NCBI GenBank assembly: GCA_029210775.1
Contig: JARGGI010000003.1
Coordinates: 4,512 to 68,511, forward strand
Reading direction: 5' to 3'
Origin: Patescibacteria group bacterium
GTDB lineage: Bacteria; Patescibacteriota; Minisyncoccia; JAHIHE01; JAGLIN01
Length of the DNA: 64,000 bases
A program made the translations under genes and the position numbers. This document shows, piece after piece, positions 1 through 64,000 of the stretch. Numbering within the stretch: the stretch's first letter is position 1; each line of letters begins with the position of its first letter. Under the pieces are notes generated by a model, which did not search any database, was not told the DNA's origin, and was given only the letters and a program-made list of their open reading frames with translations.

Positions 1-185
1 CCTCCATCAATTAAAATCTGAATATTATTACCAGTATCAATCATCGCTGAATCACCTTGTCCAACATCAAAATATACTATTTGTGATTTTTGGTTTTTGA
101 CAAAGTAATTCTGCCAAAAAAACACAATCAAAACAGAAAGAAAAATCAATATAATAAATATTATATTTTTTTTATAGATTGACAT
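1..185 (-). CDS. ComEC-associated metallo-beta-lactamase-fold protein, N-terminal part (continues past the window start)
   Basis: Minus-strand ATG at 185 translates to MSIYKKNIIFIILIFLSVLIVFFWQNYFVKNQKSQIVYFDVGQGDSAMIDTGNNIQILIDGG. This is a TM helix followed by the VYFxDVGQGDSxLI...IDGG motif of the ComEC/Rec2 C-terminal MBL domain. It lies directly downstream, on the same strand, of the ComEC competence-domain gene. Confidence 0.7.
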   Translation of the reverse strand, partial: MSIYKKNIIFIILIFLSVLIVFFWQNYFVKNQKSQIVYFDVGQGDSAMIDTGNNIQILIDG

Positions 186-276
186 TATTAAGTTTATGTA
201 ATAAAATTAAAATAACAATGTATTAACATAACGCAAAGGAGGAATTTAAATTACCAAAAAAATCATATTTTTCTCG

Positions 277-585
277 GTGCCAAATCCAAAATTTGAGTTT
301 GAAGTATTCATTGGCATATATTTTAAAAATGATGAGGAAATTCACATATTTAAAAACAAAAAGGGAAGCTTGCTTATGTTTAATATTAATTATAGATCAT
401 TAACTATCATTAAAAAAAATGATCCAGATATAAAAATTATTTTAAAAGAAATGTATAATCAAGAAGAAGAAAATAGATGTAAACATACTATTTTCAATCC
501 TGAAGAAGAAGATGACATACCATATGATAAAAATGAGGTTGATAAACAGAGACCTTTTGACAATAATAGTGGGATGTTTGTATAA
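277..585 (+). CDS. hypothetical ORF in the ComEC intergenic gap (GTG start, poor SD spacing); may be spurious
   Basis: ORF track only; no recognisable motif; the AGGAGG at 237-242 is about 35 nt upstream of the start. Confidence 0.2.
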   Translation: MPNPKFEFEVFIGIYFKNDEEIHIFKNKKGSLLMFNINYRSLTIIKKNDPDIKIILKEMYNQEEENRCKHTIFNPEEEDDIPYDKNEVDKQRPFDNNSGMFV

Positions 586-594
586 TTGAACACC

Positions 595-2088
595 TTATCT
601 CAACTTTTCAAAATATGTTGGGATTTTTTTATTATAAAATAGTAATATAAAAACCAAAACCCCATAATAAATTATCATAGTCCAAATACTCACTCTTTCA
701 AAGCTTAGATAACCAAAATCAAAACTAGCGAAAAATTTTACAACCTCAATTTGAAAGGTTAAAACGAGCCAGATGGGGAAAGATAGAATCTGCGCAATAA
801 ATAAATTCGCCGAGCCAATTACCATAACCAAAAAACCTCCAAGCATAACGGTCGGCACAAACGGTAAGACCACAATATTAGCGAAGACTGAAAGTATAGA
901 AAAACTACCAAAACTATTTAATATAATCGGCAAGGTCGCAATCTGTGCTGAAATGGTTATCAAAAAAATTGCTTTGATATTTAAGAAATTTGAATATTTT
1001 TCAAAAATAATATCTAATTTTGGAAATATATAAACAATACCAAGTACTGCCAAAAATGAAAGTTGAAAACCAGTATCAAATCTCAAGAGATTTGGATCAT
1101 ACAAAAGCATCAAAACACCAGCAAAAATTATAGCATTCCCAGCATTAGAAAGTCGCCCCACCTTAACAGCCAATAAAACCAATCCCCCCATCACAGATGC
1201 TCGCACTGCAGATGCTGGAAACCCAACAAGCGCAACAAAAAAAACAATTCCCAAAATTGCAAAATAAAAGGCATGGCTTCTCCTTAATCCAATTGCAAGT
1301 AATAGATACATAAAAATAACCGCTACAATCGTCATATGAAGGCCTGAAATGGCTATAATGTGCCTTGTGCCAGTTCTATTAAAGCTTTCTAATGTTTCAG
1401 AGCTTATATCTGATTTTAGCCCTAATGTCATCGCACTTACAATTCCAGCTTGTGGTTGGGGAAATATTTTTTTAATAATATTATTTGAAAATTTTCGAAA
1501 TTTAGAAATTTGAAAATATAAATCCTTTTCGTTCGTATTGATAACTTTTATCTTCGGATAGTATATAACAAAATATATCCCCCTTGAAAAAAGATAGTTT
1601 TTATATTCAAATCCATCAAAATCCTCAGGAATTTGTAATTTTCCATTAATCTCTATTTCATCTAACAAATTATACTCGGGATATTTATCAACATAAAGAA
1701 TAACTTTTCCATTAATATCTTTTTTACTACCAATAATTTCTATGTTTTTAAGTATTAATTTTTGTTTTCCATTTTTAATTTCTGGCATTTCAGAGATCAC
1801 TCCTCGTACTAACATTTCTTGATTATTCAAATTTTCAATCTCCAAATTTTCAATCTCATTTAATTTTTCGCTTTCAATTCTTAATAAACCAAATATAAAA
1901 AGAATTATTATTAAAAATAGTATTATTACTTTTTCCTTTTTCCAAAACAAAAAAATAAGTGAGATACAAAAACCCACAATCAATAATAAAATCCAAATTG
2001 AAGTAGAATAATAAGAACCAAAAAAGATTCCACAAATAAACGCAACACAAAACAATAAAAAATATTTTGACTTAGACATCAATTTCAA
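595..2088 (-). CDS. comEC: ComEC/Rec2 competence protein (DUF4131 plus competence domain, no MBL domain in this ORF)
   Basis: Polytopic membrane protein; contains the HIIAISGLHMTIVA competence-domain motif; the MBL portion is encoded by the next gene downstream (1..185). Confidence 0.8.
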   Translation of the reverse strand: MKLMSKSKYFLLFCVAFICGIFFGSYYSTSIWILLLIVGFCISLIFLFWKKEKVIILFLIIILFIFGLLRIESEKLNEIENLEIENLNNQEMLVRGVISEMPEIKNGKQKLILKNIEIIGSKKDINGKVILYVDKYPEYNLLDEIEINGKLQIPEDFDGFEYKNYLFSRGIYFVIYYPKIKVINTNEKDLYFQISKFRKFSNNIIKKIFPQPQAGIVSAMTLGLKSDISSETLESFNRTGTRHIIAISGLHMTIVAVIFMYLLLAIGLRRSHAFYFAILGIVFFVALVGFPASAVRASVMGGLVLLAVKVGRLSNAGNAIIFAGVLMLLYDPNLLRFDTGFQLSFLAVLGIVYIFPKLDIIFEKYSNFLNIKAIFLITISAQIATLPIILNSFGSFSILSVFANIVVLPFVPTVMLGGFLVMVIGSANLFIAQILSFPIWLVLTFQIEVVKFFASFDFGYLSFERVSIWTMIIYYGVLVFILLFYNKKIPTYFEKLR

Positions 2089-2347
2089 TTACTTTTTGTT
2101 TGCTTTTTCCCCCTTTAATTATATTTATTTTACTCTTACTAATTCCTAATTCTTTTGATAATAACTTAATTAATTCTTTATTCGCCTTACCATCAACCGG
2201 AACAGCAATCAAATATATTTTTAATTCCGGTAAATCTTCAAAATTATTACTTATCTTTTTAAAACCGAGATCCAATTGCGTCAATTTATCAACTCCTAAA
2301 ATCTCATTTCTTGAGGATCTTGTAATTACTTTGCATTTAAATTTCAT
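2072..2347 (-). CDS. DUF167/YggU-family small protein
   Basis: 91 aa; the GKANKELIKLLSKELGISKSKINIIKGGKSKQK pattern is typical of UPF0235/YggU. Confidence 0.6.
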   Translation of the reverse strand: MKFKCKVITRSSRNEILGVDKLTQLDLGFKKISNNFEDLPELKIYLIAVPVDGKANKELIKLLSKELGISKSKINIIKGGKSKQKVIEIDV

Positions 2348-2356
2348 ATATTTTTA

Positions 2357-3085
2357 TTATTCCGATATAACAACATTTTTACAATGTTGTCTTATTTTTT
2401 CTGCCATTATTTCAAGTGTTTCAGTTGAATATGAATTTAGTTTTTCTAATCCAACAGCAAGTGTTTTTTCTGGTCTAAAATTTTGGACGGAATAACGATA
2501 TAATTTTGAGAATATTTTTTTATCAATACTATTTATCCAATTAATTATGCCATCTATGTCTTCTTCATTTACATATCCTGGAACAATTGTCGTCCGAAGT
2601 TCAAGTTCGCTTTTGCTATTAGATATTGATTTTATGCTATTTTCAATATTTCCAATAAGATTATCTTTGTCTTTTTTTGTCATAATCTTATATTTTTTAG
2701 GAACAGTTTTTATGTCAATCGCCCAATAATCAACTAATCCACTATCAATTAAACTTGAAACTGCGTAAAAATATGATCCATTTGTATCAATTTTAACCAA
2801 AAATCCCATTTTTTTTATTTTTTCAATAAATTCCCTTAACCCAAGTTGCAAAGTCGGCTCTCCTCCAGTTATGCAAACTCCATCCAAATCCCCTTTTCTT
2901 GACTTTAAAAATTTCAAAATTTCTTCTTCCTTTATTTCAGAATCATAGTCAATTAATTTTGGATCAACAATGTCAGAATTATGACAAAATGGACAACGAA
3001 AGTTACAACCCATTGTAAAAACGGTTGTAGCTATCTTTCCAGGATAATCAAGCATTGTAAATTTTTGAAACCCTCCAATAAACAT
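2357..3085 (-). CDS. nrdG: anaerobic ribonucleoside-triphosphate reductase activating protein (radical SAM)
   Basis: GCNFRCPFCHN is a CxxxCxxC cluster near the N-terminus; size and position downstream of nrdD are consistent. Confidence 0.8.
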   Translation of the reverse strand: MFIGGFQKFTMLDYPGKIATTVFTMGCNFRCPFCHNSDIVDPKLIDYDSEIKEEEILKFLKSRKGDLDGVCITGGEPTLQLGLREFIEKIKKMGFLVKIDTNGSYFYAVSSLIDSGLVDYWAIDIKTVPKKYKIMTKKDKDNLIGNIENSIKSISNSKSELELRTTIVPGYVNEEDIDGIINWINSIDKKIFSKLYRYSVQNFRPEKTLAVGLEKLNSYSTETLEIMAEKIRQHCKNVVISE

Positions 3086-3280
3086 ATTTTAATTTAACAC
3101 AACTTAATAATTAACTTCTCTATTTAAATTACAAGATTCTATTATTTCTCTCAAGAAAGATGTTTTGTAATTCAAAGTATAATTATATTAAAAATAAAAA
3201 ATTACAAGCTGGAAGACTATTTGCAATTTAATTTATTGTAATTTGATTTTTATAAAAGCATAATATTTTCATAAATAAAA

Positions 3281-5023
3281 TTATACTTCAACGGTCGCAG
3301 TGATTATGTCGGGATATTTATTAACATCTTTCTTTGCCAGTCTATAAGAAGTTCCCTCTCCTGGAGTTGCTTCAAGATTATAGAGTCCACCAGTTTCTTC
3401 TTGATATTTTACAATTCTGTCTCGCATAAATTCCAAAACCTCTTGAGCAAACTTGTTACCCTTTTTTGTAGTAAGATTAACTTTTTTGCCTTGAAAATTT
3501 AGTAAAGATTCGTTCATTCCAATTATTCCAATTGTTGAAAAATGATTACTCCAATATTCTCCTCGTTGAAGTTTAATATTAGCAAGAAAATGTTTTGAAT
3601 ATGGATATAACCCTTTTTCCGTAAAATTCTCCAATGTCTTTCTTTTTATTTCTAAACTTTCTTTTGCAAGATCCATAACCTTGCTTAGTCTGTTAAAAAA
3701 TTCTTTTTTATTTTTTGCCAAATAACCAATTCTTGGTAAATTAATTGTCACAACTCCAATTGAACCCGTGAGTGGATAAGCTCCAAATAAACCTCCTCCA
3801 CGCTTATAGAGTTCTCTATTATCAAGACGCAAACGACAACACATTGATCTTGCATCTTCTGGTTTCATATCGCTGTTTACATAATTAGCAAAATAAGGAA
3901 TTCCATATTTTGCTGTCATTTCCCATATTGGCTCAAGATTTGGGTCATCCCAATTAAAATCCTTGGTTATATTGTATGTTGGAATTGGAAAGGTAAAAAC
4001 CCTACCAGAAGCATCGCCCTCTAACATAACTTCTGCAAAAGCCTTATTTAAAAGACTAATTTCATTTGAAAAATCTTTATATTGTTCTTTTTGAAGAACA
4101 CCTCCAATAACAACAGCTTCATCTGCAAGAGTTGATGGAACAGTTAAGTCCATCGTAATATTTGTAAAGGGAGTTTGAAAACCAACTCTTGTAGGAACAT
4201 TCATATTAAATACAAATTCCTGAATTGCTTGTTTAATGTCCCTATATGTAAGTTGATCATACTTAATAAATGGAGCAAGTAATGTATCAAAATTTGAAAA
4301 AGCCTGTGCCCCAGCAGCTTCTCCTTGTAATGTATAAAAGAAATTAACAACCTGTCCCAATGCCGATTTAAAATGTTTTGGTGGCTTACTCTCACTTTTT
4401 CCGCTAACGCCACCGAAACCATTTGATATTAAATCTTTTAAATCCCACCCACAACAATAAACAGCCAAAAGTCCTAAATCATGAATGTGAAAATCTCCCT
4501 TATTATAACTATCTCTTATTTCAGGAGGATAAATTTTTTCAATCCAATATTTAGAAGTAACAACATTAGCAATATAATTATTAAGTCCTTGTAATGAATA
4601 GGACATATTGCTATTTTCTTTAACCTGCCAATCAATTTCCTTTAAATAATCATCAACTAAATCGACAGATCTTTTCAAAACATCTTGACTTTCTCGAAGA
4701 AGCCTATGTTGTTCGCGATATATTATATAAGCCTTTGCAGTTTCAATATAATTCTCTCTGATCAAAAAACTTTCAACTATATCCTGCACCTCTTCTACTG
4801 TTGGAATTTCAAGCTTTAATCTACCTCCACCATTTCTAACTATAAATCTTTTATTTATCTCACATTCAACTTTTTTTGCAAGATCAAGTGAATTTCTTTT
4901 TGAACCTTCACCTGTAGCACTAAAAGCTTTGTAAATTGCGCTAACAAGTTTATTTTTTTCAAATTTTACAACCCTGCCATCACGCTTTCTTATTTCCTTT
5001 AATTTTATTTTTTTTAAATCCAT
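3281..5023 (-). CDS. nrdD: anaerobic ribonucleoside-triphosphate reductase, class III, with N-terminal ATP-cone; C-terminally short
   Basis: ATP-cone at the N-terminus (KRDGRVVKFEKNKLVSAIYKA); core motifs FHIHDL, SMCCRLRLD and GVVTINLPRIGYLAK match NrdD. The ORF ends at ...EATPGEGTSYRLAKKD..VEV, where the canonical protein continues into the Zn-ribbon and RVCGY glycyl-radical segment. Confidence 0.8.
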   Translation of the reverse strand: MDLKKIKLKEIRKRDGRVVKFEKNKLVSAIYKAFSATGEGSKRNSLDLAKKVECEINKRFIVRNGGGRLKLEIPTVEEVQDIVESFLIRENYIETAKAYIIYREQHRLLRESQDVLKRSVDLVDDYLKEIDWQVKENSNMSYSLQGLNNYIANVVTSKYWIEKIYPPEIRDSYNKGDFHIHDLGLLAVYCCGWDLKDLISNGFGGVSGKSESKPPKHFKSALGQVVNFFYTLQGEAAGAQAFSNFDTLLAPFIKYDQLTYRDIKQAIQEFVFNMNVPTRVGFQTPFTNITMDLTVPSTLADEAVVIGGVLQKEQYKDFSNEISLLNKAFAEVMLEGDASGRVFTFPIPTYNITKDFNWDDPNLEPIWEMTAKYGIPYFANYVNSDMKPEDARSMCCRLRLDNRELYKRGGGLFGAYPLTGSIGVVTINLPRIGYLAKNKKEFFNRLSKVMDLAKESLEIKRKTLENFTEKGLYPYSKHFLANIKLQRGEYWSNHFSTIGIIGMNESLLNFQGKKVNLTTKKGNKFAQEVLEFMRDRIVKYQEETGGLYNLEATPGEGTSYRLAKKDVNKYPDIITATVEV

Positions 5024-5210
5024 TGCCTTTTTTGTTAGTTTATTTATCTTAAAAAAACAAATTTTATTATTCTATTAACCCAAAACATCTTCATCAAAAA
5101 ACCGCCTTTATCAACTTTTTACAACAATAATAATCTTTTTCCGAAAAGGACAGGTTTTAATTTTATTTTTGTTTTATAAATATCACTTTCGAAATTTTAT
5201 ACTTTTTTTT

Positions 5211-6512
5211 TTAGTTTTTTTTCATTTTTTTTCTTATAAATGCTGGCACATCATATTCATCATCAGAACTTACGGAATTAATTTGAGACGAAAATACATT
5301 TTTCTTAATCTTCTGCTCATCCACATTTCTTTTCAAGTTTTTATTTATAGTTTCAGAAATAGAACTGTTTAAATCTTTTTTTCCGTCCATAAAACCCATT
5401 TCTTCTTCATCTTTTTTAAGCATTTCATCTGATTCTTCTTTGTACACTTCTTTGATTTCTTCTTTGGCTTCTCTTGGTTCTTCTTTAATTTTAATTTCAT
5501 TATTAAAACTTATAATTCTTTCTATATCTTTATTAATATTCTTTCTTCCATTATGCATTCCTTCAAATCCACTTGCAATAACAGTCACTTTTATCTCTCC
5601 TTTATTTAAGCTTTCATCATGTATAGCACCAAAAATAACCTTTGCTTCATCGTCAATGAATTCTGTTATAATTTTTGCAGCATCATTAACTTCCATCATT
5701 GTAAGATCAGCTCCACCACTTATATTAAATAGCACACTTTTTGCACCATCAATTGATAATTCCAAAAGAGGACTATTTATCGCTTTTTTGGCAGCAACAA
5801 CAGCCCGATCTTCTCCTGACGCCTTTCCAATTCCCATGAGAGATGGTCCTGTATTTTGCATAACAGATCTAACATCAGCAAAATCCACATTTATAATTCC
5901 AGGAGTGATTATAAGATCAGAAATCCCTTGAACCCCTTGTCTTAGAATGTCATCAGCAATTTTAAATGATTCTAAAAGCAAAGTTTTTTTATCTATCACT
6001 TGAAGAATTCTATCATTAGGAATTGTTATTATTGTATCCACATGATTTATTAAGTTTTCCAATCCCTCTTCTGCAATTCGCTTTCTTTTGATTCCTTCAA
6101 ATGAAAATGGTTTAGTAACGATTGCAACTGTCAAGGCATTTGCTTCTCTTGCAGCTTCAGCAATAATCGGTGCGGCTCCAGTTCCTGTCCCACCTCCAAG
6201 ACCACAAGTTATAAAAACCATATCAGTATTTTTTAAAACATCTTGAATTTCATCTCTATTCTCCTCAGCTGCTTGCCGTCCTATATCAGGGTTCATTCCT
6301 GCACCAAGACCTCTTGTTAAATTTTTCCCAATATGTATTTTTTCTGCAGCTCTACAATGATGTAAATCCTGAGAATCTGTGTTTATGGCCACAAAATCAA
6401 CTCCATTTAAACCTGCATCAATCATCCTGGTTATTATATGATTTCCACTGCCACCAACCCCAACAACCTTGATTCTGGCAAATGTTTCAAACTCAGGTTT
6501 AATTTCTTTCAT
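5211..6512 (-). CDS. ftsZ: cell division GTPase FtsZ
   Basis: Tubulin signature GGGTGTGAAPIIAEAARE; N-terminal KVVGVGGSGNH; acidic C-terminal tail. Confidence 0.95.
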   Translation of the reverse strand: MKEIKPEFETFARIKVVGVGGSGNHIITRMIDAGLNGVDFVAINTDSQDLHHCRAAEKIHIGKNLTRGLGAGMNPDIGRQAAEENRDEIQDVLKNTDMVFITCGLGGGTGTGAAPIIAEAAREANALTVAIVTKPFSFEGIKRKRIAEEGLENLINHVDTIITIPNDRILQVIDKKTLLLESFKIADDILRQGVQGISDLIITPGIINVDFADVRSVMQNTGPSLMGIGKASGEDRAVVAAKKAINSPLLELSIDGAKSVLFNISGGADLTMMEVNDAAKIITEFIDDEAKVIFGAIHDESLNKGEIKVTVIASGFEGMHNGRKNINKDIERIISFNNEIKIKEEPREAKEEIKEVYKEESDEMLKKDEEEMGFMDGKKDLNSSISETINKNLKRNVDEQKIKKNVFSSQINSVSSDDEYDVPAFIRKKMKKN

Positions 6513-6622
6513 ATATTTAAAAAATTATTTATTACAAATCGCTATAATTCAATATTACCTTTTTTAAAAAATTTGTGCAAGCCACAATTTAAAAAAATAT
6601 CGTTTTACTCTTGATTAAAAAT

Positions 6623-7876
6623 TTACGGTAAAAAAGTTTTGAAGATTTTCCTTATTTTTTGACCAACTCCGCTTAATTGTGGCAATCTAAATCCACCACG
6701 ATTAGATGGAAAAACTCCATTTTCATCAGCTTCCCACATAATAAGACCAACCGCCGTTGCAAAAGAAGGATTATCAACTCTATCAATGATTCCACTCAAC
6801 TCTACTGGGAAACCAATTTGAGCTGGTAATCTTAAAAATTCTTTAGCAATAGAAACCATTCCTGGCATTTTTGCACCACCGCCAGTTATAACAACACCAG
6901 CAGGAAGCATTCCACTCCTATCAATTTTTTTTAATTCATCATCAACTAATGTAAATATTTCCTCTATCCTAGCTTCTATAATTTCAGCTAAATATTTTCT
7001 TGTAAAAACACCTTCTTCTGTGCTATCAATTTCTGAAATATTTATTTTATCTTTTTTGTTTGCTTCTTTTGATGAAGTAGTTCCATACTCAAGTTTTATT
7101 TTCTCAGCAACATCAATTGAAACACGAAGACCTATGGCAATATCATTTGTAATATGTCCAGAACCAACTGGGATAACTACTGAATGCAATATATTTCCAT
7201 CTTCAAAAACTGAGACTCCAGTTGTTCCCTTCCCAATATCTATCACAACAACCCCGAGTTCTCTTTGACGTTTTGATAAAACTGCTTTGGAAGCAGATAG
7301 TGGTGCAAAAACCAAATCATCAATATCTACACCACAACGCTGTACACACTTATACAAATTTTTAATAAATGGTGACATACCCTCAATAACCAAAGCATTA
7401 ACTTCCAGTCTAACCCCATTCATCCCAACTGGATCTTTTATCATTTCTTGTCCATCAATTGTATAATTGCAAGGTATTACGGCAATTATCTCTTTATTAT
7501 TTGATACTGAAATGGCTTGTGATGCATTTATAACTCTATTCATATCTTCTTCGCTAATTTCTCCATCAGCCCTTGAAACTGCAACGACACCCTTAGAGAA
7601 TTGAGAATATATATGATTTCCATTTATACTTATATAAGCATGTTCAACTGGAACACCAGCGGTTCCTTCAGCAAGTTCTTTTGATTTATTTATAGCGTTT
7701 ATTGTTTCTTCAATATCAACAATAACGCCATTATTAATTCCTGATGAAGGCGCTATTCCAACTCCTAAAATTAATGGTTTTGAATCTTCTCCTTGCTTCT
7801 GAGAAATTATTGTTCTTACCAAACTAGATCCAATATCAATTCCTGCTAAAATGTCTCCTCTTGACATAAAATTCAT
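6623..7876 (-). CDS. ftsA: cell division protein FtsA (actin-like ATPase)
   Basis: GIDIGSS phosphate-1 motif, VVITGGGA and the overall actin fold; directly upstream of ftsZ. Confidence 0.9.
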   Translation of the reverse strand: MNFMSRGDILAGIDIGSSLVRTIISQKQGEDSKPLILGVGIAPSSGINNGVIVDIEETINAINKSKELAEGTAGVPVEHAYISINGNHIYSQFSKGVVAVSRADGEISEEDMNRVINASQAISVSNNKEIIAVIPCNYTIDGQEMIKDPVGMNGVRLEVNALVIEGMSPFIKNLYKCVQRCGVDIDDLVFAPLSASKAVLSKRQRELGVVVIDIGKGTTGVSVFEDGNILHSVVIPVGSGHITNDIAIGLRVSIDVAEKIKLEYGTTSSKEANKKDKINISEIDSTEEGVFTRKYLAEIIEARIEEIFTLVDDELKKIDRSGMLPAGVVITGGGAKMPGMVSIAKEFLRLPAQIGFPVELSGIIDRVDNPSFATAVGLIMWEADENGVFPSNRGGFRLPQLSGVGQKIRKIFKTFLP

Positions 7877-8022
7877 TTAAACATTTAAACACATAAACAT
7901 TTGAATAAAATTCAAATTTATAACAAATCAAAAAACCTGAATATAAAAATAGTTATTTATAGTTTATATGGTATATATATTATAATACATTTTTGAAAAA
8001 TAAAAAAGCTTTTTTAAAAATT

Positions 8023-8391
8023 TTATATAATATTTATAAAATGTGGCCAAAATATTAATAAACCAACTAAAAAAGCTCCTAAAGACGCTATTAATACGGC
8101 AGAAGCCATCATATCTTTAACCGTTTTAGCATATGGATGAACTCTTGGTTTCAAGATATCCATAATTCTCTCAAAAATTGAATTAATAATTTCTAACACT
8201 AAAACAAGAGTAATCATCATTAACAAGGCAATAGCCTCCCATGCCTTGAGATTAAATATAAATATAAATATTAAAACAATAATTGAGAACAAAATCTGCA
8301 ATCTGAAATTTTGTTCTTTAAAGACACACTTAAATCCCCTGACAGCGTGCGAAACGCTTCTTGTAAATTTTTTTATATTAAAAAATATCAT
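8023..8391 (-). CDS. diacylglycerol kinase / undecaprenol kinase (DgkA family)
   Basis: 122 aa, three TM helices; the RSVSHAVRGFKCVFKEQNFRLQ and EIINSIFE...KDMMASAVLIAS patterns match prokaryotic DAGK. Confidence 0.7.
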   Translation of the reverse strand: MIFFNIKKFTRSVSHAVRGFKCVFKEQNFRLQILFSIIVLIFIFIFNLKAWEAIALLMMITLVLVLEIINSIFERIMDILKPRVHPYAKTVKDMMASAVLIASLGAFLVGLLIFWPHFINII

Positions 8392-8403
8392 ATATATTCT
8401 GAT

Positions 8404-8853
8404 TTATAAACTCGAAAAAACTTTCTTCTCAATAGCTTTCATATCAGAATTTTCATAATTTTCTTTATGATCATATCCCAATAGATGCAATATTCCGTGA
8501 ATTAATAAAATTGCCATTTCATGTTTTTCTGAATGTTTTTTTTGTCTGGCTTGTCTTTTCGCTTGCATATAACAAATAAAAATTTCTCCTAAATATAATA
8601 TGCCATCAGGAGGACTAATAAATTTTTGAGATTTATTCACAATTTCTTCGTTTCCGAATGAAAGTACATCTGTAATTTTATCAATTCCTCTATATTTTTG
8701 ATTCAAAAATTTAATTCTTTTTTCTCCAATTATTACCAAGCTTATTTCTACTGGTTTTTTAACTTTGATAGCTCTCAAAGTTTCATCAACAATTTTATTC
8801 AAATATTTTTTCTCAATTTTTTTTTGCGTAAAATTCTTTACAAGAAGTGTCAT
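8404..8853 (-). CDS. ybeY: rRNA maturation endoribonuclease YbeY
   Basis: HGILHLLGYDH metal-binding motif. Confidence 0.9.
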   Translation of the reverse strand: MTLLVKNFTQKKIEKKYLNKIVDETLRAIKVKKPVEISLVIIGEKRIKFLNQKYRGIDKITDVLSFGNEEIVNKSQKFISPPDGILYLGEIFICYMQAKRQARQKKHSEKHEMAILLIHGILHLLGYDHKENYENSDMKAIEKKVFSSL

Positions 8854-8904
8854 AAAATAGCTAATAAAATATGTTAAACAAAAAAATGATTAATATGCTA
8901 TATA

Positions 8905-9351
8905 TTAATCATTTAATTCTTTCTTCACAACCATACTAACAACATTTCCATCTGCCAATCCTTCACTCCTACTCATAACAAGACTCATCACCTTCCCGAA
9001 TTCAGATGAATTTGATGCCCCTAATTCTTTAATAACATCAGTAACCATTCTTTTAATCTCCTCTTCGCTCATTTGCTCTGGCATATATTTCTCAAGTATA
9101 GCCAATTCTTCTTTTTCCTTATCTGCCAAATCAAATCTATTTCCTTTCTCATATTGCAGAATGGAATCTTTCCGTCTTTTCAAGCTTCTTTTTATAATTT
9201 CAATAATCTCTTTATCACCAGCTTCTCCGCCCTTTTCTATCTCGGCATTCTTAATATCAGAATTCAAAAACCTCAAAACGCCACGAGTAACATTGTCACC
9301 ACCCTTTATGGAAATCTTAAGGTCATTGTTAATAGTTTCTTTAAAAGTCAT
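8905..9351 (-). CDS. GatB/YqeY domain protein
   Basis: 148 aa with the characteristic KRRKDSILQYEKGNRFDLADKEKEELAILEKYMP segment. Confidence 0.8.
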   Translation of the reverse strand: MTFKETINNDLKISIKGGDNVTRGVLRFLNSDIKNAEIEKGGEAGDKEIIEIIKRSLKRRKDSILQYEKGNRFDLADKEKEELAILEKYMPEQMSEEEIKRMVTDVIKELGASNSSEFGKVMSLVMSRSEGLADGNVVSMVVKKELND

Positions 9352-9377
9352 TTATTATTAGTTCACTTGATAAAACT

Positions 9378-9608
9378 TTAAAATCGAAAATCATCTTCAA
9401 GCTTGCCAAGTTTTCTAAGTTTTTCTTTTTCGCCAACAATTTCATTTCTTCTTAATGCTCCTTTTCTTCGTTCAGTTCTACTTGGTGTTTTTTCCTTAAA
9501 TCTTGAACTTCTCGCCTGCAAAAGAAGTCCACTTTGTTGAACTTTTTTCGAAAAACGCCTTAATAGACTTCCAATACTTTCATTGTCTTTTCTTTTTACT
9601 TCTATCAT
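9378..9608 (-). CDS. rpsU: 30S ribosomal protein S21
   Basis: MIEVKRKDNESIGSLLRRFSKKVQQSGLL..RKGALRR matches bS21. The start was moved to the ATG preceded by AAGAGGTGAT; the track's first M is a GTG inside the SD. Confidence 0.85.
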   Translation of the reverse strand: MIEVKRKDNESIGSLLRRFSKKVQQSGLLLQARSSRFKEKTPSRTERRKGALRRNEIVGEKEKLRKLGKLEDDFRF

Positions 9609-9664
9609 TTTTATCACCTCTTGCTTTCTATTTGAATTTATTAAATAAAAAAATATCTAAAGCT

Positions 9665-9692
9665 ATTATAACATAAAATTTAAATTTGACAA
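9665..9692 (-). promoter_or_regulatory. sigma70-like promoter for rpsU (TTGTCA-N16-TATAAT on the minus strand)
   Basis: Read directly from the sequence; spacing and position upstream of the rpsU SD are appropriate. Confidence 0.35.
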
Positions 9693-9726
9693 GAACAATT
9701 TAAATAGTTTTAGATAAACCGTTTTT

Positions 9727-10131
9727 TTAATATTTAACGCTCTTGCTAAATTCAATTTCATAATCCTTTTTTTGTAATGCGTTCAAGATATAATTGGAGC
9801 GAAAATTACATTTACTCCAACAAAAATTTCCGCTTTCTTCTAAAAATAAACTTATTTTTTCTTCATCGGAATTATAGAATCCCTTTTTACTACTACAACA
9901 GTTTACAGATGTTTCAATATTAATAATTAATTTGTCATTTCCATCCCACTGCTTAGAAATTATTTTATATTCATTTTCATTATATTTTTCACCCCGACTT
10001 ATATTAATTGTAATATAGGGTTTTATCGTTTTATAATTTTTAGTAAAATAAAAATAACAAGTAAAAAAAAATAATATAATAATTAAAACTATAATATAAA
10101 ACATTTTCGTTTTGGAAACCTTTTTTTTCAT
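9727..10131 (-). CDS. hypothetical membrane-anchored protein
   Basis: N-terminal TM helix; Cys-containing extracytoplasmic region; no recognisable family. Confidence 0.45.
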   Translation of the reverse strand: MKKKVSKTKMFYIIVLIIILFFFTCYFYFTKNYKTIKPYITINISRGEKYNENEYKIISKQWDGNDKLIINIETSVNCCSSKKGFYNSDEEKISLFLEESGNFCWSKCNFRSNYILNALQKKDYEIEFSKSVKY

Positions 10132-10155
10132 TTTAAATCAAATAACAAAAAATAA

Positions 10156-10536
10156 TTAGATAGGATGGATGTTTTCCGAAAGACGAGCTCCTCCCAAAAG
10201 ATGCAAATGAATATGATCAACTTCCTGACCTCCTCCTTTTCCAACTCTTATAAGCAATTTATAACCTTTTTTAGAAATTTTTAGATCATCAGAGATTTTT
10301 TTTGCAGTCATAATTAATCTTCCCATCAGTAAAGTGTCTTCCTTTGTCGCTTCTCTGACAGATAAAATATGTTTTTTGGAAATAATAAGAATATGCACTG
10401 GAGCAATTGGGTTTCTGTCTTTAAATGCAACTACTTGATCATCTTCAAAAACAATATCTGCCGGAATTTCTTTATCTACTATTTTGCAAAAAATACAGTC
10501 TGACATAAATTTTAAATAATTATATTGTTTTTCCAA
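10156..10536 (-). CDS. HIT-family (histidine triad) nucleotide hydrolase
   Basis: HIHLHLLGG histidine triad; the true start is probably the internal MSDCIFCKIV. Confidence 0.85.
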   Translation of the reverse strand: MEKQYNYLKFMSDCIFCKIVDKEIPADIVFEDDQVVAFKDRNPIAPVHILIISKKHILSVREATKEDTLLMGRLIMTAKKISDDLKISKKGYKLLIRVGKGGGQEVDHIHLHLLGGARLSENIHPI

Positions 10537-10552
10537 ATTTCATTTATAAGAT

Positions 10553-11878
10553 TTATGCTTTCAATCTTTTTTTAACTTCTTGAACAATACATTCCATCGT
10601 AACAACTTCTTGCATTCCGCTTTCCATATCTCTGATAATAACAGTGTCATCAAGGGCTTCTTTTTGTCCAATAATTAAAGCTAATTTAGAATTATATCTA
10701 TTCGCCATTCTTAATTGCGATTTAATGCTACCCCTCCCAAGAGACTCGCCAGCTACAATATTACTGTCAATTAATTTATCGAAGAGTCTTAATATTTTTT
10801 TTCTTGCCATATTTCCAAGCTGAACAAGAAACACATCTTTTCTAATTTTTTGTTCAAGATGAAATCCACTTGAAAGCAATCTTTCTACCGCTCTTTCAAT
10901 TCCAAATGAAAAACCGACGGCAGGAGTGTCTTCACCGCCCAATGTTCTAATTAAATCATTATACCTTCCTCCTCCTCCCAAAGAAGTTTGAGCTCCTTCC
11001 ACACCATCTTCCCATATTTCAAAAACTGTCTTCGTATAATAATCGAGACCTCGAACAAGACTCGAATTCAAAACATAAGAAATTTCAAGTTCATCCAAAA
11101 ATTCCAAAACATTTTTAAAATGATCATGACATCCTTCACAAAGATGATCAATAATTTGCGGAGCAGAAGAAGCAACTTGCATACACTTCTCTTCTTTACA
11201 ATCCAAAAGCCTAAGAGGATTTTCTGATAATCTTCTCTTACAATCCAAACACAACTTGTTAATTTTCATTTCATAATAATCAACCAACAATTTCTTATAG
11301 ACAGGCCGACACTCACTGCAACCAATACTATTAACTTGTATTGTTGTATTTTTTATACCTATTTTCTGAAAAATTTTCCAAGCTAAATAAATTATCTGAG
11401 CATCAACAGCAGAACATTCATCGCCAAAAATTTCAGCTCCAAATTGATGATGCTGTCTATATCTTCCTGCCTGGGGTTTCTCATAACGAAACATCGGACC
11501 TTCATAAAAAAGTTTTACGGGCTGAGACCACTTACTCATTCCATTTTCGATATAAGCTCTTGCAACTCCAGCCGTTCCTTCAGGTCTCAAAGATACCGCA
11601 TCTTTGCCTTGAGTTTCAAAAGTATACATTTCCTTTTCAACTATATCTGTTATTTGTCCCACGCCTCTATAAAAAAGTTCAGTGTGTTCCAAGATTGGAG
11701 TTTCAATTCTCCCAAATCCAAAATCATTACACAATTTTCGAGCTTTTTCAAGAATATAATCCCAAATAAATTGCTCTGGTGGCAAAATATCATTCATTCC
11801 TCTAACCGCCTGAACGGGAACTTTCTTTTTTCTATGCTTCTTATCTTCTTTTTTTTCGATTTTTTTTACTCTTGGCAT
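10553..11878 (-). CDS. hisS: histidyl-tRNA synthetase with a Lys-rich N-terminal extension
   Basis: Class II motifs (GMNDILP, LRPEGTAGVAR, FRYEKPQAGRYRQHHQFG, GGGGRYNDL) and an anticodon-binding C-terminus. Confidence 0.9.
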   Translation of the reverse strand: MPRVKKIEKKEDKKHRKKKVPVQAVRGMNDILPPEQFIWDYILEKARKLCNDFGFGRIETPILEHTELFYRGVGQITDIVEKEMYTFETQGKDAVSLRPEGTAGVARAYIENGMSKWSQPVKLFYEGPMFRYEKPQAGRYRQHHQFGAEIFGDECSAVDAQIIYLAWKIFQKIGIKNTTIQVNSIGCSECRPVYKKLLVDYYEMKINKLCLDCKRRLSENPLRLLDCKEEKCMQVASSAPQIIDHLCEGCHDHFKNVLEFLDELEISYVLNSSLVRGLDYYTKTVFEIWEDGVEGAQTSLGGGGRYNDLIRTLGGEDTPAVGFSFGIERAVERLLSSGFHLEQKIRKDVFLVQLGNMARKKILRLFDKLIDSNIVAGESLGRGSIKSQLRMANRYNSKLALIIGQKEALDDTVIIRDMESGMQEVVTMECIVQEVKKRLKA

Positions 11879-11916
11879 ATCTTATATTTTAAAATTTATA
11901 AAGTATATTTAACAAT

Positions 11917-12450
11917 TTAACTAAAAACACTTTCTGCAAATTGATCAATTTGTGATACTTTTTCAGAATTATTTTCAACCTCATTAGATTCTTTTGCTTC
12001 AAAGCTTAAATCTCCGATTGGAACAAGTCCAAGCTCATTTGAAATATATTCAAAATAATTAATAACTTTCATAGATGAAGCAGAGCCACTTTGTCCCACA
12101 CAAATAGAGGCAAATTTCTTCCCCTTTAATTTTTTAGTTGTATAAAATAAATTTAATCTATCAATAAAATTTTTCATCATTCCCGTAACACTATCAAAAT
12201 AAATTGGACTGCCAAAAATAATAATGTCACTTTCTTCAAGCTTTGAATATATTATTTGCATATCATCTTTGATATTGCACAAACCTGTTGAGTCACAAGT
12301 TAAACACCCGTTACAAAACTCAATACTTTTACTTTTAAGCATTACAAAATCAGTATCTAAACCTTTTTTTTCAGCATTAATTAATATTCTTTTCAAAATA
12401 AACTCCATATTTCCACTTCGAGGACTGCCACAAATTGCAATAACTCTCAT
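11917..12450 (-). CDS. flavodoxin-like NAD(P)H-dependent FMN reductase / iron-sulfur flavoprotein
   Basis: MRVIAICGSPRSGN start; CNGCLTCDSTGLC cluster; IIFGSPIYF. Confidence 0.7.
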   Translation of the reverse strand: MRVIAICGSPRSGNMEFILKRILINAEKKGLDTDFVMLKSKSIEFCNGCLTCDSTGLCNIKDDMQIIYSKLEESDIIIFGSPIYFDSVTGMMKNFIDRLNLFYTTKKLKGKKFASICVGQSGSASSMKVINYFEYISNELGLVPIGDLSFEAKESNEVENNSEKVSQIDQFAESVFS

Positions 12451-12466
12451 AATTTTATAATATATA

Positions 12467-13063
12467 TTAATAATTTATTTCTTCAAACACAGCAAAATTT
12501 GAAACGGGCCATGCTCTAATCCATGCCTTTCCAACAATATAATGCTTTTCAAGCACTCCCCATCTGCGTGAATCAGCACTTGCTGTTCTATTATCTCCTA
12601 AAACATAATACTGATTGTTTTTCAATTCTTTTTCATAATCTCCCATCGTCAAAACATCACTTGGAAGATAAACACCCTCTTTAATTATAAACCCTTCTGG
12701 ATTTTCATTATTATATATTATTATCGTATTATCTTTAATTTTAATTTTTTCACCTGGTAAACCAATTACTCTTTTTATATAATATTCTCTTACATCATAT
12801 GGATAGTGAAAAATAATTACATCTCCACGCTCAGGCTCCCCCAGTCGATAACTAATTTCATCAACAATCAAATAATCACCATCGAAAAAATTTGGCTCCA
12901 TACTTTTTCCACTAACAAAAAATGGCTGCATAACAAACGCTCTAATTCCAATTATTACAACCAAACTTATAACTACGATTTTAATTGTCTCAAAAGAAAA
13001 GCTCTTAACTTCTGAAATAAACGATACTTTGTTGTTATTTTCATTTTTATTGTCTATATCCAT
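12467..13063 (-). CDS. lepB: signal peptidase I
   Basis: S26 boxes GKSMEPNF and GDNRTASADSR; N-terminal anchor. Confidence 0.9.
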   Translation of the reverse strand: MDIDNKNENNNKVSFISEVKSFSFETIKIVVISLVVIIGIRAFVMQPFFVSGKSMEPNFFDGDYLIVDEISYRLGEPERGDVIIFHYPYDVREYYIKRVIGLPGEKIKIKDNTIIIYNNENPEGFIIKEGVYLPSDVLTMGDYEKELKNNQYYVLGDNRTASADSRRWGVLEKHYIVGKAWIRAWPVSNFAVFEEINY

Positions 13064-13227
13064 TATTTATAAATATTATTAATTTAATAATCAAATGCGT
13101 AACAAGTTAAGAATACAACCTTTAAACGAAGAAGTCAACGGCTATATGGCTTTGATTATTAGACAATAAAGCCTGTTTATTATAAAATAAATTCAAATAG
13201 TCTTTTATATTTGTTTTTTCCATAAAA

Positions 13228-14553
13228 ATGCTAAAATTTTTAATAAAATTTATTGTTTTGTTAATTGTCATTATTTTTTTCTTTACCGCATCTCTATCCT
13301 ATCAATTCTTTTCAGCGGGACAAAAGATATTTGACAATTCAGAAAAAATTTCAATGATTAAGCAACTTGAAGAATTAGTTTTTAATCCCCCAAAATATTT
13401 GAAAGGAGAAGAGGAAAATCGAATTAATATTCTACTTATGGGAAAAGGTGGTGATGGACACAATGGCGGAGACTTAACAGATACAATTATAATTGCAAGC
13501 ATTAAACCTCAAGAAAACGAAGCTGCACTAATTTCAATTCCAAGAGATTTATATGTTAACATTCCTGGAACAAACATAAATACAAAAATAAATGCAGTGA
13601 AACCTTTTGGAGACAAAAGTAAAGAAAAAAACGGCACTGAATTGATAAAAAAATTAACAAGTGAAATTTCGGGTCTCGACATTCATTATTTTGTTGAATT
13701 GGACTTTAACGGTTTTATCAAGGTTATTGACGAGATAGGCGGAATTGATGTTTATTTAGAAAATGACATAAATGATCTAACATATCCAAATTTTAATAAA
13801 GGATATGACCCTTTTTATATTTCAAAAGGATGGCAGCACCTTGATGGCACAACAGCATTAAAAGTTGCAAGATCAAGACACAGTAAAATGGGAGATTTTG
13901 ATCGAATTAAAAGACAACAAATCATCATAAAAGCTACCAAGCAAAAAATATTTAAAAACTATTCGAAATACGATATTGTGGGATTTAAAAACATTTTAGA
14001 TTCTTTGAGTGAAAATTTAAAAACAGATATTCAACTGAAAGAGCTCCCTCGATTTTACAAAATTTCAAAAGAAATTAAAAATCACAAAATCACTGCCGAA
14101 ACAATTGATACACGAAAATATCTGAACCGCACCTATGTTGGAATGGGATATACTCTTCAAGCAAGAGATGAAGAATATGAGGAAATAAAAAATCTTACTG
14201 AGAATATTTTCAACTTTGAAATACCTCAAGAAAGAAAAGATCTCATAAAAAAAGAAGGTGCAAATATTGAAATCAGGAACGGAACAGGAACACTTGATCT
14301 GGCAAATAAAGTCGCTTTTGATTTGGAAGAATTTGGCTACAGAATTATCAAATCCACAAATATAGGTCCTCCCAGTTTCTCCGGTGCACAAATTTACAAT
14401 TATTCAGGAGATTTAAAACCGAACACTTTAGATTTTTTGAAAGAAAAGTTTAATGCTGTTATAATAGAAACATCAAACACCGAAGACGAACAAATGTTTA
14501 TTCGCCCTAATACTAAAGCGGATTTTGTGATTGTGTTAGGAAGAGGATTCTAA
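13228..14553 (+). CDS. LytR-CpsA-Psr (LCP) family cell-envelope phosphotransferase
   Basis: N-terminal TM; ISIPRDLYVNIPG...; RSRHSKMGDFDRIKRQQ; C-terminal LytR_C-like region. Confidence 0.85.
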   Translation: MLKFLIKFIVLLIVIIFFFTASLSYQFFSAGQKIFDNSEKISMIKQLEELVFNPPKYLKGEEENRINILLMGKGGDGHNGGDLTDTIIIASIKPQENEAALISIPRDLYVNIPGTNINTKINAVKPFGDKSKEKNGTELIKKLTSEISGLDIHYFVELDFNGFIKVIDEIGGIDVYLENDINDLTYPNFNKGYDPFYISKGWQHLDGTTALKVARSRHSKMGDFDRIKRQQIIIKATKQKIFKNYSKYDIVGFKNILDSLSENLKTDIQLKELPRFYKISKEIKNHKITAETIDTRKYLNRTYVGMGYTLQARDEEYEEIKNLTENIFNFEIPQERKDLIKKEGANIEIRNGTGTLDLANKVAFDLEEFGYRIIKSTNIGPPSFSGAQIYNYSGDLKPNTLDFLKEKFNAVIIETSNTEDEQMFIRPNTKADFVIVLGRGF

Positions 14554-14562
14554 GAATAATAA

Positions 14563-14702
14563 CTGTCATTGCGAGAAATAAAACGAAGCGATTGCGTAGT
14601 AGAATAATGAAGCAATCCCGTAACTACGCACGAGAAATTTAATTATAGGATTGCTTCGTTATATTCTCATTCATTACGCTCATAAGGGCATTTCGCAATA
14701 AC
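14563..14702 (+). other. structured intergenic element upstream of pth with nested and mutually exclusive inverted repeats
   Basis: Outer stem GTCATTGCGAGAAAT / ATTTCGCAATAAC. GGATTGCTTCGTT (14648-14660) can pair with either AATGAAGCAATCC (14606-14618) or AACGAAGC (14582-14589). The inner pair is TGCGTAGT / ACTACGCA. GC content is locally elevated. Confidence 0.4.
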
Positions 14703-14727
14703 ATTTTTAATTATAAAACTTACCCAT

Positions 14728-15255
14728 ATGAAATTAATTATCGGTCTTGGAAATCCTGGTGACGAATTTAAAAAAACCAGACATAATACTGGTTTCATGA
14801 CAATTGATAAAATTGCTTTGACTTTTCAAATTTCATCTCCCACTTTTCAATCAAAATTCAATGCTGAAATTTCAAACGGTTCTATTGATAATGAAAAAAT
14901 AATACTCGCAAAACCGCAAACCTTTATGAACAACTCAGGTCAAGCAGCCAAATCTATTATAGAATACTATAAAATTAAGCCAGAAGAAATTATTGTTATT
15001 CACGACGATCTTGATATTCCTCTCGGAGAATATAAAATCTCAAAAAATAAAAATTCCGGTGGACATAAGGGAGTCCAGTCAATTATTGATTATTTAGGAA
15101 CGAAGGATTTTACTAGAATTAGAATTGGGATTGGAATTCCATCAAATGAAAATGAAAAAATCCCAACAGAAAAGTTTGTTCTTAAAAAATTTAGCAACAA
15201 TGAAATTAAAATCGTTGAAAAAATAATTAATAACATCGTTAACCAAATTTTATAA
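14728..15255 (+). CDS. pth: peptidyl-tRNA hydrolase
   Basis: MKLIIGLGNPG...TRHNTGF; HDDLD. Confidence 0.95.
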   Translation: MKLIIGLGNPGDEFKKTRHNTGFMTIDKIALTFQISSPTFQSKFNAEISNGSIDNEKIILAKPQTFMNNSGQAAKSIIEYYKIKPEEIIVIHDDLDIPLGEYKISKNKNSGGHKGVQSIIDYLGTKDFTRIRIGIGIPSNENEKIPTEKFVLKKFSNNEIKIVEKIINNIVNQIL

Positions 15256-15265
15256 AAATATACTA

Positions 15266-15300
15266 AAGGAAGAATTTAGCCTCTTCCTTGTTAGTTCTTA
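15266..15300 (+). terminator. probable rho-independent terminator after pth
   Basis: AAGGAAGA-atttagcc-TCTTCCTT stem-loop followed by a T-rich stretch. Confidence 0.45.
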
Positions 15301-15307
15301 TATTATA

Positions 15308-15436
15308 CCGTCAACTATCCTGTTTATAAGCATAAGGTCCAAATTTACAAGAAAAATAAACCTTAATCTTAGAGCTAATCATACAACTAAGGAGGGATTG
15401 TTGTATTTTCACCACTCATAAACAGGATAGTGGACG
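15308..15436. repeat. 22-bp imperfect inverted repeat (CGTCAACTATCCTGTTTATAAG ... CTCATAAACAGGATAGTGGACG) enclosing about 83 nt with internal hairpins and an AAGGAGGG box
   Basis: Seen directly; 19 of 22 positions are complementary; lies between pth and dprA. Confidence 0.4.
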
Positions 15437-15495
15437 CTAATTTTTGTTTAAAATAAGCAGACAATCAAATATATAGATTACTTTTCTTTCCCAAC

Positions 15496-15524
15496 TTGAC
15501 AGAATATCACAAATCAAGGAAAAT
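15496..15524 (+). promoter_or_regulatory. candidate dprA promoter (TTGACA-N17-GAAAAT) inside the 7-bp inverted repeat CTTGACA...TGTCAAG
   Basis: Seen directly; the -10 is weak. Confidence 0.3.
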
Positions 15525-15553
15525 GTCAAGGCATTTCCCAATAAAAAAAATAA

Positions 15554-16648
15554 ATGACAAATGAGCACAAATATTACAACGCATTCAATTTAATCCCGCA
15601 AATAGGACCATTGCGATTCAAAAAATTACAAAGTTATTTTGAATCAATGGAAAGCGCCTGGAATGCAAATTCAGAGGAATATATAAAAGCGGGGTTGGAA
15701 AACAATATAGCCGAAAAAATCATTCTCACAAAAAACAAAATTTCACCAGAAGAAGAATTTGAAAAACTTGAAAAAGAAAATATACAAATAGTTATCACAA
15801 GAGATAAATTGTATCCTAGTTTTCTCAAAGAAATTCACAGCGCTCCAGCACTACTTTATTATAAAGGCGAGATGAAAAGCGACGAACTTGCCATAGCAAT
15901 TGTTGGCTCACGAAAAGTTTCTATATATGGAAGACAAGTCACTGAACAGTTTGCAAAAGAACTGTCTCAAGCTGGAATGAATATTGTGAGTGGAATGGCT
16001 TTAGGAATTGATGGCATTGCGCACAGAGAATGTATAAAACAAAAAAATAGAACCATCGCTGTTCTTGGAAGCGGAATTGACACAAACAGCATCTATCCAT
16101 CAAGTAATCATCAAATTGCCGAAGAAATAATTTCAACTGGAGGTGCAGTGCTCAGTGAATATCCAATTGGCACACCTCCACTCAAACAACATTTTCCTGC
16201 CCGAAACAGAATTATAAGCGGTCTTTCTCTCGGAATTTTGGTAATTGAAGCAGCACAGTCTTCAGGAGCGCTCATTACTGCGAAATTCGCTCTTGAACAA
16301 AACCGAGAAGTGTTTGCAATTCCTGGAAATATATATTCCAAAACATCAGAAGGTACAAATAATCTAATTAAACTCGGAGCAAAACTTGTAACAAAAACGA
16401 AAGATATTTTGGAAGAGCTCAACCTTAAATTTATGACTGAAATCAAAAAAGCCAAAGAAATAATCCCAGATAATGAAGAAGAAAAAATAATTTTAGAAAA
16501 CCTATCCCTTGATGAACCAATTCACATTGACCAACTTGCAAAAAAAATTAAAATGAATGTAACTGCAGTTTCAAGCTTGTTGACACTTATGGAGATAAAA
16601 GGTAAAGTCAAAAATATTGGTGGGATGAGATATGTCGTAGCGAGTTAA
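15554..16648 (+). CDS. dprA: DNA-processing protein DprA/Smf
   Basis: Rossmann-fold DprA core (GSRKVSIYGRQVTEQFAKELSQAGMNIVSGMALGIDGIAH) plus a C-terminal winged-helix region. Confidence 0.9.
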   Translation: MTNEHKYYNAFNLIPQIGPLRFKKLQSYFESMESAWNANSEEYIKAGLENNIAEKIILTKNKISPEEEFEKLEKENIQIVITRDKLYPSFLKEIHSAPALLYYKGEMKSDELAIAIVGSRKVSIYGRQVTEQFAKELSQAGMNIVSGMALGIDGIAHRECIKQKNRTIAVLGSGIDTNSIYPSSNHQIAEEIISTGGAVLSEYPIGTPPLKQHFPARNRIISGLSLGILVIEAAQSSGALITAKFALEQNREVFAIPGNIYSKTSEGTNNLIKLGAKLVTKTKDILEELNLKFMTEIKKAKEIIPDNEEEKIILENLSLDEPIHIDQLAKKIKMNVTAVSSLLTLMEIKGKVKNIGGMRYVVAS

Positions 16649-16927
16649 AAGTTCAAATGAAAAACTTAAAGTTTATAAATATTTTTAAATATTAGTTAAA
16701 AAAATTCTCACTTTATATATATCATTTTAAACTTGATTTAGAATCTGTCTTCGCTTTTCATTAAATTTATATTATTTTTAATAAATACTCGCTAATAGCC
16801 AATATATAAAAATTAGATATTAAAAATATTTATTTTAACATACAAAAGATTCTGTTCTAAATGAAAAATGACAGTTTATATATAGAGATAGAAGAAATAA
16901 AAAAAGAGATGTAATAAAATATTATTT

Positions 16928-19150
16928 ATGTCAAATACAAAAATGAAAAAACTTATCATTGTTGAATCACCCACCAAAGCCAAAACTATCACAAAATTTT
17001 TGGGAAAAGAATATATTGTCAAATCTTCATTTGGACATCTTCGGGATTTGCCGAAAAGCAAGTTAGGAGTTGATACAGAAAATAATTTTGAGCCAGAATA
17101 TGTCATCAATGACAAGAGCAAAAAACAAGCTAACGAACTGAAAAAATATGCCAAACAGTGTGATGAAATCATTTTGGCATCTGATGAGGATCGCGAAGGA
17201 GAAGCAATTGCTTGGCATCTTGCACAAATTCTGAATCTTGAAGGATTTGGAAATGGAAAAAACGAGATGAAATATAAAAGAATTGTTTTTCATGAAATCA
17301 CAAAAACTGCTATTGAAGAAGCTTTGAAAAATCCGCGCAAAATTGACATCAATTTAGTTGATGCGCAGCAAGCCCGCCGAATTCTTGATCGTCTTGTGGG
17401 CTATAAACTTTCTCCCCTTCTTTGGAAAAAAATTCGTTATGGTCTTTCTGCTGGCCGAGTTCAGTCTGTGGCAGTTCGCTTGATTTGTGAAAGAGAAGAA
17501 GAAATTAATAAGTTTAATCCTGAAGAATATTGGTCAATTGAAGCGATACTTCAAAAAAATGGCAACGACACAAAAATCAAATCTCGACTCATGAAAATTT
17601 CGAGTAAATCTATTCCAAAGCTCGGTGTCAAAACTCAAAAAGAAGCTGAAAAAATCAAAACTGATCTTGAAAAAGCAATTTATAAAATTGAAAAAATCAG
17701 AAAGAAAGAAACTAAAAAAAATCCACTTCCACCCTTTACGACCAGCACACTGCAACAAGCTGCCAGCAATCGATTTGGATATAGTGCCAAACAAACCATG
17801 ATGATTGCCCAACAACTTTACGAAGGAATTGACATTGGCGACAAAGGATCCAGTGGTTTGATAACTTATATGAGAACCGATTCCTTAAATCTGAGCAAAA
17901 GCTCTCTTGAATCAGCCAAAAAATATATCACCGCTAAATTTGGTAAAGAATATTCCGAACAAAGAGTTTTCAGAACTAAAAACAAAGGTGCTCAAGAAGC
18001 ACATGAAGCAATTCGCCCTGCCAATCCAGAGCTTGAACCAGACAGCATTAAAAATTTTCTTGATAATAAACAATTCAAGCTATATGAATTGATTTGGCAA
18101 AGAATGCTTGCTTCTCAAATGGCCAGTGCGATTACAGATTCAACGACCGTTGATATTTTGACTGACAATAAATATACTCTCCGTGCCAACGGTTCAACAA
18201 TCAAATTTGAAGGTTTTTTAAAAGTATATCCAACAAAATCTGAAGAAATTATTTTACCAGAACTTTCTAAAAAAGAAACACTTAATCTTTTGAAAATTAT
18301 TAATGAACAACACTCCACTCAACCTCCTGCAAGATTCAACGAAGCAAGTTTGATTAAAATTCTCGAAGAACTTGGAATTGGTAGACCTTCAACCTATGCT
18401 CCAACAATTAGCACAATTCAAGATCGTGGCTATGTAGAAAAAATTGAGAAGAGACTTCACCCTCAAGAAATTGGTATATTAGTAAATAAGTTATTAGTTC
18501 AACATTTTCCAGAAACTGTAGATGTAAAATTCACAGCAAAAATGGAAAGCGACCTAGATGAAGTTGCCGAAAACAAAAAAAATTGGGTAAAAATTTTAAA
18601 TGATTTTTATAAACCGTTTAATAAAAATTTAATGGAAAAAGATAAAGAAATTGATAAAAAAGAACTCACTGAGGAAAAGACCGATGAAAAATGTGAGAAA
18701 TGTGGTTCTCCTATGATTATTAAACTTGGACGCTTTGGTAAATTTATGGCTTGTACAAATTATCCCGATTGTAAAACAACAAAACAACTCGGAGAAGAAA
18801 AAGAACTGAATGAAGAATTTTCTGATGAAAAATGTGAGAAATGTGGAAAACCAATGGCAGTAAAAAGAGGTCGATTCGGAACATTTTTAGGATGTACTGG
18901 TTATCCTGATTGCAAAACAATAAAACCAATTGTGAAGTCAACAGGAACAAAATGTCCCCAATGCAATAAAAATGACATTGTAGAAAAAAAATCAAAAGCA
19001 GGTAGAACATTTTTTGCCTGCAATGGCTATCCTGATTGTAAATTTGCTCTCTGGAGCAAACCAACGGGAGAAAAATGTCCCAAGTGTCAAAGCTTAATGA
19101 TTTTTGCAAAAAATGACAGTACAATATGTTCAAACAAAGAATGTAAATAG
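16928..19150 (+). CDS. topA: DNA topoisomerase I with four C-terminal C4 zinc ribbons
   Basis: TOPRIM (IVESPTKAKTI), the active-site region and repeated CxxC-x16-CxxC ribbons. Confidence 0.95.
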   Translation: MSNTKMKKLIIVESPTKAKTITKFLGKEYIVKSSFGHLRDLPKSKLGVDTENNFEPEYVINDKSKKQANELKKYAKQCDEIILASDEDREGEAIAWHLAQILNLEGFGNGKNEMKYKRIVFHEITKTAIEEALKNPRKIDINLVDAQQARRILDRLVGYKLSPLLWKKIRYGLSAGRVQSVAVRLICEREEEINKFNPEEYWSIEAILQKNGNDTKIKSRLMKISSKSIPKLGVKTQKEAEKIKTDLEKAIYKIEKIRKKETKKNPLPPFTTSTLQQAASNRFGYSAKQTMMIAQQLYEGIDIGDKGSSGLITYMRTDSLNLSKSSLESAKKYITAKFGKEYSEQRVFRTKNKGAQEAHEAIRPANPELEPDSIKNFLDNKQFKLYELIWQRMLASQMASAITDSTTVDILTDNKYTLRANGSTIKFEGFLKVYPTKSEEIILPELSKKETLNLLKIINEQHSTQPPARFNEASLIKILEELGIGRPSTYAPTISTIQDRGYVEKIEKRLHPQEIGILVNKLLVQHFPETVDVKFTAKMESDLDEVAENKKNWVKILNDFYKPFNKNLMEKDKEIDKKELTEEKTDEKCEKCGSPMIIKLGRFGKFMACTNYPDCKTTKQLGEEKELNEEFSDEKCEKCGKPMAVKRGRFGTFLGCTGYPDCKTIKPIVKSTGTKCPQCNKNDIVEKKSKAGRTFFACNGYPDCKFALWSKPTGEKCPKCQSLMIFAKNDSTICSNKECK

Positions 19151-19199
19151 TAAAAAATTATAAAACTTCTTATTAATTTTTTAATCATAAGTCAAAGAT

Positions 19200-19766
19200 A
19201 TGAAAAAAATAATAATAGGAGCTTCTGGAGATGTTGGAAGTTTTTCCGCACAAGCTTCAAAAGAATATGCAAGAACAAATAACATAATAAATTACGAAAT
19301 TAAATATCTAATATCCGTAGAAAAAGTACTCAAAGAACTTGATGAAAAAAAAATTGACCTTGGAGTATTTCCGATTGAAAACTCAAATGGTGGAATTGTA
19401 ATTGAAAGCATAAATGCAATGAGTAAACATATTTTCAAGATAAAAAATATATTTGAGATTCCAGTAGTTCAATGTCTTTTGACAAAACCTGGAATTGAAA
19501 AAGAAGACATAAAAACAATTGCGTCTCATGATCAGGCCCTAAAACAATGTAAAACTTATCTCAAAAGAAGTTGGACAGAAACTGAATTAACAGAAACTGA
19601 AGATACTGCAAAATCCGCAAAAGAGCTCTCGGAAGGAATTCTTAGTGAAGACACCGCAGTTCTTGCTCCTGAAAGTTGCGCAACCCTATATGGACTTATT
19701 GTTATGGAAAAAGGAATTCAGGATTTAAAATTCAACTTTACGAATTTCTTGGTGGTGGAAAAATAA
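19200..19766 (+). CDS. pheA: prephenate dehydratase, catalytic domain only (no ACT domain), paralog 1
   Basis: GxxGSFS...FPIENSNGG...IASHDQALKQC...DTAVLAP...NFTNF matches the PDT domain; 188 aa. Confidence 0.75.
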   Translation: MKKIIIGASGDVGSFSAQASKEYARTNNIINYEIKYLISVEKVLKELDEKKIDLGVFPIENSNGGIVIESINAMSKHIFKIKNIFEIPVVQCLLTKPGIEKEDIKTIASHDQALKQCKTYLKRSWTETELTETEDTAKSAKELSEGILSEDTAVLAPESCATLYGLIVMEKGIQDLKFNFTNFLVVEK

Positions 19767-19770
19767 AAAT

Positions 19771-19810
19771 CAAAAAAATAAGAGAGTATTATTTTTTACT
19801 CTCTTTTTTC
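19771..19810. terminator. bidirectional rho-independent terminator
   Basis: A-run, then the AAGAGAGTA / TACTCTCTT stem, then a T-run; sits between two convergent genes. Confidence 0.6.
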
Positions 19811-19990
19811 ATTTATTTTTTCTTTTAATGCAATAGTCGCAGCCTGTAAGGCTTTTTTTTGATCCGAAGGCTCTATTGCGTCAATATGTTTCTCTATATA
19901 CTTAATATAAATATTCGCCATCGTAATGTCATCGCGTTCAAAACTGTCAGTAGCCCTGCGAAGTTCCTGTTCAAGGTAATCTAAATTCAT
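19796..19990 (-). CDS. small hypothetical helical protein (64 aa)
   Basis: Good SD (AAAGGAGAA, 5 nt before the ATG); no recognisable family. Confidence 0.5.
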   Translation of the reverse strand: MNLDYLEQELRRATDSFERDDITMANIYIKYIEKHIDAIEPSDQKKALQAATIALKEKINEKRE

Positions 19991-20045
19991 TTCAATTCTC
20001 CTTTAAATTTTTCTTACGCTTTCTATTTGTTTTATGAAAATTCGT

Positions 20046-20339
20046 TTAAACTGAAACAATTGCTAACATTTCCAACTTTTTTGTTGTTCCAAGTTTCAAC
20101 CAATACTCGAAGTTATCCCAAGCAATTTCATAAAATATCACTTTTTCAGAATCAATAGTCTCGAGATAAATATTTTTGATAAAATTTAAATCATCCTCTC
20201 CTCTTAATCCTACAACCACTGAATCATTCTTTATAGAATAATATATCCAAAAATTGTTCCCTATTATCGTTCTTCTTATTACATTTATAATATTTTCAAG
20301 AAACACATTGTCTACTGACTCAAAATATATATAATACAT
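20046..20339 (-). CDS. hypothetical protein (97 aa)
   Basis: GGAGGAGAAGGAG SD before the ATG; no recognisable family; directly downstream of tRNA-Phe. Confidence 0.5.
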   Translation of the reverse strand: MYYIYFESVDNVFLENIINVIRRTIIGNNFWIYYSIKNDSVVVGLRGEDDLNFIKNIYLETIDSEKVIFYEIAWDNFEYWLKLGTTKKLEMLAIVSV

Positions 20340-20392
20340 CTCCTTCTCCTCCGTCTTATTTTCAATTGTAAAGGTACGTTTTTGTTTTAGAT

Positions 20393-20466
20393 GCGCTGAG
20401 TGAGATTTGAACTCACGACCTCCCGGTTTTCAAACGGGTCTCTTCCTAATCTGAGATATCAGCGCA
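20393..20466 (-). tRNA. tRNA-Phe (anticodon GAA)
   Basis: Minus-strand sequence GCGCTGATATCTCAGATTAGGAAGAGACCCGTTTGAAAACCGGGAGGTCGTGAGTTCAAATCTCACTCAGCGCA. Acceptor 7 bp, T-arm GTGAG-TTCAAAT-CTCAC, anticodon loop TTGAAAA; CCA is not encoded. Confidence 0.85.
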
Positions 20467-20868
20467 CTTTTGTTTTTGTTTTGAGTAAATTATTTCTAAT
20501 CTACCCCTCGAAATTTTAATTAACTCAAAATCCTAAGGGGTATCTAAGAAAATTTTTTTCAACAAAAAAACCATCTCTGCGATGGGTTATTACTCTAATA
20601 TACACTAAAACAACCTATCGCACATGACGGCTAAAAAAACTAAAAAAGAAATACCAATTGTTTTGCATATAACTCATATCTGAATTAAATTTATTTATTA
20701 CTTTAAAGCAATAATAGCATAAGAATAAATTATGTCAAGACACTGTATTACGCAAAATAAATCAATATATAATTTCAAAATAGACGAATTAGCTAATAAA
20801 ATTTTAAACTATATGACCTTTTTAAAAATATATGATAAAATAAAATCATAAAAATTAATCTCATTAAA

Positions 20869-21435
20869 ATGAATAAGCTGAAAATTGGCATTTCTGGTAA
20901 TATTGGCAGTTTTTCAGAAGAAGCTGCTAAATATTATTGTCAAAGAAATAGTATAAAAAATTTTGACCTAAGTTATTTAATTAGCGCTGACAAAACACTA
21001 TCCTCGCTTGAAAAAGAAAAAATTGATAAAGCAATTTTCCCTATAGAAAATTCAAACGGAGGAATTGTCGAAGAAGCAATTTACGCAATAAGTAGATATC
21101 TTTTCGAAATTGAAAATATATTTGAAATTGATATACAACATTGCTTACTTGTTCAAAGGGGGGTTAAAGCAGCAGACATAAAAACTATAGCATCTCATCC
21201 ACAAGCACTAAAACAGTGCAAAATGTATTTAAAAAAAGAATGGAAAAACCTCAAACTACAAGAATATTCAGACACTGCAAGCGCTGCTAAAGATCTTTGT
21301 AATGGAGTATTATCCTCAGACACTGCGGTTATTGCACCAAAAATATGTAAAAAATTATATAAGTTAGACATAATAGGAGAAGGAATTCAAGATTTAAAAT
21401 TTAATTTTACCACATTCGTTGTCGCAAAAAAATAG
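20869..21435 (+). CDS. pheA: prephenate dehydratase, catalytic domain only, paralog 2
   Basis: Same motifs as paralog 1 (GSFS, FPIENSNGG, IASHPQALKQC, DTAVIAP, NFTTF); 188 aa. Confidence 0.75.
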   Translation: MNKLKIGISGNIGSFSEEAAKYYCQRNSIKNFDLSYLISADKTLSSLEKEKIDKAIFPIENSNGGIVEEAIYAISRYLFEIENIFEIDIQHCLLVQRGVKAADIKTIASHPQALKQCKMYLKKEWKNLKLQEYSDTASAAKDLCNGVLSSDTAVIAPKICKKLYKLDIIGEGIQDLKFNFTTFVVAKK

Positions 21436-21449
21436 ATAATTACAAATAT

Positions 21450-22463
21450 ATGACTATTGGTATAATCGGATTTGGAAATTTTGGAACACTCTTTGCAAGT
21501 ATGTTAAAAAAATATGGAAAGATCAAAGTAAATCATTATAAAAAAAATAAAGAAATTATAGATAAAGCCACAATGATTGATGTTGAATTCTCAGACCTAA
21601 AAACTACAGCGGAGTGTGACATTGTAATAATTGCAGTTCCAATCTCTAAAACCAAAGATGTAATCAAAAATATCGCAAAATTTGTAAAACCAGATTCAAT
21701 AGTTATGGATGTTTGTTCTGTAAAAGTTTATCCTTGCAGATGGCTTAAAAAATATTTCCCTAATAATATAAACACGATTGGTTCTCATCCAATGTTTGGA
21801 CCATCTACTACTAATTTTAATCTTCAAAAACAAACCTGGAACATTAACGAACATCAAATTATCCTATGCCCAGTAAACATCTCTAAATGCAAAATTCAAA
21901 TACTCAAAAACATCTTTAAAGACTTGGGCTTGAAAATTATTGAGACATCACCCCAGGAACATGACAGACAAAATGCTACGGCATTAGGTCTTGTTCATTT
22001 TCTTGGCAGATCTTTATGGGATTCAGGTATTCGTCAACAAGAGATATTCACACCTGGATATAAAGACCTGCTCAAAATATATCATCACACAACAGGAGAC
22101 ACTTGGAGACTTTTTTACGATATGAATAACTATAACCCATACTCAAAAAAAACGAGACAACATTTTTTAAAGTCTTGTCAAAAAATTGAAAACATAATTG
22201 AAGAAAATAATAATCTCACAAACATAAAATCTCTTAGGTCTTTAATTGATAACACAGATAATGAAATGATAAATTTGTTATCAAAAAGATTTGAATATGT
22301 AAAAAAAATAGGTCAAATCAAAAGAGAAAATAATCTTCCAATAATTGATAAAAAAAGAGAAAATTTCATTCTTGGGAAAAAATTAGCAAATAAAAAAATT
22401 GATGAAAAATTTTCAAAAAAGCTGTTTGAATTAATTTTTAAGGAGTCATATAAAAATCAATAA
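21450..22463 (+). CDS. tyrA: prephenate dehydrogenase with a C-terminal AroQ chorismate mutase domain (PDH-CM fusion)
   Basis: N-terminal NAD-binding MTIGIIGFGNFG; PDH core with GSHPMFGP; the C-terminal ~90 aa (SLRSLIDNTDNEMINLLSKRFEYVKKIGQIKRENNLPIIDKKRENFIL) matches the AroQ pattern. Confidence 0.7.
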   Translation: MTIGIIGFGNFGTLFASMLKKYGKIKVNHYKKNKEIIDKATMIDVEFSDLKTTAECDIVIIAVPISKTKDVIKNIAKFVKPDSIVMDVCSVKVYPCRWLKKYFPNNINTIGSHPMFGPSTTNFNLQKQTWNINEHQIILCPVNISKCKIQILKNIFKDLGLKIIETSPQEHDRQNATALGLVHFLGRSLWDSGIRQQEIFTPGYKDLLKIYHHTTGDTWRLFYDMNNYNPYSKKTRQHFLKSCQKIENIIEENNNLTNIKSLRSLIDNTDNEMINLLSKRFEYVKKIGQIKRENNLPIIDKKRENFILGKKLANKKIDEKFSKKLFELIFKESYKNQ

Positions 22464-23566
22464 TGAATATACTATCAAGAAAAGTTGAAAATATTAAATC
22501 TTCACTTATTAGAAAAATGTTTGATTTAGCTTCTAAAAATAATGGAGAATTTATAAGTTTTGCGATTGGACAACCACATTTTGAAGTTCCTAAAAAATTG
22601 AAAAAATCAATGATAAATGCAATAAAAAATGATTTTAATGTATATGCACCCACTCAAGGAATTCTAGAACTTAGAGAAATAATCGCAAAAAAACTAAATA
22701 AGGAAAATCAAATTAAAGCAAAATCAGAAAATGTAATTGTGACCTCTGGAGTTTCTGGAGCTCTTTTTCTTGTGTTTGCATCAATTTTAAACCCTGGAGA
22801 TGAAATTATCATTCCAGATCCATATTTTACTCTTTATAAAGAACTTGTCATCTTCCTTGAGGGAACCCCTGTCTATCTTGATACCTATCCTAATTTTAGA
22901 ATTGATTCAATACAACTAGAAAAACTAATAAATTCAAAAACGAAAGCACTTATTATTAATTCCCCAAATAACCCAACAGGAATAGTGCTTTCAAAAAAAG
23001 AATTAAAAGATATCGCAGATGTTGCAAAAAAACATAATCTTCTTATAATTTCAGATGAAATATACGAAAAATTTGATTATGAAAAAAAATTCTTTAGCAT
23101 TGGTAGTATTTATGATAACACAGTTACATTAAATGGATTTTCAAAAAATTATGCAATAACTGGGTGGCGAGTTGGATATGCTCATGGACCAAACGAGATT
23201 ATACAAGCGATGAACAAGCTCCAACAATATACTTTTGTTTGTGCTCCCCTTCCAGCACAAATTGCACTTTTAAATTCATGGGGCTCAGAGCCAAAAAAAG
23301 AATACAAAAGCTACAAAAATAAACGAGACATATTATATTTAAAACTTAAAAATAAATATGAAATATATAAACCCGAAGGAGCTTTTTATGTTTTTATAAA
23401 AATACCAAAAGGACATAAAGATTTTATAAACGAACTAATTGATAAAAAAGTTCTTGTAGTTCCATCAGAAGCATTTTCTGTCAATAAAAATTATTTTAGA
23501 ATATCCTTTGCAGTTGATGACGATGAATTAAAAAAAGGAATAACAATTTTGAATAATTTGAGATGA
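22463..23566 (+). CDS. class I/II PLP-dependent (aromatic/aspartate) aminotransferase
   Basis: PLP lysine context NGFSKNYAITGWRVGYAHG; fold-type I features; start overlaps the tyrA stop. Confidence 0.8.
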   Translation: MNILSRKVENIKSSLIRKMFDLASKNNGEFISFAIGQPHFEVPKKLKKSMINAIKNDFNVYAPTQGILELREIIAKKLNKENQIKAKSENVIVTSGVSGALFLVFASILNPGDEIIIPDPYFTLYKELVIFLEGTPVYLDTYPNFRIDSIQLEKLINSKTKALIINSPNNPTGIVLSKKELKDIADVAKKHNLLIISDEIYEKFDYEKKFFSIGSIYDNTVTLNGFSKNYAITGWRVGYAHGPNEIIQAMNKLQQYTFVCAPLPAQIALLNSWGSEPKKEYKSYKNKRDILYLKLKNKYEIYKPEGAFYVFIKIPKGHKDFINELIDKKVLVVPSEAFSVNKNYFRISFAVDDDELKKGITILNNLR

Positions 23567-23584
23567 TAAAAAAATTTAAAATAA

Positions 23585-23618
23585 AATAACGACACAGAAC
23601 TTATGTCGTTATTTTTTG
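23585..23618. terminator. rho-independent terminator after the aminotransferase gene
   Basis: AATAACGACA-cagaactta-TGTCGTTATT followed by TTTTT; an A-rich run precedes it, so it may act in both directions. Confidence 0.7.
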
Positions 23619-23746
23619 ATCTATAAAATTTTAAATAAATAGAATTTTTTAAATTACAAATTTAATATACTTGCCACCCTGAGCTTGTCAAACTATGATA
23701 AATTTAGCTATTTCGTATTTTAAAGTAGAATTATAATAAAGTTTAA

Positions 23747-23781
23747 GTGTGGTTTAAAAGTTTTTTTCTTCTAAACCACAC
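23747..23781 (-). other. hairpin (GTGTGGTTTA / TAAACCACAC, 15-nt loop) 16 nt downstream of the MCCCC mini-ORF
   Basis: Seen directly. Confidence 0.4.
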
Positions 23782-23796
23782 TCCGTTACCTACTTT

Positions 23797-23814
23797 TTAA
23801 CAGCAACAACACAT
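23797..23814 (-). CDS. five-codon mini-ORF MCCCC with a strong SD (AGGAGGAGG, 7-nt spacer)
   Basis: Minus strand reads aggaggagg-aaatatt-ATG TGT TGT TGC TGT TAA; there is no downstream gene on that strand. Confidence 0.25.
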   Translation of the reverse strand: MCCCC

Positions 23815-23910
23815 AATATTTCCTCCTCCTGTCTTCGTTAATTATAATAGTTTAAAGACAGAAATTTAAATGCGATATTAGTATTCAAATTTCAATCTTA
23901 AAAAAATAAG

Positions 23911-23952
23911 TTAGGGATTTTAAATTTTTTTAATTATATAAAACCCCTAACA
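23911..23952 (-). terminator. rho-independent terminator of the small gene 23947..24087
   Basis: On the minus strand, GTTAGGGG-loop-CCCTAAC followed by TTATTTTTTT; overlaps the stop codon. Confidence 0.5.
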
Positions 23953-24087
23953 AGATCCTCCTCTATCTCTTCTATAGAAGTGATCTATAGAATCCGTTAT
24001 ATCTTTTGGAAGATCCTCTACATTTATCCCAAGTACACTTGCGATTTTTTTCTTTGTTTGATTTACTTTTTCTATTTTATCGTTCAT
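23947..24087 (-). CDS. small protein (46 aa; MNDKIEKVNQTKKKIASVLGINVEDLPKDITDSIDHFYRRDRGGSC) with an HTH-like IASVLGINVEDL segment
   Basis: Perfect SD GGAGG 6 nt before the ATG; its own terminator follows; the track's longer 79-aa version is an in-frame upstream extension through the tRNA-like element. Confidence 0.5.
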   Translation of the reverse strand: MNDKIEKVNQTKKKIASVLGINVEDLPKDITDSIDHFYRRDRGGSC

Positions 24088-24122
24088 CAAAATCCTCCTT
24101 TTTTTTATTTTTTGTTTTTGAA

Positions 24123-24224
24123 GATGGGGATGGGACTTGAACCCATGAAAGACAAGTTGCATCTCATCCGCATTCCCAATAATCAACTTTTATACATGAA
24201 AAGCTAATTAACTTTGCTACCCCA
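24123..24224 (-). other. tRNA-like element: canonical T-arm (ATGGG-TTCAAGT-CCCAT) and acceptor-like 3' strand (CCCCATC) with a partly complementary 5' strand (AATGGGG); D and anticodon arms non-canonical
   Basis: Folded by eye; the 3' half is tRNA-like and the 5' half does not fit a cloverleaf. Possibly a tRNA pseudogene or integration remnant, or a structured 5' leader of the adjacent small gene. Confidence 0.3.
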
Positions 24225-24238
24225 TTATATATACAAAA

Positions 24239-24264
24239 AACCGCGCACAACAGGCGGGTTTATA
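24239..24264. terminator. bidirectional hairpin terminator (AAACCGCGC-acaaca-GGCGGGTTT)
   Basis: GC-rich stem flanked by an A-run upstream and a T-run downstream. Confidence 0.45.
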
Positions 24265-24426
24265 ATTATCATCAAATCTATAAGTTAAAATTTATATAAC
24301 ACTTAAAAACCAACCTGTTTACAGGATACTACAACAACAGCAAATTTGGCTTTTAAATGATTTCATATACATATTGTTTAACTATAATTTAATATTAACA
24401 TATATAAATTATCTGTCAACTTTTTT

Positions 24427-24455
24427 TTGACAATATTATTTATTAATTATATTAT
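24427..24455 (+). promoter_or_regulatory. near-consensus sigma70 promoter (TTGACA-N17-TATTAT); the -35 is part of the TGTCAA-N8-TTGACA inverted repeat
   Basis: Seen directly; an SD and ATG follow about 30 nt downstream. Confidence 0.5.
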
Positions 24456-24484
24456 ATTAATAATACAAAAAAGGGAGGATTCTA

Positions 24485-24801
24485 ATGAATGATGATATAT
24501 TTAGTTCAATAACATTTACCGAGAGAGAGAGAGAGAGGGATATAAAAATAATGATTTTTCCATTATAATTACAAACAAATACAAGGAATTCTTTGATGAG
24601 AGAAAGGTTTATTCTTGTAGCGAACTAATAAATATTCTTGAAAAAATTGTGTCTCGAATTCATCATGAAATCAGAGAGCTTAATACAAAAGGTGAAAAAT
24701 TTATTATTCATCTATATGAAACATATTCCCCAGTTTTTGAAAGCATCCATATAGCAACCACTGAGCTTATAAAAATTGGGAAAGAATATAGATTGAAATA
24801 A
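24485..24801 (+). CDS. small hypothetical gene whose frame is broken at a (GA)8 tract; the current frame gives 27 aa (stop at 24568), the downstream open frame runs to 24801
   Basis: SD AGGGAGGA 7 nt before the ATG at 24485. The frame is open through MNDDIFSSITFTERERER, then a stop; the +2 frame is open for ~75 codons (...FSIIITNKYKEFFDERKVYSCSELINILEKIVSRIHHEIRELNTKGEKFIIHLYETYSPVFESIHIATTELIKIGKEYRLK) with no start codon of its own. A terminator lies right after 24801. Loss of one GA unit would fuse the two frames. Confidence 0.5.
24521..24536 (+). repeat. (GA)8 dinucleotide microsatellite inside the 5' end of a coding frame
   Basis: gagagagagagagaga followed by ggga. Confidence 0.9.
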
Positions 24802-24803
24802 AC

Positions 24804-24823
24804 GGAGCATTGCTCCTTTTTTT
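24804..24823. terminator. hairpin terminator (GGAGC-att-GCTCC followed by T7) between convergent genes
   Basis: Seen directly. Confidence 0.55.
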
Positions 24824-25832
24824 ATATTTTTCTTAAACCTCTTTTTTTTATTTTATCCTTTGCAACTTTCTGAAGATCGTCATGTTGGTCATATTCATCA
24901 ACTATTTCAGATCCAATAATTTCTTCAATTACATCTTCAATTGTCACTATTCCACAAACCACTCCGTGTTTATCAATAACTATAAATAAATGATTTTTAG
25001 TAGCTTTAAAAGCATTGAGTAAATCATCAAGGGGTTTATCTGAATCAACAAAAATTACATTCTGTCTTGCAATATTACCAACAGTCTTATTTTTATAATT
25101 ATTAGAAATTAAATCTTTTACATATAACATACCGACTATATTATCAAGATTCTGTTTATACACTGGTATTCTTGAATGACCTCTCTTGCAAATTTTTTCA
25201 ATGTTTTTTGAAGTTAGTTTCTGATCAAATGGTACTGCAAAAATTTCCGTTCTAGGAGTTAATACATCATTGGCTGTTTTATTAGAATATGAAAGAGCTC
25301 CTTTAATAATCTTCTCTTCATCAATATCTATATCACTATCTTTTGAATCCTCATGATCCTCAATAATCTTCATCAACTCATGTTTTGAATATATTGTTGG
25401 CATTTCTTCACCAAGACTCTTATTTAGAGCATAAGCAATTGGGAAAGACACTGGATAAAACATATAGGTAAATATTCTAACAAGCCAAGCAAGTTTTGAA
25501 CCAATTTTTAAAGCATGACGTGAAAACACAGCCTGAGGAACTATCTCTCCAAATATAACAATTAATGACGTCGCAATAATTCCTGCAATAACTCCAGAAA
25601 CAACACTACCAAGAAAAATTGATAGTGCAGAATTTACAGCAACATTTCCAATTAAAAGTGTGCAAAGAAGTAAATTTCCATTTTTTCGCAAAGCATAAAC
25701 TTTTTGAGCATCTTTATTACCTATTTTTGCCTTTCTCTCTAAATCTTCTTTATTTAGACTAAAAAAACCCAGCGTTAGACCAGAAAATATAGCTGAGAGT
25801 GACAGTAAGATAATAACAATAATATACCCCAT
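24822..25832 (-). CDS. CNNM/CorC-family membrane protein (DUF21 TM domain plus CBS pair)
   Basis: Four N-terminal TM helices; tandem CBS motifs (IPVYKQNLDNIVGMLYVKDL...; HLFIVIDKHGVVCGIVTIEDVIEEI); no CorC_HlyC tail. Confidence 0.8.
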   Translation of the reverse strand: MGYIIVIILLSLSAIFSGLTLGFFSLNKEDLERKAKIGNKDAQKVYALRKNGNLLLCTLLIGNVAVNSALSIFLGSVVSGVIAGIIATSLIVIFGEIVPQAVFSRHALKIGSKLAWLVRIFTYMFYPVSFPIAYALNKSLGEEMPTIYSKHELMKIIEDHEDSKDSDIDIDEEKIIKGALSYSNKTANDVLTPRTEIFAVPFDQKLTSKNIEKICKRGHSRIPVYKQNLDNIVGMLYVKDLISNNYKNKTVGNIARQNVIFVDSDKPLDDLLNAFKATKNHLFIVIDKHGVVCGIVTIEDVIEEIIGSEIVDEYDQHDDLQKVAKDKIKKRGLRKI

Positions 25833-25955
25833 AAAATTTGATAAATATAAAAATTAAAACGATTATATCATATAACAATTTTAAGGAATTAGCAAGAAAT
25901 AATATAATATACAAAAATAACCCATATTATCAAAATAGAGGTTATTTAATTTAAA

Positions 25956-26528
25956 CTAATTTATTGAAATCAATTCTACCTCAAAAATCAATGTCGCATT
26001 TGGGGGAATTATCCCTGCTACGCCATTTGTTCCATATCCAAATTCAGAAGGAATTATAAGTTTTCGTTTCTCCCCAATTTTCATTCCCAAAGTTCCTTCA
26101 TCCCATCCTTTAATTACCTGCCCTATTCCAACAGTGAATGAAAATGGCACCCCCCGATCAACACTTGAATCAAATTTACTACCATCTTCTAATGTACCTG
26201 TATAATGAACAGAAATTGTATCACCAGCTTTTGTCAAAACTTCACCTGTCCCCTCTTTTAAAACTTCAATTTGTAATTCCATTTTATTGTCATTAGATTT
26301 AGTATCTTCATAAATTGTTTCTTCTTGCTCAATATCAACATTTATATTCTCAGTGTCTTGCACGCTTATTTCTTCCTGATGTTTATTGTCTATATTTGTG
26401 TTTTGTATAACTTGCACATTTACTTCCTCTTCTTGATTTTTTTCTAAATCTTTATTAGCGGAAAAAACCCATATTGCAATAAGAATAATTATAACAACTA
26501 TTGATAGAATCTTTGTATTTTTTTTCAT
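25956..26528 (-). CDS. FKBP-type peptidyl-prolyl cis-trans isomerase, membrane-anchored or secreted
   Basis: FKBP domain [44 protein letters not shown]; N-terminal hydrophobic anchor. Confidence 0.9.
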
Positions 26529-26555
26529 TTTTGAATTTACTTATTAATTAATATT

Positions 26556-29009
26556 TTATAATTCAATTGAACATTTATTTTTTGATGCAGTTATTGGTCT
26601 TGCCTGCAATATCCAAATCTTGTCATCTTTATCAATACACCATTCAATATCCTGTGGTTGAGCAAAATCTTTTTCAATCTCAAGCCCCTTACTTGCAATT
26701 TTTTGAACAACTTCATCATTAAATTCAAATTCCTCTATTCTTTCAAATATAATTAAATTTTCTCTGCTCAAAGCATATGAATTAGGAATCATCTTTCCCA
26801 AGGCAAGATTTTCACACATACCGGGTACAGCTTCTATCAATAATGTTTTACTACTATCAATATTACTAGTAAACATAACTCCTGAAAATTTTGATTCAAT
26901 CATTTTTTGCACAACAACTGACATCATTATATCCTCATTTTTAATATTATTCTCAAACCTATAAACTATTGCCCTTGTATTAAAAAACGATGCCCAACAT
27001 TTTTTTATAGCTTTTACAAGTTCTTCAAAATCTTTTATATTTAGATATGTATCAAATTGTCCCGCAAAAGATATTTCTCTCTGGTCTTCTAATGAAGAGC
27101 TTGACCTAACCGCCAAAACGCTTTCTTCTAATTTTTCAAAGTTTGCTCTAAGTTCCACTTCAAGCTCAACTGGAAATGATTGATGAATAATAAGTTCTCT
27201 TATCTCTTCAGATATTTTATTAATTGCAAATATATTCTCACAATTTTCTTTAAGCTTTATACACAACGCTTCTATTTCCTTTGATTGAGTCATTTTTTCA
27301 AAAACATTTGTCACTACACAAAAACCATCTGGAACAGAATATTTTTTTGATAAAATAGAAAGACTAATAGCTTTTCCTCCATAAACTGAATTTTCCGAAC
27401 CAACCTCTCTAAGCCAGACAATTTTTTCTACATCAAGTTTTGTTTTATCAATCCCTTTTTCTTTATACTCTTTAGAGTCCTTGACGTCAATTGCATTTAA
27501 AATATTATCCTCAATCAAAGCTTTCTCTTCTGACATATCTTCACCTATTGCAAAAAATGGTTTATCAACAATTTTTATCTCACCATTAATACCATTTAAT
27601 TCTAAATATTGTCCGTTTTTTATCTTTGAATCAATTTTTGCTTGAACAAAACACGGAACACAAGCTTCTCTTGCAATGATAGAAACGTGAGAAAGAGAGC
27701 TTCCATTCTCGCTGACAATTCCAGCAGATTTTCTAATGAGAATTGCAAGATTTGGAGATAGTGCTTTTGAAATAATTATTGACCCTTTTTTAAAATCTTT
27801 GAAATCATCAAAAGAGTTAATGTTGATTGCAGGTCCAATAACAACTTCTTTTGAAGAAACGCTTAAGGCTTTAATTATTTCTTTATCACTATCACTATCA
27901 ACACTATTATCAATTTTGTATAATTTATCAGAAAAATAAATAATTTTTAAAGGTAGTTTTAGTTGTTTATAACCTTCAAAAATATCTCTTCTTTTTTCTG
28001 AAAGCTCTCTTAATAAACTAATTTGTTCCTTATTATTGATATTAATATTTTCAATTTCAGAAATTTTTAAATAAAAAACGAGATAATCTAATCCTGTAAT
28101 TTCACCAAATTTCTGCAAAGCTATTCGTTGAATTTGAAGATATCTTGCAGCAATAAATTTCGCATTTTCTCTCCATCTCATAGCATAATTAATAGGACAC
28201 GCAAAAGAACCATACTTTTTCAATTCAAAAGCATTGTCGGAAAATCTTTCAAATGATATATCATAAGGAGCAAGAGAATAAAAACCAAATTTTTCTTTAA
28301 CAGAATCAGTGTCTCCTTTCATTACAAGTTTATCAAGCTCATCTGATTCACATATTTCAATCGACTTTGATTTTTTTAATTTAATTTTCAATTTATAACT
28401 TAATAAAGCAAAATATGAATAAACCATTGATTCAATGGCAAGCTCTAAAGATTTTTTAGCAGTTTCAATCGGATTTGAAATATTTTCTCTATCTGAATAT
28501 TGACTATAATATTTTTCCGATTCAACTTTAAATTTCTCAAATTCACTAATAGCCTCATTTGCCAAAATACTAAAACTTATCTTATTTATAAATTTTTTTA
28601 CTGAACTCAATAAACCATTAGCATTGAGCTGATTTTTTTCTTCATTTTCATATAATTTTTCATTATCAATTTTGAAGCTTTTTCTTGAACTTGGGTTGCT
28701 TATAAATACATTTTCAATATTTTTCAAAAAATACATCTGACCACAAATAAAAGTAATATACTTTGCATTTTCAAATTTTGTGGCTAATCCACTCTTAAAA
28801 TAAACACTCCAAAAAGGACCCTTTGCATCAAATACTTTTTCAAAAAATTCTTGAGTACATGGTTTTGCAATTGTAACTGAATCAGAATTCTCATCTCTTT
28901 GAAAAACAAAAGGATCACCATTAAATGTTATATTTTTTTTAATAAAATAATTTAATTCTTCAAGTTCAATATTGCTTTTTAAATTAAGAGGCAAAATATT
29001 GTATTTCAT
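26556..29009 (-). CDS. PEP-utilizing-enzyme family protein with permuted domain order: ~400 aa of unknown N-terminal region, then the mobile phospho-His domain, then a PPDK_N-type ATP-grasp domain
   Basis: Mobile-domain motif GSSLSHVSIIAREACVPCFV near aa 440; the C-terminal third has the PPDK_N signatures (VYGGKAISL...VPDGFCVT ... DIEWCIDKDDKIWILQARPIT). Confidence 0.65.
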   Translation of the reverse strand: MKYNILPLNLKSNIELEELNYFIKKNITFNGDPFVFQRDENSDSVTIAKPCTQEFFEKVFDAKGPFWSVYFKSGLATKFENAKYITFICGQMYFLKNIENVFISNPSSRKSFKIDNEKLYENEEKNQLNANGLLSSVKKFINKISFSILANEAISEFEKFKVESEKYYSQYSDRENISNPIETAKKSLELAIESMVYSYFALLSYKLKIKLKKSKSIEICESDELDKLVMKGDTDSVKEKFGFYSLAPYDISFERFSDNAFELKKYGSFACPINYAMRWRENAKFIAARYLQIQRIALQKFGEITGLDYLVFYLKISEIENININNKEQISLLRELSEKRRDIFEGYKQLKLPLKIIYFSDKLYKIDNSVDSDSDKEIIKALSVSSKEVVIGPAININSFDDFKDFKKGSIIISKALSPNLAILIRKSAGIVSENGSSLSHVSIIAREACVPCFVQAKIDSKIKNGQYLELNGINGEIKIVDKPFFAIGEDMSEEKALIEDNILNAIDVKDSKEYKEKGIDKTKLDVEKIVWLREVGSENSVYGGKAISLSILSKKYSVPDGFCVVTNVFEKMTQSKEIEALCIKLKENCENIFAINKISEEIRELIIHQSFPVELEVELRANFEKLEESVLAVRSSSSLEDQREISFAGQFDTYLNIKDFEELVKAIKKCWASFFNTRAIVYRFENNIKNEDIMMSVVVQKMIESKFSGVMFTSNIDSSKTLLIEAVPGMCENLALGKMIPNSYALSRENLIIFERIEEFEFNDEVVQKIASKGLEIEKDFAQPQDIEWCIDKDDKIWILQARPITASKNKCSIEL

Positions 29010-29069
29010 GTTTTTAAATTATACTTTGAAAATGTATTAAACATAATTAATAATAACACAACCTATTCA

Positions 29070-29648
29070 TTATTCAAATTCAATAACACTTTTTTTCTTT
29101 AATTCAAAAAAACACCTTGCACAAGCTTTAACATCAACTAACGCATCATGTGCATCTTCAAAATCATTTCCAAATAATTTATTATGAAGTTCAGATAGAG
29201 TTGGCCACTTAAAACCATACGCTCCAGGAATTTGACAAAATTCTGTGGCAATCTCTTTCGTACAAATTTTTTTTGGTTGAAATAAACTGTTTGATATTTT
29301 TTTTCGAATAAATTCTGCTTCAATTATTTTTTCATCAAAACTCATATTATGAGCAACTAAATACTTTGATTTATTTGTCATTTCGAGATACTTTAACAGT
29401 ATTTTTTTCAAATCAACGCCTTTTTTCAGTGCAATCTGAGTTGTGATGCCATGAATTTTGGATGATTCTTCTGGAATAATAAATCCCTCAGGCTTAATAA
29501 TTTTACTCTCACTTGAAATTTCATTTCCATTTTCATCCAAATAGATCCAAGCGATTTGCACTAACCTTGGCCAATTTTCTAAATCTTTTGCAGGCACATC
29601 CCATTTTTTAGGAAGTCCTGTCGTTTCGGTATCAAAAAATAAATACAT
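29070..29648 (-). CDS. DnaQ-like DEDDh 3'-5' exonuclease
   Basis: Exo I motif MYLFFDTETTGLP; Exo III region H..DALVD. Confidence 0.8.
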   Translation of the reverse strand: MYLFFDTETTGLPKKWDVPAKDLENWPRLVQIAWIYLDENGNEISSESKIIKPEGFIIPEESSKIHGITTQIALKKGVDLKKILLKYLEMTNKSKYLVAHNMSFDEKIIEAEFIRKKISNSLFQPKKICTKEIATEFCQIPGAYGFKWPTLSELHNKLFGNDFEDAHDALVDVKACARCFFELKKKSVIEFE

Positions 29649-29670
29649 AATATATTATCAATTATTTATA

Positions 29671-32600
29671 TTAAATGTTTCCGTTCAATAAATCTTCTTC
29701 AAATTTTTTAATTCCCTTAATGTCTTTTGAATATGATTCAATATTTGGAAAATCAAGACTTTGTATTTTTTTATAAACAATTTGAATTAATTTACTTAAA
29801 CGCTTTACATCTTTGTCTTGAATTAAAAGCGAAAGCACAACAAGATTTTTTCCGTCTGGCTTGATAAATTCTAAATTTCCCATATTAACAGTAAATTTTC
29901 CGCCAAATTCTCTGGAATTTTCAACTAATAATTTATAAAAAATAAGCTGATTATGATAGTCCCAACTATTAATTTTTTTATGTTCCTCTCTTACATCCCA
30001 ACTATTAAATGGTTTTCCAGTTTTATAATCAAATACATCAATAACTTTCTCTCTTTTATTAATATGAATTCTATCCAATTTGCCAGTTATATCTATGCCT
30101 CCAACATTAACCCCCTGAGATTTAAAGTCAAATTCTGTAATATCATTTATATCAAATAAATTTTTTTTCTTTTCATAATAAAAACTAAGTTCATCTCTTC
30201 CACGTTCAATCATTTCCTTAAAATCTTCTTTATTCAATCTTTGTTTTTTTAAAGAATCTTCAAAAACCTTAATAAATAATTCCTTTTTGGGAATACTTTT
30301 TTTTTGTTTAAATTCTGAATAAAAGATATTAAAAGTATTATGAATAGCAGATCCGTATGCACTATTTTTATTTTGCGCTTGAGGAAATCTTAAAAGTTGT
30401 TTTTCTAAAAATTCCTGCGGACCTCTTTTTGCAACATCAAGAAAACTGTTTAAATGAGTTACGCTTAATTTATAATTCTTTAAACGATTTCGAAGCAAGA
30501 CTTCTTTGTCAACATTTCCAACTATATGATTGTTAATTTCTAATTTCAATTCAATAAGATTTTCAAGTTTTTCTTTTTTTATAAATTCCTGCTTTTCATT
30601 ATTTATTATTTCTATATCTTTTTTTTCTCTTTCTCCTTCATTTTTTTCATTAGTAAAATTCAAAAATCGTAACTTAATCTTTTCTTTTCCCTTGCTATCA
30701 TATTTAACATTTGTTAAATATAAATTTCTCTTAGCTCGCGTAATTGCGACATAAAAAAGTCTTAACTTGTCTTCAATACTATCTTTTTGCGCGGCAAGGT
30801 CAATATTAGATGAAAAATTCAAACGACCACTATTATTCTTCATCCAATGATTTTCACTACAATCAACCAAAAAAACAGTATCAAATTCAAGTCCCTTGGC
30901 TCCATAGGCAGTAATGAGATTTACTGACTCATTTTCATCTGAAAATTCGCTTATAATATTCAATGCAATACGATGAGTTTGATGTAAGCCAACAAAACTT
31001 ACGACATCACTAACACTCAAGGTCTTATGCCCTTTGTATTTCCTGACAGAATCAATAAACGAATGCAAACCAACAAGATAATCAAGATAAACAGACCTCT
31101 CAGAATCAAATTTTTTCTTTGAAAAATAATATTCTTTATAAGAACTCAAAAACTCACACTCTTTCATTTTTTTTGTTCCAGTTATAACATCAATTACTTC
31201 TTCAGCAGTAAAGTCATTTGACCTATTTCCAAGCATGATTAAAAACTTGGCAATATTCCTAATGTGCTCATCTTCATGTTCAATCATTATTTCTAACCAT
31301 CGTTTCTTTTCTTTATAGGCTTTAATTGAGATTCTCCATACGACAATTGAATCAATTTGTAAAAAAGAAAAACTTAATATTGTCGGAAGAAATTCATCTG
31401 CTTCTTTTTCACCAACTTTATTAAGAGTATTAATAAAATTAAAAATTGTTATTATTTCCTTAATTTGCCTGTCTTCAAAAACATCTTTCTTTTTTTCATA
31501 AGAAACTGGTATATTAAAAAAATCAAGAACTTTCGCAAACTCTTGAAGAGTTCTGTGTTTTGGGGAAATAACTGCAATATCTTCGGGTCTGCACTTATCT
31601 TGCTCAATTTTCCTTTTAATTTCCTTCGCAATCCAGACCATTTCATAGAAATCTGTATCAAACTGCTTGAGCAATATATTTCCTTTCTCAATTGATACAT
31701 TTCCACTTATAAGCTTTTTTGTTACTTCTTTAATTTTATTTTCAAGTCTTTGCTCACCAATAAGAATGGTTTGCCTCGCAAGATCAAGAATTTCTTGTGT
31801 TGATCTATAATTTTTTTTCAAAACAACAAGTCTCAAATCTTTATACTTATTTATAAAATTCATAATATTTCCAACATTTGCACCTTGAAATTTATAAATT
31901 GCCTGATCATCGTCACCTACAGCAAGTATATTTGGATTATTATCATTTACTTCCAAATCAATAATATTATCAAGCAATCTATTTTGAACATCATTTGTAT
32001 CTTGAAATTCATCAACAAGAATATATTGATATTTTTCCGCAACATTATATCGCAATTCAGGATTTTTTTCCAAAACTTTCACGGTGTCCAAAAGCATATC
32101 AGAAAAATCATAATATCCCCTTTCCTTTAATTTCTTTTGATATTTTTTATATATATCTGCGAGTTCAATCTGTTTTTCAATTTGATGATAATCTTTCAAA
32201 ATTCTTTTTTTATCCTTATCATTTATTGTAAAATTCATTTTCCATTGAGATAGATATTTTGTTTTTCCTTCATTAATTGATTTTTCAATTGCCTCAGTAA
32301 GAGTTGAAACAATTAATTCTTTTTCACTTTTAAATTTTATTATACTTTTTCTCTTTTCAAAGTTTACATTTTCTAATTCTTCTATGATGTTTTTAAACTC
32401 AGGCAGTTTTTTTGTGGAAATGGTTTGTGAGAAATATCTATTAATAATTTCTTCCGAATTTTCAAAAAAACTTTTATTTTCAAAAACAATTTCAAGAAAC
32501 TCATCAGGACTCAGAGCCTTTTTCAAATCACCTATTCTGCTTATTATATCCTTCATGTATGTATATCCCTGCTCTGGATTATATGACCGCAAAAGACTAT

Positions 32601-33000
32601 TATGCTTCATTTTTTTTAATATTTCTTCAATAATTTCAACCTGTGCCAAATCGTCCGCTGGATTATATATTGCTCCTTGATAAAAATATTCTGGATTTTG
32701 GTTAATTATTTCACTACCGAAACTATGAAATGTATGAATTGCAACTCTATAAGCATCTTGACCAATTATATCAGATAACCTATTCCTCATATTCGTAGCA
32801 GCTGACTCTGTGAAAGTCAAACAAAGAATACTATTTGGAAAAATATCTGTTTTTTGTAGAATATTTGCCACACGCAAACTCAGAAGCTCAGTTTTGCCAC
32901 TTCCAGGCCCTGCCACAACAAGCATCGGACCGTCAATGTAATCAACAGCTTCTTTCTGTTCTTTATTAAGCTTTTTATATCTTTCTTCAAATATTGACAT
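29671..33000 (-). CDS. UvrD/PcrA-type SF1 helicase fused to a C-terminal PD-(D/E)xK nuclease (AddA-like helicase-nuclease)
   Basis: Walker A VVAGPGSGKT; UvrD helicase motifs along the N-terminal 700 aa; C-terminal DVFDYKTGK RecB-nuclease motif. Confidence 0.8.
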   Translation of the reverse strand: MSIFEERYKKLNKEQKEAVDYIDGPMLVVAGPGSGKTELLSLRVANILQKTDIFPNSILCLTFTESAATNMRNRLSDIIGQDAYRVAIHTFHSFGSEIINQNPEYFYQGAIYNPADDLAQVEIIEEILKKMKHNSLLRSYNPEQGYTYMKDIISRIGDLKKALSPDEFLEIVFENKSFFENSEEIINRYFSQTISTKKLPEFKNIIEELENVNFEKRKSIIKFKSEKELIVSTLTEAIEKSINEGKTKYLSQWKMNFTINDKDKKRILKDYHQIEKQIELADIYKKYQKKLKERGYYDFSDMLLDTVKVLEKNPELRYNVAEKYQYILVDEFQDTNDVQNRLLDNIIDLEVNDNNPNILAVGDDDQAIYKFQGANVGNIMNFINKYKDLRLVVLKKNYRSTQEILDLARQTILIGEQRLENKIKEVTKKLISGNVSIEKGNILLKQFDTDFYEMVWIAKEIKRKIEQDKCRPEDIAVISPKHRTLQEFAKVLDFFNIPVSYEKKKDVFEDRQIKEIITIFNFINTLNKVGEKEADEFLPTILSFSFLQIDSIVVWRISIKAYKEKKRWLEIMIEHEDEHIRNIAKFLIMLGNRSNDFTAEEVIDVITGTKKMKECEFLSSYKEYYFSKKKFDSERSVYLDYLVGLHSFIDSVRKYKGHKTLSVSDVVSFVGLHQTHRIALNIISEFSDENESVNLITAYGAKGLEFDTVFLVDCSENHWMKNNSGRLNFSSNIDLAAQKDSIEDKLRLFYVAITRAKRNLYLTNVKYDSKGKEKIKLRFLNFTNEKNEGEREKKDIEIINNEKQEFIKKEKLENLIELKLEINNHIVGNVDKEVLLRNRLKNYKLSVTHLNSFLDVAKRGPQEFLEKQLLRFPQAQNKNSAYGSAIHNTFNIFYSEFKQKKSIPKKELFIKVFEDSLKKQRLNKEDFKEMIERGRDELSFYYEKKKNLFDINDITEFDFKSQGVNVGGIDITGKLDRIHINKREKVIDVFDYKTGKPFNSWDVREEHKKINSWDYHNQLIFYKLLVENSREFGGKFTVNMGNLEFIKPDGKNLVVLSLLIQDKDVKRLSKLIQIVYKKIQSLDFPNIESYSKDIKGIKKFEEDLLNGNI

Positions 33001-33074
33001 AAATAAAAAACAATAAAAAATTAGTTTTTACATCTATATTATAACAAGAAATCAAAATTTATGCACGATAATTC

Positions 33075-33110
33075 AAAATTAAGGAGGTTCAACCTCCTTA
33101 ATTTTAACTT
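33075..33110 (-). terminator. terminator of the ABC exporter gene: 15-bp perfect palindrome AAAATTAAGGAGGTT-c-AACCTCCTTAATTTT
   Basis: Seen directly; followed by a T-rich tract on the minus strand. Confidence 0.55.
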
Positions 33111-33240
33111 TCATAATTTTCAAAAGAACAACATTAACACAATATTCTTAAGTCGGCATATGCAAGTGAATTTTTTATTAAAATCGAAAAAAGTTCCATT
33201 TATGAAACTAAAGTCCACGATTAGAAAAAATAGAAAATGT

Positions 33241-35004
33241 TTAGTCTGATATAAATCCGCCAGCTTGAAGCTCCCAGAGTTTTTTATATTGTCCATTTTT
33301 TTTCTCAAGCAATTCTCGATGTGTTCCATCCTCAAGAATTCTTCCTTCATCAATAAAAACAATCCTGTCCATTTTAACAATTGTGGAAAGTCTGTGAGCA
33401 ATAACAATTACTGTTTTTTCTTTCATCAGCCTATTAAGTGCATCTTGAATGAGGCTTTCAGAATGTGAATCAAGACTTGAGGTTGCTTCATCTAAAATCA
33501 AAATAGGTGCGTTTCTCAGAATCGCTCTTGCAATCGCGACTCTTTGTCTTTCTCCACCTGAAAGTTTCACTCCTCGTTCTCCAACATAAGTATTATATTT
33601 TTCTGACAAATTATCAATAAATTCATGACAGTGAGCAAGTTTGGAAGCCTTAATCACTTCTTCGTCTGACGCAGCAAATTTTCCATAACGAATATTTTCC
33701 ATCAAACTTCTGTGAAACAGAATTGGATCTTGTGGAACAAGACTTATATTTTCCCAAAGACTTTCTTGAGTGACTTTTGAAATATCTTGTCCGTCAATCA
33801 AAATTTTTCCACCAAAAACATCAAAATTGCGAAGTAAAAGTTTTACAACTGTCGTTTTTCCAGCTCCAGAGGGACCAATTAATCCAACTCTTTGACAACC
33901 GTTAATAGTTAAATTAAATTTTTCAAAAACTTTTCTTGTTTTATGATAATAAAAACTAACATTTTGAAATTCAATTTTACCTTTTTTAATTATGAGCTTT
34001 TTTGCTCTTAAATTATCCTCAATCTCATGTGGAGTGTTAAATATAGCAGTCATTTCTTCAGCATCCGCCAAATCCTGATAAGTCCTTCTTATCATCTTAC
34101 CAAAATTCCAAATATGCATAATAATAATTAATACATATGATTGCAACAATACAAAATCACCCAAAGTAAATAAATCCTTCTTCCATAGTTTTATGCCAAC
34201 ATAAAAAATTCCAACTTCTAGAATAATCATAATTAACGATTGAATAGCTTCAAATATATTATCTAAATTAAAAGCATATTCTGTAAGATTGCGAACTTTT
34301 TCATTAAGTTTAAAAAATCCGTTTACCTCTTTCTTATAACCGCAAAAAAGCTTAATATTTGAATTATTAGTTATTGTGTCGGAGAGAAATCCCGTTGCTC
34401 TGGTTTGAGCCGCAGATCTCTTTATATCAAATTTCATCTTATACATAGCCATTGACCAGTTTACTGTCATAAATATGGAAAGCCAAACAATAATTATTAT
34501 ACCTAGAAGATAATTACTCCAAAAAAGAACGGTAATTATAATTATAACTTTCACTATAAGTGGTATAAAATCCCACAGAGTTCGGTCAAGAATATCTCGG
34601 AATGAGTTTGTAAAATAACCCACTCTCTTTACCAACGAGCCCACAAAATTATTATTAAAATATGAGAATGAATGCTTATGAAGATACTTAAAACATGTGT
34701 TTTGTATGTCAGTAAAAAGTTGCACGTAAAAATGAGTCGTCGCAAAAGTAGCAACCCTCCAGGCAATCCATCCCACAAAATTAACGATCAATATTGCTAT
34801 TAAAATATCAACTAGTTTACTAGAAACTATCTCTTTTGATTGTTCACTCCCCAAAACATCAAAAAAATTTTTATAATATAAGGGCAGGATAACATCTATC
34901 GCAGAACCAGCCACAATAAAAAAAGTTACTATCAATCCTGATAATTTATATTTTACAACATGACTCCAATATATTTTAAGAGTTCTTTTTGTATTATTTT
35001 TCAT
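33241..35004 (-). CDS. ABC exporter, fused permease and ATPase (MsbA/lipid A exporter-like)
   Basis: Six TM helices; Walker A GPSGAGKTT; signature LSGGERQRVAIARA; Walker B ILILDEATS. Confidence 0.9.
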   Translation of the reverse strand: MKNNTKRTLKIYWSHVVKYKLSGLIVTFFIVAGSAIDVILPLYYKNFFDVLGSEQSKEIVSSKLVDILIAILIVNFVGWIAWRVATFATTHFYVQLFTDIQNTCFKYLHKHSFSYFNNNFVGSLVKRVGYFTNSFRDILDRTLWDFIPLIVKVIIIITVLFWSNYLLGIIIIVWLSIFMTVNWSMAMYKMKFDIKRSAAQTRATGFLSDTITNNSNIKLFCGYKKEVNGFFKLNEKVRNLTEYAFNLDNIFEAIQSLIMIILEVGIFYVGIKLWKKDLFTLGDFVLLQSYVLIIIMHIWNFGKMIRRTYQDLADAEEMTAIFNTPHEIEDNLRAKKLIIKKGKIEFQNVSFYYHKTRKVFEKFNLTINGCQRVGLIGPSGAGKTTVVKLLLRNFDVFGGKILIDGQDISKVTQESLWENISLVPQDPILFHRSLMENIRYGKFAASDEEVIKASKLAHCHEFIDNLSEKYNTYVGERGVKLSGGERQRVAIARAILRNAPILILDEATSSLDSHSESLIQDALNRLMKEKTVIVIAHRLSTIVKMDRIVFIDEGRILEDGTHRELLEKKNGQYKKLWELQAGGFISD

Positions 35005-35236
35005 AAATATTAATCAACCTTAGAATCAAAGTTACTTTGTTTTAAAAATTAATTTTACAAAATAAATAATTTGAAAAACAAAAATAGCCAATTGACGACC
35101 TTAAAGCACTTAGAACGCTATAAAATTGTCGTTTTTTCTATATATAAATAAACGAATTTAATTGATATTTGTTACCACAAGCCGTAAAGCATCGTTCAAA
35201 ACAACCAATTTAAACATAAAATCATTCATTTTTCCA

Positions 35237-35268
35237 ACACAAAACCCCGAAAAATCGGGGTTTTATTC
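35237..35268. terminator. hairpin terminator downstream of csp (AAAACCCCGA-aaaa-TCGGGGTTTT)
   Basis: Seen directly. Confidence 0.6.
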
Positions 35269-35286
35269 TTCAAAAAGACTTGTGTA

Positions 35287-35484
35287 TTATGCACGTGACA
35301 CATTTGTCGCGTTTAGACCCTTCGGAGATTCTGTTACTTCAAAAGTAACTTCATCACCTTCTCTAAGCTCATCATAAGTTACACCAACAAGTTCATTTGA
35401 GTGAAAGAATAAATCTTTTCCTCCATCACCTTGTTCGATGAATCCAAATCCCTTATCTGTAAGTTTTTTTATTTTACCATTCAT
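35287..35484 (-). CDS. cold-shock protein (CspA family)
   Basis: MNGKIKKLTDKGFGFIEQ...DLFFHSNEL has the RNP1 and RNP2 motifs; start trimmed to the internal Met that gives the canonical 65-aa protein. Confidence 0.9.
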   Translation of the reverse strand: MNGKIKKLTDKGFGFIEQGDGGKDLFFHSNELVGVTYDELREGDEVTFEVTESPKGLNATNVSRA

Positions 35485-35667
35485 AAATACTAAATAAAAA
35501 AGCGAATTAAATTGCAAGACCTAATGCTTTGCAGAATTCGACTTATGTTCTACTTTATAACGCACAGCTTACTTTATCAGGATAGCATAAATAACAATTA
35601 GTGTCAATACTGTATTTTTCTAACTTAAAAATCAAAAAATGTGTTCAGAAAAGTGAACAAGTAATCT

Positions 35668-36903
35668 TTATTTTACAACATTTTCCCCTGCAACAAAGCC
35701 CGTACTCCAGCACAGTTGCAAATTATATCCACCTGTAGGACCATCAAGATCAAGAATTTCCCCTGCAAAGTATAAATTATCAATTAAAGTCGATTTCATT
35801 GTTAAAGGATCAATCTCGCGCAAATCAACACCACCAGAAGTGGCAATTGCCCTTTCATATCCTTTTAAACTTTTAAACTCCAAACTAAATTCTTTTATAA
35901 GGTGTAGCAGTTTTTTTCTCTCCTCTTTCGTTACAAGATTTACTTTCTTTTTCGAATCAATCCCTGAAAGTTTAATCATAACAGGAATAAGTTTTTGCGG
36001 TAAAAGCCTATCAAGACTATTTCGAAATATCTTATTATTCCCTACTCGAAAATCTTTTTGAATTCGTAAATCAAGCTTTGCAAAATCTAATGCTGGTTTG
36101 AAATCAATTTGAATCTTCATTTGCACAGAAAGGTGCTTTCCAATTTCATTACTCAAATCAAGAATAACTGGACCACTTATTCCATCTGCAGTGAATATTG
36201 CTTCTCCAAATCTTGAATTAATTTTCTTATTATTTTTATATATACTAATCTCAATGTTTTTCAAACTTAATCCTTCAAGCTCTTTTACAATTTCCTCTTT
36301 GACAACAATTGGAGTAAGCGATGGAGAAAGGCTTGTGATTGTGTGTCCCAATTTTGTAAGCCAATTATATCCATCTCCAGAAGATCCTGTGCCTGGATAT
36401 GACTTTCCGCCAGTACAAATCACAAATTTATCTGCAAATATTTCCTCACCACTTACAAGAACAACTTTTTCAATTCTATTTCCACTTTTTATAATATCTT
36501 TAACTGGCATGCTTGTCCTGAGAGCAACCTGAGATTTTTTCAAATAACCAATCAAAGAATCAAGCACATCTTTTGACTGATCACTAACAGGAAAAACGCG
36601 ATTTCCTCTTTCAATTTTTGTTTTAACTCCGCGTGATTCAAAAAAATTAATCGTATCCTCAACTCCAAATTTATAAAACGATGAAAAAAGAAATTTTCCA
36701 TTTTTTCCAAACTTGCTCGTAATCTCTTTCAAATCATCTATCTTGTTTGTAATATTACATCGCCCCTTTCCTGTAATTAAAAGTTTTACTCCGAGGTATC
36801 GATTTTTTTCAAGCAAAAGCACGCGAGAACCAAGCTCACTAGCTCTTCCTGCGCACATCATTCCTGCAGGACCTCCACCAATTACTACCACATCATATTT
36901 CAT
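35668..36903 (-). CDS. HI0933-like FAD-dependent flavoprotein (NAD(FAD)-utilizing dehydrogenase)
   Basis: MKYDVVVIGGGPAGMM dinucleotide-binding start; family-typical length and C-terminal GG..GGYNLQ motif. Confidence 0.8.
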   Translation of the reverse strand: MKYDVVVIGGGPAGMMCAGRASELGSRVLLLEKNRYLGVKLLITGKGRCNITNKIDDLKEITSKFGKNGKFLFSSFYKFGVEDTINFFESRGVKTKIERGNRVFPVSDQSKDVLDSLIGYLKKSQVALRTSMPVKDIIKSGNRIEKVVLVSGEEIFADKFVICTGGKSYPGTGSSGDGYNWLTKLGHTITSLSPSLTPIVVKEEIVKELEGLSLKNIEISIYKNNKKINSRFGEAIFTADGISGPVILDLSNEIGKHLSVQMKIQIDFKPALDFAKLDLRIQKDFRVGNNKIFRNSLDRLLPQKLIPVMIKLSGIDSKKKVNLVTKEERKKLLHLIKEFSLEFKSLKGYERAIATSGGVDLREIDPLTMKSTLIDNLYFAGEILDLDGPTGGYNLQLCWSTGFVAGENVVK

Positions 36904-36934
36904 AGAGATATTTTCATATAATAGATTAAGACAA

Positions 36935-38272
36935 CTATACCTCTTTCAACAGCCTAAAGCTTTTCCGAAAAATATAAAAAGTGATGATTGCTGATAATAT
37001 GTCAGCAACTGGAAAAGCAATATATATTCCATTTAAACCCCAAAACATCGGAAGAATTAACAAAAGTGGAATGAATAAAAATACTTGCCTAAGCATTGAA
37101 ACGAATAAAGCTTGTTTTGACTTTCCCAATGCTTGATAATAACCTCCAACTACTGTTTGAAATCCAACAAAAGGAACACCGATAACAATTATTCTCAAAA
37201 TATTTTTACTGCTTTCAACCAACAACTTGTCAGAAGAAAAGATTGCAACAAGAAAATCTGGAAAAACCAAAATTATGATAAATGCGATTATTGATATGAC
37301 TGTTGCAACTTTAATAGCAAGTGTTGTTGCTCTTCGTGTGCGTTCATATTTTTGAGCACCATAGTTCGCGCCGATAATTGGCATAAGACCTTGTACTAAT
37401 CCAACAATAGGCATAAACACCATCATCAAAATTCTCATAATAATTCCAAACGCTGCAATTACAATATCTGATGAATAAATTGAAAGTGATTTATTCAAAA
37501 GTAGCATCATTACACTTGATGAAGCTTGTCTTACAAAAGATGAAAGTCCAATTAATAAACCTTCCTTTGCGATAATTATATTCAATTTTAAATCGCTTAA
37601 TTTTATTTTTATATGATTATCTTTTCCAAGAAGTATTTTAAAAACATATATAACTCCGACAATCCAAGATATAACTGTTGCCCACGCCGCACCTTTAATT
37701 CCCATATCCAATTCAAAAATAAAAATATAATCAAGAACAATATTCAACAGTGAACTTATAATCATTGCTTGCATTGCTTTATTTGCATCACCAGTTGATC
37801 TGATAATATTATTACCTCCAGCGAGAAAGATAAAAAAGATTGTGCCAAAAATAATTATACTTGCATAGTCTTTCGCAAATGGAAAAACACTACTACTTGC
37901 TCCTAAGGTTTTTAGTAAAGGTATAAATAATACAGCCCCAAAGATAGTCATTGTAATTCCAAACAAAAATGATACTGTCAGGAAATTTCCAAATGATTTT
38001 TCAGCTCTTTGACAATCACGAGAACCAATACTTCTTGAAATAATTGACGAAAAACCGACCCCTAACATCTGTGCGACCGAACCAATTACAATAACTAAAG
38101 GGAAACAAATTGCCACACCAGCCAATCCCAACGTTCCAACTCCTTTGCCAATAAAAATTGTATCAACAACATTATATAAAGTCATTACCAACATTCCAAC
38201 AGCAGCAGGCACAGATTGCTGAAATAATAACTTTGGAATTTTTTGTTCAATTAATTTTTTACTTCTTTGCAT
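36935..38272 (-). CDS. MATE-family multidrug/oligosaccharidyl-lipid efflux transporter
   Basis: Twelve predicted TM helices in two repeated halves; typical MATE N-terminus. Confidence 0.8.
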   Translation of the reverse strand: MQRSKKLIEQKIPKLLFQQSVPAAVGMLVMTLYNVVDTIFIGKGVGTLGLAGVAICFPLVIVIGSVAQMLGVGFSSIISRSIGSRDCQRAEKSFGNFLTVSFLFGITMTIFGAVLFIPLLKTLGASSSVFPFAKDYASIIIFGTIFFIFLAGGNNIIRSTGDANKAMQAMIISSLLNIVLDYIFIFELDMGIKGAAWATVISWIVGVIYVFKILLGKDNHIKIKLSDLKLNIIIAKEGLLIGLSSFVRQASSSVMMLLLNKSLSIYSSDIVIAAFGIIMRILMMVFMPIVGLVQGLMPIIGANYGAQKYERTRRATTLAIKVATVISIIAFIIILVFPDFLVAIFSSDKLLVESSKNILRIIVIGVPFVGFQTVVGGYYQALGKSKQALFVSMLRQVFLFIPLLLILPMFWGLNGIYIAFPVADILSAIITFYIFRKSFRLLKEV

Positions 38273-38516
38273 TTTTTTGTATTTTATTATTTTTTTTATC
38301 GTTCTACTTTTAATAAATTAAAGTCTATCATAGATAATTTATGCCAAAGTATTTTATATGTTATAAGCGATTTTTTTAAAATTATCATCTATCAAATATG
38401 ATTAAATTTATTTATAAAGCATTTTTATAAATTCACAAACATAATCGCCATGTTTTCATCTTCGATAAATCCATTCTGAAGATTAAAATATATATCAAAA
38501 AAATATATGATAATAT

Positions 38517-39326
38517 TTATTTTGCAATTATAAAATCTTCGCCAATATGTTTAAAGATATGTTGCGAGTATTTGGGATGAGAATTTCTTTCTCTTAATAA
38601 TCTTTCATATTCTTTTTTGACATCGTCGCGAGGAGGAGCTTGCAAACCTTTTAGCTCTGCAAAAATCAAGGGATTTTCCACAGCTGCCCTGCCAATCATA
38701 ACGCCTTTACAATATTTTAAACTTTCAACATCTTCTTTGGTCTTGATATCACCATTAGCGATAATATTTTTTCCAGTTTTTACACACTCAGAAAACACAC
38801 TCCAATCTGGTTTATCAGCATATGTTTCTTTGCCGTGTCTGGCATGCACAACGAAAAAATCAGCATCAACATTTTCGATCAAATTCAAATATACCTTATT
38901 ATTCTTTTCGAATTGATTCATTCCCAAACGCATCTTGATATTCGCCCCATAACCAAAACTCCTAATCGTCTCAATCATTCTTTTTACCTTTGAAACTCTT
39001 TTCATCAAAGCGCACCCCAAACCAGCCTTTACAACTTCAGGATCAGGACATCCGAGATTTAAATTAAATCCCTGGAAGCCTCGAGAAGGCCTGAAATCCT
39101 TCAAAAACTTTTCCAACAACGGTTCGCGTTGTCCAATAATCTGAATCATACAAGGAGTATCATCAAAAATCTTAATCTTGTTCATCGTAAAAGGATTTTT
39201 TTTCGCCAACGCCTGAAAACTAACTTTCTCCGTAAAAGTCATATCAGCCCCACGACATATTGTTCGAAAACAAGAATCTGTCATATTTTCAATTGGAGCC
39301 AGCATGTAATAAAATCTATCTTCCAT
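38517..39326 (-). CDS. tRNA-dihydrouridine synthase (short Dus-family TIM barrel)
   Basis: MLAPIENMTDSCFRTICRGADMTFTEKV and GFNLNLGCPDPEV motifs. Confidence 0.75.
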   Translation of the reverse strand: MEDRFYYMLAPIENMTDSCFRTICRGADMTFTEKVSFQALAKKNPFTMNKIKIFDDTPCMIQIIGQREPLLEKFLKDFRPSRGFQGFNLNLGCPDPEVVKAGLGCALMKRVSKVKRMIETIRSFGYGANIKMRLGMNQFEKNNKVYLNLIENVDADFFVVHARHGKETYADKPDWSVFSECVKTGKNIIANGDIKTKEDVESLKYCKGVMIGRAAVENPLIFAELKGLQAPPRDDVKKEYERLLRERNSHPKYSQHIFKHIGEDFIIAK

Positions 39327-39400
39327 ATATTTTATATATTATTTATAAATATATATTATCAAAGATAATTTAAGTTTTGGAAATTTATTATTCTTTGATT

Positions 39401-39430
39401 TAAAAATAACCCATTAAAAACGGGTTATTT
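39401..39430 (-). terminator. terminator after the small basic-protein gene (AATAACCC-loop-GGGTTATT followed by T-run)
   Basis: Seen directly. Confidence 0.5.
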
Positions 39431-39447
39431 AAATATTTTTCAAAAAC

Positions 39448-39573
39448 CTATTTCTTCTTGTTTCTTTTTTTGGCTTTTTTTTCAAGCATTAACCTTTTAA
39501 TTTCAAGCCGTTTTGCGGTTTTGTGAGAAGTCGATTTTTTACCTTTCCCAACACCTGTTCTTCTTTTTGCCAT
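39448..39573 (-). CDS. 41-aa highly basic small protein (MAKRRTGVGKGKKSTSHKTAKRLEIKRLMLEKKAKKRNKKK), not in the ORF track
   Basis: ATG-initiated ORF followed by a clean terminator; composition resembles small ribosomal or nucleic-acid-binding proteins; no obvious SD. Confidence 0.35.
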   Translation of the reverse strand: MAKRRTGVGKGKKSTSHKTAKRLEIKRLMLEKKAKKRNKKK

Positions 39574-39639
39574 AAAAATATATTATTAATATTAGTAATT
39601 TCTATATAAAAATAACACGCTCTTAAAAATAATGCAATA

Positions 39640-40023
39640 CTAAAAAATATAGCCCAAAAATTGTAAAAGAGCTAAATCAAGATCTTTTATAGCTTTTGGT
39701 TTCTCTGAAAAAGACGACCAAGCTCCATAAGCACTAAATATATATTTGCAATCTGGCAATAACAACGAGTCATTTGTTATGCAAACTACAGGTAAATAAC
39801 GATCTGGATCAGATATAACCTCTTCTGCAACATGATAATTAGTTAATATGTTTAACTCATCAATAAACACACCCGAGCCAGTCGCAATATATTCCGATCT
39901 ATTTGTATCCCAAATTTTAACCTGCACTATTGACTTTATATTAGAATCGTCAATTTTAGCTGATGTAATTGTGGGAAGAAAAACAAAAATAATTGATAAA
40001 AATAGTAAGTTAATTTTTTTCAT
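39640..40023 (-). CDS. secreted trypsin-like (S1C) serine protease N-terminal fragment; lacks the catalytic-Ser region
   Basis: Signal peptide MKKINLLFLSIIFVFLPTITSA; His box GSGVFIDELNILTNYHV; Asp-box-like DLDLALLQF; ends after 127 aa. Confidence 0.45.
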   Translation of the reverse strand: MKKINLLFLSIIFVFLPTITSAKIDDSNIKSIVQVKIWDTNRSEYIATGSGVFIDELNILTNYHVAEEVISDPDRYLPVVCITNDSLLLPDCKYIFSAYGAWSSFSEKPKAIKDLDLALLQFLGYIF

Positions 40024-40196
40024 GATATTAAAGTTAATTTATTATTTTACTGGCAGAAAATCACAAAGCCCCATGCCAGCTAGACCTGATAGCGTATACT
40101 ATTAGTGTGTAATTTCAAAAGCAGGTTGATTGTTGTAAAATAGATTAGGAAGATAAAATCTTAATCTATATATTTAAACAACTAACAACCAGCTCT

Positions 40197-40610
40197 ATGA
40201 AAAGTAAAACACAAAAGTTTCCATTTTACAATAGTGATGAGGAATTGCAAAAGTTTTTATCAAGTAATCTAGCAGACACACTCAAACAAACTATTAAGGT
40301 GACTGTGAAAGTCATGATTAAAGATGAAATGGAATTATTTAGAAAAGAGATGGATGAAAAACTGCAATTCAATGGATATTATCAAAGGAATATGATGTCC
40401 ACTTTAGGAAAAATAGATAATATCAATGTACCAAGATTTAGACAAAATGTAGATAATCTTGAATTAAATTCTTTAAATATTTTTCAAGATCAAAAAAATA
40501 ATTTTATTAAAATGATTCAGCAGATGCATCTTTCGCAATCAATAACGTCTGTATTATTCCTCCCGAAATTTTTTCATCTTTTTCGTTTGATATTACAACC
40601 CTTGACATAA
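40197..40610 (+). pseudogene. IS256-family (mutator-type) transposase N-terminal remnant
   Basis: FNGYYQRNMMSTLGKIDNINVPRFRQ matches the conserved RNGYYER...LRVPRDR block of IS256 transposases; only about 130 aa remain. Confidence 0.6.
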
Positions 40611-40713
40611 ATCCTGCCAAATACGGATTATTTGTTTTAAGGTCTGTAAACATCTCTTTGAAAAAATTCGGATTCTTTTTAACCTGTTGTATTACTTCGT
40701 CCTCTGATTTCAC
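40507..40713 (-). CDS. small ORF (68 aa) resembling a Nif11/NHLP-type RiPP leader that ends in GG, followed by a 16-aa C-terminal segment
   Basis: MKSEDEVIQQVKKNPNFFKEMF... acidic helical N-terminus; ...NEKDEKISGG | IIQTLLIAKDASAESF; SD AGGTGA with GTG start; borders the island. Confidence 0.4.
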   Translation of the reverse strand: MKSEDEVIQQVKKNPNFFKEMFTDLKTNNPYLAGFMSRVVISNEKDEKISGGIIQTLLIAKDASAESF

Positions 40714-40844
40714 CTATATCACCTCGTTTAATTGTGTGTAAAAGCACTATTGTCATTTTGACTAATCAGTATAGCAAATTTAAACCAAAAGTCAACAGTA
40801 ATGGGTATAAAAAATAACCCTTTAGATAAAGGGATATTTTATAA

Positions 40845-40946
40845 TACTCATGTCAGGACAACTTTCGAACTTTTGATTGGGTGAAAACAATGCTTGTGCC
40901 AGAGCTTGTAATAAAAGATATCAATCAATTATTGTCACTGGCATGA
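40845..40946 (+). pseudogene. truncated paralog (copy 1) of the small ORF 43508..43675; conserved C-terminal 30 codons present, no start codon, stop just upstream
   Basis: Frame encodes ...QDNFRTFDWVKTMLVPELVIKDINQLLSLA*. Its nucleotide differences from copy 2 are mostly synonymous in this frame; the same upstream hairpin as copy 2 is present. Confidence 0.4.
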
Positions 40947-41120
40947 ATCTCACTGCGGGTCTCCGACTCCGCAGGTCGTCATCATGATATTACTCATTCA
41001 AACATCCAGAATATTCTATTTTTATACAATTATATTAGTCCCACTTGTTATGGGCTGCAATTCATCTCTGTGTGTCTTTAAAAACAGCATAGGATGTTCT
41101 TGCCGAAATTTATATATTTT

Positions 41121-41150
41121 AATACGATTTCGTTAAATCGTATTTTCTAA
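41121..41150 (+). terminator. rho-independent terminator (AATACGATTT-cgtt-AAATCGTATT, then TTTT) after copy 1
   Basis: Seen directly. Confidence 0.5.
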
Positions 41151-41167
41151 ACCGCAAAAAAACACAT

Positions 41168-41788
41168 TTATATTTTTTTAGAAATAATATAAAACCAGTC
41201 TCTTTTATGGGCAGAGAACTTCTTAATATAAAATGACTTAAAACCACATTTGGTTAAATAAACTAGAATTTCCTTTTTTGTGAATTTATTAAAAACAAAA
41301 TCATCAGGTTCTATATCTCCTTTTTCTTTCTTCATAGCAATAACCCCAAAAACGCCATTTTTCTTTAAGGTTCTTCTAACTTCTTTTAAAGAACTTTCAA
41401 TATCATTGAAAGTTAAATGCGTAAACAAAGAAGAAGAGGCCCAAATTCCATCAAAATAATTACCTTCAAAAATGAGCTGCACCATATTCATTAAATAAAA
41501 TTTACCCTTATTATTTTTATTGGCATAAGCTATCATTTTCTCAGATATATCTATTCCAAAACCATCATAGCCTTTTTCGATAAAATATTTTACATCCCTA
41601 CCAGTTCCACTTCCCATATCTAAAATTTTTCCTTTTTTAGATACACATTCTAAAAACTTATCAAGCTTATCTTGCATAAGTACATCCCCACTTTTTAAAT
41701 AGGAATCTAGATTATTATTATACCAGCTTTTTACTTCTTTATAGACCTGTTTCATAAAAAATCGAGAAGTAACTTTGCTACTTCTCAT
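41168..41788 (-). CDS. class I SAM-dependent methyltransferase
   Basis: Motif I ILDMGSGTGRD; 206 aa; no SD of its own; starts 8 nt after the preceding small ORF. Confidence 0.8.
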   Translation of the reverse strand: MRSSKVTSRFFMKQVYKEVKSWYNNNLDSYLKSGDVLMQDKLDKFLECVSKKGKILDMGSGTGRDVKYFIEKGYDGFGIDISEKMIAYANKNNKGKFYLMNMVQLIFEGNYFDGIWASSSLFTHLTFNDIESSLKEVRRTLKKNGVFGVIAMKKEKGDIEPDDFVFNKFTKKEILVYLTKCGFKSFYIKKFSAHKRDWFYIISKKI

Positions 41789-41796
41789 ATTAAAAT

Positions 41797-41904
41797 TTAA
41801 CGTTTATGCGAGAACTTTAATCGATTAAGTTCCACAGCTTTGGCAGCAGAAAGAAATGTTCTGATCTGCCTTGTTCTCACCAATATAGATGGAAACAAAC
41901 ACAC
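41797..41904 (-). CDS. 35-aa ORF (GTG start; MCLFPSILVRTRQIRTFLSAAKAVELNRLKFSHKR) with a strong SD, between the rSAM and methyltransferase genes
   Basis: AAGGAGGTGA 5 nt before the GTG; not in the ORF track (too short); candidate small peptide or coupling ORF. Confidence 0.35.
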   Translation of the reverse strand: MCLFPSILVRTRQIRTFLSAAKAVELNRLKFSHKR

Positions 41905-41953
41905 TTTCACCTCCTTATTTTTTGTATTCGTTGCACAACAAGCTTAGTATTTG

Positions 41954-43252
41954 CTACCGGCTTGCTTTCTCAAACATTTTTTTACTATAGAGTACTTTAA
42001 AGAATATTTCTCTATCTTCTTCCGATTTTACTGGCAACTCTAATTCATGCCATTTAAAGGCATTCCCATTCTGGGGTAGTTTAAGAGCAACGTTATATCC
42101 CTCCTCATCAAGAAATACCAATTCATCATTATACAATACCACACCGCCAAATTCCTCAGTTCTAATTTTTACATCACTTTTGAGCCGCAAATATTCCGGC
42201 ACAATAAAATCAAACTGAGAATGATTAACAACGGGTTTTATTAATTCCGGATTAGTCATGAGGGGGTCTTTCCCACGAATGTCGCCATAAAAAAGCTTAG
42301 CATCCATTCTACAGCCTCCAGAACATTGCAGGAGATAAGAACAGGTTTTACATGTTTCGTAGAGAAAAATACCATCACGCCATTCTTGCATCGCTAACCA
42401 GCATTCTCTTAAAGATTTCTCAAACAAATTACCATAGCTCATATCTGCATGGGCACAGGGACGTACTGATCCATCCGGAGAAACGGAACAATTAAATATT
42501 CCTGCGGTACAATTACGACGCGTAAATTGCTGATATTTTTCCATATCCTGAATAAAACAAAGTGGATAAGTTTCTAATATTTCTACCCACATTCCAAAAT
42601 CTATTTGCAGCCGCAGTAAATCGTCCATTGATTGCTTAAATTGCTGAGGCGTTCCACGATAATTCTTATACTCAGTGTTAGGGGAAGGTGCAACCTTAGT
42701 TGCAGAAAAACGCAACAAGCCAAGTTCATGAGCTAATTTTCCAGTTTCATAAACCTGATAAGCATTTTCCTTACGCACAACCATATTTGCGCTTGTTAAT
42801 ACTCCAGCATCTGTAAGCATGCGAATTTTTGGGAGCAAACGCTTATGGAAACCCTTACGTTGTATTATCTTATCATGTACTTCTGGCTGATAAGACAATA
42901 ACGTTGTCAATACTCCAACTCCATGATCACTAAAAAAACGCGTCATTTCTGGAGTAAGCTTTTGTAAATTGCTATTACAATAAACCCCTAGTCCCAATTC
43001 TCTTGCTTTCCCAATACCAGCCTTAAGAGTATCTTTAAACATTAATGGCTCACCACCAGTAAAGCACACTGACATTACCTTCCAGCGAGCAAGTTCTTCT
43101 ACTAATGTTTTAACCTGATTCGGACTCAGATGTTTCGTTTCCTCTTTTTGAATATTTTGACATGCCCGATAACAATGACTACAAACTTGATTGCAATCAT
43201 CAGTTACTTCGATTTGTACCGAAAGTGGCGCACTAAGTGTTCTGTATAACAT
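41954..43252 (-). CDS. radical SAM enzyme with C-terminal SPASM domain (anSME/peptide-maturase type)
   Basis: CNQVCSHC (CxxxCxxC) at aa 20-27; C-terminal auxiliary cluster motifs CTAGIFNCSVSPDGSVRPC and CKTCSYLLQCSGGC. Confidence 0.85.
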   Translation of the reverse strand: MLYRTLSAPLSVQIEVTDDCNQVCSHCYRACQNIQKEETKHLSPNQVKTLVEELARWKVMSVCFTGGEPLMFKDTLKAGIGKARELGLGVYCNSNLQKLTPEMTRFFSDHGVGVLTTLLSYQPEVHDKIIQRKGFHKRLLPKIRMLTDAGVLTSANMVVRKENAYQVYETGKLAHELGLLRFSATKVAPSPNTEYKNYRGTPQQFKQSMDDLLRLQIDFGMWVEILETYPLCFIQDMEKYQQFTRRNCTAGIFNCSVSPDGSVRPCAHADMSYGNLFEKSLRECWLAMQEWRDGIFLYETCKTCSYLLQCSGGCRMDAKLFYGDIRGKDPLMTNPELIKPVVNHSQFDFIVPEYLRLKSDVKIRTEEFGGVVLYNDELVFLDEEGYNVALKLPQNGNAFKWHELELPVKSEEDREIFFKVLYSKKMFEKASR

Positions 43253-43422
43253 TATCTGCCTCTATATTTTAAAAGAACTCATCTGATTAAAAAGTTTCTT
43301 TTTAATCATCCTTCCTTGTAAATAACTTTAACAAATCCAAAGATATTGTCAATACAGAGAGGATTTTTGTTGCGAATTGATAGAATATATTCCCCTATCA
43401 AAAGTTCTAACGTCCCTTTTTG

Positions 43423-43462
43423 GGTATAAAAATAATCCTTTAAACAAAGGATTATTTTTGTT
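43423..43462. terminator. hairpin (AAAATAATCCTTT-aaac-AAAGGATTATTTTT) upstream of copy 2; a homologous hairpin precedes copy 1 at 40806..40838
   Basis: Seen directly in both copies. Confidence 0.45.
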
Positions 43463-43507
43463 GGCTCCGCATCGTGAACGATGTTAGAACCATTTTTTTA
43501 AATTTAA

Positions 43508-43675
43508 ATGAGAATGCTTTTATCCCAGACCTCTCCGCACAGAGGCAGATTTAGTTTATTGATTGTCATATTGCTCGCTTGGCGGGACAGCTTTCGAACC
43601 TTTGATTGGGTAAAAGCGTTGCCTGTACCAGAGTTAGTGATTCGGCAAATTGGGCAATTATTAGAGCTTGCGTAA
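43508..43675 (+). CDS. small ORF (55 aa; MRMLLSQTSPHRGRFSLLIVILLAWRDSFRTFDWVKALPVPELVIRQIGQLLELA), copy 2 of a paralog pair; candidate precursor peptide
   Basis: ATG start; C-terminal 30 aa conserved with copy 1 through mainly synonymous substitutions; aromatic/Lys motif FRTFDWVK; a partial third copy of the 5' region lies at 43696..43760. Confidence 0.45.
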   Translation: MRMLLSQTSPHRGRFSLLIVILLAWRDSFRTFDWVKALPVPELVIRQIGQLLELA

Positions 43676-43894
43676 AAATATAATAAATATTCTATTCACA
43701 CGGTGGCAGATTTAGTTTATTTAATATTTTCAGTGCTCCGCTTTTCTTATCATTATTAACAATCTAACAGAAAGAGGTCGTTTGTCAATATGCTATTATG
43801 CAATGCTATTATGCAAGTTAATTTCTTTGTTATTATTCCCTCAATCAATAACCTCTCTCGGACTTACGCCGTTGCCAGGGCTGGTGATTTATAA

Positions 43895-44575
43895 TTAATT
43901 TCTATATTTTTGAATTCTACCTTCTTTAGAAACCCACATATCGCCAAATCCATAAAGTTTTCCTGATTCTGATAATTCAACCCATGATCCTTTTTCACCA
44001 ATAGCAACAAACTGCGTTTTAGATTCTAGCCTTAAATTCTTAAACGCATTAAAGGCAACTTCTGCGGTTTTCTCTTGAGAGTGGACAAGACACCCCAAAT
44101 CGATAATACCCCAACCTTTCTTCCATATTGCTCTATTGTCTTCAATGTCTGTATACCAAGCAGCGAGCGCCTGAACACCAGCGCTTATCCCGACAATAAC
44201 AATGCCTTTTTTTATTGCACGTTTTAATACCGGTAATAATTGCCAACGATCAAACAAAGATAGAAGATATTCTGTTTTTCCTCCTCCAAAATAAATTACT
44301 GAAGATTCCATTATGGCTACTTCAGCTGCTTCTTTGCCTTCTAATTCAACAACCGCTCGGAAATTAAAATCATTTTCAAAAATTTTCCGCATCGAATTAA
44401 TATAATCAATACTGTCTTTCGCAGCAGTTGGGAAAAAAATAAAATTAGCTCTATCTTTTTGTAAAGCAAATTTTTTTATTGCTATATCGACTGATTTTGT
44501 TTCGCCTTTTTTTATTTCACCTCCGCCTATGAGAAAAATTTTATTTTGCATAATAATATATTTAATTGAAAACAA
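43895..44575 (-). CDS. peptidase S51 / cyanophycinase-dipeptidase E family (type-1 glutamine amidotransferase-like fold)
   Basis: GGG...FFPTA..., YFGGGKTEYLL and the nucleophile elbow GISAGV; start at 44575 (TTG) or 44551 (ATG). Confidence 0.7.
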   Translation of the reverse strand: MFSIKYIIMQNKIFLIGGGEIKKGETKSVDIAIKKFALQKDRANFIFFPTAAKDSIDYINSMRKIFENDFNFRAVVELEGKEAAEVAIMESSVIYFGGGKTEYLLSLFDRWQLLPVLKRAIKKGIVIVGISAGVQALAAWYTDIEDNRAIWKKGWGIIDLGCLVHSQEKTAEVAFNAFKNLRLESKTQFVAIGEKGSWVELSESGKLYGFGDMWVSKEGRIQKYRN

Positions 44576-44633
44576 TTTTGTAAGTGATAGTTAAAAAATT
44601 ACCCTCTACTAATTGCGTAAAGGGCGGTAATAA

Positions 44634-45869
44634 TTAATTACCAATTTGGCTTTTACTTTCATACAGAAGATTTTTTATTTCTAACAATTCTGATATACCT
44701 CCAATTAGCGTTATGCCTGTTTTACGTACTTTGATATCAAGCTTTCCTGTTGTGGTTTTATTTGCCAAAACAACTCGCATTGGTATTCCTAAAAGATCGG
44801 CATCTATCAAAGAACGCCCTATTGATTGATCTCTTAAGTCTAATAATACAGTACAGCCTAATATTTCTAGATTTTTGGTTAATTTCTTCGCTTCTTCGGC
44901 TCGTTCCTGATTAGCTATCAAGTGTATATCAAACGGCGCTATTTCTATGGGCCAAACCAACCCATGTTCGTCGTGATAATACTCGGCGAGTATTTGCATC
45001 AATCGACTTAAACCAATACCCCCGACGGCAGTCTGAATCGGCTTATTACTACCTATCGACAACGCATTCATTTTCCCGGTAATAATAGTGCCATGACGCA
45101 CTATATCTCCGAGCTCCACAGCCGGTACGTTTTCCATTAAATGGCCGCAATTAGGACAAACATCCATTATTTGTTTACCAAACCTATAAGAATTGATGCA
45201 TGCTGTACATGTATGCACAAAACACTGTTTGGTGGCGGAAGGAACCCAAAAAGAATCAGCTGGAGATTCTAACGGTGCGAAATAATACGACGCTTTCTTG
45301 TAAGGCAAACCTAACCAGCCCAAGAAAGACCGCATTACTTCATCCATCCGATGCATTTCCTCGCTTAATTCGATTTCATTCCGCGCCAATATATACATAT
45401 CGCCCATTACAAACGATCTGCTGCGGATAAAACCATGACTAGGTTGCAATTCATTGCGTATGCGTTCTCCAATCTGGAAATAGCGAAGAGGCATATCCTT
45501 GTCTTTGAAATCCGACTGGCAAAATAAATTTACCATTGATTCTTCCTGAGTGGGATTTATAACATATCTTTTCCCGTCTTTAAGAGTAGTTTCACAGAAC
45601 AATCCGGCAAAACGTTCAGCACGTCCCGATTTCTCCCATAAAAACATTTCTTGAAGGCTAGGTAAAAACATTTCCCAAAATCCTTGCTCACGACAAAACC
45701 TCCTAAATGCTCCTGAAATTTTTTCAAGAACCAATACGGCAGGGGGTAAAAGTGCAATACATCCCGACGATATTTTTTTTGCATACCCAGCAGATTCAAG
45801 CCAAATTAAGCCATCAGCGTCATTCCGTTGTGGCAGTTTCGTTCTAAAAAGTCCCGATGAATAAAGCAT
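44634..45869 (-). CDS. bacterial-type prolyl-tRNA synthetase homolog lacking the INS editing domain, which is replaced by a CxxC...CxxC zinc ribbon
   Basis: Colinear with ProRS: motif 1 region LPPAVLVLEKI, motif 2 FQIGERIRNE...RSRSFVMGDMY, motif 3 GGIGLSRLMQIL, then an anticodon-binding domain (LVWPIEIAPFDIHLI); a CTAC...CPNC insert sits where INS would be; higher GC than the host genes. Confidence 0.75.
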   Translation of the reverse strand: MLYSSGLFRTKLPQRNDADGLIWLESAGYAKKISSGCIALLPPAVLVLEKISGAFRRFCREQGFWEMFLPSLQEMFLWEKSGRAERFAGLFCETTLKDGKRYVINPTQEESMVNLFCQSDFKDKDMPLRYFQIGERIRNELQPSHGFIRSRSFVMGDMYILARNEIELSEEMHRMDEVMRSFLGWLGLPYKKASYYFAPLESPADSFWVPSATKQCFVHTCTACINSYRFGKQIMDVCPNCGHLMENVPAVELGDIVRHGTIITGKMNALSIGSNKPIQTAVGGIGLSRLMQILAEYYHDEHGLVWPIEIAPFDIHLIANQERAEEAKKLTKNLEILGCTVLLDLRDQSIGRSLIDADLLGIPMRVVLANKTTTGKLDIKVRKTGITLIGGISELLEIKNLLYESKSQIGN

Positions 45870-45921
45870 TCATATCACCTCTTTGTTTTATATTAAATTC
45901 GTCAGTTAAAGAACTGCTTAA

Positions 45922-45950
45922 AGTATAGTTAATATCTATCGTATAGTCAA
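45922..45950 (-). promoter_or_regulatory. near-consensus sigma70 promoter for the ProRS-like/S51 operon (TTGACT-N17-TATACT)
   Basis: Seen directly on the minus strand, about 50 nt upstream of the SD GAGGTGAT. Confidence 0.45.
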
Positions 45951-45951
45951 T

Positions 45952-46002
45952 ATCCCTGCTCAAAATCTGACATTTCTACTTTGGGTTGACAATCCCTGCT
46001 CA
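45952..46002 (-). promoter_or_regulatory. two direct copies of ATCCCTGCTCA, 40 nt apart; the promoter-proximal copy abuts the -35
   Basis: Seen directly (45952-45962 and 45992-46002). Confidence 0.35.
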
Positions 46003-46015
46003 CAAACAAATCAAA

Positions 46016-47311
46016 TTATTCACCGAAAATTTTGGCATTCATCGCAATTTCTTTGAGTATTGTCTGCATAAACCTACATTTTTGCCTATCTATCTCCTTG
46101 CCGGAGATAATCTGGAATGCCGGACAAGGACCGCCGCAAATATGACGTGCTTCGCATTTACTACACTGGCTGATTCTCTTAATAGGAATATTCATTTTCC
46201 CCTTGAAATTAGTCAGAAGGACATCATTCCAATTTTGAGAGCAAAAAGACAAGTGCCCCTCAGTGCTAATCGAAGCCATTATATACCCATTATTAAACAT
46301 ACAAGGACAGTGGCGCTTAATATTATTTGCTAAAGAAAAAAGTATCGGCGACGCTGCGGAGTCTATTGTAACTTTATTTTTCCTAGCAATACGTACAAGC
46401 TTCACTAATATTTGTGCATATTTTTCTCCATCAATATTCCATGCCAAAGACCGATAATGAAATGGTGTGTTTATCGTTATCGTTTTAGAAGGAAATGTTT
46501 TTAATGTGCCACGAAAAATTTTCGGCAATTGATCCAAAAAACCGGCATGCGGAGTTATAAGAACATGCGTATCTATTCCCGCTTTTATTAAACGATAGTA
46601 ATTATGTTTTGTGTCCTTAAAACTGCCACGCCCGTTTTTATAAATCCTGAATTTATTGTTAATATTTTCTGGCCCATCTATAGAAACTCCAATTTTAAAA
46701 TCATTCTTCTTAAAAAACCTTATCATATTATCATTAAGAAATGTAAGGTTGGTTGTCATTGTATAAAACGGCTTAATCATCTTCCTTGTTTTGACAGCTT
46801 CATTAACCATGTCTACTGTCCGTTTGATATGATCAAACCTAATCAATGGCTCACCCCCAAAAAAATGATACGTAATTTTTTCTGATGTTCCGTAAGAAAT
46901 TGTTTTCTTAATTACAGTCTCAAGTGTAGCATGAGACATTGTTTTTAAATTATTACGATTCTTCGTAACAAAACATTCGGGGCATTTTAAATTACACTCC
47001 TCAGTAAGAGCAATTCTAAAAGCACGGATATCTGGGTTTAAATTGAAAACTTTCGGATAAGGTATAGATTTCGATCGACTAAAAAAACCAAGCTCGTCAA
47101 GTTCTTTAAGCACACGCCATGCCTCCTTTTGTTTAGAAAGTGGCATGGAAATTATTACCTTTTTTGGATCTCTGGCAATTTTAAAAGCGTTTAATATGAC
47201 AAGATGAGAAGAACCGACTTCCGCATAATTCAGTGTCTCTTCATCAAAAATAGTGATCTTCCCTCTTGATCCGGAATAAACCCGAAAAGGATGAGCTGAT
47301 ATTTTTTTCAT
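46016..47311 (-). CDS. radical SAM/SPASM enzyme with a ~110-aa N-terminal extension (RRE/PqqD-like position) before the CxxxCxxC cluster
   Basis: CNLKCPEC at aa ~115; C-terminal SPASM motif CSKCEARHICGGPC; start trimmed to MKKISAHPFRV so that it begins 4 nt after the stop of the upstream rSAM (the track ORF 46016..47410 includes an in-frame overlap). Confidence 0.8.
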   Translation of the reverse strand: MKKISAHPFRVYSGSRGKITIFDEETLNYAEVGSSHLVILNAFKIARDPKKVIISMPLSKQKEAWRVLKELDELGFFSRSKSIPYPKVFNLNPDIRAFRIALTEECNLKCPECFVTKNRNNLKTMSHATLETVIKKTISYGTSEKITYHFFGGEPLIRFDHIKRTVDMVNEAVKTRKMIKPFYTMTTNLTFLNDNMIRFFKKNDFKIGVSIDGPENINNKFRIYKNGRGSFKDTKHNYYRLIKAGIDTHVLITPHAGFLDQLPKIFRGTLKTFPSKTITINTPFHYRSLAWNIDGEKYAQILVKLVRIARKNKVTIDSAASPILFSLANNIKRHCPCMFNNGYIMASISTEGHLSFCSQNWNDVLLTNFKGKMNIPIKRISQCSKCEARHICGGPCPAFQIISGKEIDRQKCRFMQTILKEIAMNAKIFGE

Positions 47312-47315
47312 ATAA

Positions 47316-48239
47316 TTATTTCCAAAATCTAGGATTATCAAAAAGCGAAACGCAATGAACACCGAAACAATTAGGTAGTTTTTCACTTTTCGATAATATA
47401 TTATTATCAATATTAGCTATTATCTCAGAAACCGGATCATTGAATAGATTACCCAGTTTTATATCTGGCCGATGGAAACACGGCGTCAAATCACCTTCGG
47501 CGCTACAAACAAAATACTCCTTACCCATACAACAGAGGGCGTTCGGTAATAGATTCTTGTTATTAAAAATCGCTTCCGTAAGCGCTATATAATCCTTTAT
47601 ATGCGTTGATTTATTTTTTTGCGAAATTTTTTTTATGGCATTAAAAATAATATTGTCTTTATTCTCTGTATTTAATTGCTGCATTTTTCCTTTTGGAATA
47701 AAGACTTCTTGAAATCGAATATCCGAAATACCAAGACCTTGAAGCCAATTAATAGTTTCATCTAATGTGGAAGCATTTTTCTTTGTTACTACCGTCGTCG
47801 TCGCCACATTTCGATAGCCACGCGAAATCAATCCCTTAATAGCATATACGGTGTCATCAAATCTACCACGTTGTTTATTGTGTACTTCTCTTATATGAGA
47901 ATCTATGGAAATATCAATCCTGTCCACATTGAGCCTTATTATCGTATCCAAATCGGCATCAGTAAGAAAAGTTGCACTGGTGTTTATTATTACCGGAATT
48001 TTTTTCTTTTTTATTTCACGAATAATAATATATGTTTCTTGCTTTAATTTTAAATGCAAAGGTTCGCCACCGGTTAAAATAACTTTATCAAAATTAAGCG
48101 CTTCTATTTTATCAGCAAAAATCTCAGCTTTATCTGGACTAATTTTTGAGGCTACTCGTTTTTGATATCCAGTCGCATAAAAACAATAGGCGCAACTAAT
48201 ATTACATAAATTATTTACCATCAAAAATAAACAGCGCAT
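47316..48239 (-). CDS. radical SAM enzyme with a short twitch/SPASM-like C-terminal Cys cluster
   Basis: CNISCAYC at aa 12-19; C-terminal CCMGKEYFVCSAEGDLTPC...CFGVHC. Confidence 0.8.
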   Translation of the reverse strand: MRCLFLMVNNLCNISCAYCFYATGYQKRVASKISPDKAEIFADKIEALNFDKVILTGGEPLHLKLKQETYIIIREIKKKKIPVIINTSATFLTDADLDTIIRLNVDRIDISIDSHIREVHNKQRGRFDDTVYAIKGLISRGYRNVATTTVVTKKNASTLDETINWLQGLGISDIRFQEVFIPKGKMQQLNTENKDNIIFNAIKKISQKNKSTHIKDYIALTEAIFNNKNLLPNALCCMGKEYFVCSAEGDLTPCFHRPDIKLGNLFNDPVSEIIANIDNNILSKSEKLPNCFGVHCVSLFDNPRFWK

Positions 48240-48589
48240 ATTTATTATATTTATACAGTAAAAAATACATTGTCAGACAAAATATGTTAATTAAGGATAC
48301 TTAATTATAAAAATTCCCCTTGCAATCAAAAAAACAAGAGGAATTTTAAAATGTGATATAGTAATTCTCTCTTAACCAGATTGACATGATGTCCTTGCTT
48401 TCTGTGTAGCTATATTAACTTTTTTTGCTTTTTTTTGTGATTTCATAGTAATAATATTCCTTTTATAATCATCAAATTAACCCTTAAATATTTCGACTTT
48501 TAATTTTTATAATAAAAACGGACACTGACCTTTAATCAAATATAGTATATTTCTCCTTATCTGTCAATGGCTCGTGCCTACATTCTGCT

Positions 48590-49663
48590 CCGAAGTGCAA
48601 CATCATAAAGGACATCCAAAGCCTGGTATAATAGTTAAGTCTTCACTTAATTATTAACCAACAAATAGATGCCCTACAAACATATTACACCAGATCAGAG
48701 AAATGAGCTATCTGCCCTTAAAAGAACTAAAATAAGACAGGAAGAAATCGCTCAATTATTGGGAAAAAACAGAACGACAATTTACAGGGAAATTATAAGA
48801 AACAAAAATAAGAATGGAAAATACGATGCCAGAATCGCCAAACAAAAAACCAAAAAAAGAAGAATAAAAGCCAACCAAAGATTCAGAAAAATAGAAAATA
48901 ACAGATGGTTGAGAACATATCTAATTAAAAAAATAAAAGTATTGGTCGCCAGAACAGATTGCGGGAAGAATAAAAAGGAAATGGCCAGAAGACAAATCAA
49001 AACATATCGGCAAAGACAGCATCTATGATTTCATATATACTGAAAGAAAAGATCTGGTAAAATATCTCCGATGCCAGAAGGGAAAATATCGCAGAAGGTA
49101 TGGCACGAGAATTAGAGAAAAACAGCGAGAGGAAGCTAAAAAGAAGAGGATTGATACAAGGCCTGAAATTGTTAAAACGAGAGAAAGAATCGGCGATTGG
49201 GAAGGAGATACTATTGTCGGCAAAGAAAAAACAATTCATATTTTGACTCATGTGGAAAGAAAAAGCGGAATGCTGTTTGCGGATAAGTTGGAAAAAGCGA
49301 CAGCGGAATTAACTAGAGAAAAAACTATTAAGAGATTTGAAAAAATACCAAGAAAGAAAAAATACACGCTCACTTATGATAATGGAACAACCTTTGCTAG
49401 CCATCAAGATACTGAAAGAAAGATAAAAATAGGCATTTATTTTGCTTTTCCTTATCATTCTTGGGAAAGAGGATGCAACGAAAACGCTAATGGGCTTCTC
49501 AGGCAATTCTTTCCCAAAAAATCATCATTCGCAAATATTAATCAAAAAGATATTGACAAAGCCTATCGGCTCATTAATAATAGACCAAGAAAGAGGCTTA
49601 ACTATCTAACTCCTTACGAAGTGTTCTATGAGAAATAATTTCTTAAAAAATGTTGCACTTTGG
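48590..49663 (+). mobile_element. IS30-family insertion sequence (~1.07 kb) with terminal inverted repeats CCGAAGTGCAACAT / ATGTTGCACTTTGG
   Basis: IRL at 48590-48603 and IRR at 49650-49663 (13 of 14 matching); a transposase lies between them. Confidence 0.7.
48669..49638 (+). pseudogene. IS30-family transposase interrupted by a single +1 frameshift in an A7 run (~48925-48935)
   Basis: ORF1 is the HTH N-terminus (MPYKHITPDQRNELSALKRTKIRQEEIAQLLGKNRTTIYREIIRN); the +1 frame continues YWSPEQIAGRIKRKWPEDKSKHIGKDSIYDFIYTERKD...DWEGDTIVGKEKTIHILTHVERKSGMLFADKL...DNGTTFASHQD...NNRPRKRLNYLTPYEVFYEK (DDE core) with no further stops. Confidence 0.8.
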
Positions 49664-49828
49664 AATAGAATTCAAGGTGTCTACAATGATTCGTGACACA
49701 AACTCGCGACAGAGAGCATAACATTATCTATCAAACAGCCCTTCTGTGTTAATTTTCGGTCAAGTAAACCAGAGATTACCCTATTCTATTCTTAAACTCC
49801 TTAATAATATTCTCACATCCTTCCGCTC

Positions 49829-50149
49829 TCACATATCCCATGCTTTTTTATAATCTGGGAACTCATTGGTTTTCTTAATCTCTCTGTCCGGATCTTTTTG
49901 TTTGAAATATTTCAAAAAGATATGCTCAAGAAAGGCATGCACTAGAATATGAATGCGAACATTGAATGATTCGTTTTTATATTTATTCTCAAAATATTTC
50001 CACGATTTCGCTGCTTGTTTTAAGTTTCCGTCTTGAATAAACAACTGATGAATCAGCTCATGAATTAAGTTATCGATAAAACGATCTGGCTCTTCGTAGG
50101 CTCGTAATGTTAAAGGATCAGAGAATGGTACGCAGTTTCCTACCAACAA
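49829..50149 (-). CDS. HExxH-containing fragment (NLIHELIHQLF); possible ImmA/IrrE (DUF955)-like metallopeptidase remnant
   Basis: Motif only; TTG start; N-terminal region apparently missing. Confidence 0.3.
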   Translation of the reverse strand: MLVGNCVPFSDPLTLRAYEEPDRFIDNLIHELIHQLFIQDGNLKQAAKSWKYFENKYKNESFNVRIHILVHAFLEHIFLKYFKQKDPDREIKKTNEFPDYKKAWDM

Positions 50150-50384
50150 CCTAAGCCGATTGTTGATTGGAATAAATGGCTAATGTTAGCTATAAATCGT
50201 TGTTTTGTTGCTAAAATATCATGCAGTTATATAGACCTATTTATGTCGACTTTTGCTCTGGAAAAAATCCCGAAATTGGGACAATACTGCTCTGAAATTG
50301 TAACGAATTAACTACAAATTAATCTTACCAGATAATAACGGATATGTCAACGCTCGCTCGCTCAGTCTTGTCTGATATAAGATG

Positions 50385-50456
50385 CTCCGCGAGAGGGATT
50401 CGAACCCCCGACCAATTGGTTAACAGCCAACTGCTCTACCACTGAGCTATCGCGGA
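50385..50456 (-). tRNA. tRNA-Asn (anticodon GTT)
   Basis: Minus-strand TCCGCGATAGCTCAGTGGTAGAGCAGTTGGCTGTTAACCAATTGGTCGGGGGTTCGAATCCCTCTCGCGGAG; canonical cloverleaf, anticodon loop CTGTTAA; its 3' end faces the island. Confidence 0.85.
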
Positions 50457-50578
50457 ATAAAAAAAGTGATTTTTATTTCGTTTCAAAACGAACAAATAAC
50501 AACCAACTCACAACTTTAAAAATCACTCTAATAATATACTATTAAAACTTTCATTCGTCAACACCAAAAAAGTTTAAA

Positions 50579-52009
50579 TTAATAATCAAGCAATCTTTTT
50601 GATTCTCTATGCTTTCTAATTTTTTCAAGTGCTTTTGCTTCAATCTGCCTAATTCTTTCTCTTGTCACACCAAATTCCTGTCCAATTTCCTCCAAAGTAT
50701 GAGTCACTCCATCTTCAAGTCCAAAACGTAATTTCAAAATTTTCTGTTCTCTTGGAGAAAGTTCAACTAAAATTTCTTTCACATACCCCTTAAGTAGCTG
50801 TCTTCCTGCAGATTGAGATGGAAGAACTGCATCAGTGTCTTCTATAAAATCACGAAGAGTACTGTCGTCATCATCTTCACCGACAGAAGTCTCAAGTGAA
50901 ACCGTATCTTGAGATATTTTCATAATATGTCTAACTTTTTCAACTTCAATATTCATTTCAGATGCAATTTCCTCTGGTAATGGTTCTCTTCCTAAATCCT
51001 GAACAAGACGCCTTGTTACCTGAGAAAACTTATTTATTGTTTCAACCATATGAACTGGAATTCTAATCGTGCGAGATTGATCTGCTATTGCTCTCGTAAT
51101 CGCTTGACGAATCCACCATGTTGCATATGTTGAAAATTTATATCCCTTTCTATAATCAAATTTTTCAACAGCTCTGAATAGTCCAATATTTCCTTCTTGA
51201 ATTAAATCCAATAAACTCAAATTTGCACTTCTTCCAACATATTTTTTTGCAATACTTACAACCAAACGAAGGTTTGCTTCAGAAAGCATCTGCTTAGCGG
51301 CCACATCACCCTTTTCTTTTCTTTTTGATAAAGAGACTTCTTCTTCCCCAGTCAAAAGAGACACTCTTCCAATCTCACGCAGATACATTTGAACAGAATC
51401 GCTGGAAATATTATCAAGAGACAATTCTCTTATTTCTTTTTCTACTTCTTTCTTGGTTTTTTTACTAACATCTTCTTTGGCATCAGAAACATCAATTATA
51501 TCAACATTGCTTACTACCTTTATATTTTCTTGTTCAAATTTGTCATATAGCAATTCAAGTTGACCAATATCATTTTCAATATCAGGAATTATTTTTATAA
51601 TCTCTTCTTCGGTTACAAAACCTTTCGATTTTCCCCTACTCATTAATTCTTCAATTTGATTATTAATGTTTTCATTTTCAACATCCTGCTTCTTTAAGTC
51701 TTTCTTTTTCAATTTTCCTGGCTTTATGCTCTTCCCTTTTTGCTTTCTTTTAAGTTTTGAAGATTTTCTCGCAATTGATTTTTTTGCTATTTTCTCTTTT
51801 TTCGCTTTTGCTTTTGCTTTTACAACAGTTTTAACTGTTTTCTTTTTCGGAGTTACTTTTTTCACTGTTTTCTTTTTTTTTGCTTTTGCTGTTACAACAG
51901 TTTTAGCTTCTTTCTTTTTCGGAGTTACTTTTTTCATTGTTTTCTTTTTCATCAATTTTGATTTTATCAATTTAATTGTTTTTTTATTTTTTATTTTTTT
52001 TGTTTTCAT
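50579..52009 (-). CDS. rpoD: RNA polymerase sigma-70 factor RpoD with a Lys/Ala/Thr-rich tandem-repeat N-terminus (histone H1-like)
   Basis: Regions 2-4 are conserved ([27 protein letters not shown]; 4.2 [23 protein letters not shown]); N-terminal [18 protein letters not shown] repeated twice (a ~63-nt tandem repeat near 51820-51960). Confidence 0.9.
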
Positions 52010-52053
52010 AATATGTCTATTACAAAATAAATATAAATTATATTTTTTTAAAA

Positions 52054-53874
52054 TTATTCTGAATCCAAATCATTAATTTCTTTGATGTATCTCGCATGAT
52101 TTTCGATGTCATCCTGACTTGCATTATTACCCCTTTTTTTAATATCACTTTCAAGCTGTATTAACTTTTCTTTCAGAATTATTTTCCTTAAATTTGATAT
52201 GCAAATTTTTGCCTCCTTGTGTACATTCCCAATTTCATCTATTTCCGATTCAATCGCAAGAGTAGCCGTATCCCAAATATAAGAAAGTGATTTATGCTGA
52301 CTATCAACATCTCTATTAATTGAAATTTCACTCTTTAGGTTTGAAAGGATTTCATCATTTAATTTATTTTCTTTTAAATATAGATTTCTAATCAATGTAT
52401 AAATTTGATTTATTCTGTCATTTGAAAAACAATTTTCTAAATCAAGAAATAATTCCCCAAAAAAATGAGGATAAAGAATGATAAGACCCAGAATTCTTTC
52501 TTGAAGTTGATCTGTTCTATTCACGACTTCTGCTTTTTGAAAATCGCTTTGGGCAATTTGATTATTAAATCCAGATTTTTTTCTTTTAATTTTATTTTCA
52601 TATTCAAAAATAAATTTTTCATCAACTCCAAGTTTATTTGAGAGCATATTTCGATATACTCCCCTGTCAATGTCGTTTGACATTTTTACAATAATTTCCA
52701 AAAGTTCTTCTGCTATTTTCTTTTTTCCTTCAACGCTATCTTTGTCATATTTTGAAAAAGCAGTTTCAAAATAAAAGTCCATAATCGGTTTTTGATTTTT
52801 TACAGAATCAACCCATAACTCTGGATTACTTTTCACACAATCAGCAGGATCTTTTCCTTCGGCAATTGTGATAACACCAACATTCATTCCCTCAGATAAA
52901 GCAATTTCAATTCCTCTTTGTGCGGCTCGGATTCCAGCAGAATCCATATCAAAAGAAAATGCAATATTATCCGTATATCTTTTAATAATTTTGATTTGAT
53001 CTGATGTCAATGCTGTACCAGATGTTGCAACTACATTTTCAACTCCAGCTTGAAAAGATGCAATAACATCCATATTTCCTTCAACCATTACGCATAGATC
53101 ATTTTTTCTGATTGATATTTTCGCCTTGTCTAAACCATATAAAACCCTGCCTTTATTATAAATAATTGTCTCGGGATTATTAATATATTTTGCACTGTTT
53201 TCATCAGCTCCAGGCATAACACGAGAACTAAACCCAATTGTCTGACCACTGATATTTTCTATTGGAAACATAATTCTTCCTCTAAATCTGTCATAATATC
53301 CCCCTTTATCTTTTTTTACAGTCATTCCAGAAGAAAAAATATCTTCCTCTTTATATCCTTTCTTTTTCAAAAAGCTACTCAATATATCCCATGAATCTGG
53401 AGCATATCCGATTTGAAATTTTTCGATAATATCATTTGTAAGTCCTCTTTTTATTAGGTATTCATGGGCAATCTTACCCTTCTTGATTTTCAAACATTCT
53501 TGATAAAATTTTCTTGATAAATCAATTATCTCAAATATTTTTGTCTTTTTGCCCGTATTTTCGTATTTTGATTTTTTAATTTCAACCCCTGCTTTTTCCC
53601 CAAGTAATTTCAATGCTTCTGGAAATTCCAGCCCTTCCATTTTCATCACAAAAGTAAAAATGTCTCCCCCTTCGCCACAACCAAAACAATGCCAAATCTG
53701 ACGCTCTGGACTTATCATAAATGAAGGTGTTTTTTCATTATGAAATGGGCAATTTGCTTTCAAATTTCTACCCGCCCTTTGAGTCTGAAGATAACCCGAA
53801 AGCACCTCCTCGACGCTTAATCTTGATTTGATTTCATCCACTTGAGAGTTCAACATAAAACCAGCGATAAACAA
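52054..53874 (-). CDS. dnaG: DNA primase
   Basis: CHC2 zinc finger [11 protein letters not shown]...CFGCG; TOPRIM EGNMDVI; directly upstream of rpoD. Confidence 0.9.
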
Positions 53875-53980
53875 ATTATCTTTATCTTAGATTACCATTT
53901 TAAGTGATTTGGGTCAAACTCATATTTTATTTTTGATTAATATTCACAGCAACTATCTTTAGCGTTTTTGTTGTTAAATT

Positions 53981-54970
53981 TTAATTCAAAAGCTTTTCTA
54001 TTTCCTTTGCAATCTTTTCTCCGTCATGCCTAATCAAACTTCTTTGCAAATTGTCAGATTTATCTTTCTTAATCTCCTCGCTACTAAGAAAATCCGCTCG
54101 AATAACATGCCTATCGCCTCTGCTTAAATCATCTTCAACGGGAAAATCATTTTCATTTTCATATTTCCTAATGATATCTTCAGGCAATTTTGCAGAATTT
54201 AGAAATATATAATCTAATTTTCTGTATAGCATATATTTTTCAACAATCCTCACATGATCAGATGCAGTAAAACCATAAGTCTCTCCAAAGCTGGTCATAA
54301 TATTTGTTGTATAAATAATTTTAGCTTTTGTATCTCTTATTGCGTTTGCAATCCCATCCACAACAAGATTAACCATCAGACTTGTATATAAATCTCCTGG
54401 TCCAATAATTACAGCGTCAGCATCAATAATTGCATCTACCGCATCAGGATTTGCTATTGAAGATGGTTCAAGATATATTTTTTCAATTTTCAATTTTCCA
54501 TCATGTTTCGGCTCATCTATATTATGTTCTCCCAGAACTTTCAATCCATTTTCATATTCTGCAACCAGATTTGAATCAGAATCTGTGACTGGAATCACTC
54601 TACCTTTGATTTTCAAAATACTACCCGTTTTTTCTATGGCCGTCATTTGATTTCCTAAAATATCAGTTAGCGCCGCCATAAACAAATTCCCAAAAGTCAT
54701 ACCCTTAATACCAACTCCTTCATTAAATCTGTACATAAAAAGTTTTCGCATCAGACTTTGTGAATCATTTTTCCCCTCATCTGTTAACGCAACGAGACAT
54801 TGTCTGACATCACTCGTTGGAAGAATTCCAAACTCATCTCGGATAATCTTATTACTTCCTCCGCTATCTGCCATTGAAACGATTGCTGAAATATCAAAAT
54901 TATATTTTTTCAAACCAAGCAACAAATTAAATGTCCCCGTTCCTCCTCCAATTGTGACAATTCTTTTCAT
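53981..54970 (-). CDS. YvcK/CofD-family (UPF0052) gluconeogenesis-factor-like protein
   Basis: MKRIVTIGGGTGTFNLLLGLKKY...SMADSGGS. Confidence 0.75.
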   Translation of the reverse strand: MKRIVTIGGGTGTFNLLLGLKKYNFDISAIVSMADSGGSNKIIRDEFGILPTSDVRQCLVALTDEGKNDSQSLMRKLFMYRFNEGVGIKGMTFGNLFMAALTDILGNQMTAIEKTGSILKIKGRVIPVTDSDSNLVAEYENGLKVLGEHNIDEPKHDGKLKIEKIYLEPSSIANPDAVDAIIDADAVIIGPGDLYTSLMVNLVVDGIANAIRDTKAKIIYTTNIMTSFGETYGFTASDHVRIVEKYMLYRKLDYIFLNSAKLPEDIIRKYENENDFPVEDDLSRGDRHVIRADFLSSEEIKKDKSDNLQRSLIRHDGEKIAKEIEKLLN

Positions 54971-54982
54971 TAATATTTTTTA

Positions 54983-56083
54983 CTATTTAAAATTTATAAT
55001 TTCTTTTGCCAAGAGTTCAGCTGAATTTGTTATATTACTGTTGTATTTTCTTATTCTACTTTTCATATTAGCTCCAAAACCATCTTCTTGCAATAACTTA
55101 AATAATTGCTTTATCAAAACATCGGGATTTAGGTTTTCTTCCTTGATTATAGTCAGTAGGCCTTTTTCAAAAAAATATTCCGCATTTTTATACTGATGAT
55201 TATTTGCAGATGTTGGAAGTGGAATTATAATACTTTGTTTTTCCGCTGCAATTATTTCAGAGAGACTATTTGCACCGGCTCTCGAAATCACAATTTCCGA
55301 GAGAGCATATGCGTCTTTTAAATTATCCGTTAGAAACGGGTAAACCTTATATCTACTTATTCTTTTCAATTTTATTTTCTTGATCTTACTTTTTATTTCT
55401 TCATAATTTTTCTCTCCACATATGTGAATAATCTGCACTTTTTCAAGAAGATCTGAAAGTGATTTCAAAACAACTTCATTAATTTTCACAGCTCCCTGAC
55501 TTCCACCAAAAACAAGAACTGTTGGTATATTATCTTTTAAATCAAAAACATTTTTAGCTCTCTCTTTATTTCCATTCAGAATTTCCTCTCTAATCGGATT
55601 TCCAGCATAAACAACTTTATTAAAAGCAAAATATTTTTCTGAATCTGAAAAGGAAACAAATATTTTTGAAGCAAACTTTGAAATTATCCGATTTGCAAGA
55701 CCTGGCACTACATCTGATTCATGCGTAATAATTGGAATTTGAAAAATCCATGCGCCAACAACAGGAGGAACGCTTGCGTAACCACCTTTAGAAAAAACTA
55801 TATTTGGCTTAAAGTTATAGATAGTAAATAACGATTGAATAATGCCAACTGGAAATTTAATTAAATCAAAAATATTTTCAATTGAAATATATCTTCGAAG
55901 CTTTCCCGCATTTATTACTTTCACATTTATTCCTTTATTTTTAATAACTTGATTAAAATTACTTTTAGGACCCACAAACAGAAATTCAACCTTTCCATCT
56001 TTAAGTTTTCTTAACTTATCTACAACTGCCAAAATTGGCATAATATGTCCTCCTGTTCCGCCACCTGTTAATAATATTTTCAT
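54983..56083 (-). CDS. murG: undecaprenyldiphospho-muramoylpentapeptide beta-N-acetylglucosaminyltransferase
   Basis: MKILLTGGGTGGHIMPILAV; GT28 N- and C-terminal domains. Confidence 0.9.
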   Translation of the reverse strand: MKILLTGGGTGGHIMPILAVVDKLRKLKDGKVEFLFVGPKSNFNQVIKNKGINVKVINAGKLRRYISIENIFDLIKFPVGIIQSLFTIYNFKPNIVFSKGGYASVPPVVGAWIFQIPIITHESDVVPGLANRIISKFASKIFVSFSDSEKYFAFNKVVYAGNPIREEILNGNKERAKNVFDLKDNIPTVLVFGGSQGAVKINEVVLKSLSDLLEKVQIIHICGEKNYEEIKSKIKKIKLKRISRYKVYPFLTDNLKDAYALSEIVISRAGANSLSEIIAAEKQSIIIPLPTSANNHQYKNAEYFFEKGLLTIIKEENLNPDVLIKQLFKLLQEDGFGANMKSRIRKYNSNITNSAELLAKEIINFK

Positions 56084-56392
56084 AATTAAATAATATTACT
56101 TTATTGTTATTACTACCGTCATTTTGAAAAGTGACTAAGAAAAATCCAAAATCTATTCACTTAAAATCTTTTATTGCTTAATACAAAACTTTTTAAGAAA
56201 TTCTTCAAGTTCGATCTACTGGATTTCGTTCAAAAAATACAAATAAGATAATTTAGGTCAGTTCTATTATGTTGTTAAATGTTTTATGTTTTATGTTAAA
56301 ATGAATATTCCTTGCCACCAGTTTAAATCTATTATATCATTATATTATTGAAAAACAAAAAATTTTAAAAATAACAATTAATAACTCAAACA

Positions 56393-57658
56393 ATGCAAAA
56401 ATTTATTATAAATGGCGGAAAACGGCTAAGAGGAAAAATAGATGTAATGGGAGCCAAAAATGCAGCAACGCCTATCCTTTCGGCGTGTCTTTTAACAAAA
56501 GATGAATGTATAATCGACAACATCCCCCTTATCAATGATGTTTTAAAAATGATTGAACTTCTTGAAAGCATGGGAGTTGAGACTGAATGGGTTGAAAAAA
56601 GAAGACTAAAAATTAAAGCTGGCGATGATGTTGATCCAGAAAAAATGAATTTTGAAATTATAGGACATATGAGATCATCAATTTTACTTCTCGGAAGTAT
56701 GCTTGCACGATTCGGAAAGTTCAAAATTAAACAACCAGGTGGATGCATTATCGGAGCAAGACCTGTCGGAGTTCACTTTGACGCGCTTGAAGCACTCGGA
56801 ACAACTATAACATCAGAAAATGGATTTTATTGTTTTGAAGCAAAAAAACTTATTGGAAAAAAAATCATTCTCAAAGAATTTTCAGTAACCGCAACTGAAA
56901 ACCTAATGATGGCAGCCACGCTCGCCGAAGGAACAACAACAATCAAAATTGCAGCCATTGAACCTCATGTTCAAGATCTAGCAAGATTTCTAAACAAAAT
57001 GGGAGCAAAAATTAAAGGCCTTGGGGTTCATACAATTCAAATTGAAGGAGTTGCAAAACTTCATAGTGCAGAACATAAAATTATTCCAGACCCTATTGAA
57101 GCTGGAACTTTTGCAATTGCTGCTGCTGCCACAAAAGGAGATGTTGAAATCAATAATGTCAATCCCCATGAACTTGATTTGGTCTTAGAAAAACTCAAAG
57201 AAATTGGTGCAAATATTGAAATAAAAGAAAATAAATTAATCATTAAGCCCGCAATAAAGTTTAATGCAATCAAAAAAATTGAGACCAGAACCTATCCAGG
57301 AATTCCAACTGACCTTCAAGCTCCTTTTGCTGTGCTTGCAACTCAAGCAGAGGGAACCACCCTGATTCACGACACAATGTATGAAGGCCGTCTATCTTAT
57401 ATAAACGAACTTAATAAAATGGGAGCAAATGCAATTATATGTGATCCTCACAGAGCACTAATCACTGGAACAACTCCTCTTTACGGACAAGAGATTACTA
57501 GTTTTGACCTTCGTGCAGGCGCAACGCTTATCATTGCAGCGCTACTTGCCACAGGGCAAAGCACGATTAGTAAAATTGAGCAAGTTGATCGAGGTTATGA
57601 AAAAATTGAAGAAAGATTACAAAATATCGGTGCAGATATAAAGAGGATCAAATTTTAA
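56393..57658 (+). CDS. murA: UDP-N-acetylglucosamine 1-carboxyvinyltransferase
   Basis: INGGKRLRGKIDVMGAKNAATPILSACLL; EPSP synthase-like fold; active-site Cys context KQPGGCIIGARPVG. Confidence 0.9.
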   Translation: MQKFIINGGKRLRGKIDVMGAKNAATPILSACLLTKDECIIDNIPLINDVLKMIELLESMGVETEWVEKRRLKIKAGDDVDPEKMNFEIIGHMRSSILLLGSMLARFGKFKIKQPGGCIIGARPVGVHFDALEALGTTITSENGFYCFEAKKLIGKKIILKEFSVTATENLMMAATLAEGTTTIKIAAIEPHVQDLARFLNKMGAKIKGLGVHTIQIEGVAKLHSAEHKIIPDPIEAGTFAIAAAATKGDVEINNVNPHELDLVLEKLKEIGANIEIKENKLIIKPAIKFNAIKKIETRTYPGIPTDLQAPFAVLATQAEGTTLIHDTMYEGRLSYINELNKMGANAIICDPHRALITGTTPLYGQEITSFDLRAGATLIIAALLATGQSTISKIEQVDRGYEKIEERLQNIGADIKRIKF

Positions 57659-57687
57659 AATTAGAAACTAAAAAATAGAAATTTACT

Positions 57688-57716
57688 GACTCCACGCTCC
57701 ACGTGGAGTCTTTTTT
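57688..57716 (+). terminator. rho-independent terminator after murA (GACTCCACG-ctcc-ACGTGGAGTC followed by T6)
   Basis: Seen directly. Confidence 0.7.
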
Positions 57717-57887
57717 GATTTTTTAAAAAAAATAAACGAAAAAAATGGCGTTAAAACCATTGATTTAAAAAAGTCTTTCTTCTGTCGTAGCATCAACCTC
57801 AACGGATAACTTAAATCCTAATACAACTTTAATATTATATCAACCTGCGCAAGTAGAAATATTTAATAACATATACTTGAGATTAAA

Positions 57888-59729
57888 TTATTCCACCGTC
57901 ACGCTCTTTGCCAAATTCCTTGGCTTATCAATATCAAAACCAAATTCAATACCCATATATGCTGCAAAAAGATGAAGTGGAATGGCCGTTAAAATTGGGG
58001 TCAACATCTCTAATGTTTTTGGAATATAAATCACATCATCCGCAATTTCTTTTATATCTTCATTTCCCTCAGTCGCAACGGCAATTATTTTACCCTTTCT
58101 CGCTTTTACCTCTTCCATATTGCTCCACATTTTATCATAAACACTATCAGTCGAAGCAATAAAAAAACAAGGAAAATCTTCATCAATCATTGCAATTGGA
58201 CCATGCTTCATTTCACCTCCCGCATAACCTTCAGCATGAATTTTATATGCAACTTCTTTCAATTTCAATGCACCTTCATTTGCAACTGGATAATTATATT
58301 TTCTTCCCAAATAAAGAAAATTATTATACTTTGAATATTTTTTCGCCAACTTCTTTATATCTTCCTTTGTATCTAATACTTGCTCCATTAACTTTGGTAA
58401 TTTTTTTAATTCATCAGTTATCCTCTTTCCAGTTATCATTGACATCTCTCTTGTTCTTCCTAAATATACCGTCAAAAGAGCAAGAACAACAATTTGCGAC
58501 ATTAGGGCTTTTGTAGAAGCAACGGAAATTTCAGGTCCAGCGTGGTTATAAATCCCCGCTTCAGTCTCTCTTGCAATTGTGCTTCCAACAGTATTAACGA
58601 TACCCAGTGATAAAGCTCCTTTTCTTTTTGCCTCTTGCAATGATGCAATCGTGTCAGCTGTCTCTCCCGACTGACTTATCGCAAGAATTGCTGTTTTTGA
58701 ATCAATCACAGGTTTTCTATATCTAAATTCACTCCCAATCTCAACTTCAACTGGAATTCCTGCATACTCCTCAAGCATATATTCTCCAATCATACCAGCA
58801 TAATTTGCAGTTCCACAAGCAATGATGATAATCCGATTTATATCACGTAATCTTTTTTGATCAAGAACTTCCAAACCACCCAATTTCACCAAACCTTTTT
58901 CAGAAATTATCCTTCCTCTAATTGAATTTTGAACAACTTCAGGACCTTCAAAAATTTCTTTCAATAAAAAATAGTCATGACCTCCTTTTTGTATCTCAGA
59001 AACATCCAAATCAATTTTACAATGTTCTTTGTGAATTTGATTATTATTAGTTGTTGAACTAATTTTATATTTATCTTTTTCAATCACGCCCATTTCATTG
59101 TCATCAAGATAGATAACCCTATCAGTATAACCAACAAGAGCCGAAGCATCAGATGCTACAAAATATTCACCATCTCCAATACCAATTACAAGCGGGCTTC
59201 CTTTTTTTGCAACAATAATTTTACCTGGGTCACTTTTTGAAACAACAGCAATTGCATAAGCTCCATCAACATGCCTCAAACAATCAAATACAGCCTGCTG
59301 TAAATTTCCATCAAAATGACTTTCAATTAAGTGTGCTAAAATTTCCGTGTCCGTTTCTGATTCCATTTGATGTCCAGATTTCTCAAGACTTTTTTTTAAT
59401 GATTTATAGTTTTCAATTATTCCATTATGAACAATAAAAATATTCTTTTTACAATCATGATGCGGATGAGTATTCTTTTCAGACGGACATCCGTGGGTTG
59501 CCCATCTTGTATGAGCAATACCAACAAAACCAGTCATTTCTTTCTCTTTTTTCATTTTTTCTTCCAATTCATTTATCTTTCCAACTGATCTAACACAACT
59601 TAAAGAACCATCTTCATTTAAGACAGTCATTCCTGCTGAATCATATCCTCTATATTCAAGTTTTTTTAATGCATTTAATAAGAACTCATTCGCCTTATTT
59701 TTTCCAACATAACCCGCAATGCCACACAT
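57888..59729 (-). CDS. glmS: glutamine--fructose-6-phosphate aminotransferase (isomerizing)
   Basis: MCGIAGYVG Ntn nucleophile; two SIS domains; C-terminal ...KSVTVE. Confidence 0.95.
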   Translation of the reverse strand: MCGIAGYVGKNKANEFLLNALKKLEYRGYDSAGMTVLNEDGSLSCVRSVGKINELEEKMKKEKEMTGFVGIAHTRWATHGCPSEKNTHPHHDCKKNIFIVHNGIIENYKSLKKSLEKSGHQMESETDTEILAHLIESHFDGNLQQAVFDCLRHVDGAYAIAVVSKSDPGKIIVAKKGSPLVIGIGDGEYFVASDASALVGYTDRVIYLDDNEMGVIEKDKYKISSTTNNNQIHKEHCKIDLDVSEIQKGGHDYFLLKEIFEGPEVVQNSIRGRIISEKGLVKLGGLEVLDQKRLRDINRIIIIACGTANYAGMIGEYMLEEYAGIPVEVEIGSEFRYRKPVIDSKTAILAISQSGETADTIASLQEAKRKGALSLGIVNTVGSTIARETEAGIYNHAGPEISVASTKALMSQIVVLALLTVYLGRTREMSMITGKRITDELKKLPKLMEQVLDTKEDIKKLAKKYSKYNNFLYLGRKYNYPVANEGALKLKEVAYKIHAEGYAGGEMKHGPIAMIDEDFPCFFIASTDSVYDKMWSNMEEVKARKGKIIAVATEGNEDIKEIADDVIYIPKTLEMLTPILTAIPLHLFAAYMGIEFGFDIDKPRNLAKSVTVE

Positions 59730-59842
59730 AATTTAATATAAATAAGTTAACTATTTTTATTTTAGTTTAGTAAACAAAAATGGTCAAATGAACGCAAAAA
59801 AAAACAGAATTATGATTATCCTGTTTTAATCCATACTAATCA

Positions 59843-60562
59843 TTACCACCCCTTTACTTCCAATCCATTTTCAGCCGCTTTTCTTTGTGCTGCTTGCTTA
59901 CTAATCCCATCACCTTCCGCGATTTTTTCTTCTCCCAAAAACACACCTATCATAAAATGTTTATCGTGATCAGGACCCCATTCTTTTATAACTTTATATG
60001 CAGGAGTAATGCCCACTCTTTCTTGAGCCTCTTCTTGAAATTTACTTTTTGCATCTTGATAAAGTTTATCATCTAAAATATTATCCATTTTTGTTAAAAA
60101 ATGTTGCTCTATAAATTTCTTTGAATTTTTATAACCTTGATCGAGATATATTGCCCCAATTACTGCTTCAAGAGCATTAGCAATAATATATTGACGAGCC
60201 CTTCCCGTGTCCTTTGACTCACCCTTACTCATTAGTAAAAAATCTTCCAAGCCAATCTCTTGTGAAATTTTAGCAAGCATTTTTCGGTTTACCAAAGCAG
60301 CACGAAAATTCGTTAATTCTCCTTCTGGATTTGAAAAATTATTATACAAAAATTCCGTCGTAACAAGCTCCAACACTGCATCTCCCAAAAATTCAAGTCT
60401 TTCATTATGATCAAGTTCAAAATCTTTGTGCTCATTTAGATATGACCTATGGACAAGCGCTTGTCTTAAAAGGTCTTTATTTTTAAATTTTATAACAATT
60501 TTTTTTTCAAGTTTTTTTAAATCATTCATGAATTTCTTTTTAATTTTATTTCTTATAAACAA
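59843..60562 (-). CDS. rnc: ribonuclease III
   Basis: ERLEFLGDAVLELV signature; C-terminal dsRBD. Confidence 0.9.
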   Translation of the reverse strand: MFIRNKIKKKFMNDLKKLEKKIVIKFKNKDLLRQALVHRSYLNEHKDFELDHNERLEFLGDAVLELVTTEFLYNNFSNPEGELTNFRAALVNRKMLAKISQEIGLEDFLLMSKGESKDTGRARQYIIANALEAVIGAIYLDQGYKNSKKFIEQHFLTKMDNILDDKLYQDAKSKFQEEAQERVGITPAYKVIKEWGPDHDKHFMIGVFLGEEKIAEGDGISKQAAQRKAAENGLEVKGW

Positions 60563-60568
60563 AAAAAA

Positions 60569-61045
60569 CTAATCTTTTTTAGTTTTTTTTACTTCTGTTT
60601 TTTCTTTATACAAAGATCCAAGAACACCATTTATAAACTTTCCACTTGAACTTCCTCCAAAAGATTTTGCAAGTTCTATCGCTTCGTTAATGGCAACTTT
60701 AGGAGGAACATCTTTTCTTTTACTAAACATCAGTTCATAAATCCCAACTCTAAGAATATTTCTATCAATTATCGTCACTTGATCAAGTGGCCATTCAGGT
60801 GCAAGTCTTTTAATAGTTGAATTTATTTCTTTCAAATTTTTATATACTCCATTTACAACATTTGAAATAAAATCATCTTTTTCCATTCCCAATCCATATT
60901 CTTTAATATTGCATTGAACGATTCGATCAAGTTTTTTTTTGTTAAATCTATTCTTTTTATCAACAACATCAACTACAGAACTTTGAAAATCCCACTCATA
61001 TAAGCTCTGCATTGTTATAGACCTAGAAAGGTGCCTGCTGGACAT
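60569..61045 (-). CDS. nusB: transcription antitermination factor NusB
   Basis: [13 protein letters not shown]..., helical NusB fold; 158 aa. Confidence 0.8.
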
Positions 61046-61093
61046 ATTGTTTATAATCTCGCTAATTATTTAAAAAACAAATTTTGTTAATAT

Positions 61094-61420
61094 TTAATTG
61101 CTTTTAACTTCCAGTTTTTCTTGAGACGCATTCTTGAAATTTTTTTCATCAACCTTTTCACTTTTCTGTTGCTTCTTTACAGCCTTTTCTTCTTTCTTCT
61201 TGTTGTCTTTCTCAATTTTTATACGTTTTTTTCTTGGAAGTTTTTTAAGAACATTAATTACTTCTTTTCCTTTATAAAAACCGCAACTTTCACAAACACA
61301 ATGTGGCTTTACTGCTTTTCCGCACTTTTGACATTTTGCTAAATTGATTGTTTTCAAGGCATGATGAGATCTGCGTTGATTTCTCGCAGATTTGGTTGTT
61401 TTCTTCTTTGGATGTGGCAT
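61094..61420 (-). CDS. rpmF: 50S ribosomal protein L32 with a Lys-rich C-terminal extension
   Basis: MPHPKKKTTKSARNQRRSHHAL...CQKCGK...HCVCESCGFYKGKEV matches bL32 and its zinc ribbon. Confidence 0.85.
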   Translation of the reverse strand: MPHPKKKTTKSARNQRRSHHALKTINLAKCQKCGKAVKPHCVCESCGFYKGKEVINVLKKLPRKKRIKIEKDNKKKEEKAVKKQQKSEKVDEKNFKNASQEKLEVKSN

Positions 61421-61522
61421 ATTTTTTCTTCAGTTAATTTTAAGTTCTTCTGTTTATATATCTATAAAACATATTACAGTAATTTAATTCATTTTGCAAG
61501 TTTTTTATTATTTGTGAAAATA

Positions 61523-62155
61523 TTATAAGTGAAAAAATTTTTTAATAGGTTCAAAAGTCTTTCTATGAATTTTACATGGACCCTTTTTCATAATCATTTC
61601 AATATGCTGTTTAGTTCCATATCCCTTATGACTTGCAAATCCATATCCTGGATATTCCTTGTCAAAATCTATTAATATTCGATCTCTTGTTACTTTTGCA
61701 ATAATGGACGCTGCACTTACAGAAAAAACATATCTATCTGCTTTTGGAATTGCCATTTGGCTTGCTGGAAAATCTTCAATTGTGCTTATTCCATCAATAA
61801 TTAAAAAATCGGGATTGCCCTTTAGATTTTCAACTGCCCTTCTCATAGCAAGCTTTGTGGCTTCAAGTATATTTATTTTATCAATGACATCTTCTGATAT
61901 TACGCTAACTCCCCAATCTTGAGATTCTTCAACTATCATTTGATAGAAACATTCTCTTTTCTTTTCCGAAAAAGTTTTTGAATCTCTAACCCCCTTTATT
62001 ATTAAATTATTTATACTTTTTGCATTATTAAAAACAACCGCAGCTGCCACGACAGGACCGGCTAATGGACCACGACCCGCTTCATCAATTCCAGCAACAT
62101 ATTTATAACCTCTCTGAAATAATTTTTCTTCTCTTGAGAAATCTGGTATAATCAT
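61523..62155 (-). CDS. rnhB: ribonuclease HII
   Basis: GIDEAGRGPLAGPVVAAAV motif. Confidence 0.9.
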   Translation of the reverse strand: MIIPDFSREEKLFQRGYKYVAGIDEAGRGPLAGPVVAAAVVFNNAKSINNLIIKGVRDSKTFSEKKRECFYQMIVEESQDWGVSVISEDVIDKINILEATKLAMRRAVENLKGNPDFLIIDGISTIEDFPASQMAIPKADRYVFSVSAASIIAKVTRDRILIDFDKEYPGYGFASHKGYGTKQHIEMIMKKGPCKIHRKTFEPIKKFFHL

Positions 62156-62359
62156 TTTTTTATTTTGATTCTTCTAATTTATTTATTAACACAATTAAAA
62201 GGGCTTTTTCTTCATATAAATTAAAGCCCTCCTTTAATAATAATTATAATACGATACAATTTAGTGTTTATATTATAAATTTATATATTATTTTGTCAAT
62301 AGATTAAATCAACATAAAAAAAGTATAAATGAATATCAAATAATAATTATTTTTGATAA

Positions 62360-62815
62360 TTATACTACATAATTTTGCGTAATATTATTATCTTTTGTTT
62401 TCTTTTCTTCGTATAGATTTTGTTCTGAAAGCTCAATACTTATGTTGATTTTATGAGATCCCTGTGTTGGTATATATAAAGTAAAATAAGTTGTAAATTT
62501 AGATCCTGGAAAAATTTGATAACTCCCATCAAACTCCTGAACATAAACCACTTCACCGTCAACGTTCCAAATAACATCAAAAGGACCTTCATAGTCCACT
62601 TTTTCGTAATTAACAAACCTGACATTACAAGTCGGACTTTCAGGAATACCTAAAGTAGGCCAACAATATATAAATTCTGCAATTATATCAGGATAAGGTC
62701 CGTTAACCTTCCAACTTCCATCTTTAATGCTTTCCTTTTCGGCAGATACACTCTTTGCAGTTATTGCAAATAATATCACAATAACAAACAAAATTAATAT
62801 TTTTTTTGTTTTCAT
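62360..62815 (-). CDS. secreted hypothetical protein (signal peptide)
   Basis: MKTKKILILFVIVILFAITAKSVSA leader; no recognisable family. Confidence 0.45.
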   Translation of the reverse strand: MKTKKILILFVIVILFAITAKSVSAEKESIKDGSWKVNGPYPDIIAEFIYCWPTLGIPESPTCNVRFVNYEKVDYEGPFDVIWNVDGEVVYVQEFDGSYQIFPGSKFTTYFTLYIPTQGSHKINISIELSEQNLYEEKKTKDNNITQNYVV

Positions 62816-62944
62816 ATTCCACCGCTCTGCAATTTTATTGCATTAGTAAAATAATTTTATACTAACAATTCGTATATGTCAATCAATAATTGCTTTTTAA
62901 TTCTCGTAGCTATATAATAAAATTATAAAATCTTATAAAAATAT

Positions 62945-63577
62945 ATGAATAATAGCAACAACAATTCTTCACCACTTGAAGAATATCAAGATTACTGGGA
63001 CATAATTGATAAAACCCTTAACGAAGGCACTAATTCTGGATATAAAATGGCAATCATTGAAACTGAAAAAATATTGCTTTTGTCATTAAATAAAAAGAAA
63101 ATTCCCGGAAAAAACATTGAAGAAAAAATAAAAAATGTTAGAAAACTAATAAAAAACCCTGACAAGCTAAATTATGCTCACACAATGTATGAAAAAATAA
63201 CGAAAGAACCTGGATTTAATATTTCTTCAGAAGACACGCGAGAAATTGTAGCTGGATATTACAAAACAATATCAGACATAGAAAACATTGATTTGCAAGA
63301 TTTACCAATTAAAGAAAAAATGAATTTTCTATTGCATGGCAATTTCGAAAAATATCAGAAAAACATAAAAAGATTGTTTATAATTATTTTTTTGTTTTTC
63401 CTATTGGTTTTTCTTTTATCAGAAACTACTACTGGAAATTTAATCTCAGAACAAATTACATCTTTTAGTCAGTATTTATTTTATAAAGTTTTCCTCACGT
63501 TTTTGAAAATTGGAATTGGAATAACTCTAATTTTTAGCGTTTGGCATATCTGGAAAAGAAGAAAAAGGAAACATTAA
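62945..63577 (+). CDS. hypothetical membrane protein (soluble N-terminal domain, two C-terminal TM helices)
   Basis: ORF plus hydrophobicity only. Confidence 0.45.
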   Translation: MNNSNNNSSPLEEYQDYWDIIDKTLNEGTNSGYKMAIIETEKILLLSLNKKKIPGKNIEEKIKNVRKLIKNPDKLNYAHTMYEKITKEPGFNISSEDTREIVAGYYKTISDIENIDLQDLPIKEKMNFLLHGNFEKYQKNIKRLFIIIFLFFLLVFLLSETTTGNLISEQITSFSQYLFYKVFLTFLKIGIGITLIFSVWHIWKRRKRKH

Positions 63578-63595
63578 TCATTACCAAATATATAA

Positions 63596-64000
63596 ATGAA
63601 ATTTACTCATCTTCACACTCACAGTCATTACAGCTTATTAGACGGTCTTGCAAAAATTGATGATTTAATTGACCGAGCACTTGAGCTTGAAATGGATTCG
63701 CTTGCACTAACAGACCATGGTGTTATGTATGGAGCAATTGAATTTTATCAAAAAGCAAAGAAGAAAAACCTAAAACCGATTTTAGGCGTTGAGGCATATG
63801 TTGCAACAAATTCAAGACATAATAAAAATCCAGGTATTGATGACAGGCGTCATCATCTTATTCTTCTTGCAAAAAATGAGACAGGTTATAAAAACTTAAT
63901 CAAACTCACTACGAAAGCTCATCTTGAAGGTTTTTATTATAAACCACGCATTGACAAAGAACTGCTCAAAGAACACTACGAAGGAATAATTGCGACTTCA
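63596..64000 (+). CDS. dnaE: DNA polymerase III alpha subunit, N-terminal PHP domain (truncated by the window end)
   Basis: MKFTHLHTHSHYSLLDGLAKIDDLIDRALELEMDSLALTDHGVMYGAIEFY is the classic PHP start. Confidence 0.9.
   Translation, partial: MKFTHLHTHSHYSLLDGLAKIDDLIDRALELEMDSLALTDHGVMYGAIEFYQKAKKKNLKPILGVEAYVATNSRHNKNPGIDDRRHHLILLAKNETGYKNLIKLTTKAHLEGFYYKPRIDKELLKEHYEGIIATS

Follow-up and report, generated by a model that had tools for sequence, protein, structure and literature searches.

Probable division of a class III ribonucleotide reductase between two separately encoded polypeptides in a clade of Patescibacteria

The canonical class III ribonucleotide reductase (RNR) is represented by the NrdD/NrdG systems of E. 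coli, phage T4, T. maritima (4COI/4U3E) and P. copri (8P23), and in the solved class III structures matched by sequence (phage T4, T. maritima, P. copri and one further) the radical and the active site are found on the same chain. The glycyl-radical domain of P. copri NrdD is highly dynamic relative to the core and mobile largely as a rigid body (PMC11226230), and a separate radical polypeptide is therefore mechanistically plausible. Catalytic RNR subunits made as two polypeptides that need reassembly are represented by NrdA of phage Aeh1 (alpha-a and alpha-b), the split form of which has been shown to be active (PMC2988022, PMC3267527), and by gammaproteobacterial NrdJa/NrdJb; in both cases the pieces are adjacent and lack a stable protein radical, the Aeh1 gene having been split by a homing-endonuclease gene, and such split subunits have been listed for class I and class II only (PMC3267527). 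The nrdD gene is itself repeatedly interrupted in phages (a group I intron in T4, fragments in phiAS4) and among the so-called fractured genes (PMC3653736, PMC2677866), where introns, inteins or homing-endonuclease genes lie between adjacent fragments; splicing restores the product in some cases, and its functionality is unknown in the others. Spare-part radical proteins, of which GrcA/YfiD is the example used here, are known only for formate lyases according to a 2026 review (PMC13450708). A split class III RNR was not encountered in a search of the literature.

The stretch of DNA analysed here, hereafter the window, comprises 64,000 nucleotides of contig JARGGI010000003.1 from a Patescibacteria group bacterium, and the features of its nrdD locus are listed in the table. 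An initial annotation had claimed that an NrdD ORF in it follows class III RNR through the finger-loop cysteine region and then ends ahead of the zinc-ribbon and glycyl-radical segment, and it had proposed HMM alignment as a means of measuring the loss; the claim was borne out by profile searches. The ORF, termed nrdD-N, scored 874.5 bits against NF006126 (cutoff 548) over positions 3-552 of 684 and 439.5 bits against TIGR02487 (cutoff 326) over positions 1-452 of 581, and its match to PF13597 covered positions 1-435 of 562 only. It contains an ATP-cone and the greater part of the alpha/beta barrel with the Cys finger loop, the barrel aligning to residues 105-510 of T. maritima NrdD (4COI) and ...SMCCRL... 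with ...SCCRL... of that protein, and C400, C401, R402 and L403 of the finger loop are invariant in 23 full-length relatives. The barrel and the finger-loop Cys that characterise class III enzymes are therefore present, though the last barrel elements are absent from the ORF.

Because the profile matches end at the seam, approximately 127-132 profile positions of NF006126, TIGR02487 and PF13597 are missing from nrdD-N, and the distance from YPDIITA to the protein end in full-length relatives is 141-151 residues, close to the figure of roughly 150 originally estimated. The window protein stops 4 residues past YPDIITA; full-length relatives go on with a linker of 4-13 aa and then PYYTNSxQLP.... 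There is no CxxC in the ORF, whose five cysteines are at residues 54, 190, 191, 395 and 396, and a C-terminal zinc ribbon is absent from this polypeptide, while the glycyl-radical motif R-V-x-G-Y occurs neither in the ORF nor elsewhere in the 64-kb window; the findings for the ORF agree with what had been read from the sequence at the outset. The 'RIGY' in GVVTINLPRIGYLAK (residues 431-434) was rejected as a radical motif on account of its barrel-core position; full-length relatives share it and have the true ...SR(V/I)VGY about 260 residues further on. A motif scan of six-frame open stretches of at least 30 aa and tblastn with three C-terminal domains revealed no C-terminal domain anywhere in the window, and prfA and ftsX, the neighbours of the small gene in relatives, are likewise absent from it.

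The spacer that follows nrdD-N, previously described as an AT-rich gap devoid of an ORF, is indeed closed by stops in all three coding-strand frames. It is the site at which a sister clade has its C-piece gene, and tblastn with the C-terminal domains of full-length relatives detected no C-domain relic in it. Rfam returned two tRNAs only for the whole window, with no intron and no match in the spacer; no terminator-like site was found in the spacer, its folding being no better than that of shuffles (z = +0.69), and a promoter scan gave nothing above shuffles. Alignment with the corresponding spacers of relatives, which are 68-195 nt in length, showed weak conservation. The cognate radical-SAM activase gene, nrdG, lies directly downstream of nrdD-N and is intact, as had been stated.

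Table. Features of the nrdD locus in the window (positions counted from the first nucleotide of the window)
Feature	Position	Strand	Details
nrdD-N, large piece of the probable split class III RNR	3281..5023	(-)	580 aa; ATG start, TAA stop
ATP-cone domain, nrdD-N residues 10-107	4703..4996	(-)	PF03477, E = 5.9e-17
NRDD barrel core, nrdD-N residues 136-575	3299..4618	(-)	PF13597 positions 1-435
Finger-loop motif SMCCRLRLD, nrdD-N residues 393-401, presumed thiyl-radical Cys	3821..3847	(-)	Alignment to T. maritima NrdD
YPDIITA, final conserved motif ahead of the seam	3296..3316	(-)	Comparison with full-length relatives
AT-rich non-coding spacer between nrdD-N and nrdG, 195 nt, 16.4% G+C	3086..3280	.	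Stops in all frames
nrdG, intact radical-SAM activase, 242 aa	2357..3085	(-)	TIGR02495 NrdG2, 204.6 bits (cutoff 131)
NrdG CX3CX2C [4Fe-4S]/SAM cluster motif CNFRCPFC, residues 27-34	2984..3007	(-)	Motif match

The segment that the window protein lacks is found in relatives as a separate gene for a C-piece of 129-160 aa, which has the last part of the barrel, the zinc ribbon and a ...SRVVGYLRP glycine loop. Of 138 sequences retrieved, 84 are stand-alone C-pieces in having a Met start, YTNS within the first 40 residues and R(V/I)(V/I)G(Y/F), and many of them were found on contigs of 5-105 kb. The layout, over about 150 aa, is a short Lys-rich leader (3-40 residues, median 16), some 70 residues that form the last of the barrel core, a zinc ribbon of the pattern ...CPxHGY...CPKC...CEVY and the glycyl-radical loop ...CEVYSRVVGYLRP. 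Small autonomous glycyl-radical proteins are thus present among the relatives; the window itself has none. Aligned side by side, the N-piece and the C-piece tile the NrdD profiles and the solved structures exactly, PF13597 being covered by 1-435 and 426-562, NF006126 by 3-552 and 549-683, and T. maritima NrdD (4COI, 651 residues) by 105-510 and 524-646. The C-piece reaches 195 bits against NF006126, which is below the cutoff of 548, and it is annotated 'hypothetical protein'; its only Pfam domain is PF13597 NRDD, with no Gly_radical domain of the PFL type. A HMMER search with the small piece of a 50%-identity representative library, the clusters of which are represented mainly by fused proteins or fragments, gave one further stand-alone example, P0285, and in phage genomes 14 of 14 small-piece matches fall under an annotated full-length nrdD or in an unannotated record. 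An AlphaFold2 model of the fused relative P0073, built from a 23-sequence alignment, had a mean pLDDT of 55.8 and a pTM of 0.39, too low for the seam or interface to be located on it, and the published limits of the domains in P. copri NrdD (PMC11226230) were taken as a guide in its place.

The positions of the two genes have been established most directly on an ENA scaffold of 831,018 bp (ERZ23498665 scaffold_1), where an N-piece 90% identical to the window nrdD-N (P0003) lies at about 332.4-334.1 kb on the plus strand and a C-piece (P0244) at about 798.9-799.4 kb on the minus strand, so that the pieces are some 465 kb apart on opposite strands. This is the one scaffold with contig-level co-occurrence, the other links being accession adjacency or a shared metagenome; two MAGs have near-adjacent NCBI accessions for their N and C proteins (MCK4591909/MCK4591836 and MCK4799536/MCK4799483). 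Among the 80 closest species-representative loci the stand-alone C gene is downstream of prfA in 12 cases out of 12, and in the 10 loci that reach far enough it is followed by ftsE-ftsX, giving the order prfA-nrdD(C)-ftsE-ftsX. The order ftsZ-nrdD(N)-nrdG, with no intervening C gene, was seen in all eight clade-A loci examined as well as in the window. The sister clade has the order nrdD-N (608 aa), 110 nt, nrdD-C (145 aa), nrdG. The pieces in clade A are dispersed, with a spacer that lacks a mobile element, and those of the sister clade are adjacent across a plain 110-nt spacer. No traces of the N-domain were found upstream of the small gene and none of the C-domain in the nrdD(N)-nrdG spacers; the only match in the relic search came from the genome L022, in which the small gene is present twice, the additional copy being intact and a tandem duplicate. 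Trees of the N-half and of the C-half share the same topology, the grouping of clade A with the fused P0073 being supported by 195/200 and 180/200 replicates respectively, and the relocated C-piece thus derives from the lineage itself. P0073 nests between the two split clades; either the linker was broken twice independently, or one fission was later reversed by re-fusion.

The best explanation of this locus, and a very probable one, is a two-polypeptide class III RNR in which nrdD has undergone fission in this Patescibacteria/Paceibacteria clade and the radical subunit is encoded outside the window. Among the possibilities raised at the beginning was a split enzyme whose radical subunit is encoded separately, and this has been strengthened by the abundance of stand-alone C-pieces, by the exact tiling and by the presence of both pieces on one 831-kb scaffold. 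The fission point would be a surface linker between ...YPDIITA and PYYTNS..., and the window would supply NrdG together with the large piece, i.e. the ATP-cone, most of the ten-stranded barrel and the catalytic Cys loop. The small gene of this genome probably lies beyond the window, to judge from relatives in which it is found between prfA and ftsE-ftsX. The N- and C-polypeptides would join non-covalently into a full barrel by fragment complementation, the small-piece glycine would lose an H atom to NrdG and S-adenosylmethionine, and the radical loop would then adjoin the finger-loop Cys of the large piece as it does in a single-chain NrdD. A point against this reading is that the small piece includes some of the barrel core and may therefore be unstable or not activatable by itself.

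A more speculative proposal, and on present evidence an unlikely one, is that the small piece is a diffusible and exchangeable 'radical cartridge' and not a permanently bound fragment. NrdG would then activate a free 17-kDa protein; this would enter the barrel left open in the large piece and, when cleaved at its glycine by oxygen, would be replaced with a fresh copy. Were the proposal correct, it would have parallels both in class I RNR, where a separate beta subunit generates the radical, and in the repair of PFL by GrcA; a locus on the ftsEX side would govern the supply of the small piece independently of the large piece, which lies beside ftsAZ; and repeated fission (or re-fusion) and the tandem duplicate of the small gene would reflect selection, not neutral drift.

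It might be asked whether the large piece needs a canonical glycyl-radical piece at all, or can work by itself or with a different radical donor, the C-piece of the relatives having a separate role. The different neighbourhood of the C-piece gene (prfA/ftsEX) and the occurrence in the window of a second radical-SAM protein (46016-47410) would be in keeping with this, but the latter resembles SPASM peptide maturases and not the activases of glycyl-radical enzymes (GREs), no alternative substrate is evident for the NrdG encoded beside the N-piece, the C-piece provides the very barrel elements missing from the N-piece, and the N and C halves co-diverge. Among glycyl-radical enzymes, moreover, none is known to function without its radical loop, and such independence of the large piece is considered improbable.

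An important consideration is whether the ORF is simply a decaying pseudogene, left truncated after loss of anaerobic ribonucleotide reduction, as the initial annotation had also allowed. Some 130 essential C-terminal residues are indeed gone with no replacement in the window, and degraded nrdD genes are known from related genomes. However, more than 70 protein clusters from Patescibacteria/Paceibacteria, drawn from independent ENA, JGI, NCBI and Logan assemblies and 78-91% identical to the window nrdD-N, terminate cleanly at the same ...YPDIITA linker, and the N-piece has a dN/dS of 0.035-0.046 at dS of about 0.7-1.9. The matching C-piece is retained in the same genomes with a dN/dS of 0.040, so both pieces are under purifying selection, and nrdG is intact and itself under selection (dN/dS 0.13-0.16). 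The real pseudogenes of the family look different, with multiple breaks and a damaged activase: nrdD of L099 is in at least four ORFs, and that of L104 is in three ORFs and accompanied by a truncated nrdG. Decay is accordingly a highly improbable account of the window ORF.

Just as improbable is a rejoining of the pieces after transcription or translation, by trans-splicing intron halves or a split intein, to give a single-chain NrdD. Introns and inteins, split ones included, are particularly common in RNR genes (PMC3653736, PMC2677866), and the N-pieces of clade A (bootstrap 199/200) are either 577-585 aa or, with an internal insert, about 900 aa in length, an intein-like insert being present elsewhere in the N-piece of some members. 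However, all clade-A N-pieces stop 1-9 residues past DIITA and there is no room for an N-intein, because DIITA closes the last conserved NrdD motif. None of the 45 C-piece leaders listed ends in His-Asn, and the residue after the leader is Tyr or Phe (or Trp after VPW), not Cys, Ser or Thr. The Pfam matches in the two pieces are to NRDD, with ATP-cone, and not to any intein; Rfam found no intron in the window; and each piece has its own start and stop codon. An assembly or sequencing artefact, or a stop that is bypassed by an alternative code, read-through or a frameshift into a downstream exon, is the least credible account of all, although an assembly artefact had been among the possibilities of the initial annotation: UGA is reassigned in some Patescibacteria, but the stop here is TAA and the adjoining long genes are intact under table 11, the spacer is closed in every frame and lacks C-domain similarity, no intron family was found by Rfam, and the same truncation recurs in the independent ENA, JGI, NCBI and Logan assemblies, including the 831-kb scaffold.

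The two-polypeptide enzyme resembles canonical NrdD in its NF006126/TIGR02487/PF13597 matches, ATP-cone, barrel and Cys loop, in the adjacent nrdG and in the order of zinc ribbon and glycine loop kept by the C-piece of relatives, but the chain is broken about 130-145 residues short of the C-terminus, and the portion with the radical comes from a gene of its own, which in relatives lies hundreds of kb distant. The analogy with GrcA/YfiD drawn in the initial annotation holds in so far as the C-piece is a small free protein with a presumably disordered leader and a glycyl-radical module that shares homology with the C-terminal end of the partner enzyme, presumably activated by that partner's activase. 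It fails in that the PFL for which GrcA stands in after oxygen cleavage possesses a radical domain itself, whereas the N-piece has none and the small protein, as the sole radical domain, is therefore obligatory; the C-piece also carries part of the barrel core and a zinc ribbon and belongs to PF13597, not to the PFL type. Like Aeh1 NrdA and NrdJa/NrdJb, this is a catalytic RNR subunit made as two polypeptides, but it is of class III and the clade-A pieces are dispersed; as in the phage nrdD and fractured genes nrdD is interrupted, but the introns, inteins and homing-endonuclease genes that are found there are missing from this seam.

The series from fused through adjacent split to dispersed split genes represents the fission and relocation of an essential enzyme gene in small-genome bacteria. 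The large piece is annotated 'ribonucleoside triphosphate reductase', as though complete, and its counterpart as a hypothetical protein, and metabolic reconstructions therefore overlook the need for two loci. A two-piece NrdD under strong purifying selection would be a ready-made system for studying how an activase gains access to a glycine buried in a barrel, and one in which the core and the radical module can be handled apart, the latter being expressed, activated and titrated by itself.

The NrdD-like ORF of the window ends with a TAA codon four residues past ...KYPDIITA, and in profile searches its matches stop well before the end of each model: positions 3-552 of 684 for NF006126 (874.5 bits, cutoff 548), 1-452 of 581 for TIGR02487 and 1-435 of 562 for PF13597. 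It has five cysteines, none of them in a CxxC pair. The initial annotation was correct in placing the end of NrdD before the zinc ribbon and glycyl radical; its figure of roughly 150 missing residues is close to the approximately 130 missing profile positions found by HMM alignment. An 'RIGY' at residues 431-434 was ruled out as the radical loop, being part of the barrel core. The gap to nrdG, which had been called non-coding, is closed by stops in all three frames (G+C 16.4%), and NrdG is indeed intact, with a TIGR02495 score of 204.6 bits and the CNFRCPFC motif. Neither a six-frame motif scan nor tblastn with the C-terminal domains of full-length relatives found the missing domain within the 64 kb.

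Three other features of the window were recorded. The spacer upstream of nrdG carries, at 3123-3244, four arms of 9-12 nt in direct and inverted repeat, which may have arisen by chance (84% A+T; motif not kept in relatives' spacers). The C-terminus of FtsZ is extended by a long stretch rich in Lys and Glu, giving 433 aa in total against 385-404 aa in several relatives. A second radical-SAM protein (464 aa) is encoded at 46016-47410(-); its matches to radical SAM/SPASM peptide maturases are all below cutoff (best TIGR04064, 118 bits against 519), and it is not of the glycyl-radical-enzyme activase type.

Features of the window and of the scaffold that carries both gene pieces
Feature	Position	Strand	Sequence
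ftsA	6623-7876	-	window
ftsZ	5211-6512	-	window
NrdD-like ORF, 580 aa	3281-5023	-	window
Gap, 195 nt	between NrdD-like ORF and nrdG		window
AAATTACAA / TTGTAATTT arms	about 3126-3134, 3165-3176, 3199-3208, 3236-3244		window spacer
nrdG	2357-3085	-	window
DUF167 gene, then comEC-like gene	past nrdG in (-)-strand order		window
P0003 N gene	~332.4-334.1 kb	+	ERZ23498665 scaffold_1
P0244 C gene	~798.9-799.4 kb	-	ERZ23498665 scaffold_1

Close homologues (78-91% identity, 577-585 aa) were numerous in a protein search; they carry Parcubacteria, Pacebacteria or Patescibacteria annotations, and all parsable sequences end 1-9 residues past the same DIITA motif. A few reach about 900 aa solely through an internal intein-like insert after ...RVGFQ, with the C-terminal end unchanged. 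An assembly artefact, one of the explanations first offered, can be rejected, since the same end is found in ENA, JGI, NCBI and Logan assemblies. The idea of a pseudogene fails on the shared end point and on dN/dS values (Nei-Gojobori) of 0.035-0.046, with dS about 0.7-1.9, for this large catalytic piece (N-piece); nrdG gives 0.13-0.16, and selection on both genes is strong. Real decay, or low-quality assembly, looks different in this family: at locus L099 (395-2545) nrdD is broken into at least four ORFs, and at L104 (2436-4816) it is in three ORFs with nrdG shortened to 90 aa. Relatives in the window clade keep the window's order ftsA-ftsZ-nrdD(N)-nrdG-DUF167-comEC. The insert itself, of about 320 aa and intein-like by eye, follows ...PTRVGFQ in P0014, P0016, P0044, P0049 and P0053 of the window clade and in P0108 of a sister clade; in P0014 and P0044 it starts C(V/I)SEDTEIL and finishes ...FITGN before TPFTN. 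In P0014, Pfam (E <= 0.01) recognised neither an intein nor an endonuclease domain. The window ORF has no insert at the equivalent site, about 4160-4175 (...RVGFQ|TPFTN, residues about 280-289).

The remaining possibility, a split enzyme with a separate radical subunit, gained support from stand-alone C-terminal pieces in relatives. A search was made with the C-terminal 131 residues of P0073 (724 aa, N-part 75% identical), which is the closest of the full-length relatives, and the best 120 of 2171 matches were all short proteins. Together with cluster members, 138 sequences were retrieved, and 84 of these have a Met start, a leader of 3-40 aa (median 16, mostly Lys-rich), PYYTNSxQLP and the glycine motif; those examined at full length run on through ...GGTVxH...TPTFSxCPxHGY...CPKC...CEVYSRVVGYLRP. 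Many of the genes lie on contigs of 5-105 kb and are therefore not cut genes. This C-piece aligns to positions 426-562 of 562 in PF13597 and 549-683 of 684 in NF006126, exactly those missing from the window ORF, and has a dN/dS of 0.040; by these sequence comparisons the two genes are shown to be complementary and both under selection. In an alignment with T. maritima NrdD (4COI, 651 residues), the window ORF covers 105-510 and the C-piece 524-646. Some distant NrdD C-termini (P0284, P0296, P0299) extend beyond the glycine loop by a domain of about 80 aa with CPNC(K/R), which we take to resemble a glutaredoxin/thioredoxin fold; sequences of this type are mostly pieces of longer genes. On P. 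copri NrdD the N-piece alignment ends at residue 599 and the C-piece covers 604-735 and, as the barrel core spans 123-671 and the glycyl-radical domain 676-739 (PMC11226230), the C-piece comprises the last 70 or so core residues and the entire radical domain. It falls below the NrdD NCBIfam cutoff, there is no NCBIfam model for it, and it is deposited as 'hypothetical protein'.

Both pieces occur on one scaffold. A cluster look-up led to an 831,018-bp scaffold, ENA ERZ23498665 scaffold_1, which encodes the C-piece P0244 (156 aa, deposited as 'hypothetical protein KAT63_00170') and also P0003, an N-piece 90% identical to the window ORF. A further pair, P0005 (N) and P0140 (C), lies within one metagenome assembly, and in two MAGs the N and C proteins have near-adjacent NCBI accessions, which suggests the same submissions. 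Among the 80 loci closest to P0140 in species-representative genomes, 12 have a stand-alone C gene, one an adjacent split and 67 were classed as fused (L099 among them, although really several ORFs). All 12 stand-alone genes are downstream of prfA, with ftsE-ftsX next in the 10 loci long enough; since prfA and ftsX are both missing from the window, the small gene is not expected in it. The N-piece is directly preceded by ftsA-ftsZ (window 5211-7876), and the C-piece directly precedes ftsE-ftsX (relative L012, 6619-8324), positions that might reflect co-regulation with division. In L022 (JAHYJV010000001.1, an 80,963-bp contig) the 154-aa C gene is present twice in tandem, at 6001-6465 and 6590-7054. 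The two stretches of 465 nt show 100% identity and belong to a repeat unit of 589 nt that lies between prfA and ftsE; they are explained either by duplication of the radical-subunit gene in very recent times or by faulty assembly. The window very probably encodes the large subunit of a class III RNR made of two polypeptides, along with its activase; the radical-bearing subunit would lie outside the window, judging from related species (12 of 12) and the one same-scaffold case.

Other arrangements exist in relatives. The fused P0073 locus reads ftsZ-nrdD(724 aa)-mazE-PIN-nrdG, the mazE-like antitoxin and PIN-domain toxin pair lying at 8259-8913 in L016 and 3836-4490 in L017. In the sister clade (N-pieces 581-614 aa, about 70% identity) nrdD-N (608 aa) is followed by a plain AT-rich 110-nt spacer, nrdD-C (145 aa, start MSQKNNAKVEPYYTNS) and nrdG. 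The window clade has lost the C gene from the nrdD-N/nrdG site, and the gene stands at prfA/ftsEX; no relic of it was detectable in that clade's nrdD-N/nrdG spacers (68-195 nt). Neighbour-joining trees (200 bootstrap replicates) of the N and C halves have identical topology, recovering the window clade in 199 and 90 replicates respectively, the adjacent-split clade in 193 and 200, the window clade with P0073 in 195 and 180, and both split clades without P0073 in only 2 and 0. This congruence argues against foreign acquisition of the C-piece and identifies it as the lineage's own second half, and the topology requires either two fissions at the same linker or one with re-fusion in the P0073 lineage. 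As nrdG remained beside the N-piece, a single inversion breaking inside nrdD would be insufficient to account for the move of the C gene. In an otherwise fused clade, L103 (3001-5166; P0113) carries, in order, nrdR, a 592-aa nrdD with ...EPY at its end, a C-terminal ORF of 121 aa after a gap of 21 nt, and nrdG; the break is at nearly the same linker, and may be due to a recent fission, which would be the third, to a nonsense mutation or to an error in sequencing.

In the working enzyme the two polypeptides would join to complete the barrel, NrdG would use SAM to make the glycyl radical within SRVVGYLRP of the small subunit, and the glycine loop would then lie beside the finger-loop cysteine of the large one (SMCCRLRLD, residues 393-401). 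The seam is a variable linker, of 4-13 residues in fused relatives, and the radical domain of P. copri NrdD is highly dynamic, its authors expecting largely rigid-body motion relative to the core (PMC11226230), so a break at this point should be tolerable. The split may simply be tolerated, or it may be useful, for example by making the radical piece cheap to replace after cleavage by oxygen or by letting the dosage of the two pieces be set separately. That both halves adjoin cell-division genes (ftsAZ, ftsEX), and that one genome has identical tandem small genes, are hints only.

Among RNRs of the other classes, gene fission itself is already documented, in the active alpha-a + alpha-b subunit of phage Aeh1 (class I) and in NrdJa/NrdJb (class II) (PMC3267527, PMC2988022). 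In phages, introns, inteins or endonuclease genes often break up nrdD (PMC3653736), and split inteins serve 'fractured genes' (PMC2677866), but here the seam leaves no room for intein halves, gave no intein or intron match, and both pieces have start and stop codons of their own. The nearest functional analogue as a free radical-bearing protein, GrcA/YfiD, differs in being a spare for an intact PFL, and a June 2026 review regards formate lyases as the sole glycyl-radical enzymes with free radical-bearing proteins (PMC13450708). A class III RNR in two pieces was nowhere described in the literature searched, a collection with few subscription-journal papers, so that this absence is not proof. 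The two-piece enzyme is a clean, conserved exception to the single-chain architecture of the class III RNRs compared here, and one that is experimentally tractable.

Follow-up and report, generated by a model that had tools for sequence, protein, structure and literature searches.

The locus examined here occupies the plus strand of the window, by which we mean the whole 64-kb stretch of DNA under analysis (G+C content of 30.6%). It opens with a sigma-70-type promoter (24427-24455), in which a −35 box TTGACA (24427-24432) and a −10 box TATTAT (24450-24455) are separated by a 17-nt spacer and together match the consensus at 11 of 12 positions. A Shine-Dalgarno (SD) sequence GGAGG (24474-24478) is positioned 6 nt 5′ of an ATG start codon at 24485, and the first 12 codons (MNDDIFSSITFT, 24485-24520; here termed frame A) lead directly into a perfect (GA)8 simple sequence repeat (SSR) at 24521-24536, the element at which the reading frame is switched. 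When read on in frame A, the sequence passes through an out-of-frame tail (24537-24568) to a TAA at 24566-24568, giving a product of 27 aa. The remaining 87 codons and their TAA (24538-24801; frame B) are entered when the tract is (GA)7 or (GA)10; this frame has no stop from 24505 to 24798 and ends at the TAA of 24799-24801. An intrinsic terminator (24804-24823) closes the unit and consists of a hairpin, GGAGCATTGCTCC (24804-24816; −7.2 kcal/mol), which starts 2 nt past the frame-B stop and is followed by a run of seven T residues. The terminator is bidirectional, being shared with a convergent gene on the minus strand for a CNNM/CBS (HlyC/CorC-type) transporter (24822-25832) that lies outside the switch and served as the positional anchor for orthology. 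The first-pass annotation had described (i) a near-consensus promoter; (ii) an SD and ATG leading after 12 codons into a GA tract; (iii) a frame that stops shortly past this tract; and (iv) a second frame open as far as a hairpin terminator, and all of these were recovered at the positions given above. The region 24427-24823 is best explained as a monocistronic unit that carries a promoter, SD and terminator of its own. Taken by itself the promoter match is weak evidence, since 11 promoter-like sites with at least 11 of 12 matches were found in the window compared with 6.4 ± 2.7 in shuffled sequences. The −35 box also forms one arm of an inverted repeat, TGTCAA-N7-TTGACA (24414-24432), which is common to a divergent promoter on the minus strand.

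The tract was rebuilt in silico with different numbers of units and the resulting products were translated. Seven units were found to give a protein of 104 aa and ten units a protein of 105 aa, whereas tracts of 5, 6, 8, 9, and 11 units were out of frame and gave truncated products of 17 to 29 aa. The earlier expectation that one GA unit fewer, or two more, would fuse the two halves into a protein of about 105 aa was thus borne out. The disruption corresponds to a 2-nt excess relative to the in-frame form, and the assembled locus represents the OFF state since, with eight units, translation from the ATG at 24485 stops after 27 aa. The tract is 16 bp in length and 100% pure. It is the sole dinucleotide run of more than four units in the 64-kb window, the longest such run in related loci (453 kb) has five units, and the number of tracts of this kind expected from base composition is about 1e-5; (GA)8 exceeds chance. 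Within the tract, Glu is encoded three times by GAG, a codon that accounts for 19% of the Glu codons in this genome (106 versus 444 for GAA). This use of the minor codon argues that the repeat was generated by slippage at the DNA level and does not represent a selected Glu-Arg peptide repeat. At the corresponding position the ortholog described below has AGC AGA AGC AAA GAA GAC, which is purine-rich and non-repetitive, and the repeat is derived and lineage-specific. The frame break falls exactly on this derived, perfect 16-bp dinucleotide repeat, while the rest of the unit is undamaged.

Coding potential was examined with the codon usage of the window itself. Frame B, which has no stop across the 87 codons downstream of the tract, scored 0.217 bits per codon, a value at the 11th percentile of real-gene windows and higher than 99.9% of off-frame windows; the five other frames scored between −0.38 and −1.61. 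An exhaustive HMMER search of 1.84 billion representative proteins was performed using the downstream segment (24538-24798) alone as the query. The sole match was P0122, a protein of 103 aa (E = 6.6e-8), with residues 6-85 of the query aligned to residues 22-101 of P0122. When the (GA)7 fusion was compared with P0122, the alignment extended from residue 1 to residue 103 with one gap (43% identity, E = 6e-21). The 12 residues encoded 5′ of the tract were not part of the HMMER query, and 6 of these 12 are identical to residues 1-12 of P0122 (MNDDIFSSITFT compared with MIEDFFLTITFA). Since the P0122 alignment spans these upstream residues, both halves derive from one open reading frame (ORF) and the ATG at 24485 marks the ancestral start region. 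The first-pass annotation had left the fused protein to database searching, with a divided outcome: no match was found in a word-indexed search of 5.8 billion proteins or in Pfam, and P0122 aligns with the (GA)7 fusion from end to end. A scan of viral contigs with the fused protein likewise gave no match, and a profile built from both family members did not retrieve a third. The only match from a metagenome scan was rejected as spurious, as it proved to be a Bacteroidetes-type outer-membrane protein with only the octapeptide YKNNDFSI in common.

P0122 is encoded by an intact, single uninterrupted ORF on two short ENA metagenome contigs, and its surroundings closely resemble those of the window gene. 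Its promoter matches the consensus at 12 of 12 positions (TTGACA-16-TATAAT), the distance from the end of the −10 box to the start codon is 32 nt (compared with 29 nt in the window), and an SD of AGGAGGA is located 7 nt ahead of a GTG start. Directly past the stop codon lies a terminator composed of the hairpin GGGAGCAAAGCTCC and eight T residues, the stem of which is conserved with that of the window. The gene is also convergent with a CNNM gene, the product of which is 77% identical to the CNNM protein of the window. Based on these similarities, the window gene and P0122 are positional orthologs with the same promoter/SD/ORF/terminator design. The matching layout in P0122 upgrades the promoter and terminator of the window from consensus matches to conserved features. 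The comparison with related genomes thus revealed an ortholog whose frame is uninterrupted and free of the GA repeat, so the interruption is not common to the two genes. By sequence comparison a real gene is shown at this locus, with a frame break that is evidently derived. The intact syntenic ortholog, together with the shared layout of promoter, SD, ORF and terminator, supports the proposal that the gene looks alive instead of being a relic.

The neighborhood of the gene was examined for its distribution. The CNNM/CBS protein of the window is 100% identical to NCBI MDF1498034.1, from a metagenome-assembled genome (MAG) of the Patescibacteria group, and the nearest other CNNM proteins are 81% identical and derive from Paceibacteria/Parcubacteria MAGs; the species is represented by one contig in the protein databases. 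A 46-aa ORF on the minus strand (23950-24087) corresponds to MDF1498033.1. Because MDF1498033 and MDF1498034 are consecutive accessions, NCBI annotates no protein at the locus. The locus is situated in a segment of 1,255 nt (23567-24821) that lacks a long ORF, the longest of its kind in the window. In ten related loci in which the CNNM proteins are 73 to 81% identical to that of the window (L001-L004 and L050-L055), the small gene is missing beside the CNNM gene and the flank is rearranged, with either rpsP, or a gap followed by peptidase M20, adjoining CNNM. Several close relatives thus do without the gene. Its divergence is rapid, with 43% identity between the small protein and its ortholog compared with 77% for the neighboring CNNM protein, and the family is patchy, fast-evolving and orphan.

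The full-length protein has a predicted mass of 12.5 kDa and a pI of about 6. No transmembrane segment is expected, since the Kyte-Doolittle hydropathy does not rise above 0.7 in any 19-residue stretch, and no signal peptide is expected, since the N-terminus is acidic. The product is therefore predicted to be a soluble, cytoplasmic-type, lineage-restricted orphan of about 104 aa. AlphaFold models were of low confidence (pLDDT of 66 for the downstream segment and 51 for the ortholog) and suggest strands at the N-terminus and, after them, two long helices. In the low-confidence model of the ortholog, the residues equivalent to the tract are unstructured and lie between strands at residues 5-8 and 23-29. 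Codons 13-18 belong to a poorly conserved, hydrophilic part of the protein, which this model would place between the first two strands. Foldseek comparison of the models to the PDB gave nothing below E = 4. Significant matches for the protein were likewise absent from PDB sequences, PHROGs, PADLOC, and the phage and plasmid tblastn searches, and membership in a surface, restriction-modification or defense family was not indicated by Pfam, PHROGs or PADLOC.

Perfect dinucleotide tracts change length by slipped-strand mispairing at rates that are orders of magnitude above those of point mutation. In the mechanism we propose, a purine-rich stretch at codons 13-18 would have become a perfect (GA)n repeat in this genome. 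Slipped-strand mispairing would then change the length of this 16-bp tract far more often than ordinary sequence mutates, such that a tract of 7 or 10 units would allow the gene to be read through (ON), a tract of 8 units would leave it OFF, and ON cells would be regenerated by the loss of one unit or the gain of two. Because a perfect 16-bp dinucleotide tract slips far more often than ordinary mutation occurs, an SSR-switchable gene is the most likely reading of the locus; we give about an even chance to a gene of this type, for which the dominant allele in the sampled population is OFF and ON variants arise by slippage. If so, the tract would be hypermutable in this organism, ON and OFF cells would coexist, and switching would be selectively maintained.

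Several properties of the locus are those used to recognize contingency loci. Campylobacter surveys with PhasomeIt count a dinucleotide tract as phase-variable if it has 6 or more units (PMC6321876), a classical CT/AG repeat switch is located in the 5′ part of the coding sequence of sabA, oipA, hopZ, and babA of Helicobacter pylori (PMC3960876), and an N-terminal bias of SSRs is regarded as a signature of switching genes (PMC3315296). At the window locus (i) the SSR is perfect and intragenic, with 8 units against the cut-off of at least 6 (PMC6321876); (ii) the unit length is not a multiple of 3, and changes in unit number toggle the product between 104/105 aa and 17-29 aa; and (iii) the ON form is a genuine full-length protein, as judged from the P0122 alignment, with intact expression signals. 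Two traits that are typical of such loci, though not strictly defining, were not observed: several SSR loci per genome (a single long SSR was found in 64 kb) and a surface or restriction-modification product (the protein is soluble and lacks both a signal peptide and a transmembrane segment). With one long SSR in the window and none in the relatives, nothing points to a contingency strategy across the genome. The contingency-locus architecture claimed in the first pass therefore stands with respect to a pure (GA)8 frame switch in the 5′ coding region; it does not extend to further long SSRs in the 64 kb or to a surface or restriction-modification product. Overall, the locus is a well-founded candidate for an SSR switch caught in the OFF state.

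Other explanations were weighed against the SSR-switchable gene. The most probable of them is a fresh pseudogene: a repeat would have expanded by chance in an accessory gene that can be dispensed with, and a slip of one unit would have inactivated this gene, which would be heading for loss, with no biological role for switching. We consider this possible, although rather unlikely. It is in keeping with the absence of the gene from most close relatives, its fast evolution relative to the neighboring CNNM gene (43% versus 77% identity), its placement at a 1.25-kb, ORF-poor and rearranged junction, and the lack of further long SSRs in the window. A statement in PMC4516964 also associates long SSRs with pseudogenes in some reduced genomes. 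The frame is disrupted relative to an intact homolog, as in a pseudogene, and no further lesion or lost expression signal was found at the locus: the promoter, SD, start codon and terminator are intact and match the layout of the ortholog, the downstream codon usage is still gene-like, and the tract is perfectly pure, all of which argue against decay. The open downstream frame is less decisive. A stop codon can arise in the 87 codons past the tract by 40 different single-step changes, so that the probability of still finding none is 0.51 when divergence is 5% and 0.26 when it is 10%; neutral divergence of as much as about 10% is compatible with the open frame. Since the open frame places only a rough ceiling of 10 to 20% divergence on neutral decay, a gene that died recently would look alike. 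Because it is perfectly pure, the tract stays a reversible hotspot whatever selection does. An assembly error in the repeat was the trivial alternative raised in the first pass. Such a technical artefact would mean either that the gene is intact, with a tract that is really (GA)7 or (GA)10, or that the assembler reduced a mixed population to a single length. The break coincides exactly with a repeat, the kind of sequence in which stutter of the polymerase and errors in the consensus are concentrated; the sequence comes from a metagenome-assembled genome; and the locus has no annotated protein at NCBI and hence was uninspected. However, 138 homopolymers of at least 7 nt (46 of these of at least 8 nt) are present inside intact long ORFs, and other split genes were not found; suspect overlapping ORF pairs, considered as a mark of a noisy assembly, were rejected as they proved to be separate, complete genes. 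These findings indicate that the consensus is not indel-prone. Single short reads also span a 16-bp tract. With this clean homopolymer record an assembly error becomes less likely, and we regard it as improbable.

Two further explanations bear on how, or whether, the two frames encode one protein. If (GA)8 were the normal state, the full-length protein could be made by recoding, through either programmed −1 ribosomal frameshifting or a 2-nt transcriptional or translational realignment on the repeat. A −1 (equivalently +2) shift anywhere within 24505-24565 would fuse the frames, a 2-nt realignment on the GA repeat would be expected to retain perfect pairing, and 3′ of the tract lie five consecutive A residues (24544-24548) and a weak AU hairpin. 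Against this, an X XXY YYZ heptamer was not found in the overlap (24505-24565) and the mRNA fold is unremarkable (z = −1.1), such that the slippery heptamer and stimulatory structure of a programmed −1 frameshift are lacking here. Programmed frameshifts are normally conserved, and the ortholog is a plain single ORF with neither the repeat nor a shift site. Recoding is thus judged to be very improbable. That there is no single gene, with the 27-aa ORF and the downstream frame being unrelated or the region non-coding, would be in line with the lack of an annotated protein and with the first searches, which gave no homolog. This explanation is contradicted by the intact 103-aa syntenic ortholog that aligns across both halves and by the gene-like codon usage. 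A separate internal start for frame B was also considered and rejected, as no ATG, GTG or TTG occurs in this frame before 24649 and the N-terminus of the ortholog fits the upstream frame. We find the absence of a single gene scarcely credible.

The SSR-switchable gene was also compared with known systems. Like the H. pylori genes sabA, oipA (hopH), hopZ, and babA (PMC3960876), the window gene carries an AG/CT-class repeat in its first tens of codons, and a change by a single unit causes a frameshift and a truncated product while the promoter and the remaining gene are untouched. The H. pylori genes differ in that they encode secreted adhesins of a host-adapted pathogen, that their switching has been measured, and that many such loci occur per genome; the window locus encodes a soluble orphan protein in an environmental Patescibacteria MAG, with a single tract in 64 kb, and is known from one assembled length. 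The locus also conforms to the operational description of SSR loci in the PhasomeIt Campylobacter (PMC6321876) and prokaryote (PMC3315296) catalogues, in that a perfect tract of 6 or more dinucleotide units lies inside the gene near its N-terminal end, the length of the unit is not a multiple of 3, and a homolog supports the longest frame, but those catalogues rest on tract-length variation among multiple strains whereas the window locus is one sequence. SSR-associated pseudogenes, such as those of Mycobacterium leprae cited in PMC4516964, resemble it in that a dispensable gene in a reduced genome is frameshifted at a long SSR; in comparison to these, the window locus has no additional lesions, and its expression signals, which are conserved in the ortholog, are intact. 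Genes of the dnaX type use a programmed −1 frameshift, with two overlapping frames encoding one protein. The window locus resembles them in its two overlapping frames, but it has no slippery heptamer or stimulatory structure and its ortholog is unshifted.

Slipped-strand bet-hedging is documented mainly in Haemophilus, Neisseria, Campylobacter, Helicobacter, and mycoplasmas. None of the papers found by a full-text literature search reports SSR phase variation in Patescibacteria, and a literature search on mismatch repair in this group yielded nothing of use. If the tract switches, this form of bet-hedging would extend past host-adapted pathogens to the ultra-small, uncultured Patescibacteria, in which stochastic switching is plausible given that they depend on host cells and are exposed to phages. 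The class of mechanism is well known, and what would be new, if confirmed, is the lineage and the involvement of an orphan cytoplasmic protein instead of a surface antigen. A gene merely inactivated by slippage, or a consensus error, would be ordinary. As a speculative extension that we hold to be doubtful, Patescibacteria (CPR) episymbionts may use SSR contingency loci, in which case selection would maintain (GA)n as a stochastic switch that turns a small, fast-evolving cytoplasmic protein ON and OFF, possibly in the interplay with hosts or phages, and the gene would be the first in the radiation to be described as phase-variable. On this view the OFF allele could also be leaky, as a 2-nt realignment of the transcript or tRNA on the repeat keeps pairing. 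Apart from these considerations, the locus is a practical example of how orphan small genes that are broken at repeats are silently dropped by annotation pipelines.

Upstream of the gene whose reading frame is shifted by the (GA)8 tract, a second promoter was found to diverge on the minus strand, with a −35 box of TTGACA at 24419-24414 and a TG-extended −10 box of TAATAT at 24397-24392. The two divergent promoters have their −35 boxes back to back, forming an inverted repeat, TGTCAA-N7-TTGACA (24414-24432), which could serve as an operator shared by both. Downstream of the minus-strand promoter is a 15-codon mini-ORF, MKSFKSQICCCCSIL, that extends from an ATG at 24350-24348 to a TAA at 24305-24303 and includes four Cys codons in a row; with its signals, this unit occupies 24225-24419 on the minus strand. 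Its stop codon is contained within a hairpin, CCTGTAAACAGG, which is followed on the same strand by a second terminator, CCGCCTGTTGTGCGCGG, with a T6 tract. RNA folding of the region gave a z-score of −2.9, and an Rfam search returned a weak Trp_leader-like match that was under threshold (18.8 bits). The unit looks like a Cys-sensing leader/attenuator or, alternatively, a tiny Cys peptide.

A second mini-ORF of this type, MCCCC, was identified on the minus strand at 23745-23830 with a strong SD (AGGAGGAGGA) and a 16-bp hairpin at its 3′ side (23783-23745, minus strand); no gene lies downstream of it on this strand. Two CCCC mini-ORFs occur inside ~540 nt, compared with the ~0.06 (TGY)4 runs per window expected from composition. 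When CCCC mini-ORFs were looked for in related loci, none were found. Also on the minus strand, at 23950-24087, is a 46-aa ORF, MNDKIEKVNQTKKKIASVLGINVEDLPKDITDSIDHFYRRDRGGSC, with a strong SD (AAGGAGGA), its own hairpin terminator and gene-like codon usage (0.41 bits per codon). This ORF is annotated by NCBI as a hypothetical protein (MDF1498033.1) and forms a singleton cluster.

A tRNA-like element lies on the minus strand at 24122-24226, with: (i) an acceptor stem of AAUGGGG/CCCCAUC; (ii) a D-stem of UAGC; and (iii) a perfect T-arm, AUGGG UUCAAGU CCCAU. Its middle carries an insertion of ~49 nt, its Rfam tRNA score was 24.4 bits compared with a gathering threshold of 29, and ARAGORN made no call for it. 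A weak tmRNA match was observed as well. The element could represent a tRNA that has been disrupted, a pseudo-tRNA or the remnant of an integration site.

Promoter sequence was also compared between L048 and L049, the short metagenome contigs that encode the intact 103-aa ortholog of the (GA)8 gene and derive from two samples of one study. The gene sequence is identical in both, whereas the contigs diverge just upstream of the −10 box (L048 1-40 and L049 1-36), with a perfect −35 box (TTGACA) present in L049 and absent from L048. Either the promoter is polymorphic or the difference is an artefact of the contig ends.

Elsewhere in the window, a pair of neighbouring radical-SAM genes, one of which encodes a SPASM domain, is located on the minus strand at 46016-48239, an arrangement typical of peptide-modifying maturases; given the Cys-rich mini-ORFs, this pair may be of interest. 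In addition, a 72-bp tandem repeat of ~2 copies (93% matches; 51806-51966) sits within a long minus-strand ORF at 50579-52009.

Follow-up and report, generated by a model that had tools for sequence, protein, structure and literature searches.

Two predicted RiPP-type cassettes, one with a prolyl-tRNA synthetase paralog, in an uncultured ultra-small bacterium

Introduction

Six minus-strand ORFs, encoding a methyltransferase, three radical SAM (rSAM) enzymes, an S51 peptidase and a prolyl-tRNA synthetase (ProRS)-like protein, lie close together in the window, the 64,000-nucleotide stretch of DNA analysed here. They raise the question of whether they form one peptide-modification system or several, and of what a ProRS copy does among them. 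A first-pass annotation had read them as a single three-rSAM cluster within a tRNA-associated, higher-GC island. All the genes it listed were found by ORF calls and Pfam/NCBIfam profile matches, and its view that the region encodes RiPP-type peptide-modification machinery was borne out. The same holds for its statement that no named family applies, all NCBIfam scores falling far under the curated cutoffs, and the ProRS-like gene, which it had marked as an unusual component, is also an informative one. Among the small ORFs with strong SDs that it had noted, two are real, conserved precursor genes, one for each of the cassettes described below.

The single cluster was refuted, because homologs of rSAM_A and of the methyltransferase are absent from the approximately 30 loci carrying the ProRS-like module and occur elsewhere as a unit of their own, with its own precursor. 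The region is composed of two independent RiPP-type cassettes, with insertion-sequence debris between them. Both cassettes are very probably genuine and undescribed, and no curated family or published paper matching cassette 1 or cassette 2 was found. The combination present in cassette 1 (a peptide, two rSAM enzymes, a ProRS copy and a peptidase) is previously undescribed. In this uncultured ultra-small bacterium, its product may be a toxin directed against the proline-loading enzyme itself.

Genomic context

The features flanking the two cassettes are the following:

40197..40610, plus strand: possible IS256-family transposase N-terminal remnant (weak; NCBIfam transpos_IS256)
48582..49671, plus strand: IS30-family element with 22-nt terminal inverted repeats and a transposase match
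49829..50149, minus strand: ORF of 106 aa with a HELIH motif (ORF call)
50384..50456, minus strand: tRNA-Asn(GTT), 3' end toward the region

The IS30 element with inverted repeats was confirmed: the repeats are 86% complementary and the transposase match has an E of 1.9e-39, the gene being interrupted by one frameshift. The IS256 remnant proposed for the left edge does match transpos_IS256 (E 4.8e-5), but weakly, with 22.5 bits where the cutoff is 150. The tRNA-Asn is where it had been placed, its 3' end turned towards the region; its role as an integration target did not stand. No integrase gene and no tRNA-type integration scar are present, and a second copy of the tRNA-Asn 3' end occurs nowhere in the window. 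The region is therefore not a classical tRNA-integrated island, since it lacks both integrase and att repeat and the copy in the closest relative has neither tRNA nor IS. The ImmA-like label given to the HExxH ORF is unsupported, as this ORF matches no Pfam or NCBIfam family; it has no PADLOC match either.

The reported rise in GC to 40-47% was overstated. Windowed GC is 34.4% in the region versus 29.5% to the left and 31.0% to the right, with a 500-nt window maximum of 0.434. Among the 33 ORFs with a length of 200 aa or more (mean GC 32.1%, sd 3.2), the only outliers are the ProRS-like gene (40.0%) and rSAM_A (38.1%); the GC of the methyltransferase gene is 27.4%.

Cassette 2

This cassette and the repeats that bracket it comprise:

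40851..40912, plus strand: direct repeat copy A, 62 nt, 79% identical to copy B
41,168-43,252, minus strand: cassette 2 (rSAM_A, precursor 2, methyltransferase)
41168..41788, minus strand: class I SAM methyltransferase (Pfam Methyltransf_25, 1.8e-17)
41825..41902, minus strand: precursor peptide 2, 25 aa, GTG start, MFVSIYIGENKADQNISFCCQSCGT, preceded by the SD AAGGAGGTG
41954..43252, minus strand: rSAM_A, 432 aa (Pfam Radical_SAM and SPASM)
43580..43641, plus strand: direct repeat copy B, between cassette 1 and cassette 2

rSAM_A is a member of a large CPR-wide family and holds a full SPASM domain and a C-terminal RRE-like domain (residues ~350-430; AF2 pLDDT 92.1), with SkfB, SuiB, CteB and anSME as its best Foldseek matches. 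The precursor matches no Pfam or NCBIfam family; homologs occupy the corresponding place behind the rSAM gene in loci L031-33 (MFVSIYIDENQVDQNVSFCCQNCGT) and L034/35 (...NASFCCQSGCDA). The order rSAM, precursor, methyltransferase is also found in Moranbacteria contigs, where the methyltransferase is 67% identical; in the window, the true start of the latter is probably at 41755, past a hairpin at 41787-41763. In cassette 2, a system distinct from cassette 1, rSAM_A is an rSAM/SPASM maturase with a C-terminal RRE predicted from the structural model; it would act on the Cys-rich SFCCQSCGT core, and the methyltransferase would tailor the product. Each of the two bracketing repeats encodes the C-terminal end of an ORF (...PELVIxxIxQLLxLA, followed by the stop), for which no family match was obtained.

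Cassette 1 and its transfer between lineages

The second group of genes, located to the right of repeat copy B, consists of:

43,895-48,466, minus strand: cassette 1 (precursor 1, rSAM_C, rSAM_B, ProRS paralog, S51 peptidase)
43922..48466, minus strand: transferable unit of cassette 1, defined by nucleotide homology with contig L030
43895..44551, minus strand: S51-family serine peptidase, ~218 aa (Pfam Peptidase_S51, 2e-21)
44634..45869, minus strand: ProRS paralog, 411 aa, MDF1498050.1 (class II core and anticodon-binding domain)
46016..47311, minus strand: rSAM_B, 431 aa, MDF1498051.1 (N-terminal RRE, radical SAM core, 7-Cys SPASM)
47316..48239, minus strand: rSAM_C, 307 aa (CxxxCxxC and five conserved C-terminal Cys, partial SPASM/twitch)
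48372..48446, minus strand: precursor peptide 1, 24 aa, MKSQKKAKKVNIATQKARTSCQSG, a conserved small ORF upstream of rSAM_C
48539..48567, minus strand: promoter-like site TTGACA-17-TATATT (11/12 consensus match only)

The horizontal mobility proposed earlier was upheld: cassette 1 forms a self-contained module of about 4.5 kb that has been transferred horizontally. Contig L030 shares 85.3% nucleotide identity with it over 4553 nt, and this homology ends exactly at 43922 and 48466, both flanks being unrelated. In the closest relative the cassette is placed between rplU and Ham1/recR/dnaB, in a locus with no tRNA, IS or cassette 2. The genes for the S51 peptidase, precursor, rSAM_C, rSAM_B and ProRS-like protein form a co-linear set in some 12 lineages (CPR and 'Bdellovibrionales' MAGs), with a patchy distribution (5/185,579 species representatives).

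Wherever a locus includes the region directly upstream of rSAM_C, a homologous small ORF is found there, and it is kept at the amino-acid level across loci of 30% to 62% GC. The peptide, which matches no Pfam or NCBIfam family, has a basic leader followed by a conserved C-terminal core (Q-x-x-[R/H]-x-S-C-[Q/H]-S-x), and its gene is followed in all loci by a stable hairpin and a U-tract. The promoter-like site lies upstream of it, just beyond the IS30 end.

The RRE-sized N-terminal extension that had been noted on rSAM_B (residues ~1-75) folds as a winged-helix RRE in the AF2 model (pLDDT 91.4). The best Foldseek matches are CteB (5WGG/5WHY, full length, TM 0.71-0.74), then TigE, anSME and ChlB. 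The protein has invariant Cys residues, and its family comprises ~64 clusters at 90% identity. On this modelling, rSAM_B is a CteB-like peptide maturase with an N-terminal RRE. rSAM_C (Pfam Radical_SAM 2.5e-20, SPASM 3.8e-5) has no RRE and is always co-linear with rSAM_B. Its best NCBIfam matches (WgkB, W-cofactor maturase, MoaA and PapB) are all far under cutoff, and it resembles MoaA and viperin about as much as it resembles peptide maturases.

All lineages carry the S51 gene, which precedes the precursor in some and comes after the ProRS genes in others. In the window its ORF was called at 43895-44575, the true start being probably 44551. GxSAG and the catalytic Ser, His and Glu are invariant in an alignment of 10 module copies, whereas the MccG clade typically carries Asp instead of this Glu. 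Asp, the canonical S51 specificity residue, is almost absent from the precursor peptides. In one lineage ('Bdellovibrionales') an S66 (MccF-family) peptidase follows.

The ProRS paralog

The paralog has a bacterial-type class II core, with a 4-Cys zinc ribbon in place of the INS editing domain. Its scores are 206.7 bits with the ProRS model (cutoff 558) and 164.7 bits with the short-form model (cutoff 550), and it belongs to a distinct clade of 36 clusters, beyond which matches drop sharply to E 1e-43. Around 20 residues that never vary in true bacterial ProRS, whether long or minimal, are systematically changed, among them H108Q, E206S, H/N255D, F257M/V, G281A and Y283M, and several of them surround the amino-acid pocket. 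The class II ATP motifs are invariant, and Arg142 of the motif-2 loop is kept, together with the anticodon-binding domain. Paralog copies are 44-61% identical, versus 61-69% for the co-resident canonical ProRS and 60-66% for rSAM_B, and on these identities the paralog appears to be evolving faster than either. We lean towards regarding it as an integral, neofunctionalised component of the pathway.

The opposite reading, in which cassette 1 makes an ordinary bacteriocin of the sacti- or ranthipeptide type and the ProRS genes are housekeeping neighbours travelling by chance, is very improbable. It would suit the CteB-like rSAM_B, the Cys in the core and the compactness of CPR genomes, due to which neighbours are often unrelated, and some CPR have a minimal, zinc-ribbon bacterial ProRS of similar length (L021 ProRS419). 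However, the paralog belongs to the 4.5-kb block moved between unrelated contexts, keeps its place in lineages that include non-CPR MAGs, and diverges at invariant ProRS positions; if the co-linearity figures hold, this reading is already wrong. Moreover, the paralog coexists with one or two further ProRS genes in the L004, L021 and 'Bdellovibrionales' loci.

These additional genes include one for a canonical archaeal-type ProRS, which comes right after the paralog gene in 7 of ~10 lineages, so that L004 holds three ProRS-type genes within 8 kb. The linked enzymes form a module-specific clade (full-length match to 1H4Q, E 1e-145), 61-88% identical to each other and ~50% to other CPR ProRS. The window copy and its closest relative have no such extra gene. 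In a Nomurabacteria subclade, the paralog adjoins ProRS near tRNA-Pro(GGG), without precursor or rSAM_B/C, an arrangement no less compatible with a true ProRS or with an orphan-immunity one.

This linkage to canonical ProRS and, in one clade, the proximity to tRNA-Pro would also be expected if the modified peptide regulated or partnered ProRS or tRNAPro instead of being a secreted product. Such a system would follow the example of EpmA/EpmB modification of EF-P, which likewise pairs an aaRS paralog with a radical SAM enzyme, and the very basic peptide could bind RNA. Nevertheless, the RRE and SPASM of rSAM_B are typical of peptide maturases and not of the aminomutase fold, a rare, patchy and horizontally transferred module is unlike a core translation function, and the S51 and S66 hydrolases would have no role, all of which makes this explanation very improbable.

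Proposed mode of action

The preferred reading, a ProRS-directed peptide antimetabolite, would unite features of two systems: ascamycin, with its aaRS-like transferase and extra aaRS, and microcin C, with its S51/S66 immunity. In the former, the truncated AlaRS-like AcmF moves Ala from tRNA to a nucleoside and AcmD, an extra canonical AlaRS, is both Ala-tRNA supplier and resistant copy, SbzA being the IleRS-like equivalent (PMC12945691). In the latter, the S51 enzyme MccG hydrolyses the toxic aminoacyl-nucleotide (PMC9239234). Unlike AcmF, the paralog retains its ATP-binding residues and may therefore still be a working aaRS; the conserved module has no MccB-type nucleotidyltransferase, and it holds no nucleoside-building genes or exporter. 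The gene content, precursors, folds, co-inheritance, mobility and paralog divergence are established by the analysis; we infer all the chemical steps, which sequence cannot reveal, and the target, and the model as a whole is possible rather than probable.

The 24-aa basic precursor would be overproduced from a promoter of its own, the hairpin behind its gene serving as an attenuator, and its leader (consensus KARRIRLAAQ) would be bound by the N-terminal RRE of rSAM_B. The invariant S-C-[Q/H]-S core would next be modified by rSAM_B and rSAM_C, most likely by a thioether at the single Cys, although the target of rSAM_C may instead be a nucleoside or another substrate. The paralog, with its remodelled pocket and presumably no longer a housekeeping ProRS, would attach a prolyl-type (aminoacyl) group to the modified peptide or its payload, either from ATP and amino acid directly or from Pro-tRNAPro, as with AcmF and SbzA. 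The product could act as a Trojan-horse antimetabolite against prolyl-tRNA synthetase. The S51 peptidase would detoxify or process the payload in an MccG-like manner (as would S66 in one lineage, MccF-like), and the canonical archaeal-type ProRS may supply Pro-tRNA, serve as an insensitive target copy, as AcmD does, or both. The window copy would be a minimal version without the extra ProRS.

aaRS copies in biosynthetic clusters are mostly self-resistance genes. This being their commonest role, with AcmD and SbzA as cited cases (PMC12945691), the two rSAM enzymes alone might make a cross-linked ProRS-inhibiting peptide, with the paralog and the archaeal-type ProRS as insensitive replacements. 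The retained ATP motifs, Arg142 and anticodon-binding domain would agree with this, as would the promoter-like site of its own that precedes the paralog and the Nomurabacteria 'orphan' paralogs, which resemble orphan immunity genes. We consider this unlikely, as the replaced invariant positions go far beyond the usual need of resistance alleles, the paralog (207 bits against the 558-bit cutoff) is not named ProRS by PGAP, and a resistant paralog would make the module-specific canonical ProRS of 7 lineages redundant. In addition, a distant cassette variant (rSAM_B 33% identical, precursor ...KLCMQSGGC...) adjoins a truncated, divergent AlaRS-like protein that could not replace AlaRS; this neighbour is found in one lineage only, in convergent orientation and beside the housekeeping pheST.

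CPR bacteria lack many biosynthetic pathways, and this favours another possibility, a route by which a scaffold peptide gives rise to a small molecule or cofactor used by the cell itself, following the logic of pearlin, mycofactocin or PQQ. Here the paralog would ligate an amino acid, the rSAM enzymes would transform it and S51, whose family consists of exo- or dipeptidase-type hydrolases, would release a proline-derived metabolite, against which the linked ProRS would discriminate or for which it would supply the substrate. The missing exporter and the conserved precursor C-terminus, as in MftA and PqqA, point in this direction, together with a PLP decarboxylase directly downstream of the module in one lineage. 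Still, this route seems decidedly unlikely: the MftC and PqqE models score 82.8 against a cutoff of 265 and 74.3 against 381, respectively, and homologs of PEARL, MftB/D/E/F and PqqB/C are absent. Patchiness and horizontal transfer fit a conflict system better than a cofactor, and the S66/MccF-type neighbour and the extra ProRS copies suggest toxicity.

Organization of the region

The six minus-strand ORFs found within 41.1-48.3 kb of the window are the gene set named by the first-pass annotation: a methyltransferase, three radical SAM enzymes, an S51 peptidase and a ProRS-like protein. The region is organized as follows, from left to right.

Features of the region
Left of the IS256-like fragment: a truncated trypsin-like gene, then Dus and MatE
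Left side: IS256-like fragment, a weak match (22.5 bits against a cutoff of 150)
41.1-48.3 kb region, minus strand: class I SAM methyltransferase (ORF)
41.1-48.3 kb region, minus strand: rSAM_A, a radical SAM/SPASM enzyme (ORF)
41.1-48.3 kb region, minus strand: S51-family peptidase (ORF)
41.1-48.3 kb region, minus strand: ProRS-like protein of 411 aa, with a class II core and an anticodon-binding domain, without an editing domain
41.1-48.3 kb region, minus strand: rSAM_B and rSAM_C, radical SAM enzymes (ORFs)
Right of the six ORFs: IS30 element with 22-nt inverted repeats, its transposase frameshifted once
Beyond the IS30 element: 106-aa ORF with a HExxH motif and no family match
Beyond the 106-aa ORF: tRNA-Asn(GTT), with its 3' end towards the region
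Right side, after tRNA-Asn(GTT): rpoD and dnaG

The region had been read as a higher-GC island, flanked by insertion sequences and integrated at tRNA-Asn. The IS30 element with its inverted repeats and the orientation of the tRNA are as described, and a possible remnant of IS256, a weak match, lies at the left edge. The GC content is also higher in the region (34.4%) than in its flanks (29.5% and 31.0%), but the size of the shift had been overstated: the top 500-nt window reaches 0.434 and, of the 33 long ORFs, which average 32.1% (sd 3.2), only those encoding the ProRS-like protein (40.0%) and rSAM_A (38.1%) are outliers. Integration at the tRNA was rejected, since the window contains no integrase ORF and the 3' end of the tRNA is not repeated elsewhere in it (14-20 nt, up to two mismatches). 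No contig syntenic with the flanks of the window was found, and the nearest relative carries cassette 1 (43,895-48,466, minus strand) at a different site. Within 38-52 kb no Rfam family other than tRNA was detected, riboswitches and T-boxes included.

Some minor features lie in the surrounding sequence. RpoD (window 50579-52009) has a repetitive N-terminal extension of ~110 aa with a very high content of Lys, Ala and Thr, opposite which a spurious Phe-rich ORF is found (51666-52076). Towards the left end of the window, a weak tblastn match to a radical SAM/SPASM maturase (~2726-3031; 29% identity over 103 aa) points to another putative radical SAM gene.

Two cassettes instead of one cluster

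The three radical SAM enzymes had been grouped in a single gene set. This grouping does not hold, as neither rSAM_A nor the methyltransferase has a homolog in any locus carrying the ProRS-like module, and both have their own precursor and their own contexts. The region is instead divided into cassette 1, with precursor 1, rSAM_C, rSAM_B, the ProRS paralog and the S51 peptidase, and cassette 2 (41,168-43,252, minus strand), with rSAM_A, precursor 2 and the methyltransferase. Cassette 2 is bracketed by a 62-nt direct repeat (40851-40912 and 43580-43641) whose copies are 79% identical and, on the plus strand, read as the ends of ORFs (...FRTFDWVKALPVPELVIRQIGQLLELA and ...VKTMLVPELVIKDINQLLSLA, each followed by a stop). 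No family match was obtained for these ORF ends, which look like IS debris and may be C-terminal remnants of a transposase. The region is therefore best described as a composite in which two cassettes lie among the remains of insertion sequences.

Distribution and mobility of cassette 1

A search of 5.8 billion proteins defined the ProRS-like clade as 36 clusters of 399-412 aa, 40-94% identical to the query, after which scores fall sharply to ordinary ProRS (E 1e-43). In the contigs with upstream sequence, the genes are co-linear: S51 peptidase, a gap of ~260 nt, rSAM_C (~304 aa), rSAM_B (~435 aa), and the ProRS-like protein. The module is rare, with only five loci among 185,579 species-representative genomes (Uhrbacteria, Moraniibacteriota, and three 'Bdellovibrionales' MAGs), and 14 further loci from a metagenome scan.

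The closest relative with context, locus L030, keeps the gene order of the window (precursor, rSAM_C, rSAM_B, ProRS-like protein, S51). Its cassette 1 is located between rplU and Ham1/recR/dnaB, without IS, tRNA, rSAM_A or methyltransferase, and none of its flanking genes occurs in the window. Over 4553 nt, which coincide exactly with window 43922-48466, both sequences share 85.3% nucleotide identity. The GC content of the module is 5-13 points above that of its own flanks in several other loci. Judging from these sequence comparisons, the mobile unit is the cassette 1 module.

Phage carriage was considered and rejected, since IMG/VR holds no members of the rSAM_B or ProRS-like families, only distant radical SAM cores. 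A known defence system was likewise discarded, PADLOC returning only a generic radical SAM core likeness to pVip and a generic methyltransferase likeness.

Some loci have additional neighbors. Downstream of the module in L001 (6343-10424), which represents a lineage from Hainich groundwater, come genes for a PLP-dependent decarboxylase of 584 aa, an uncharacterized protein of 301 aa and a CysRS, with a stand-alone C39 peptidase domain further beyond; in L034/L035, too, a CysRS adjoins the rSAM_A homolog. In a 'Bdellovibrionales' MAG, ARAGORN predicts a tRNA-Ala(GGC) of 96 nt, ~20 nt over the usual length, upstream of the module (L010:1616-1711).

Precursor peptide and maturases of cassette 1

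The ~260-nt gap encodes a small ORF which is conserved at the protein level across hosts with a GC content from 30% to 62%, and has no match in Pfam or NCBIfam.

Precursor 1 in the window and in homologous loci
Window, 48372-48446, minus strand: MKSQKKAKKVNIATQKARTSCQSG
L030: MKSQKKAKKIAIATQKARTSCQSG
L001: ...KARRIQLTAQKPRASCQSA
L004: ...KARRIRLAVQKPRTSCQSG
Uhrbacteria: ...KARRIRLAAQKPRTSCQSG
'Bdellovibrionales': ...KARRIRLAAQPPRSSCHST
L021: MKRVALRKQTAHTSCQSG

In every locus, a stable hairpin with a U-tract is found 3' of this ORF, an arrangement usual for RiPP precursor genes. Both cassettes have a Cys-containing precursor adjoining their maturases (48372-48446 and 41825-41902), conserved in the homologous loci.

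The AF2 model of rSAM_B, deposited as MDF1498051.1, has a pLDDT of 91.4 and comprises an RRE-type strand-and-helix domain (residues 1-75), a radical SAM barrel and a 7-Cys SPASM domain. Its best full-length structural matches are the thioether-forming CteB (TM 0.71-0.74), followed by TigE, anSME, and ChlB. The N-terminal RRE anticipated by the first-pass annotation is therefore present in the structure model, although a Pfam search for PqqD/RRE returned nothing even at an E of 1. Contrary to rSAM_B, rSAM_C has no RRE; it holds five conserved C-terminal Cys, and its weak family matches are divided between peptide maturases and enzymes acting on nucleotides (MoaA, viperin). None of the three radical SAM proteins reaches a curated cutoff, the best scores against curated maturase families (PapB, SCIFF, AlbA, SkfB, CcpM, and others) being 113-118 bits against cutoffs of 340-520, and the earlier view that no named family fits them was borne out.

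The ProRS paralog and its linked genes

The 411-aa paralog, deposited as MDF1498050.1 and given only a domain name by PGAP, scores far below the ProRS models: 206.7 against 558 (PRK09194), 183.3 against 306.7 (proS_fam_II), and 164.7 against 550 for the short form (PRK12325). True bacterial ProRS, 37 of the long and 11 of the minimal form, served as the reference for the clade. The ATP residues of class II motifs 2 and 3 are invariant in the paralog (R138, E140, R149, R151, F153, G284, G286, and R289), and T107, E109, E110, D157 and Y159 are also retained. However, ~20 positions that are invariant across both forms of the true enzyme are systematically replaced, including R26, Y38, H108Q, S122/Y123, QTKF134-137, E206S, GED214-216KQC, N229, H/N255D, F257M/V, G281A, Y283M, and K353R. 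Four invariant Cys of the paralog form a zinc ribbon at the site of the editing domain, the same position at which the minimal ProRS of CPR carry theirs.

In the window, a promoter-like sequence (TTGACT-17-TATACT, 45922-45950) is found in the gap between rSAM_B and the paralog, which is conserved at 107-210 nt, and a terminator-like hairpin separates the paralog from the S51 gene (44601-44625). The paralog may be transcribed apart from the maturases.

A pyrrolysine-like system with a dedicated tRNA was rejected, as no module locus contains a dedicated tRNA gene. The paralog coexists with other ProRS genes in L004, L021, L010-12, L018, L024, and L120. In seven of ~10 lineages (L004-6, L009, L010-12/23/119/120, L018, L019, L020, and L024), a canonical archaeal-type ProRS of 478 aa lies directly 3' of the paralog, matching the ProRS of T. 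thermophilus over its full length (E 1e-145). Among themselves, these copies share 61-88% identity, but only ~50% with the 502-aa ProRS of L004 and with the ProRS of Nomurabacteria. The linked ProRS diverges to the same degree as rSAM_B (61-69% and 60-66% identity, respectively), whereas the paralog evolves faster (44-61%). No second ProRS exists in the 64-kb window, and the linked copy is missing from L030 too.

L004 (5116-13739; also L005 and L006) holds three ProRS-type genes in 8 kb: a 502-aa archaeal-type ProRS before the module, and the paralog and the 478-aa archaeal-type ProRS after it, the two archaeal-type copies being 51% identical. They are followed by an RlmN/Cfr-like radical SAM protein of 315 aa, which scores 151.7 bits where the cutoff is 290. 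In a Moraniibacteriota MAG (L009:6492-7912), the linked archaeal-type ProRS is split in two frames at about residue 271, by either a frameshift or an assembly error.

All lineages have an S51-family peptidase with an intact triad, the third residue of which is Glu. Only in the 'Bdellovibrionales' lineage is the linked canonical ProRS followed by an S66 LD-carboxypeptidase/MccF-family peptidase. The specific divergence of the paralog, the canonical ProRS downstream and the added S66 peptidase make the paralog more than a chance neighbor; a mere chance proximity of the ProRS genes is very improbable.

A distant variant of cassette 1 was found in two JGI contigs, L121 (7931-12130) and L122 (Ga0117909_1001811 and Ga0117906_1000398). 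It encodes the precursor MKLKRKKHTKIKTSTTTKLCMQSGGCAEKNKSKK, a 468-aa radical SAM protein (33% identical to rSAM_B), a 285-aa rSAM/SPASM protein and a 202-aa S51 peptidase. Here, the convergently oriented neighbor is a truncated and divergent AlaRS-like protein of 395 aa (95.6 bits for alaS against a cutoff of 457). Although seen in one lineage only, this neighbor hints that the type of synthetase can vary. The genes pheS and pheT are located nearby.

Proposed mechanism and its alternatives

The analysis shows the anatomy, folds, co-inheritance and divergence of cassette 1; its chemistry and target we infer as follows. Cassette 1 would make a radical-SAM-modified peptide, which the ProRS paralog would aminoacylate or otherwise load. 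The product would act as a ProRS-directed antimetabolite, with S51 (and S66) as hydrolases of the payload and the canonical ProRS as a supply or insensitive copy. In a bolder version of this model, cassette 1 would found a RiPP class of its own: a paralog of a class II aaRS that has acquired a new function (ProRS-like, or AlaRS-like in the distant variant) would aminoacylate a peptide modified by radical SAM enzymes, yielding a Trojan-horse inhibitor of the cognate synthetase, while a dedicated canonical ProRS and S51/S66 would provide self-protection. The model is put forward tentatively, and the bolder version with still less confidence. The missing extra ProRS in the window and L030 counts against the antimetabolite model.

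The loci of Nomurabacteria of the CG2_30_43_9 type (L014-L017, L022, and L027-L029) also speak against it. Their 'orphan' paralog, 46-48% identical, comes right after a 530-aa archaeal-type ProRS; precursor, rSAM_B and rSAM_C are absent, and a search for a precursor gave nothing convincing. Only in these loci is a tRNA-Pro(GGG) found, 3.6 kb downstream. The orphan paralog is followed by a 478-aa GFO_IDH_MocA-like protein and by a different rSAM/SPASM protein (449 aa, with an N-terminal RRE-like domain). A role of the paralog in immunity only is considered unlikely.

Comparison with known systems

The maturases of the CteB type, from ranthipeptide, sactipeptide and SCIFF pathways, have the same architecture as rSAM_B (N-terminal RRE, barrel and 7-Cys SPASM), and cassette 1 likewise includes an adjoining Cys-containing precursor and an attenuator hairpin. 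However, rSAM_B is only ~20% identical to CteB and, instead of SCIFF or CxxxD motifs, the core of cassette 1 has a single Cys in S-C-Q-S. To our knowledge, a second RRE-less radical SAM enzyme, an aaRS paralog and an S51 peptidase, all present in cassette 1, are absent from known sacti- and ranthipeptide clusters.

Microcin C shares with cassette 1 a short ribosomal peptide and an adenylate-type enzyme, and an aaRS target is implied in both, AspRS for microcin C and ProRS for cassette 1. Self-immunity to microcin C is conferred by MccG-type S51 peptidases, which hydrolyze the processed aminoacyl-nucleotide, and by the S66 peptidase MccF in the same role (PMC9239234); cassette 1 also has an S51-family peptidase, a candidate for such a role, and an S66 member in one lineage. 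Nevertheless, the gene tables of all module loci lack the MccB/ThiF-type nucleotidyltransferase, cassette 1 has neither the MccC exporter nor the MccE acetyltransferase, and its two radical SAM enzymes have no counterpart in McC clusters. The microcin C precursor ends in Asn, whereas those of cassette 1 end in SCQSG, SCQSA or SCHST. The antimetabolite model is weakened by the absence from the module of a nucleotidyltransferase, a nucleoside-building gene and an exporter, and by the Glu of the S51 triad, which is Asp in the MccG clade (clade V).

In the ascamycin pathway, the truncated AlaRS-like protein AcmF moves alanine from Ala-tRNA to sulfamoyl-adenosine, while AcmD, an extra canonical AlaRS, makes Ala-tRNA and serves as the resistant copy; SbzA, from the SB-203208 pathway, is the IleRS-like equivalent (PMC12945691). 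As in cassette 1, an aaRS-like protein that is non-canonical and forms a separate clade goes together with an additional canonical copy of the same synthetase (in seven of ~10 lineages here, but not in the window or L030), and AcmF is limited to the N-terminal aminoacylation region, like the AlaRS-like protein of the distant variant. These pathways differ in the type of synthetase, which is of the ProRS type in cassette 1, and produce nucleoside sulfamates or sulfonamides in Streptomyces, without a ribosomal peptide or radical SAM maturases. Furthermore, the ATP-binding residues that AcmF has lost are retained in the ProRS paralog, which is altered only at pocket positions; this difference counts against the model.

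The PEARL/pearlin pathways (3-thiaglutamate and ammosamides) follow the same logic, loading an amino acid onto a ribosomal scaffold peptide before tailoring and cleavage by a peptidase. PEARLs, however, are LanB-like and not aaRS-like, and a LanB-like gene is present in no module locus. Mycofactocin and PQQ resemble cassette 1 in their short precursor with a conserved C terminus, RRE-dependent rSAM/SPASM enzyme, peptidase, and lack of an exporter. Cassette 1 falls far below their cutoffs (82.8 against 265 bits for MftC, and 74.3 against 381 for PqqE), its core differs from those of MftA (GVY) and PqqA (E-x3-Y), their accessory genes are missing and, unlike these pathways, it is sporadic and horizontally transferred. 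A scaffold-peptide or cofactor route, which these likenesses would favor, appears quite unlikely in view of such differences.

EpmA and EpmB, a LysRS paralog and a radical SAM aminomutase that modify EF-P, likewise bring together a paralog of a class II aaRS and a radical SAM enzyme and have a translation-related target, as might be expected if cassette 1 were a translation-related regulator. But EpmA has no anticodon domain, unlike the ProRS paralog, EpmB is an aminomutase and not a SPASM peptide maturase, and the pair acts without a precursor peptide; a regulator is about as improbable as the chance association of the ProRS genes.

Cassette 1 unites a divergent aaRS paralog, a canonical extra copy, S51/S66 hydrolases, a ribosomal peptide and radical SAM maturases. 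No curated protein family, defence-system model or viral contig was matched that covers either cassette, and no published description of either was found in the literature searched. Both belong to a known kind, the radical SAM RiPP pathways; some components of cassette 1, a new variant, are not known from other RiPPs, and cassette 2 represents a family that is widespread in CPR and has not been described. As far as we know, RiPP pathways take aminoacyl-tRNA chemistry from LanB-like PEARLs, with no case involving aaRS paralogs, and aaRS-like transferases are limited to a few Streptomyces nucleoside pathways.

ProRS is a validated drug target, and CPR bacteria are tiny, host-dependent, and considered poor in secondary metabolism. 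If the bolder version of the model is true, cassette 1 would be the first natural bacterial antibiotic system directed at ProRS and the first RiPP programmed by an aaRS paralog, coming from CPR/Patescibacteria. It possibly points to a natural ProRS inhibitor, and suggests that CPR bear transferable chemical weaponry or signaling against translation. The remodelled ProRS, found with a precursor, two maturases, a module-specific ProRS and MccG/MccF-family hydrolases, may be a new tailoring enzyme, and this combination would link three separate fields. With 4.5 kb, five genes and a known precursor sequence, cassette 1 can be tested directly.

Cassette 2

The rSAM_A family is large, with members in Moranbacteria, Paceibacterota, WWE3, Saccharimonadales, and others. 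Contigs from Moranbacteria keep the order of a radical SAM gene (73% identical), a small gap and the methyltransferase (67% identical), within unrelated surrounding genes. The model of rSAM_A (pLDDT 92.1) shows a C-terminal RRE-like domain and SPASM, and matches SkfB, SuiB, CteB, and anSME.

Precursor 2 in the window and in homologous loci
Window, 41825-41902: MFVSIYIGENKADQNISFCCQSCGT
Moranbacteria: MFVSIYIDENQVDQNVSFCCQNCGT
Locus of a 47%-identical homolog: ...NASFCCQSGCDA

With these SFCCQS-type precursors, cassette 2 gives access to a second RiPP family, which is far larger and extends across CPR. In WWE3 (L036-L039, 4324-6070), a 33%-identical homolog of rSAM_A is followed by an acidic Cys-rich peptide of 49 aa (MAVGILRLQTTRVCEDNCDGEDIDGVPCVDVEDPPCYEMCQDSDDGPND), a pair of paralogous HExxH proteins of 210 aa and a further radical SAM protein with an RRE. 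The 106-aa HExxH ORF of the window was discarded as a relative of these HExxH proteins, having no similarity to them. The WWE3 locus seems to represent a distinct RiPP cluster that makes use of the same family of maturases.
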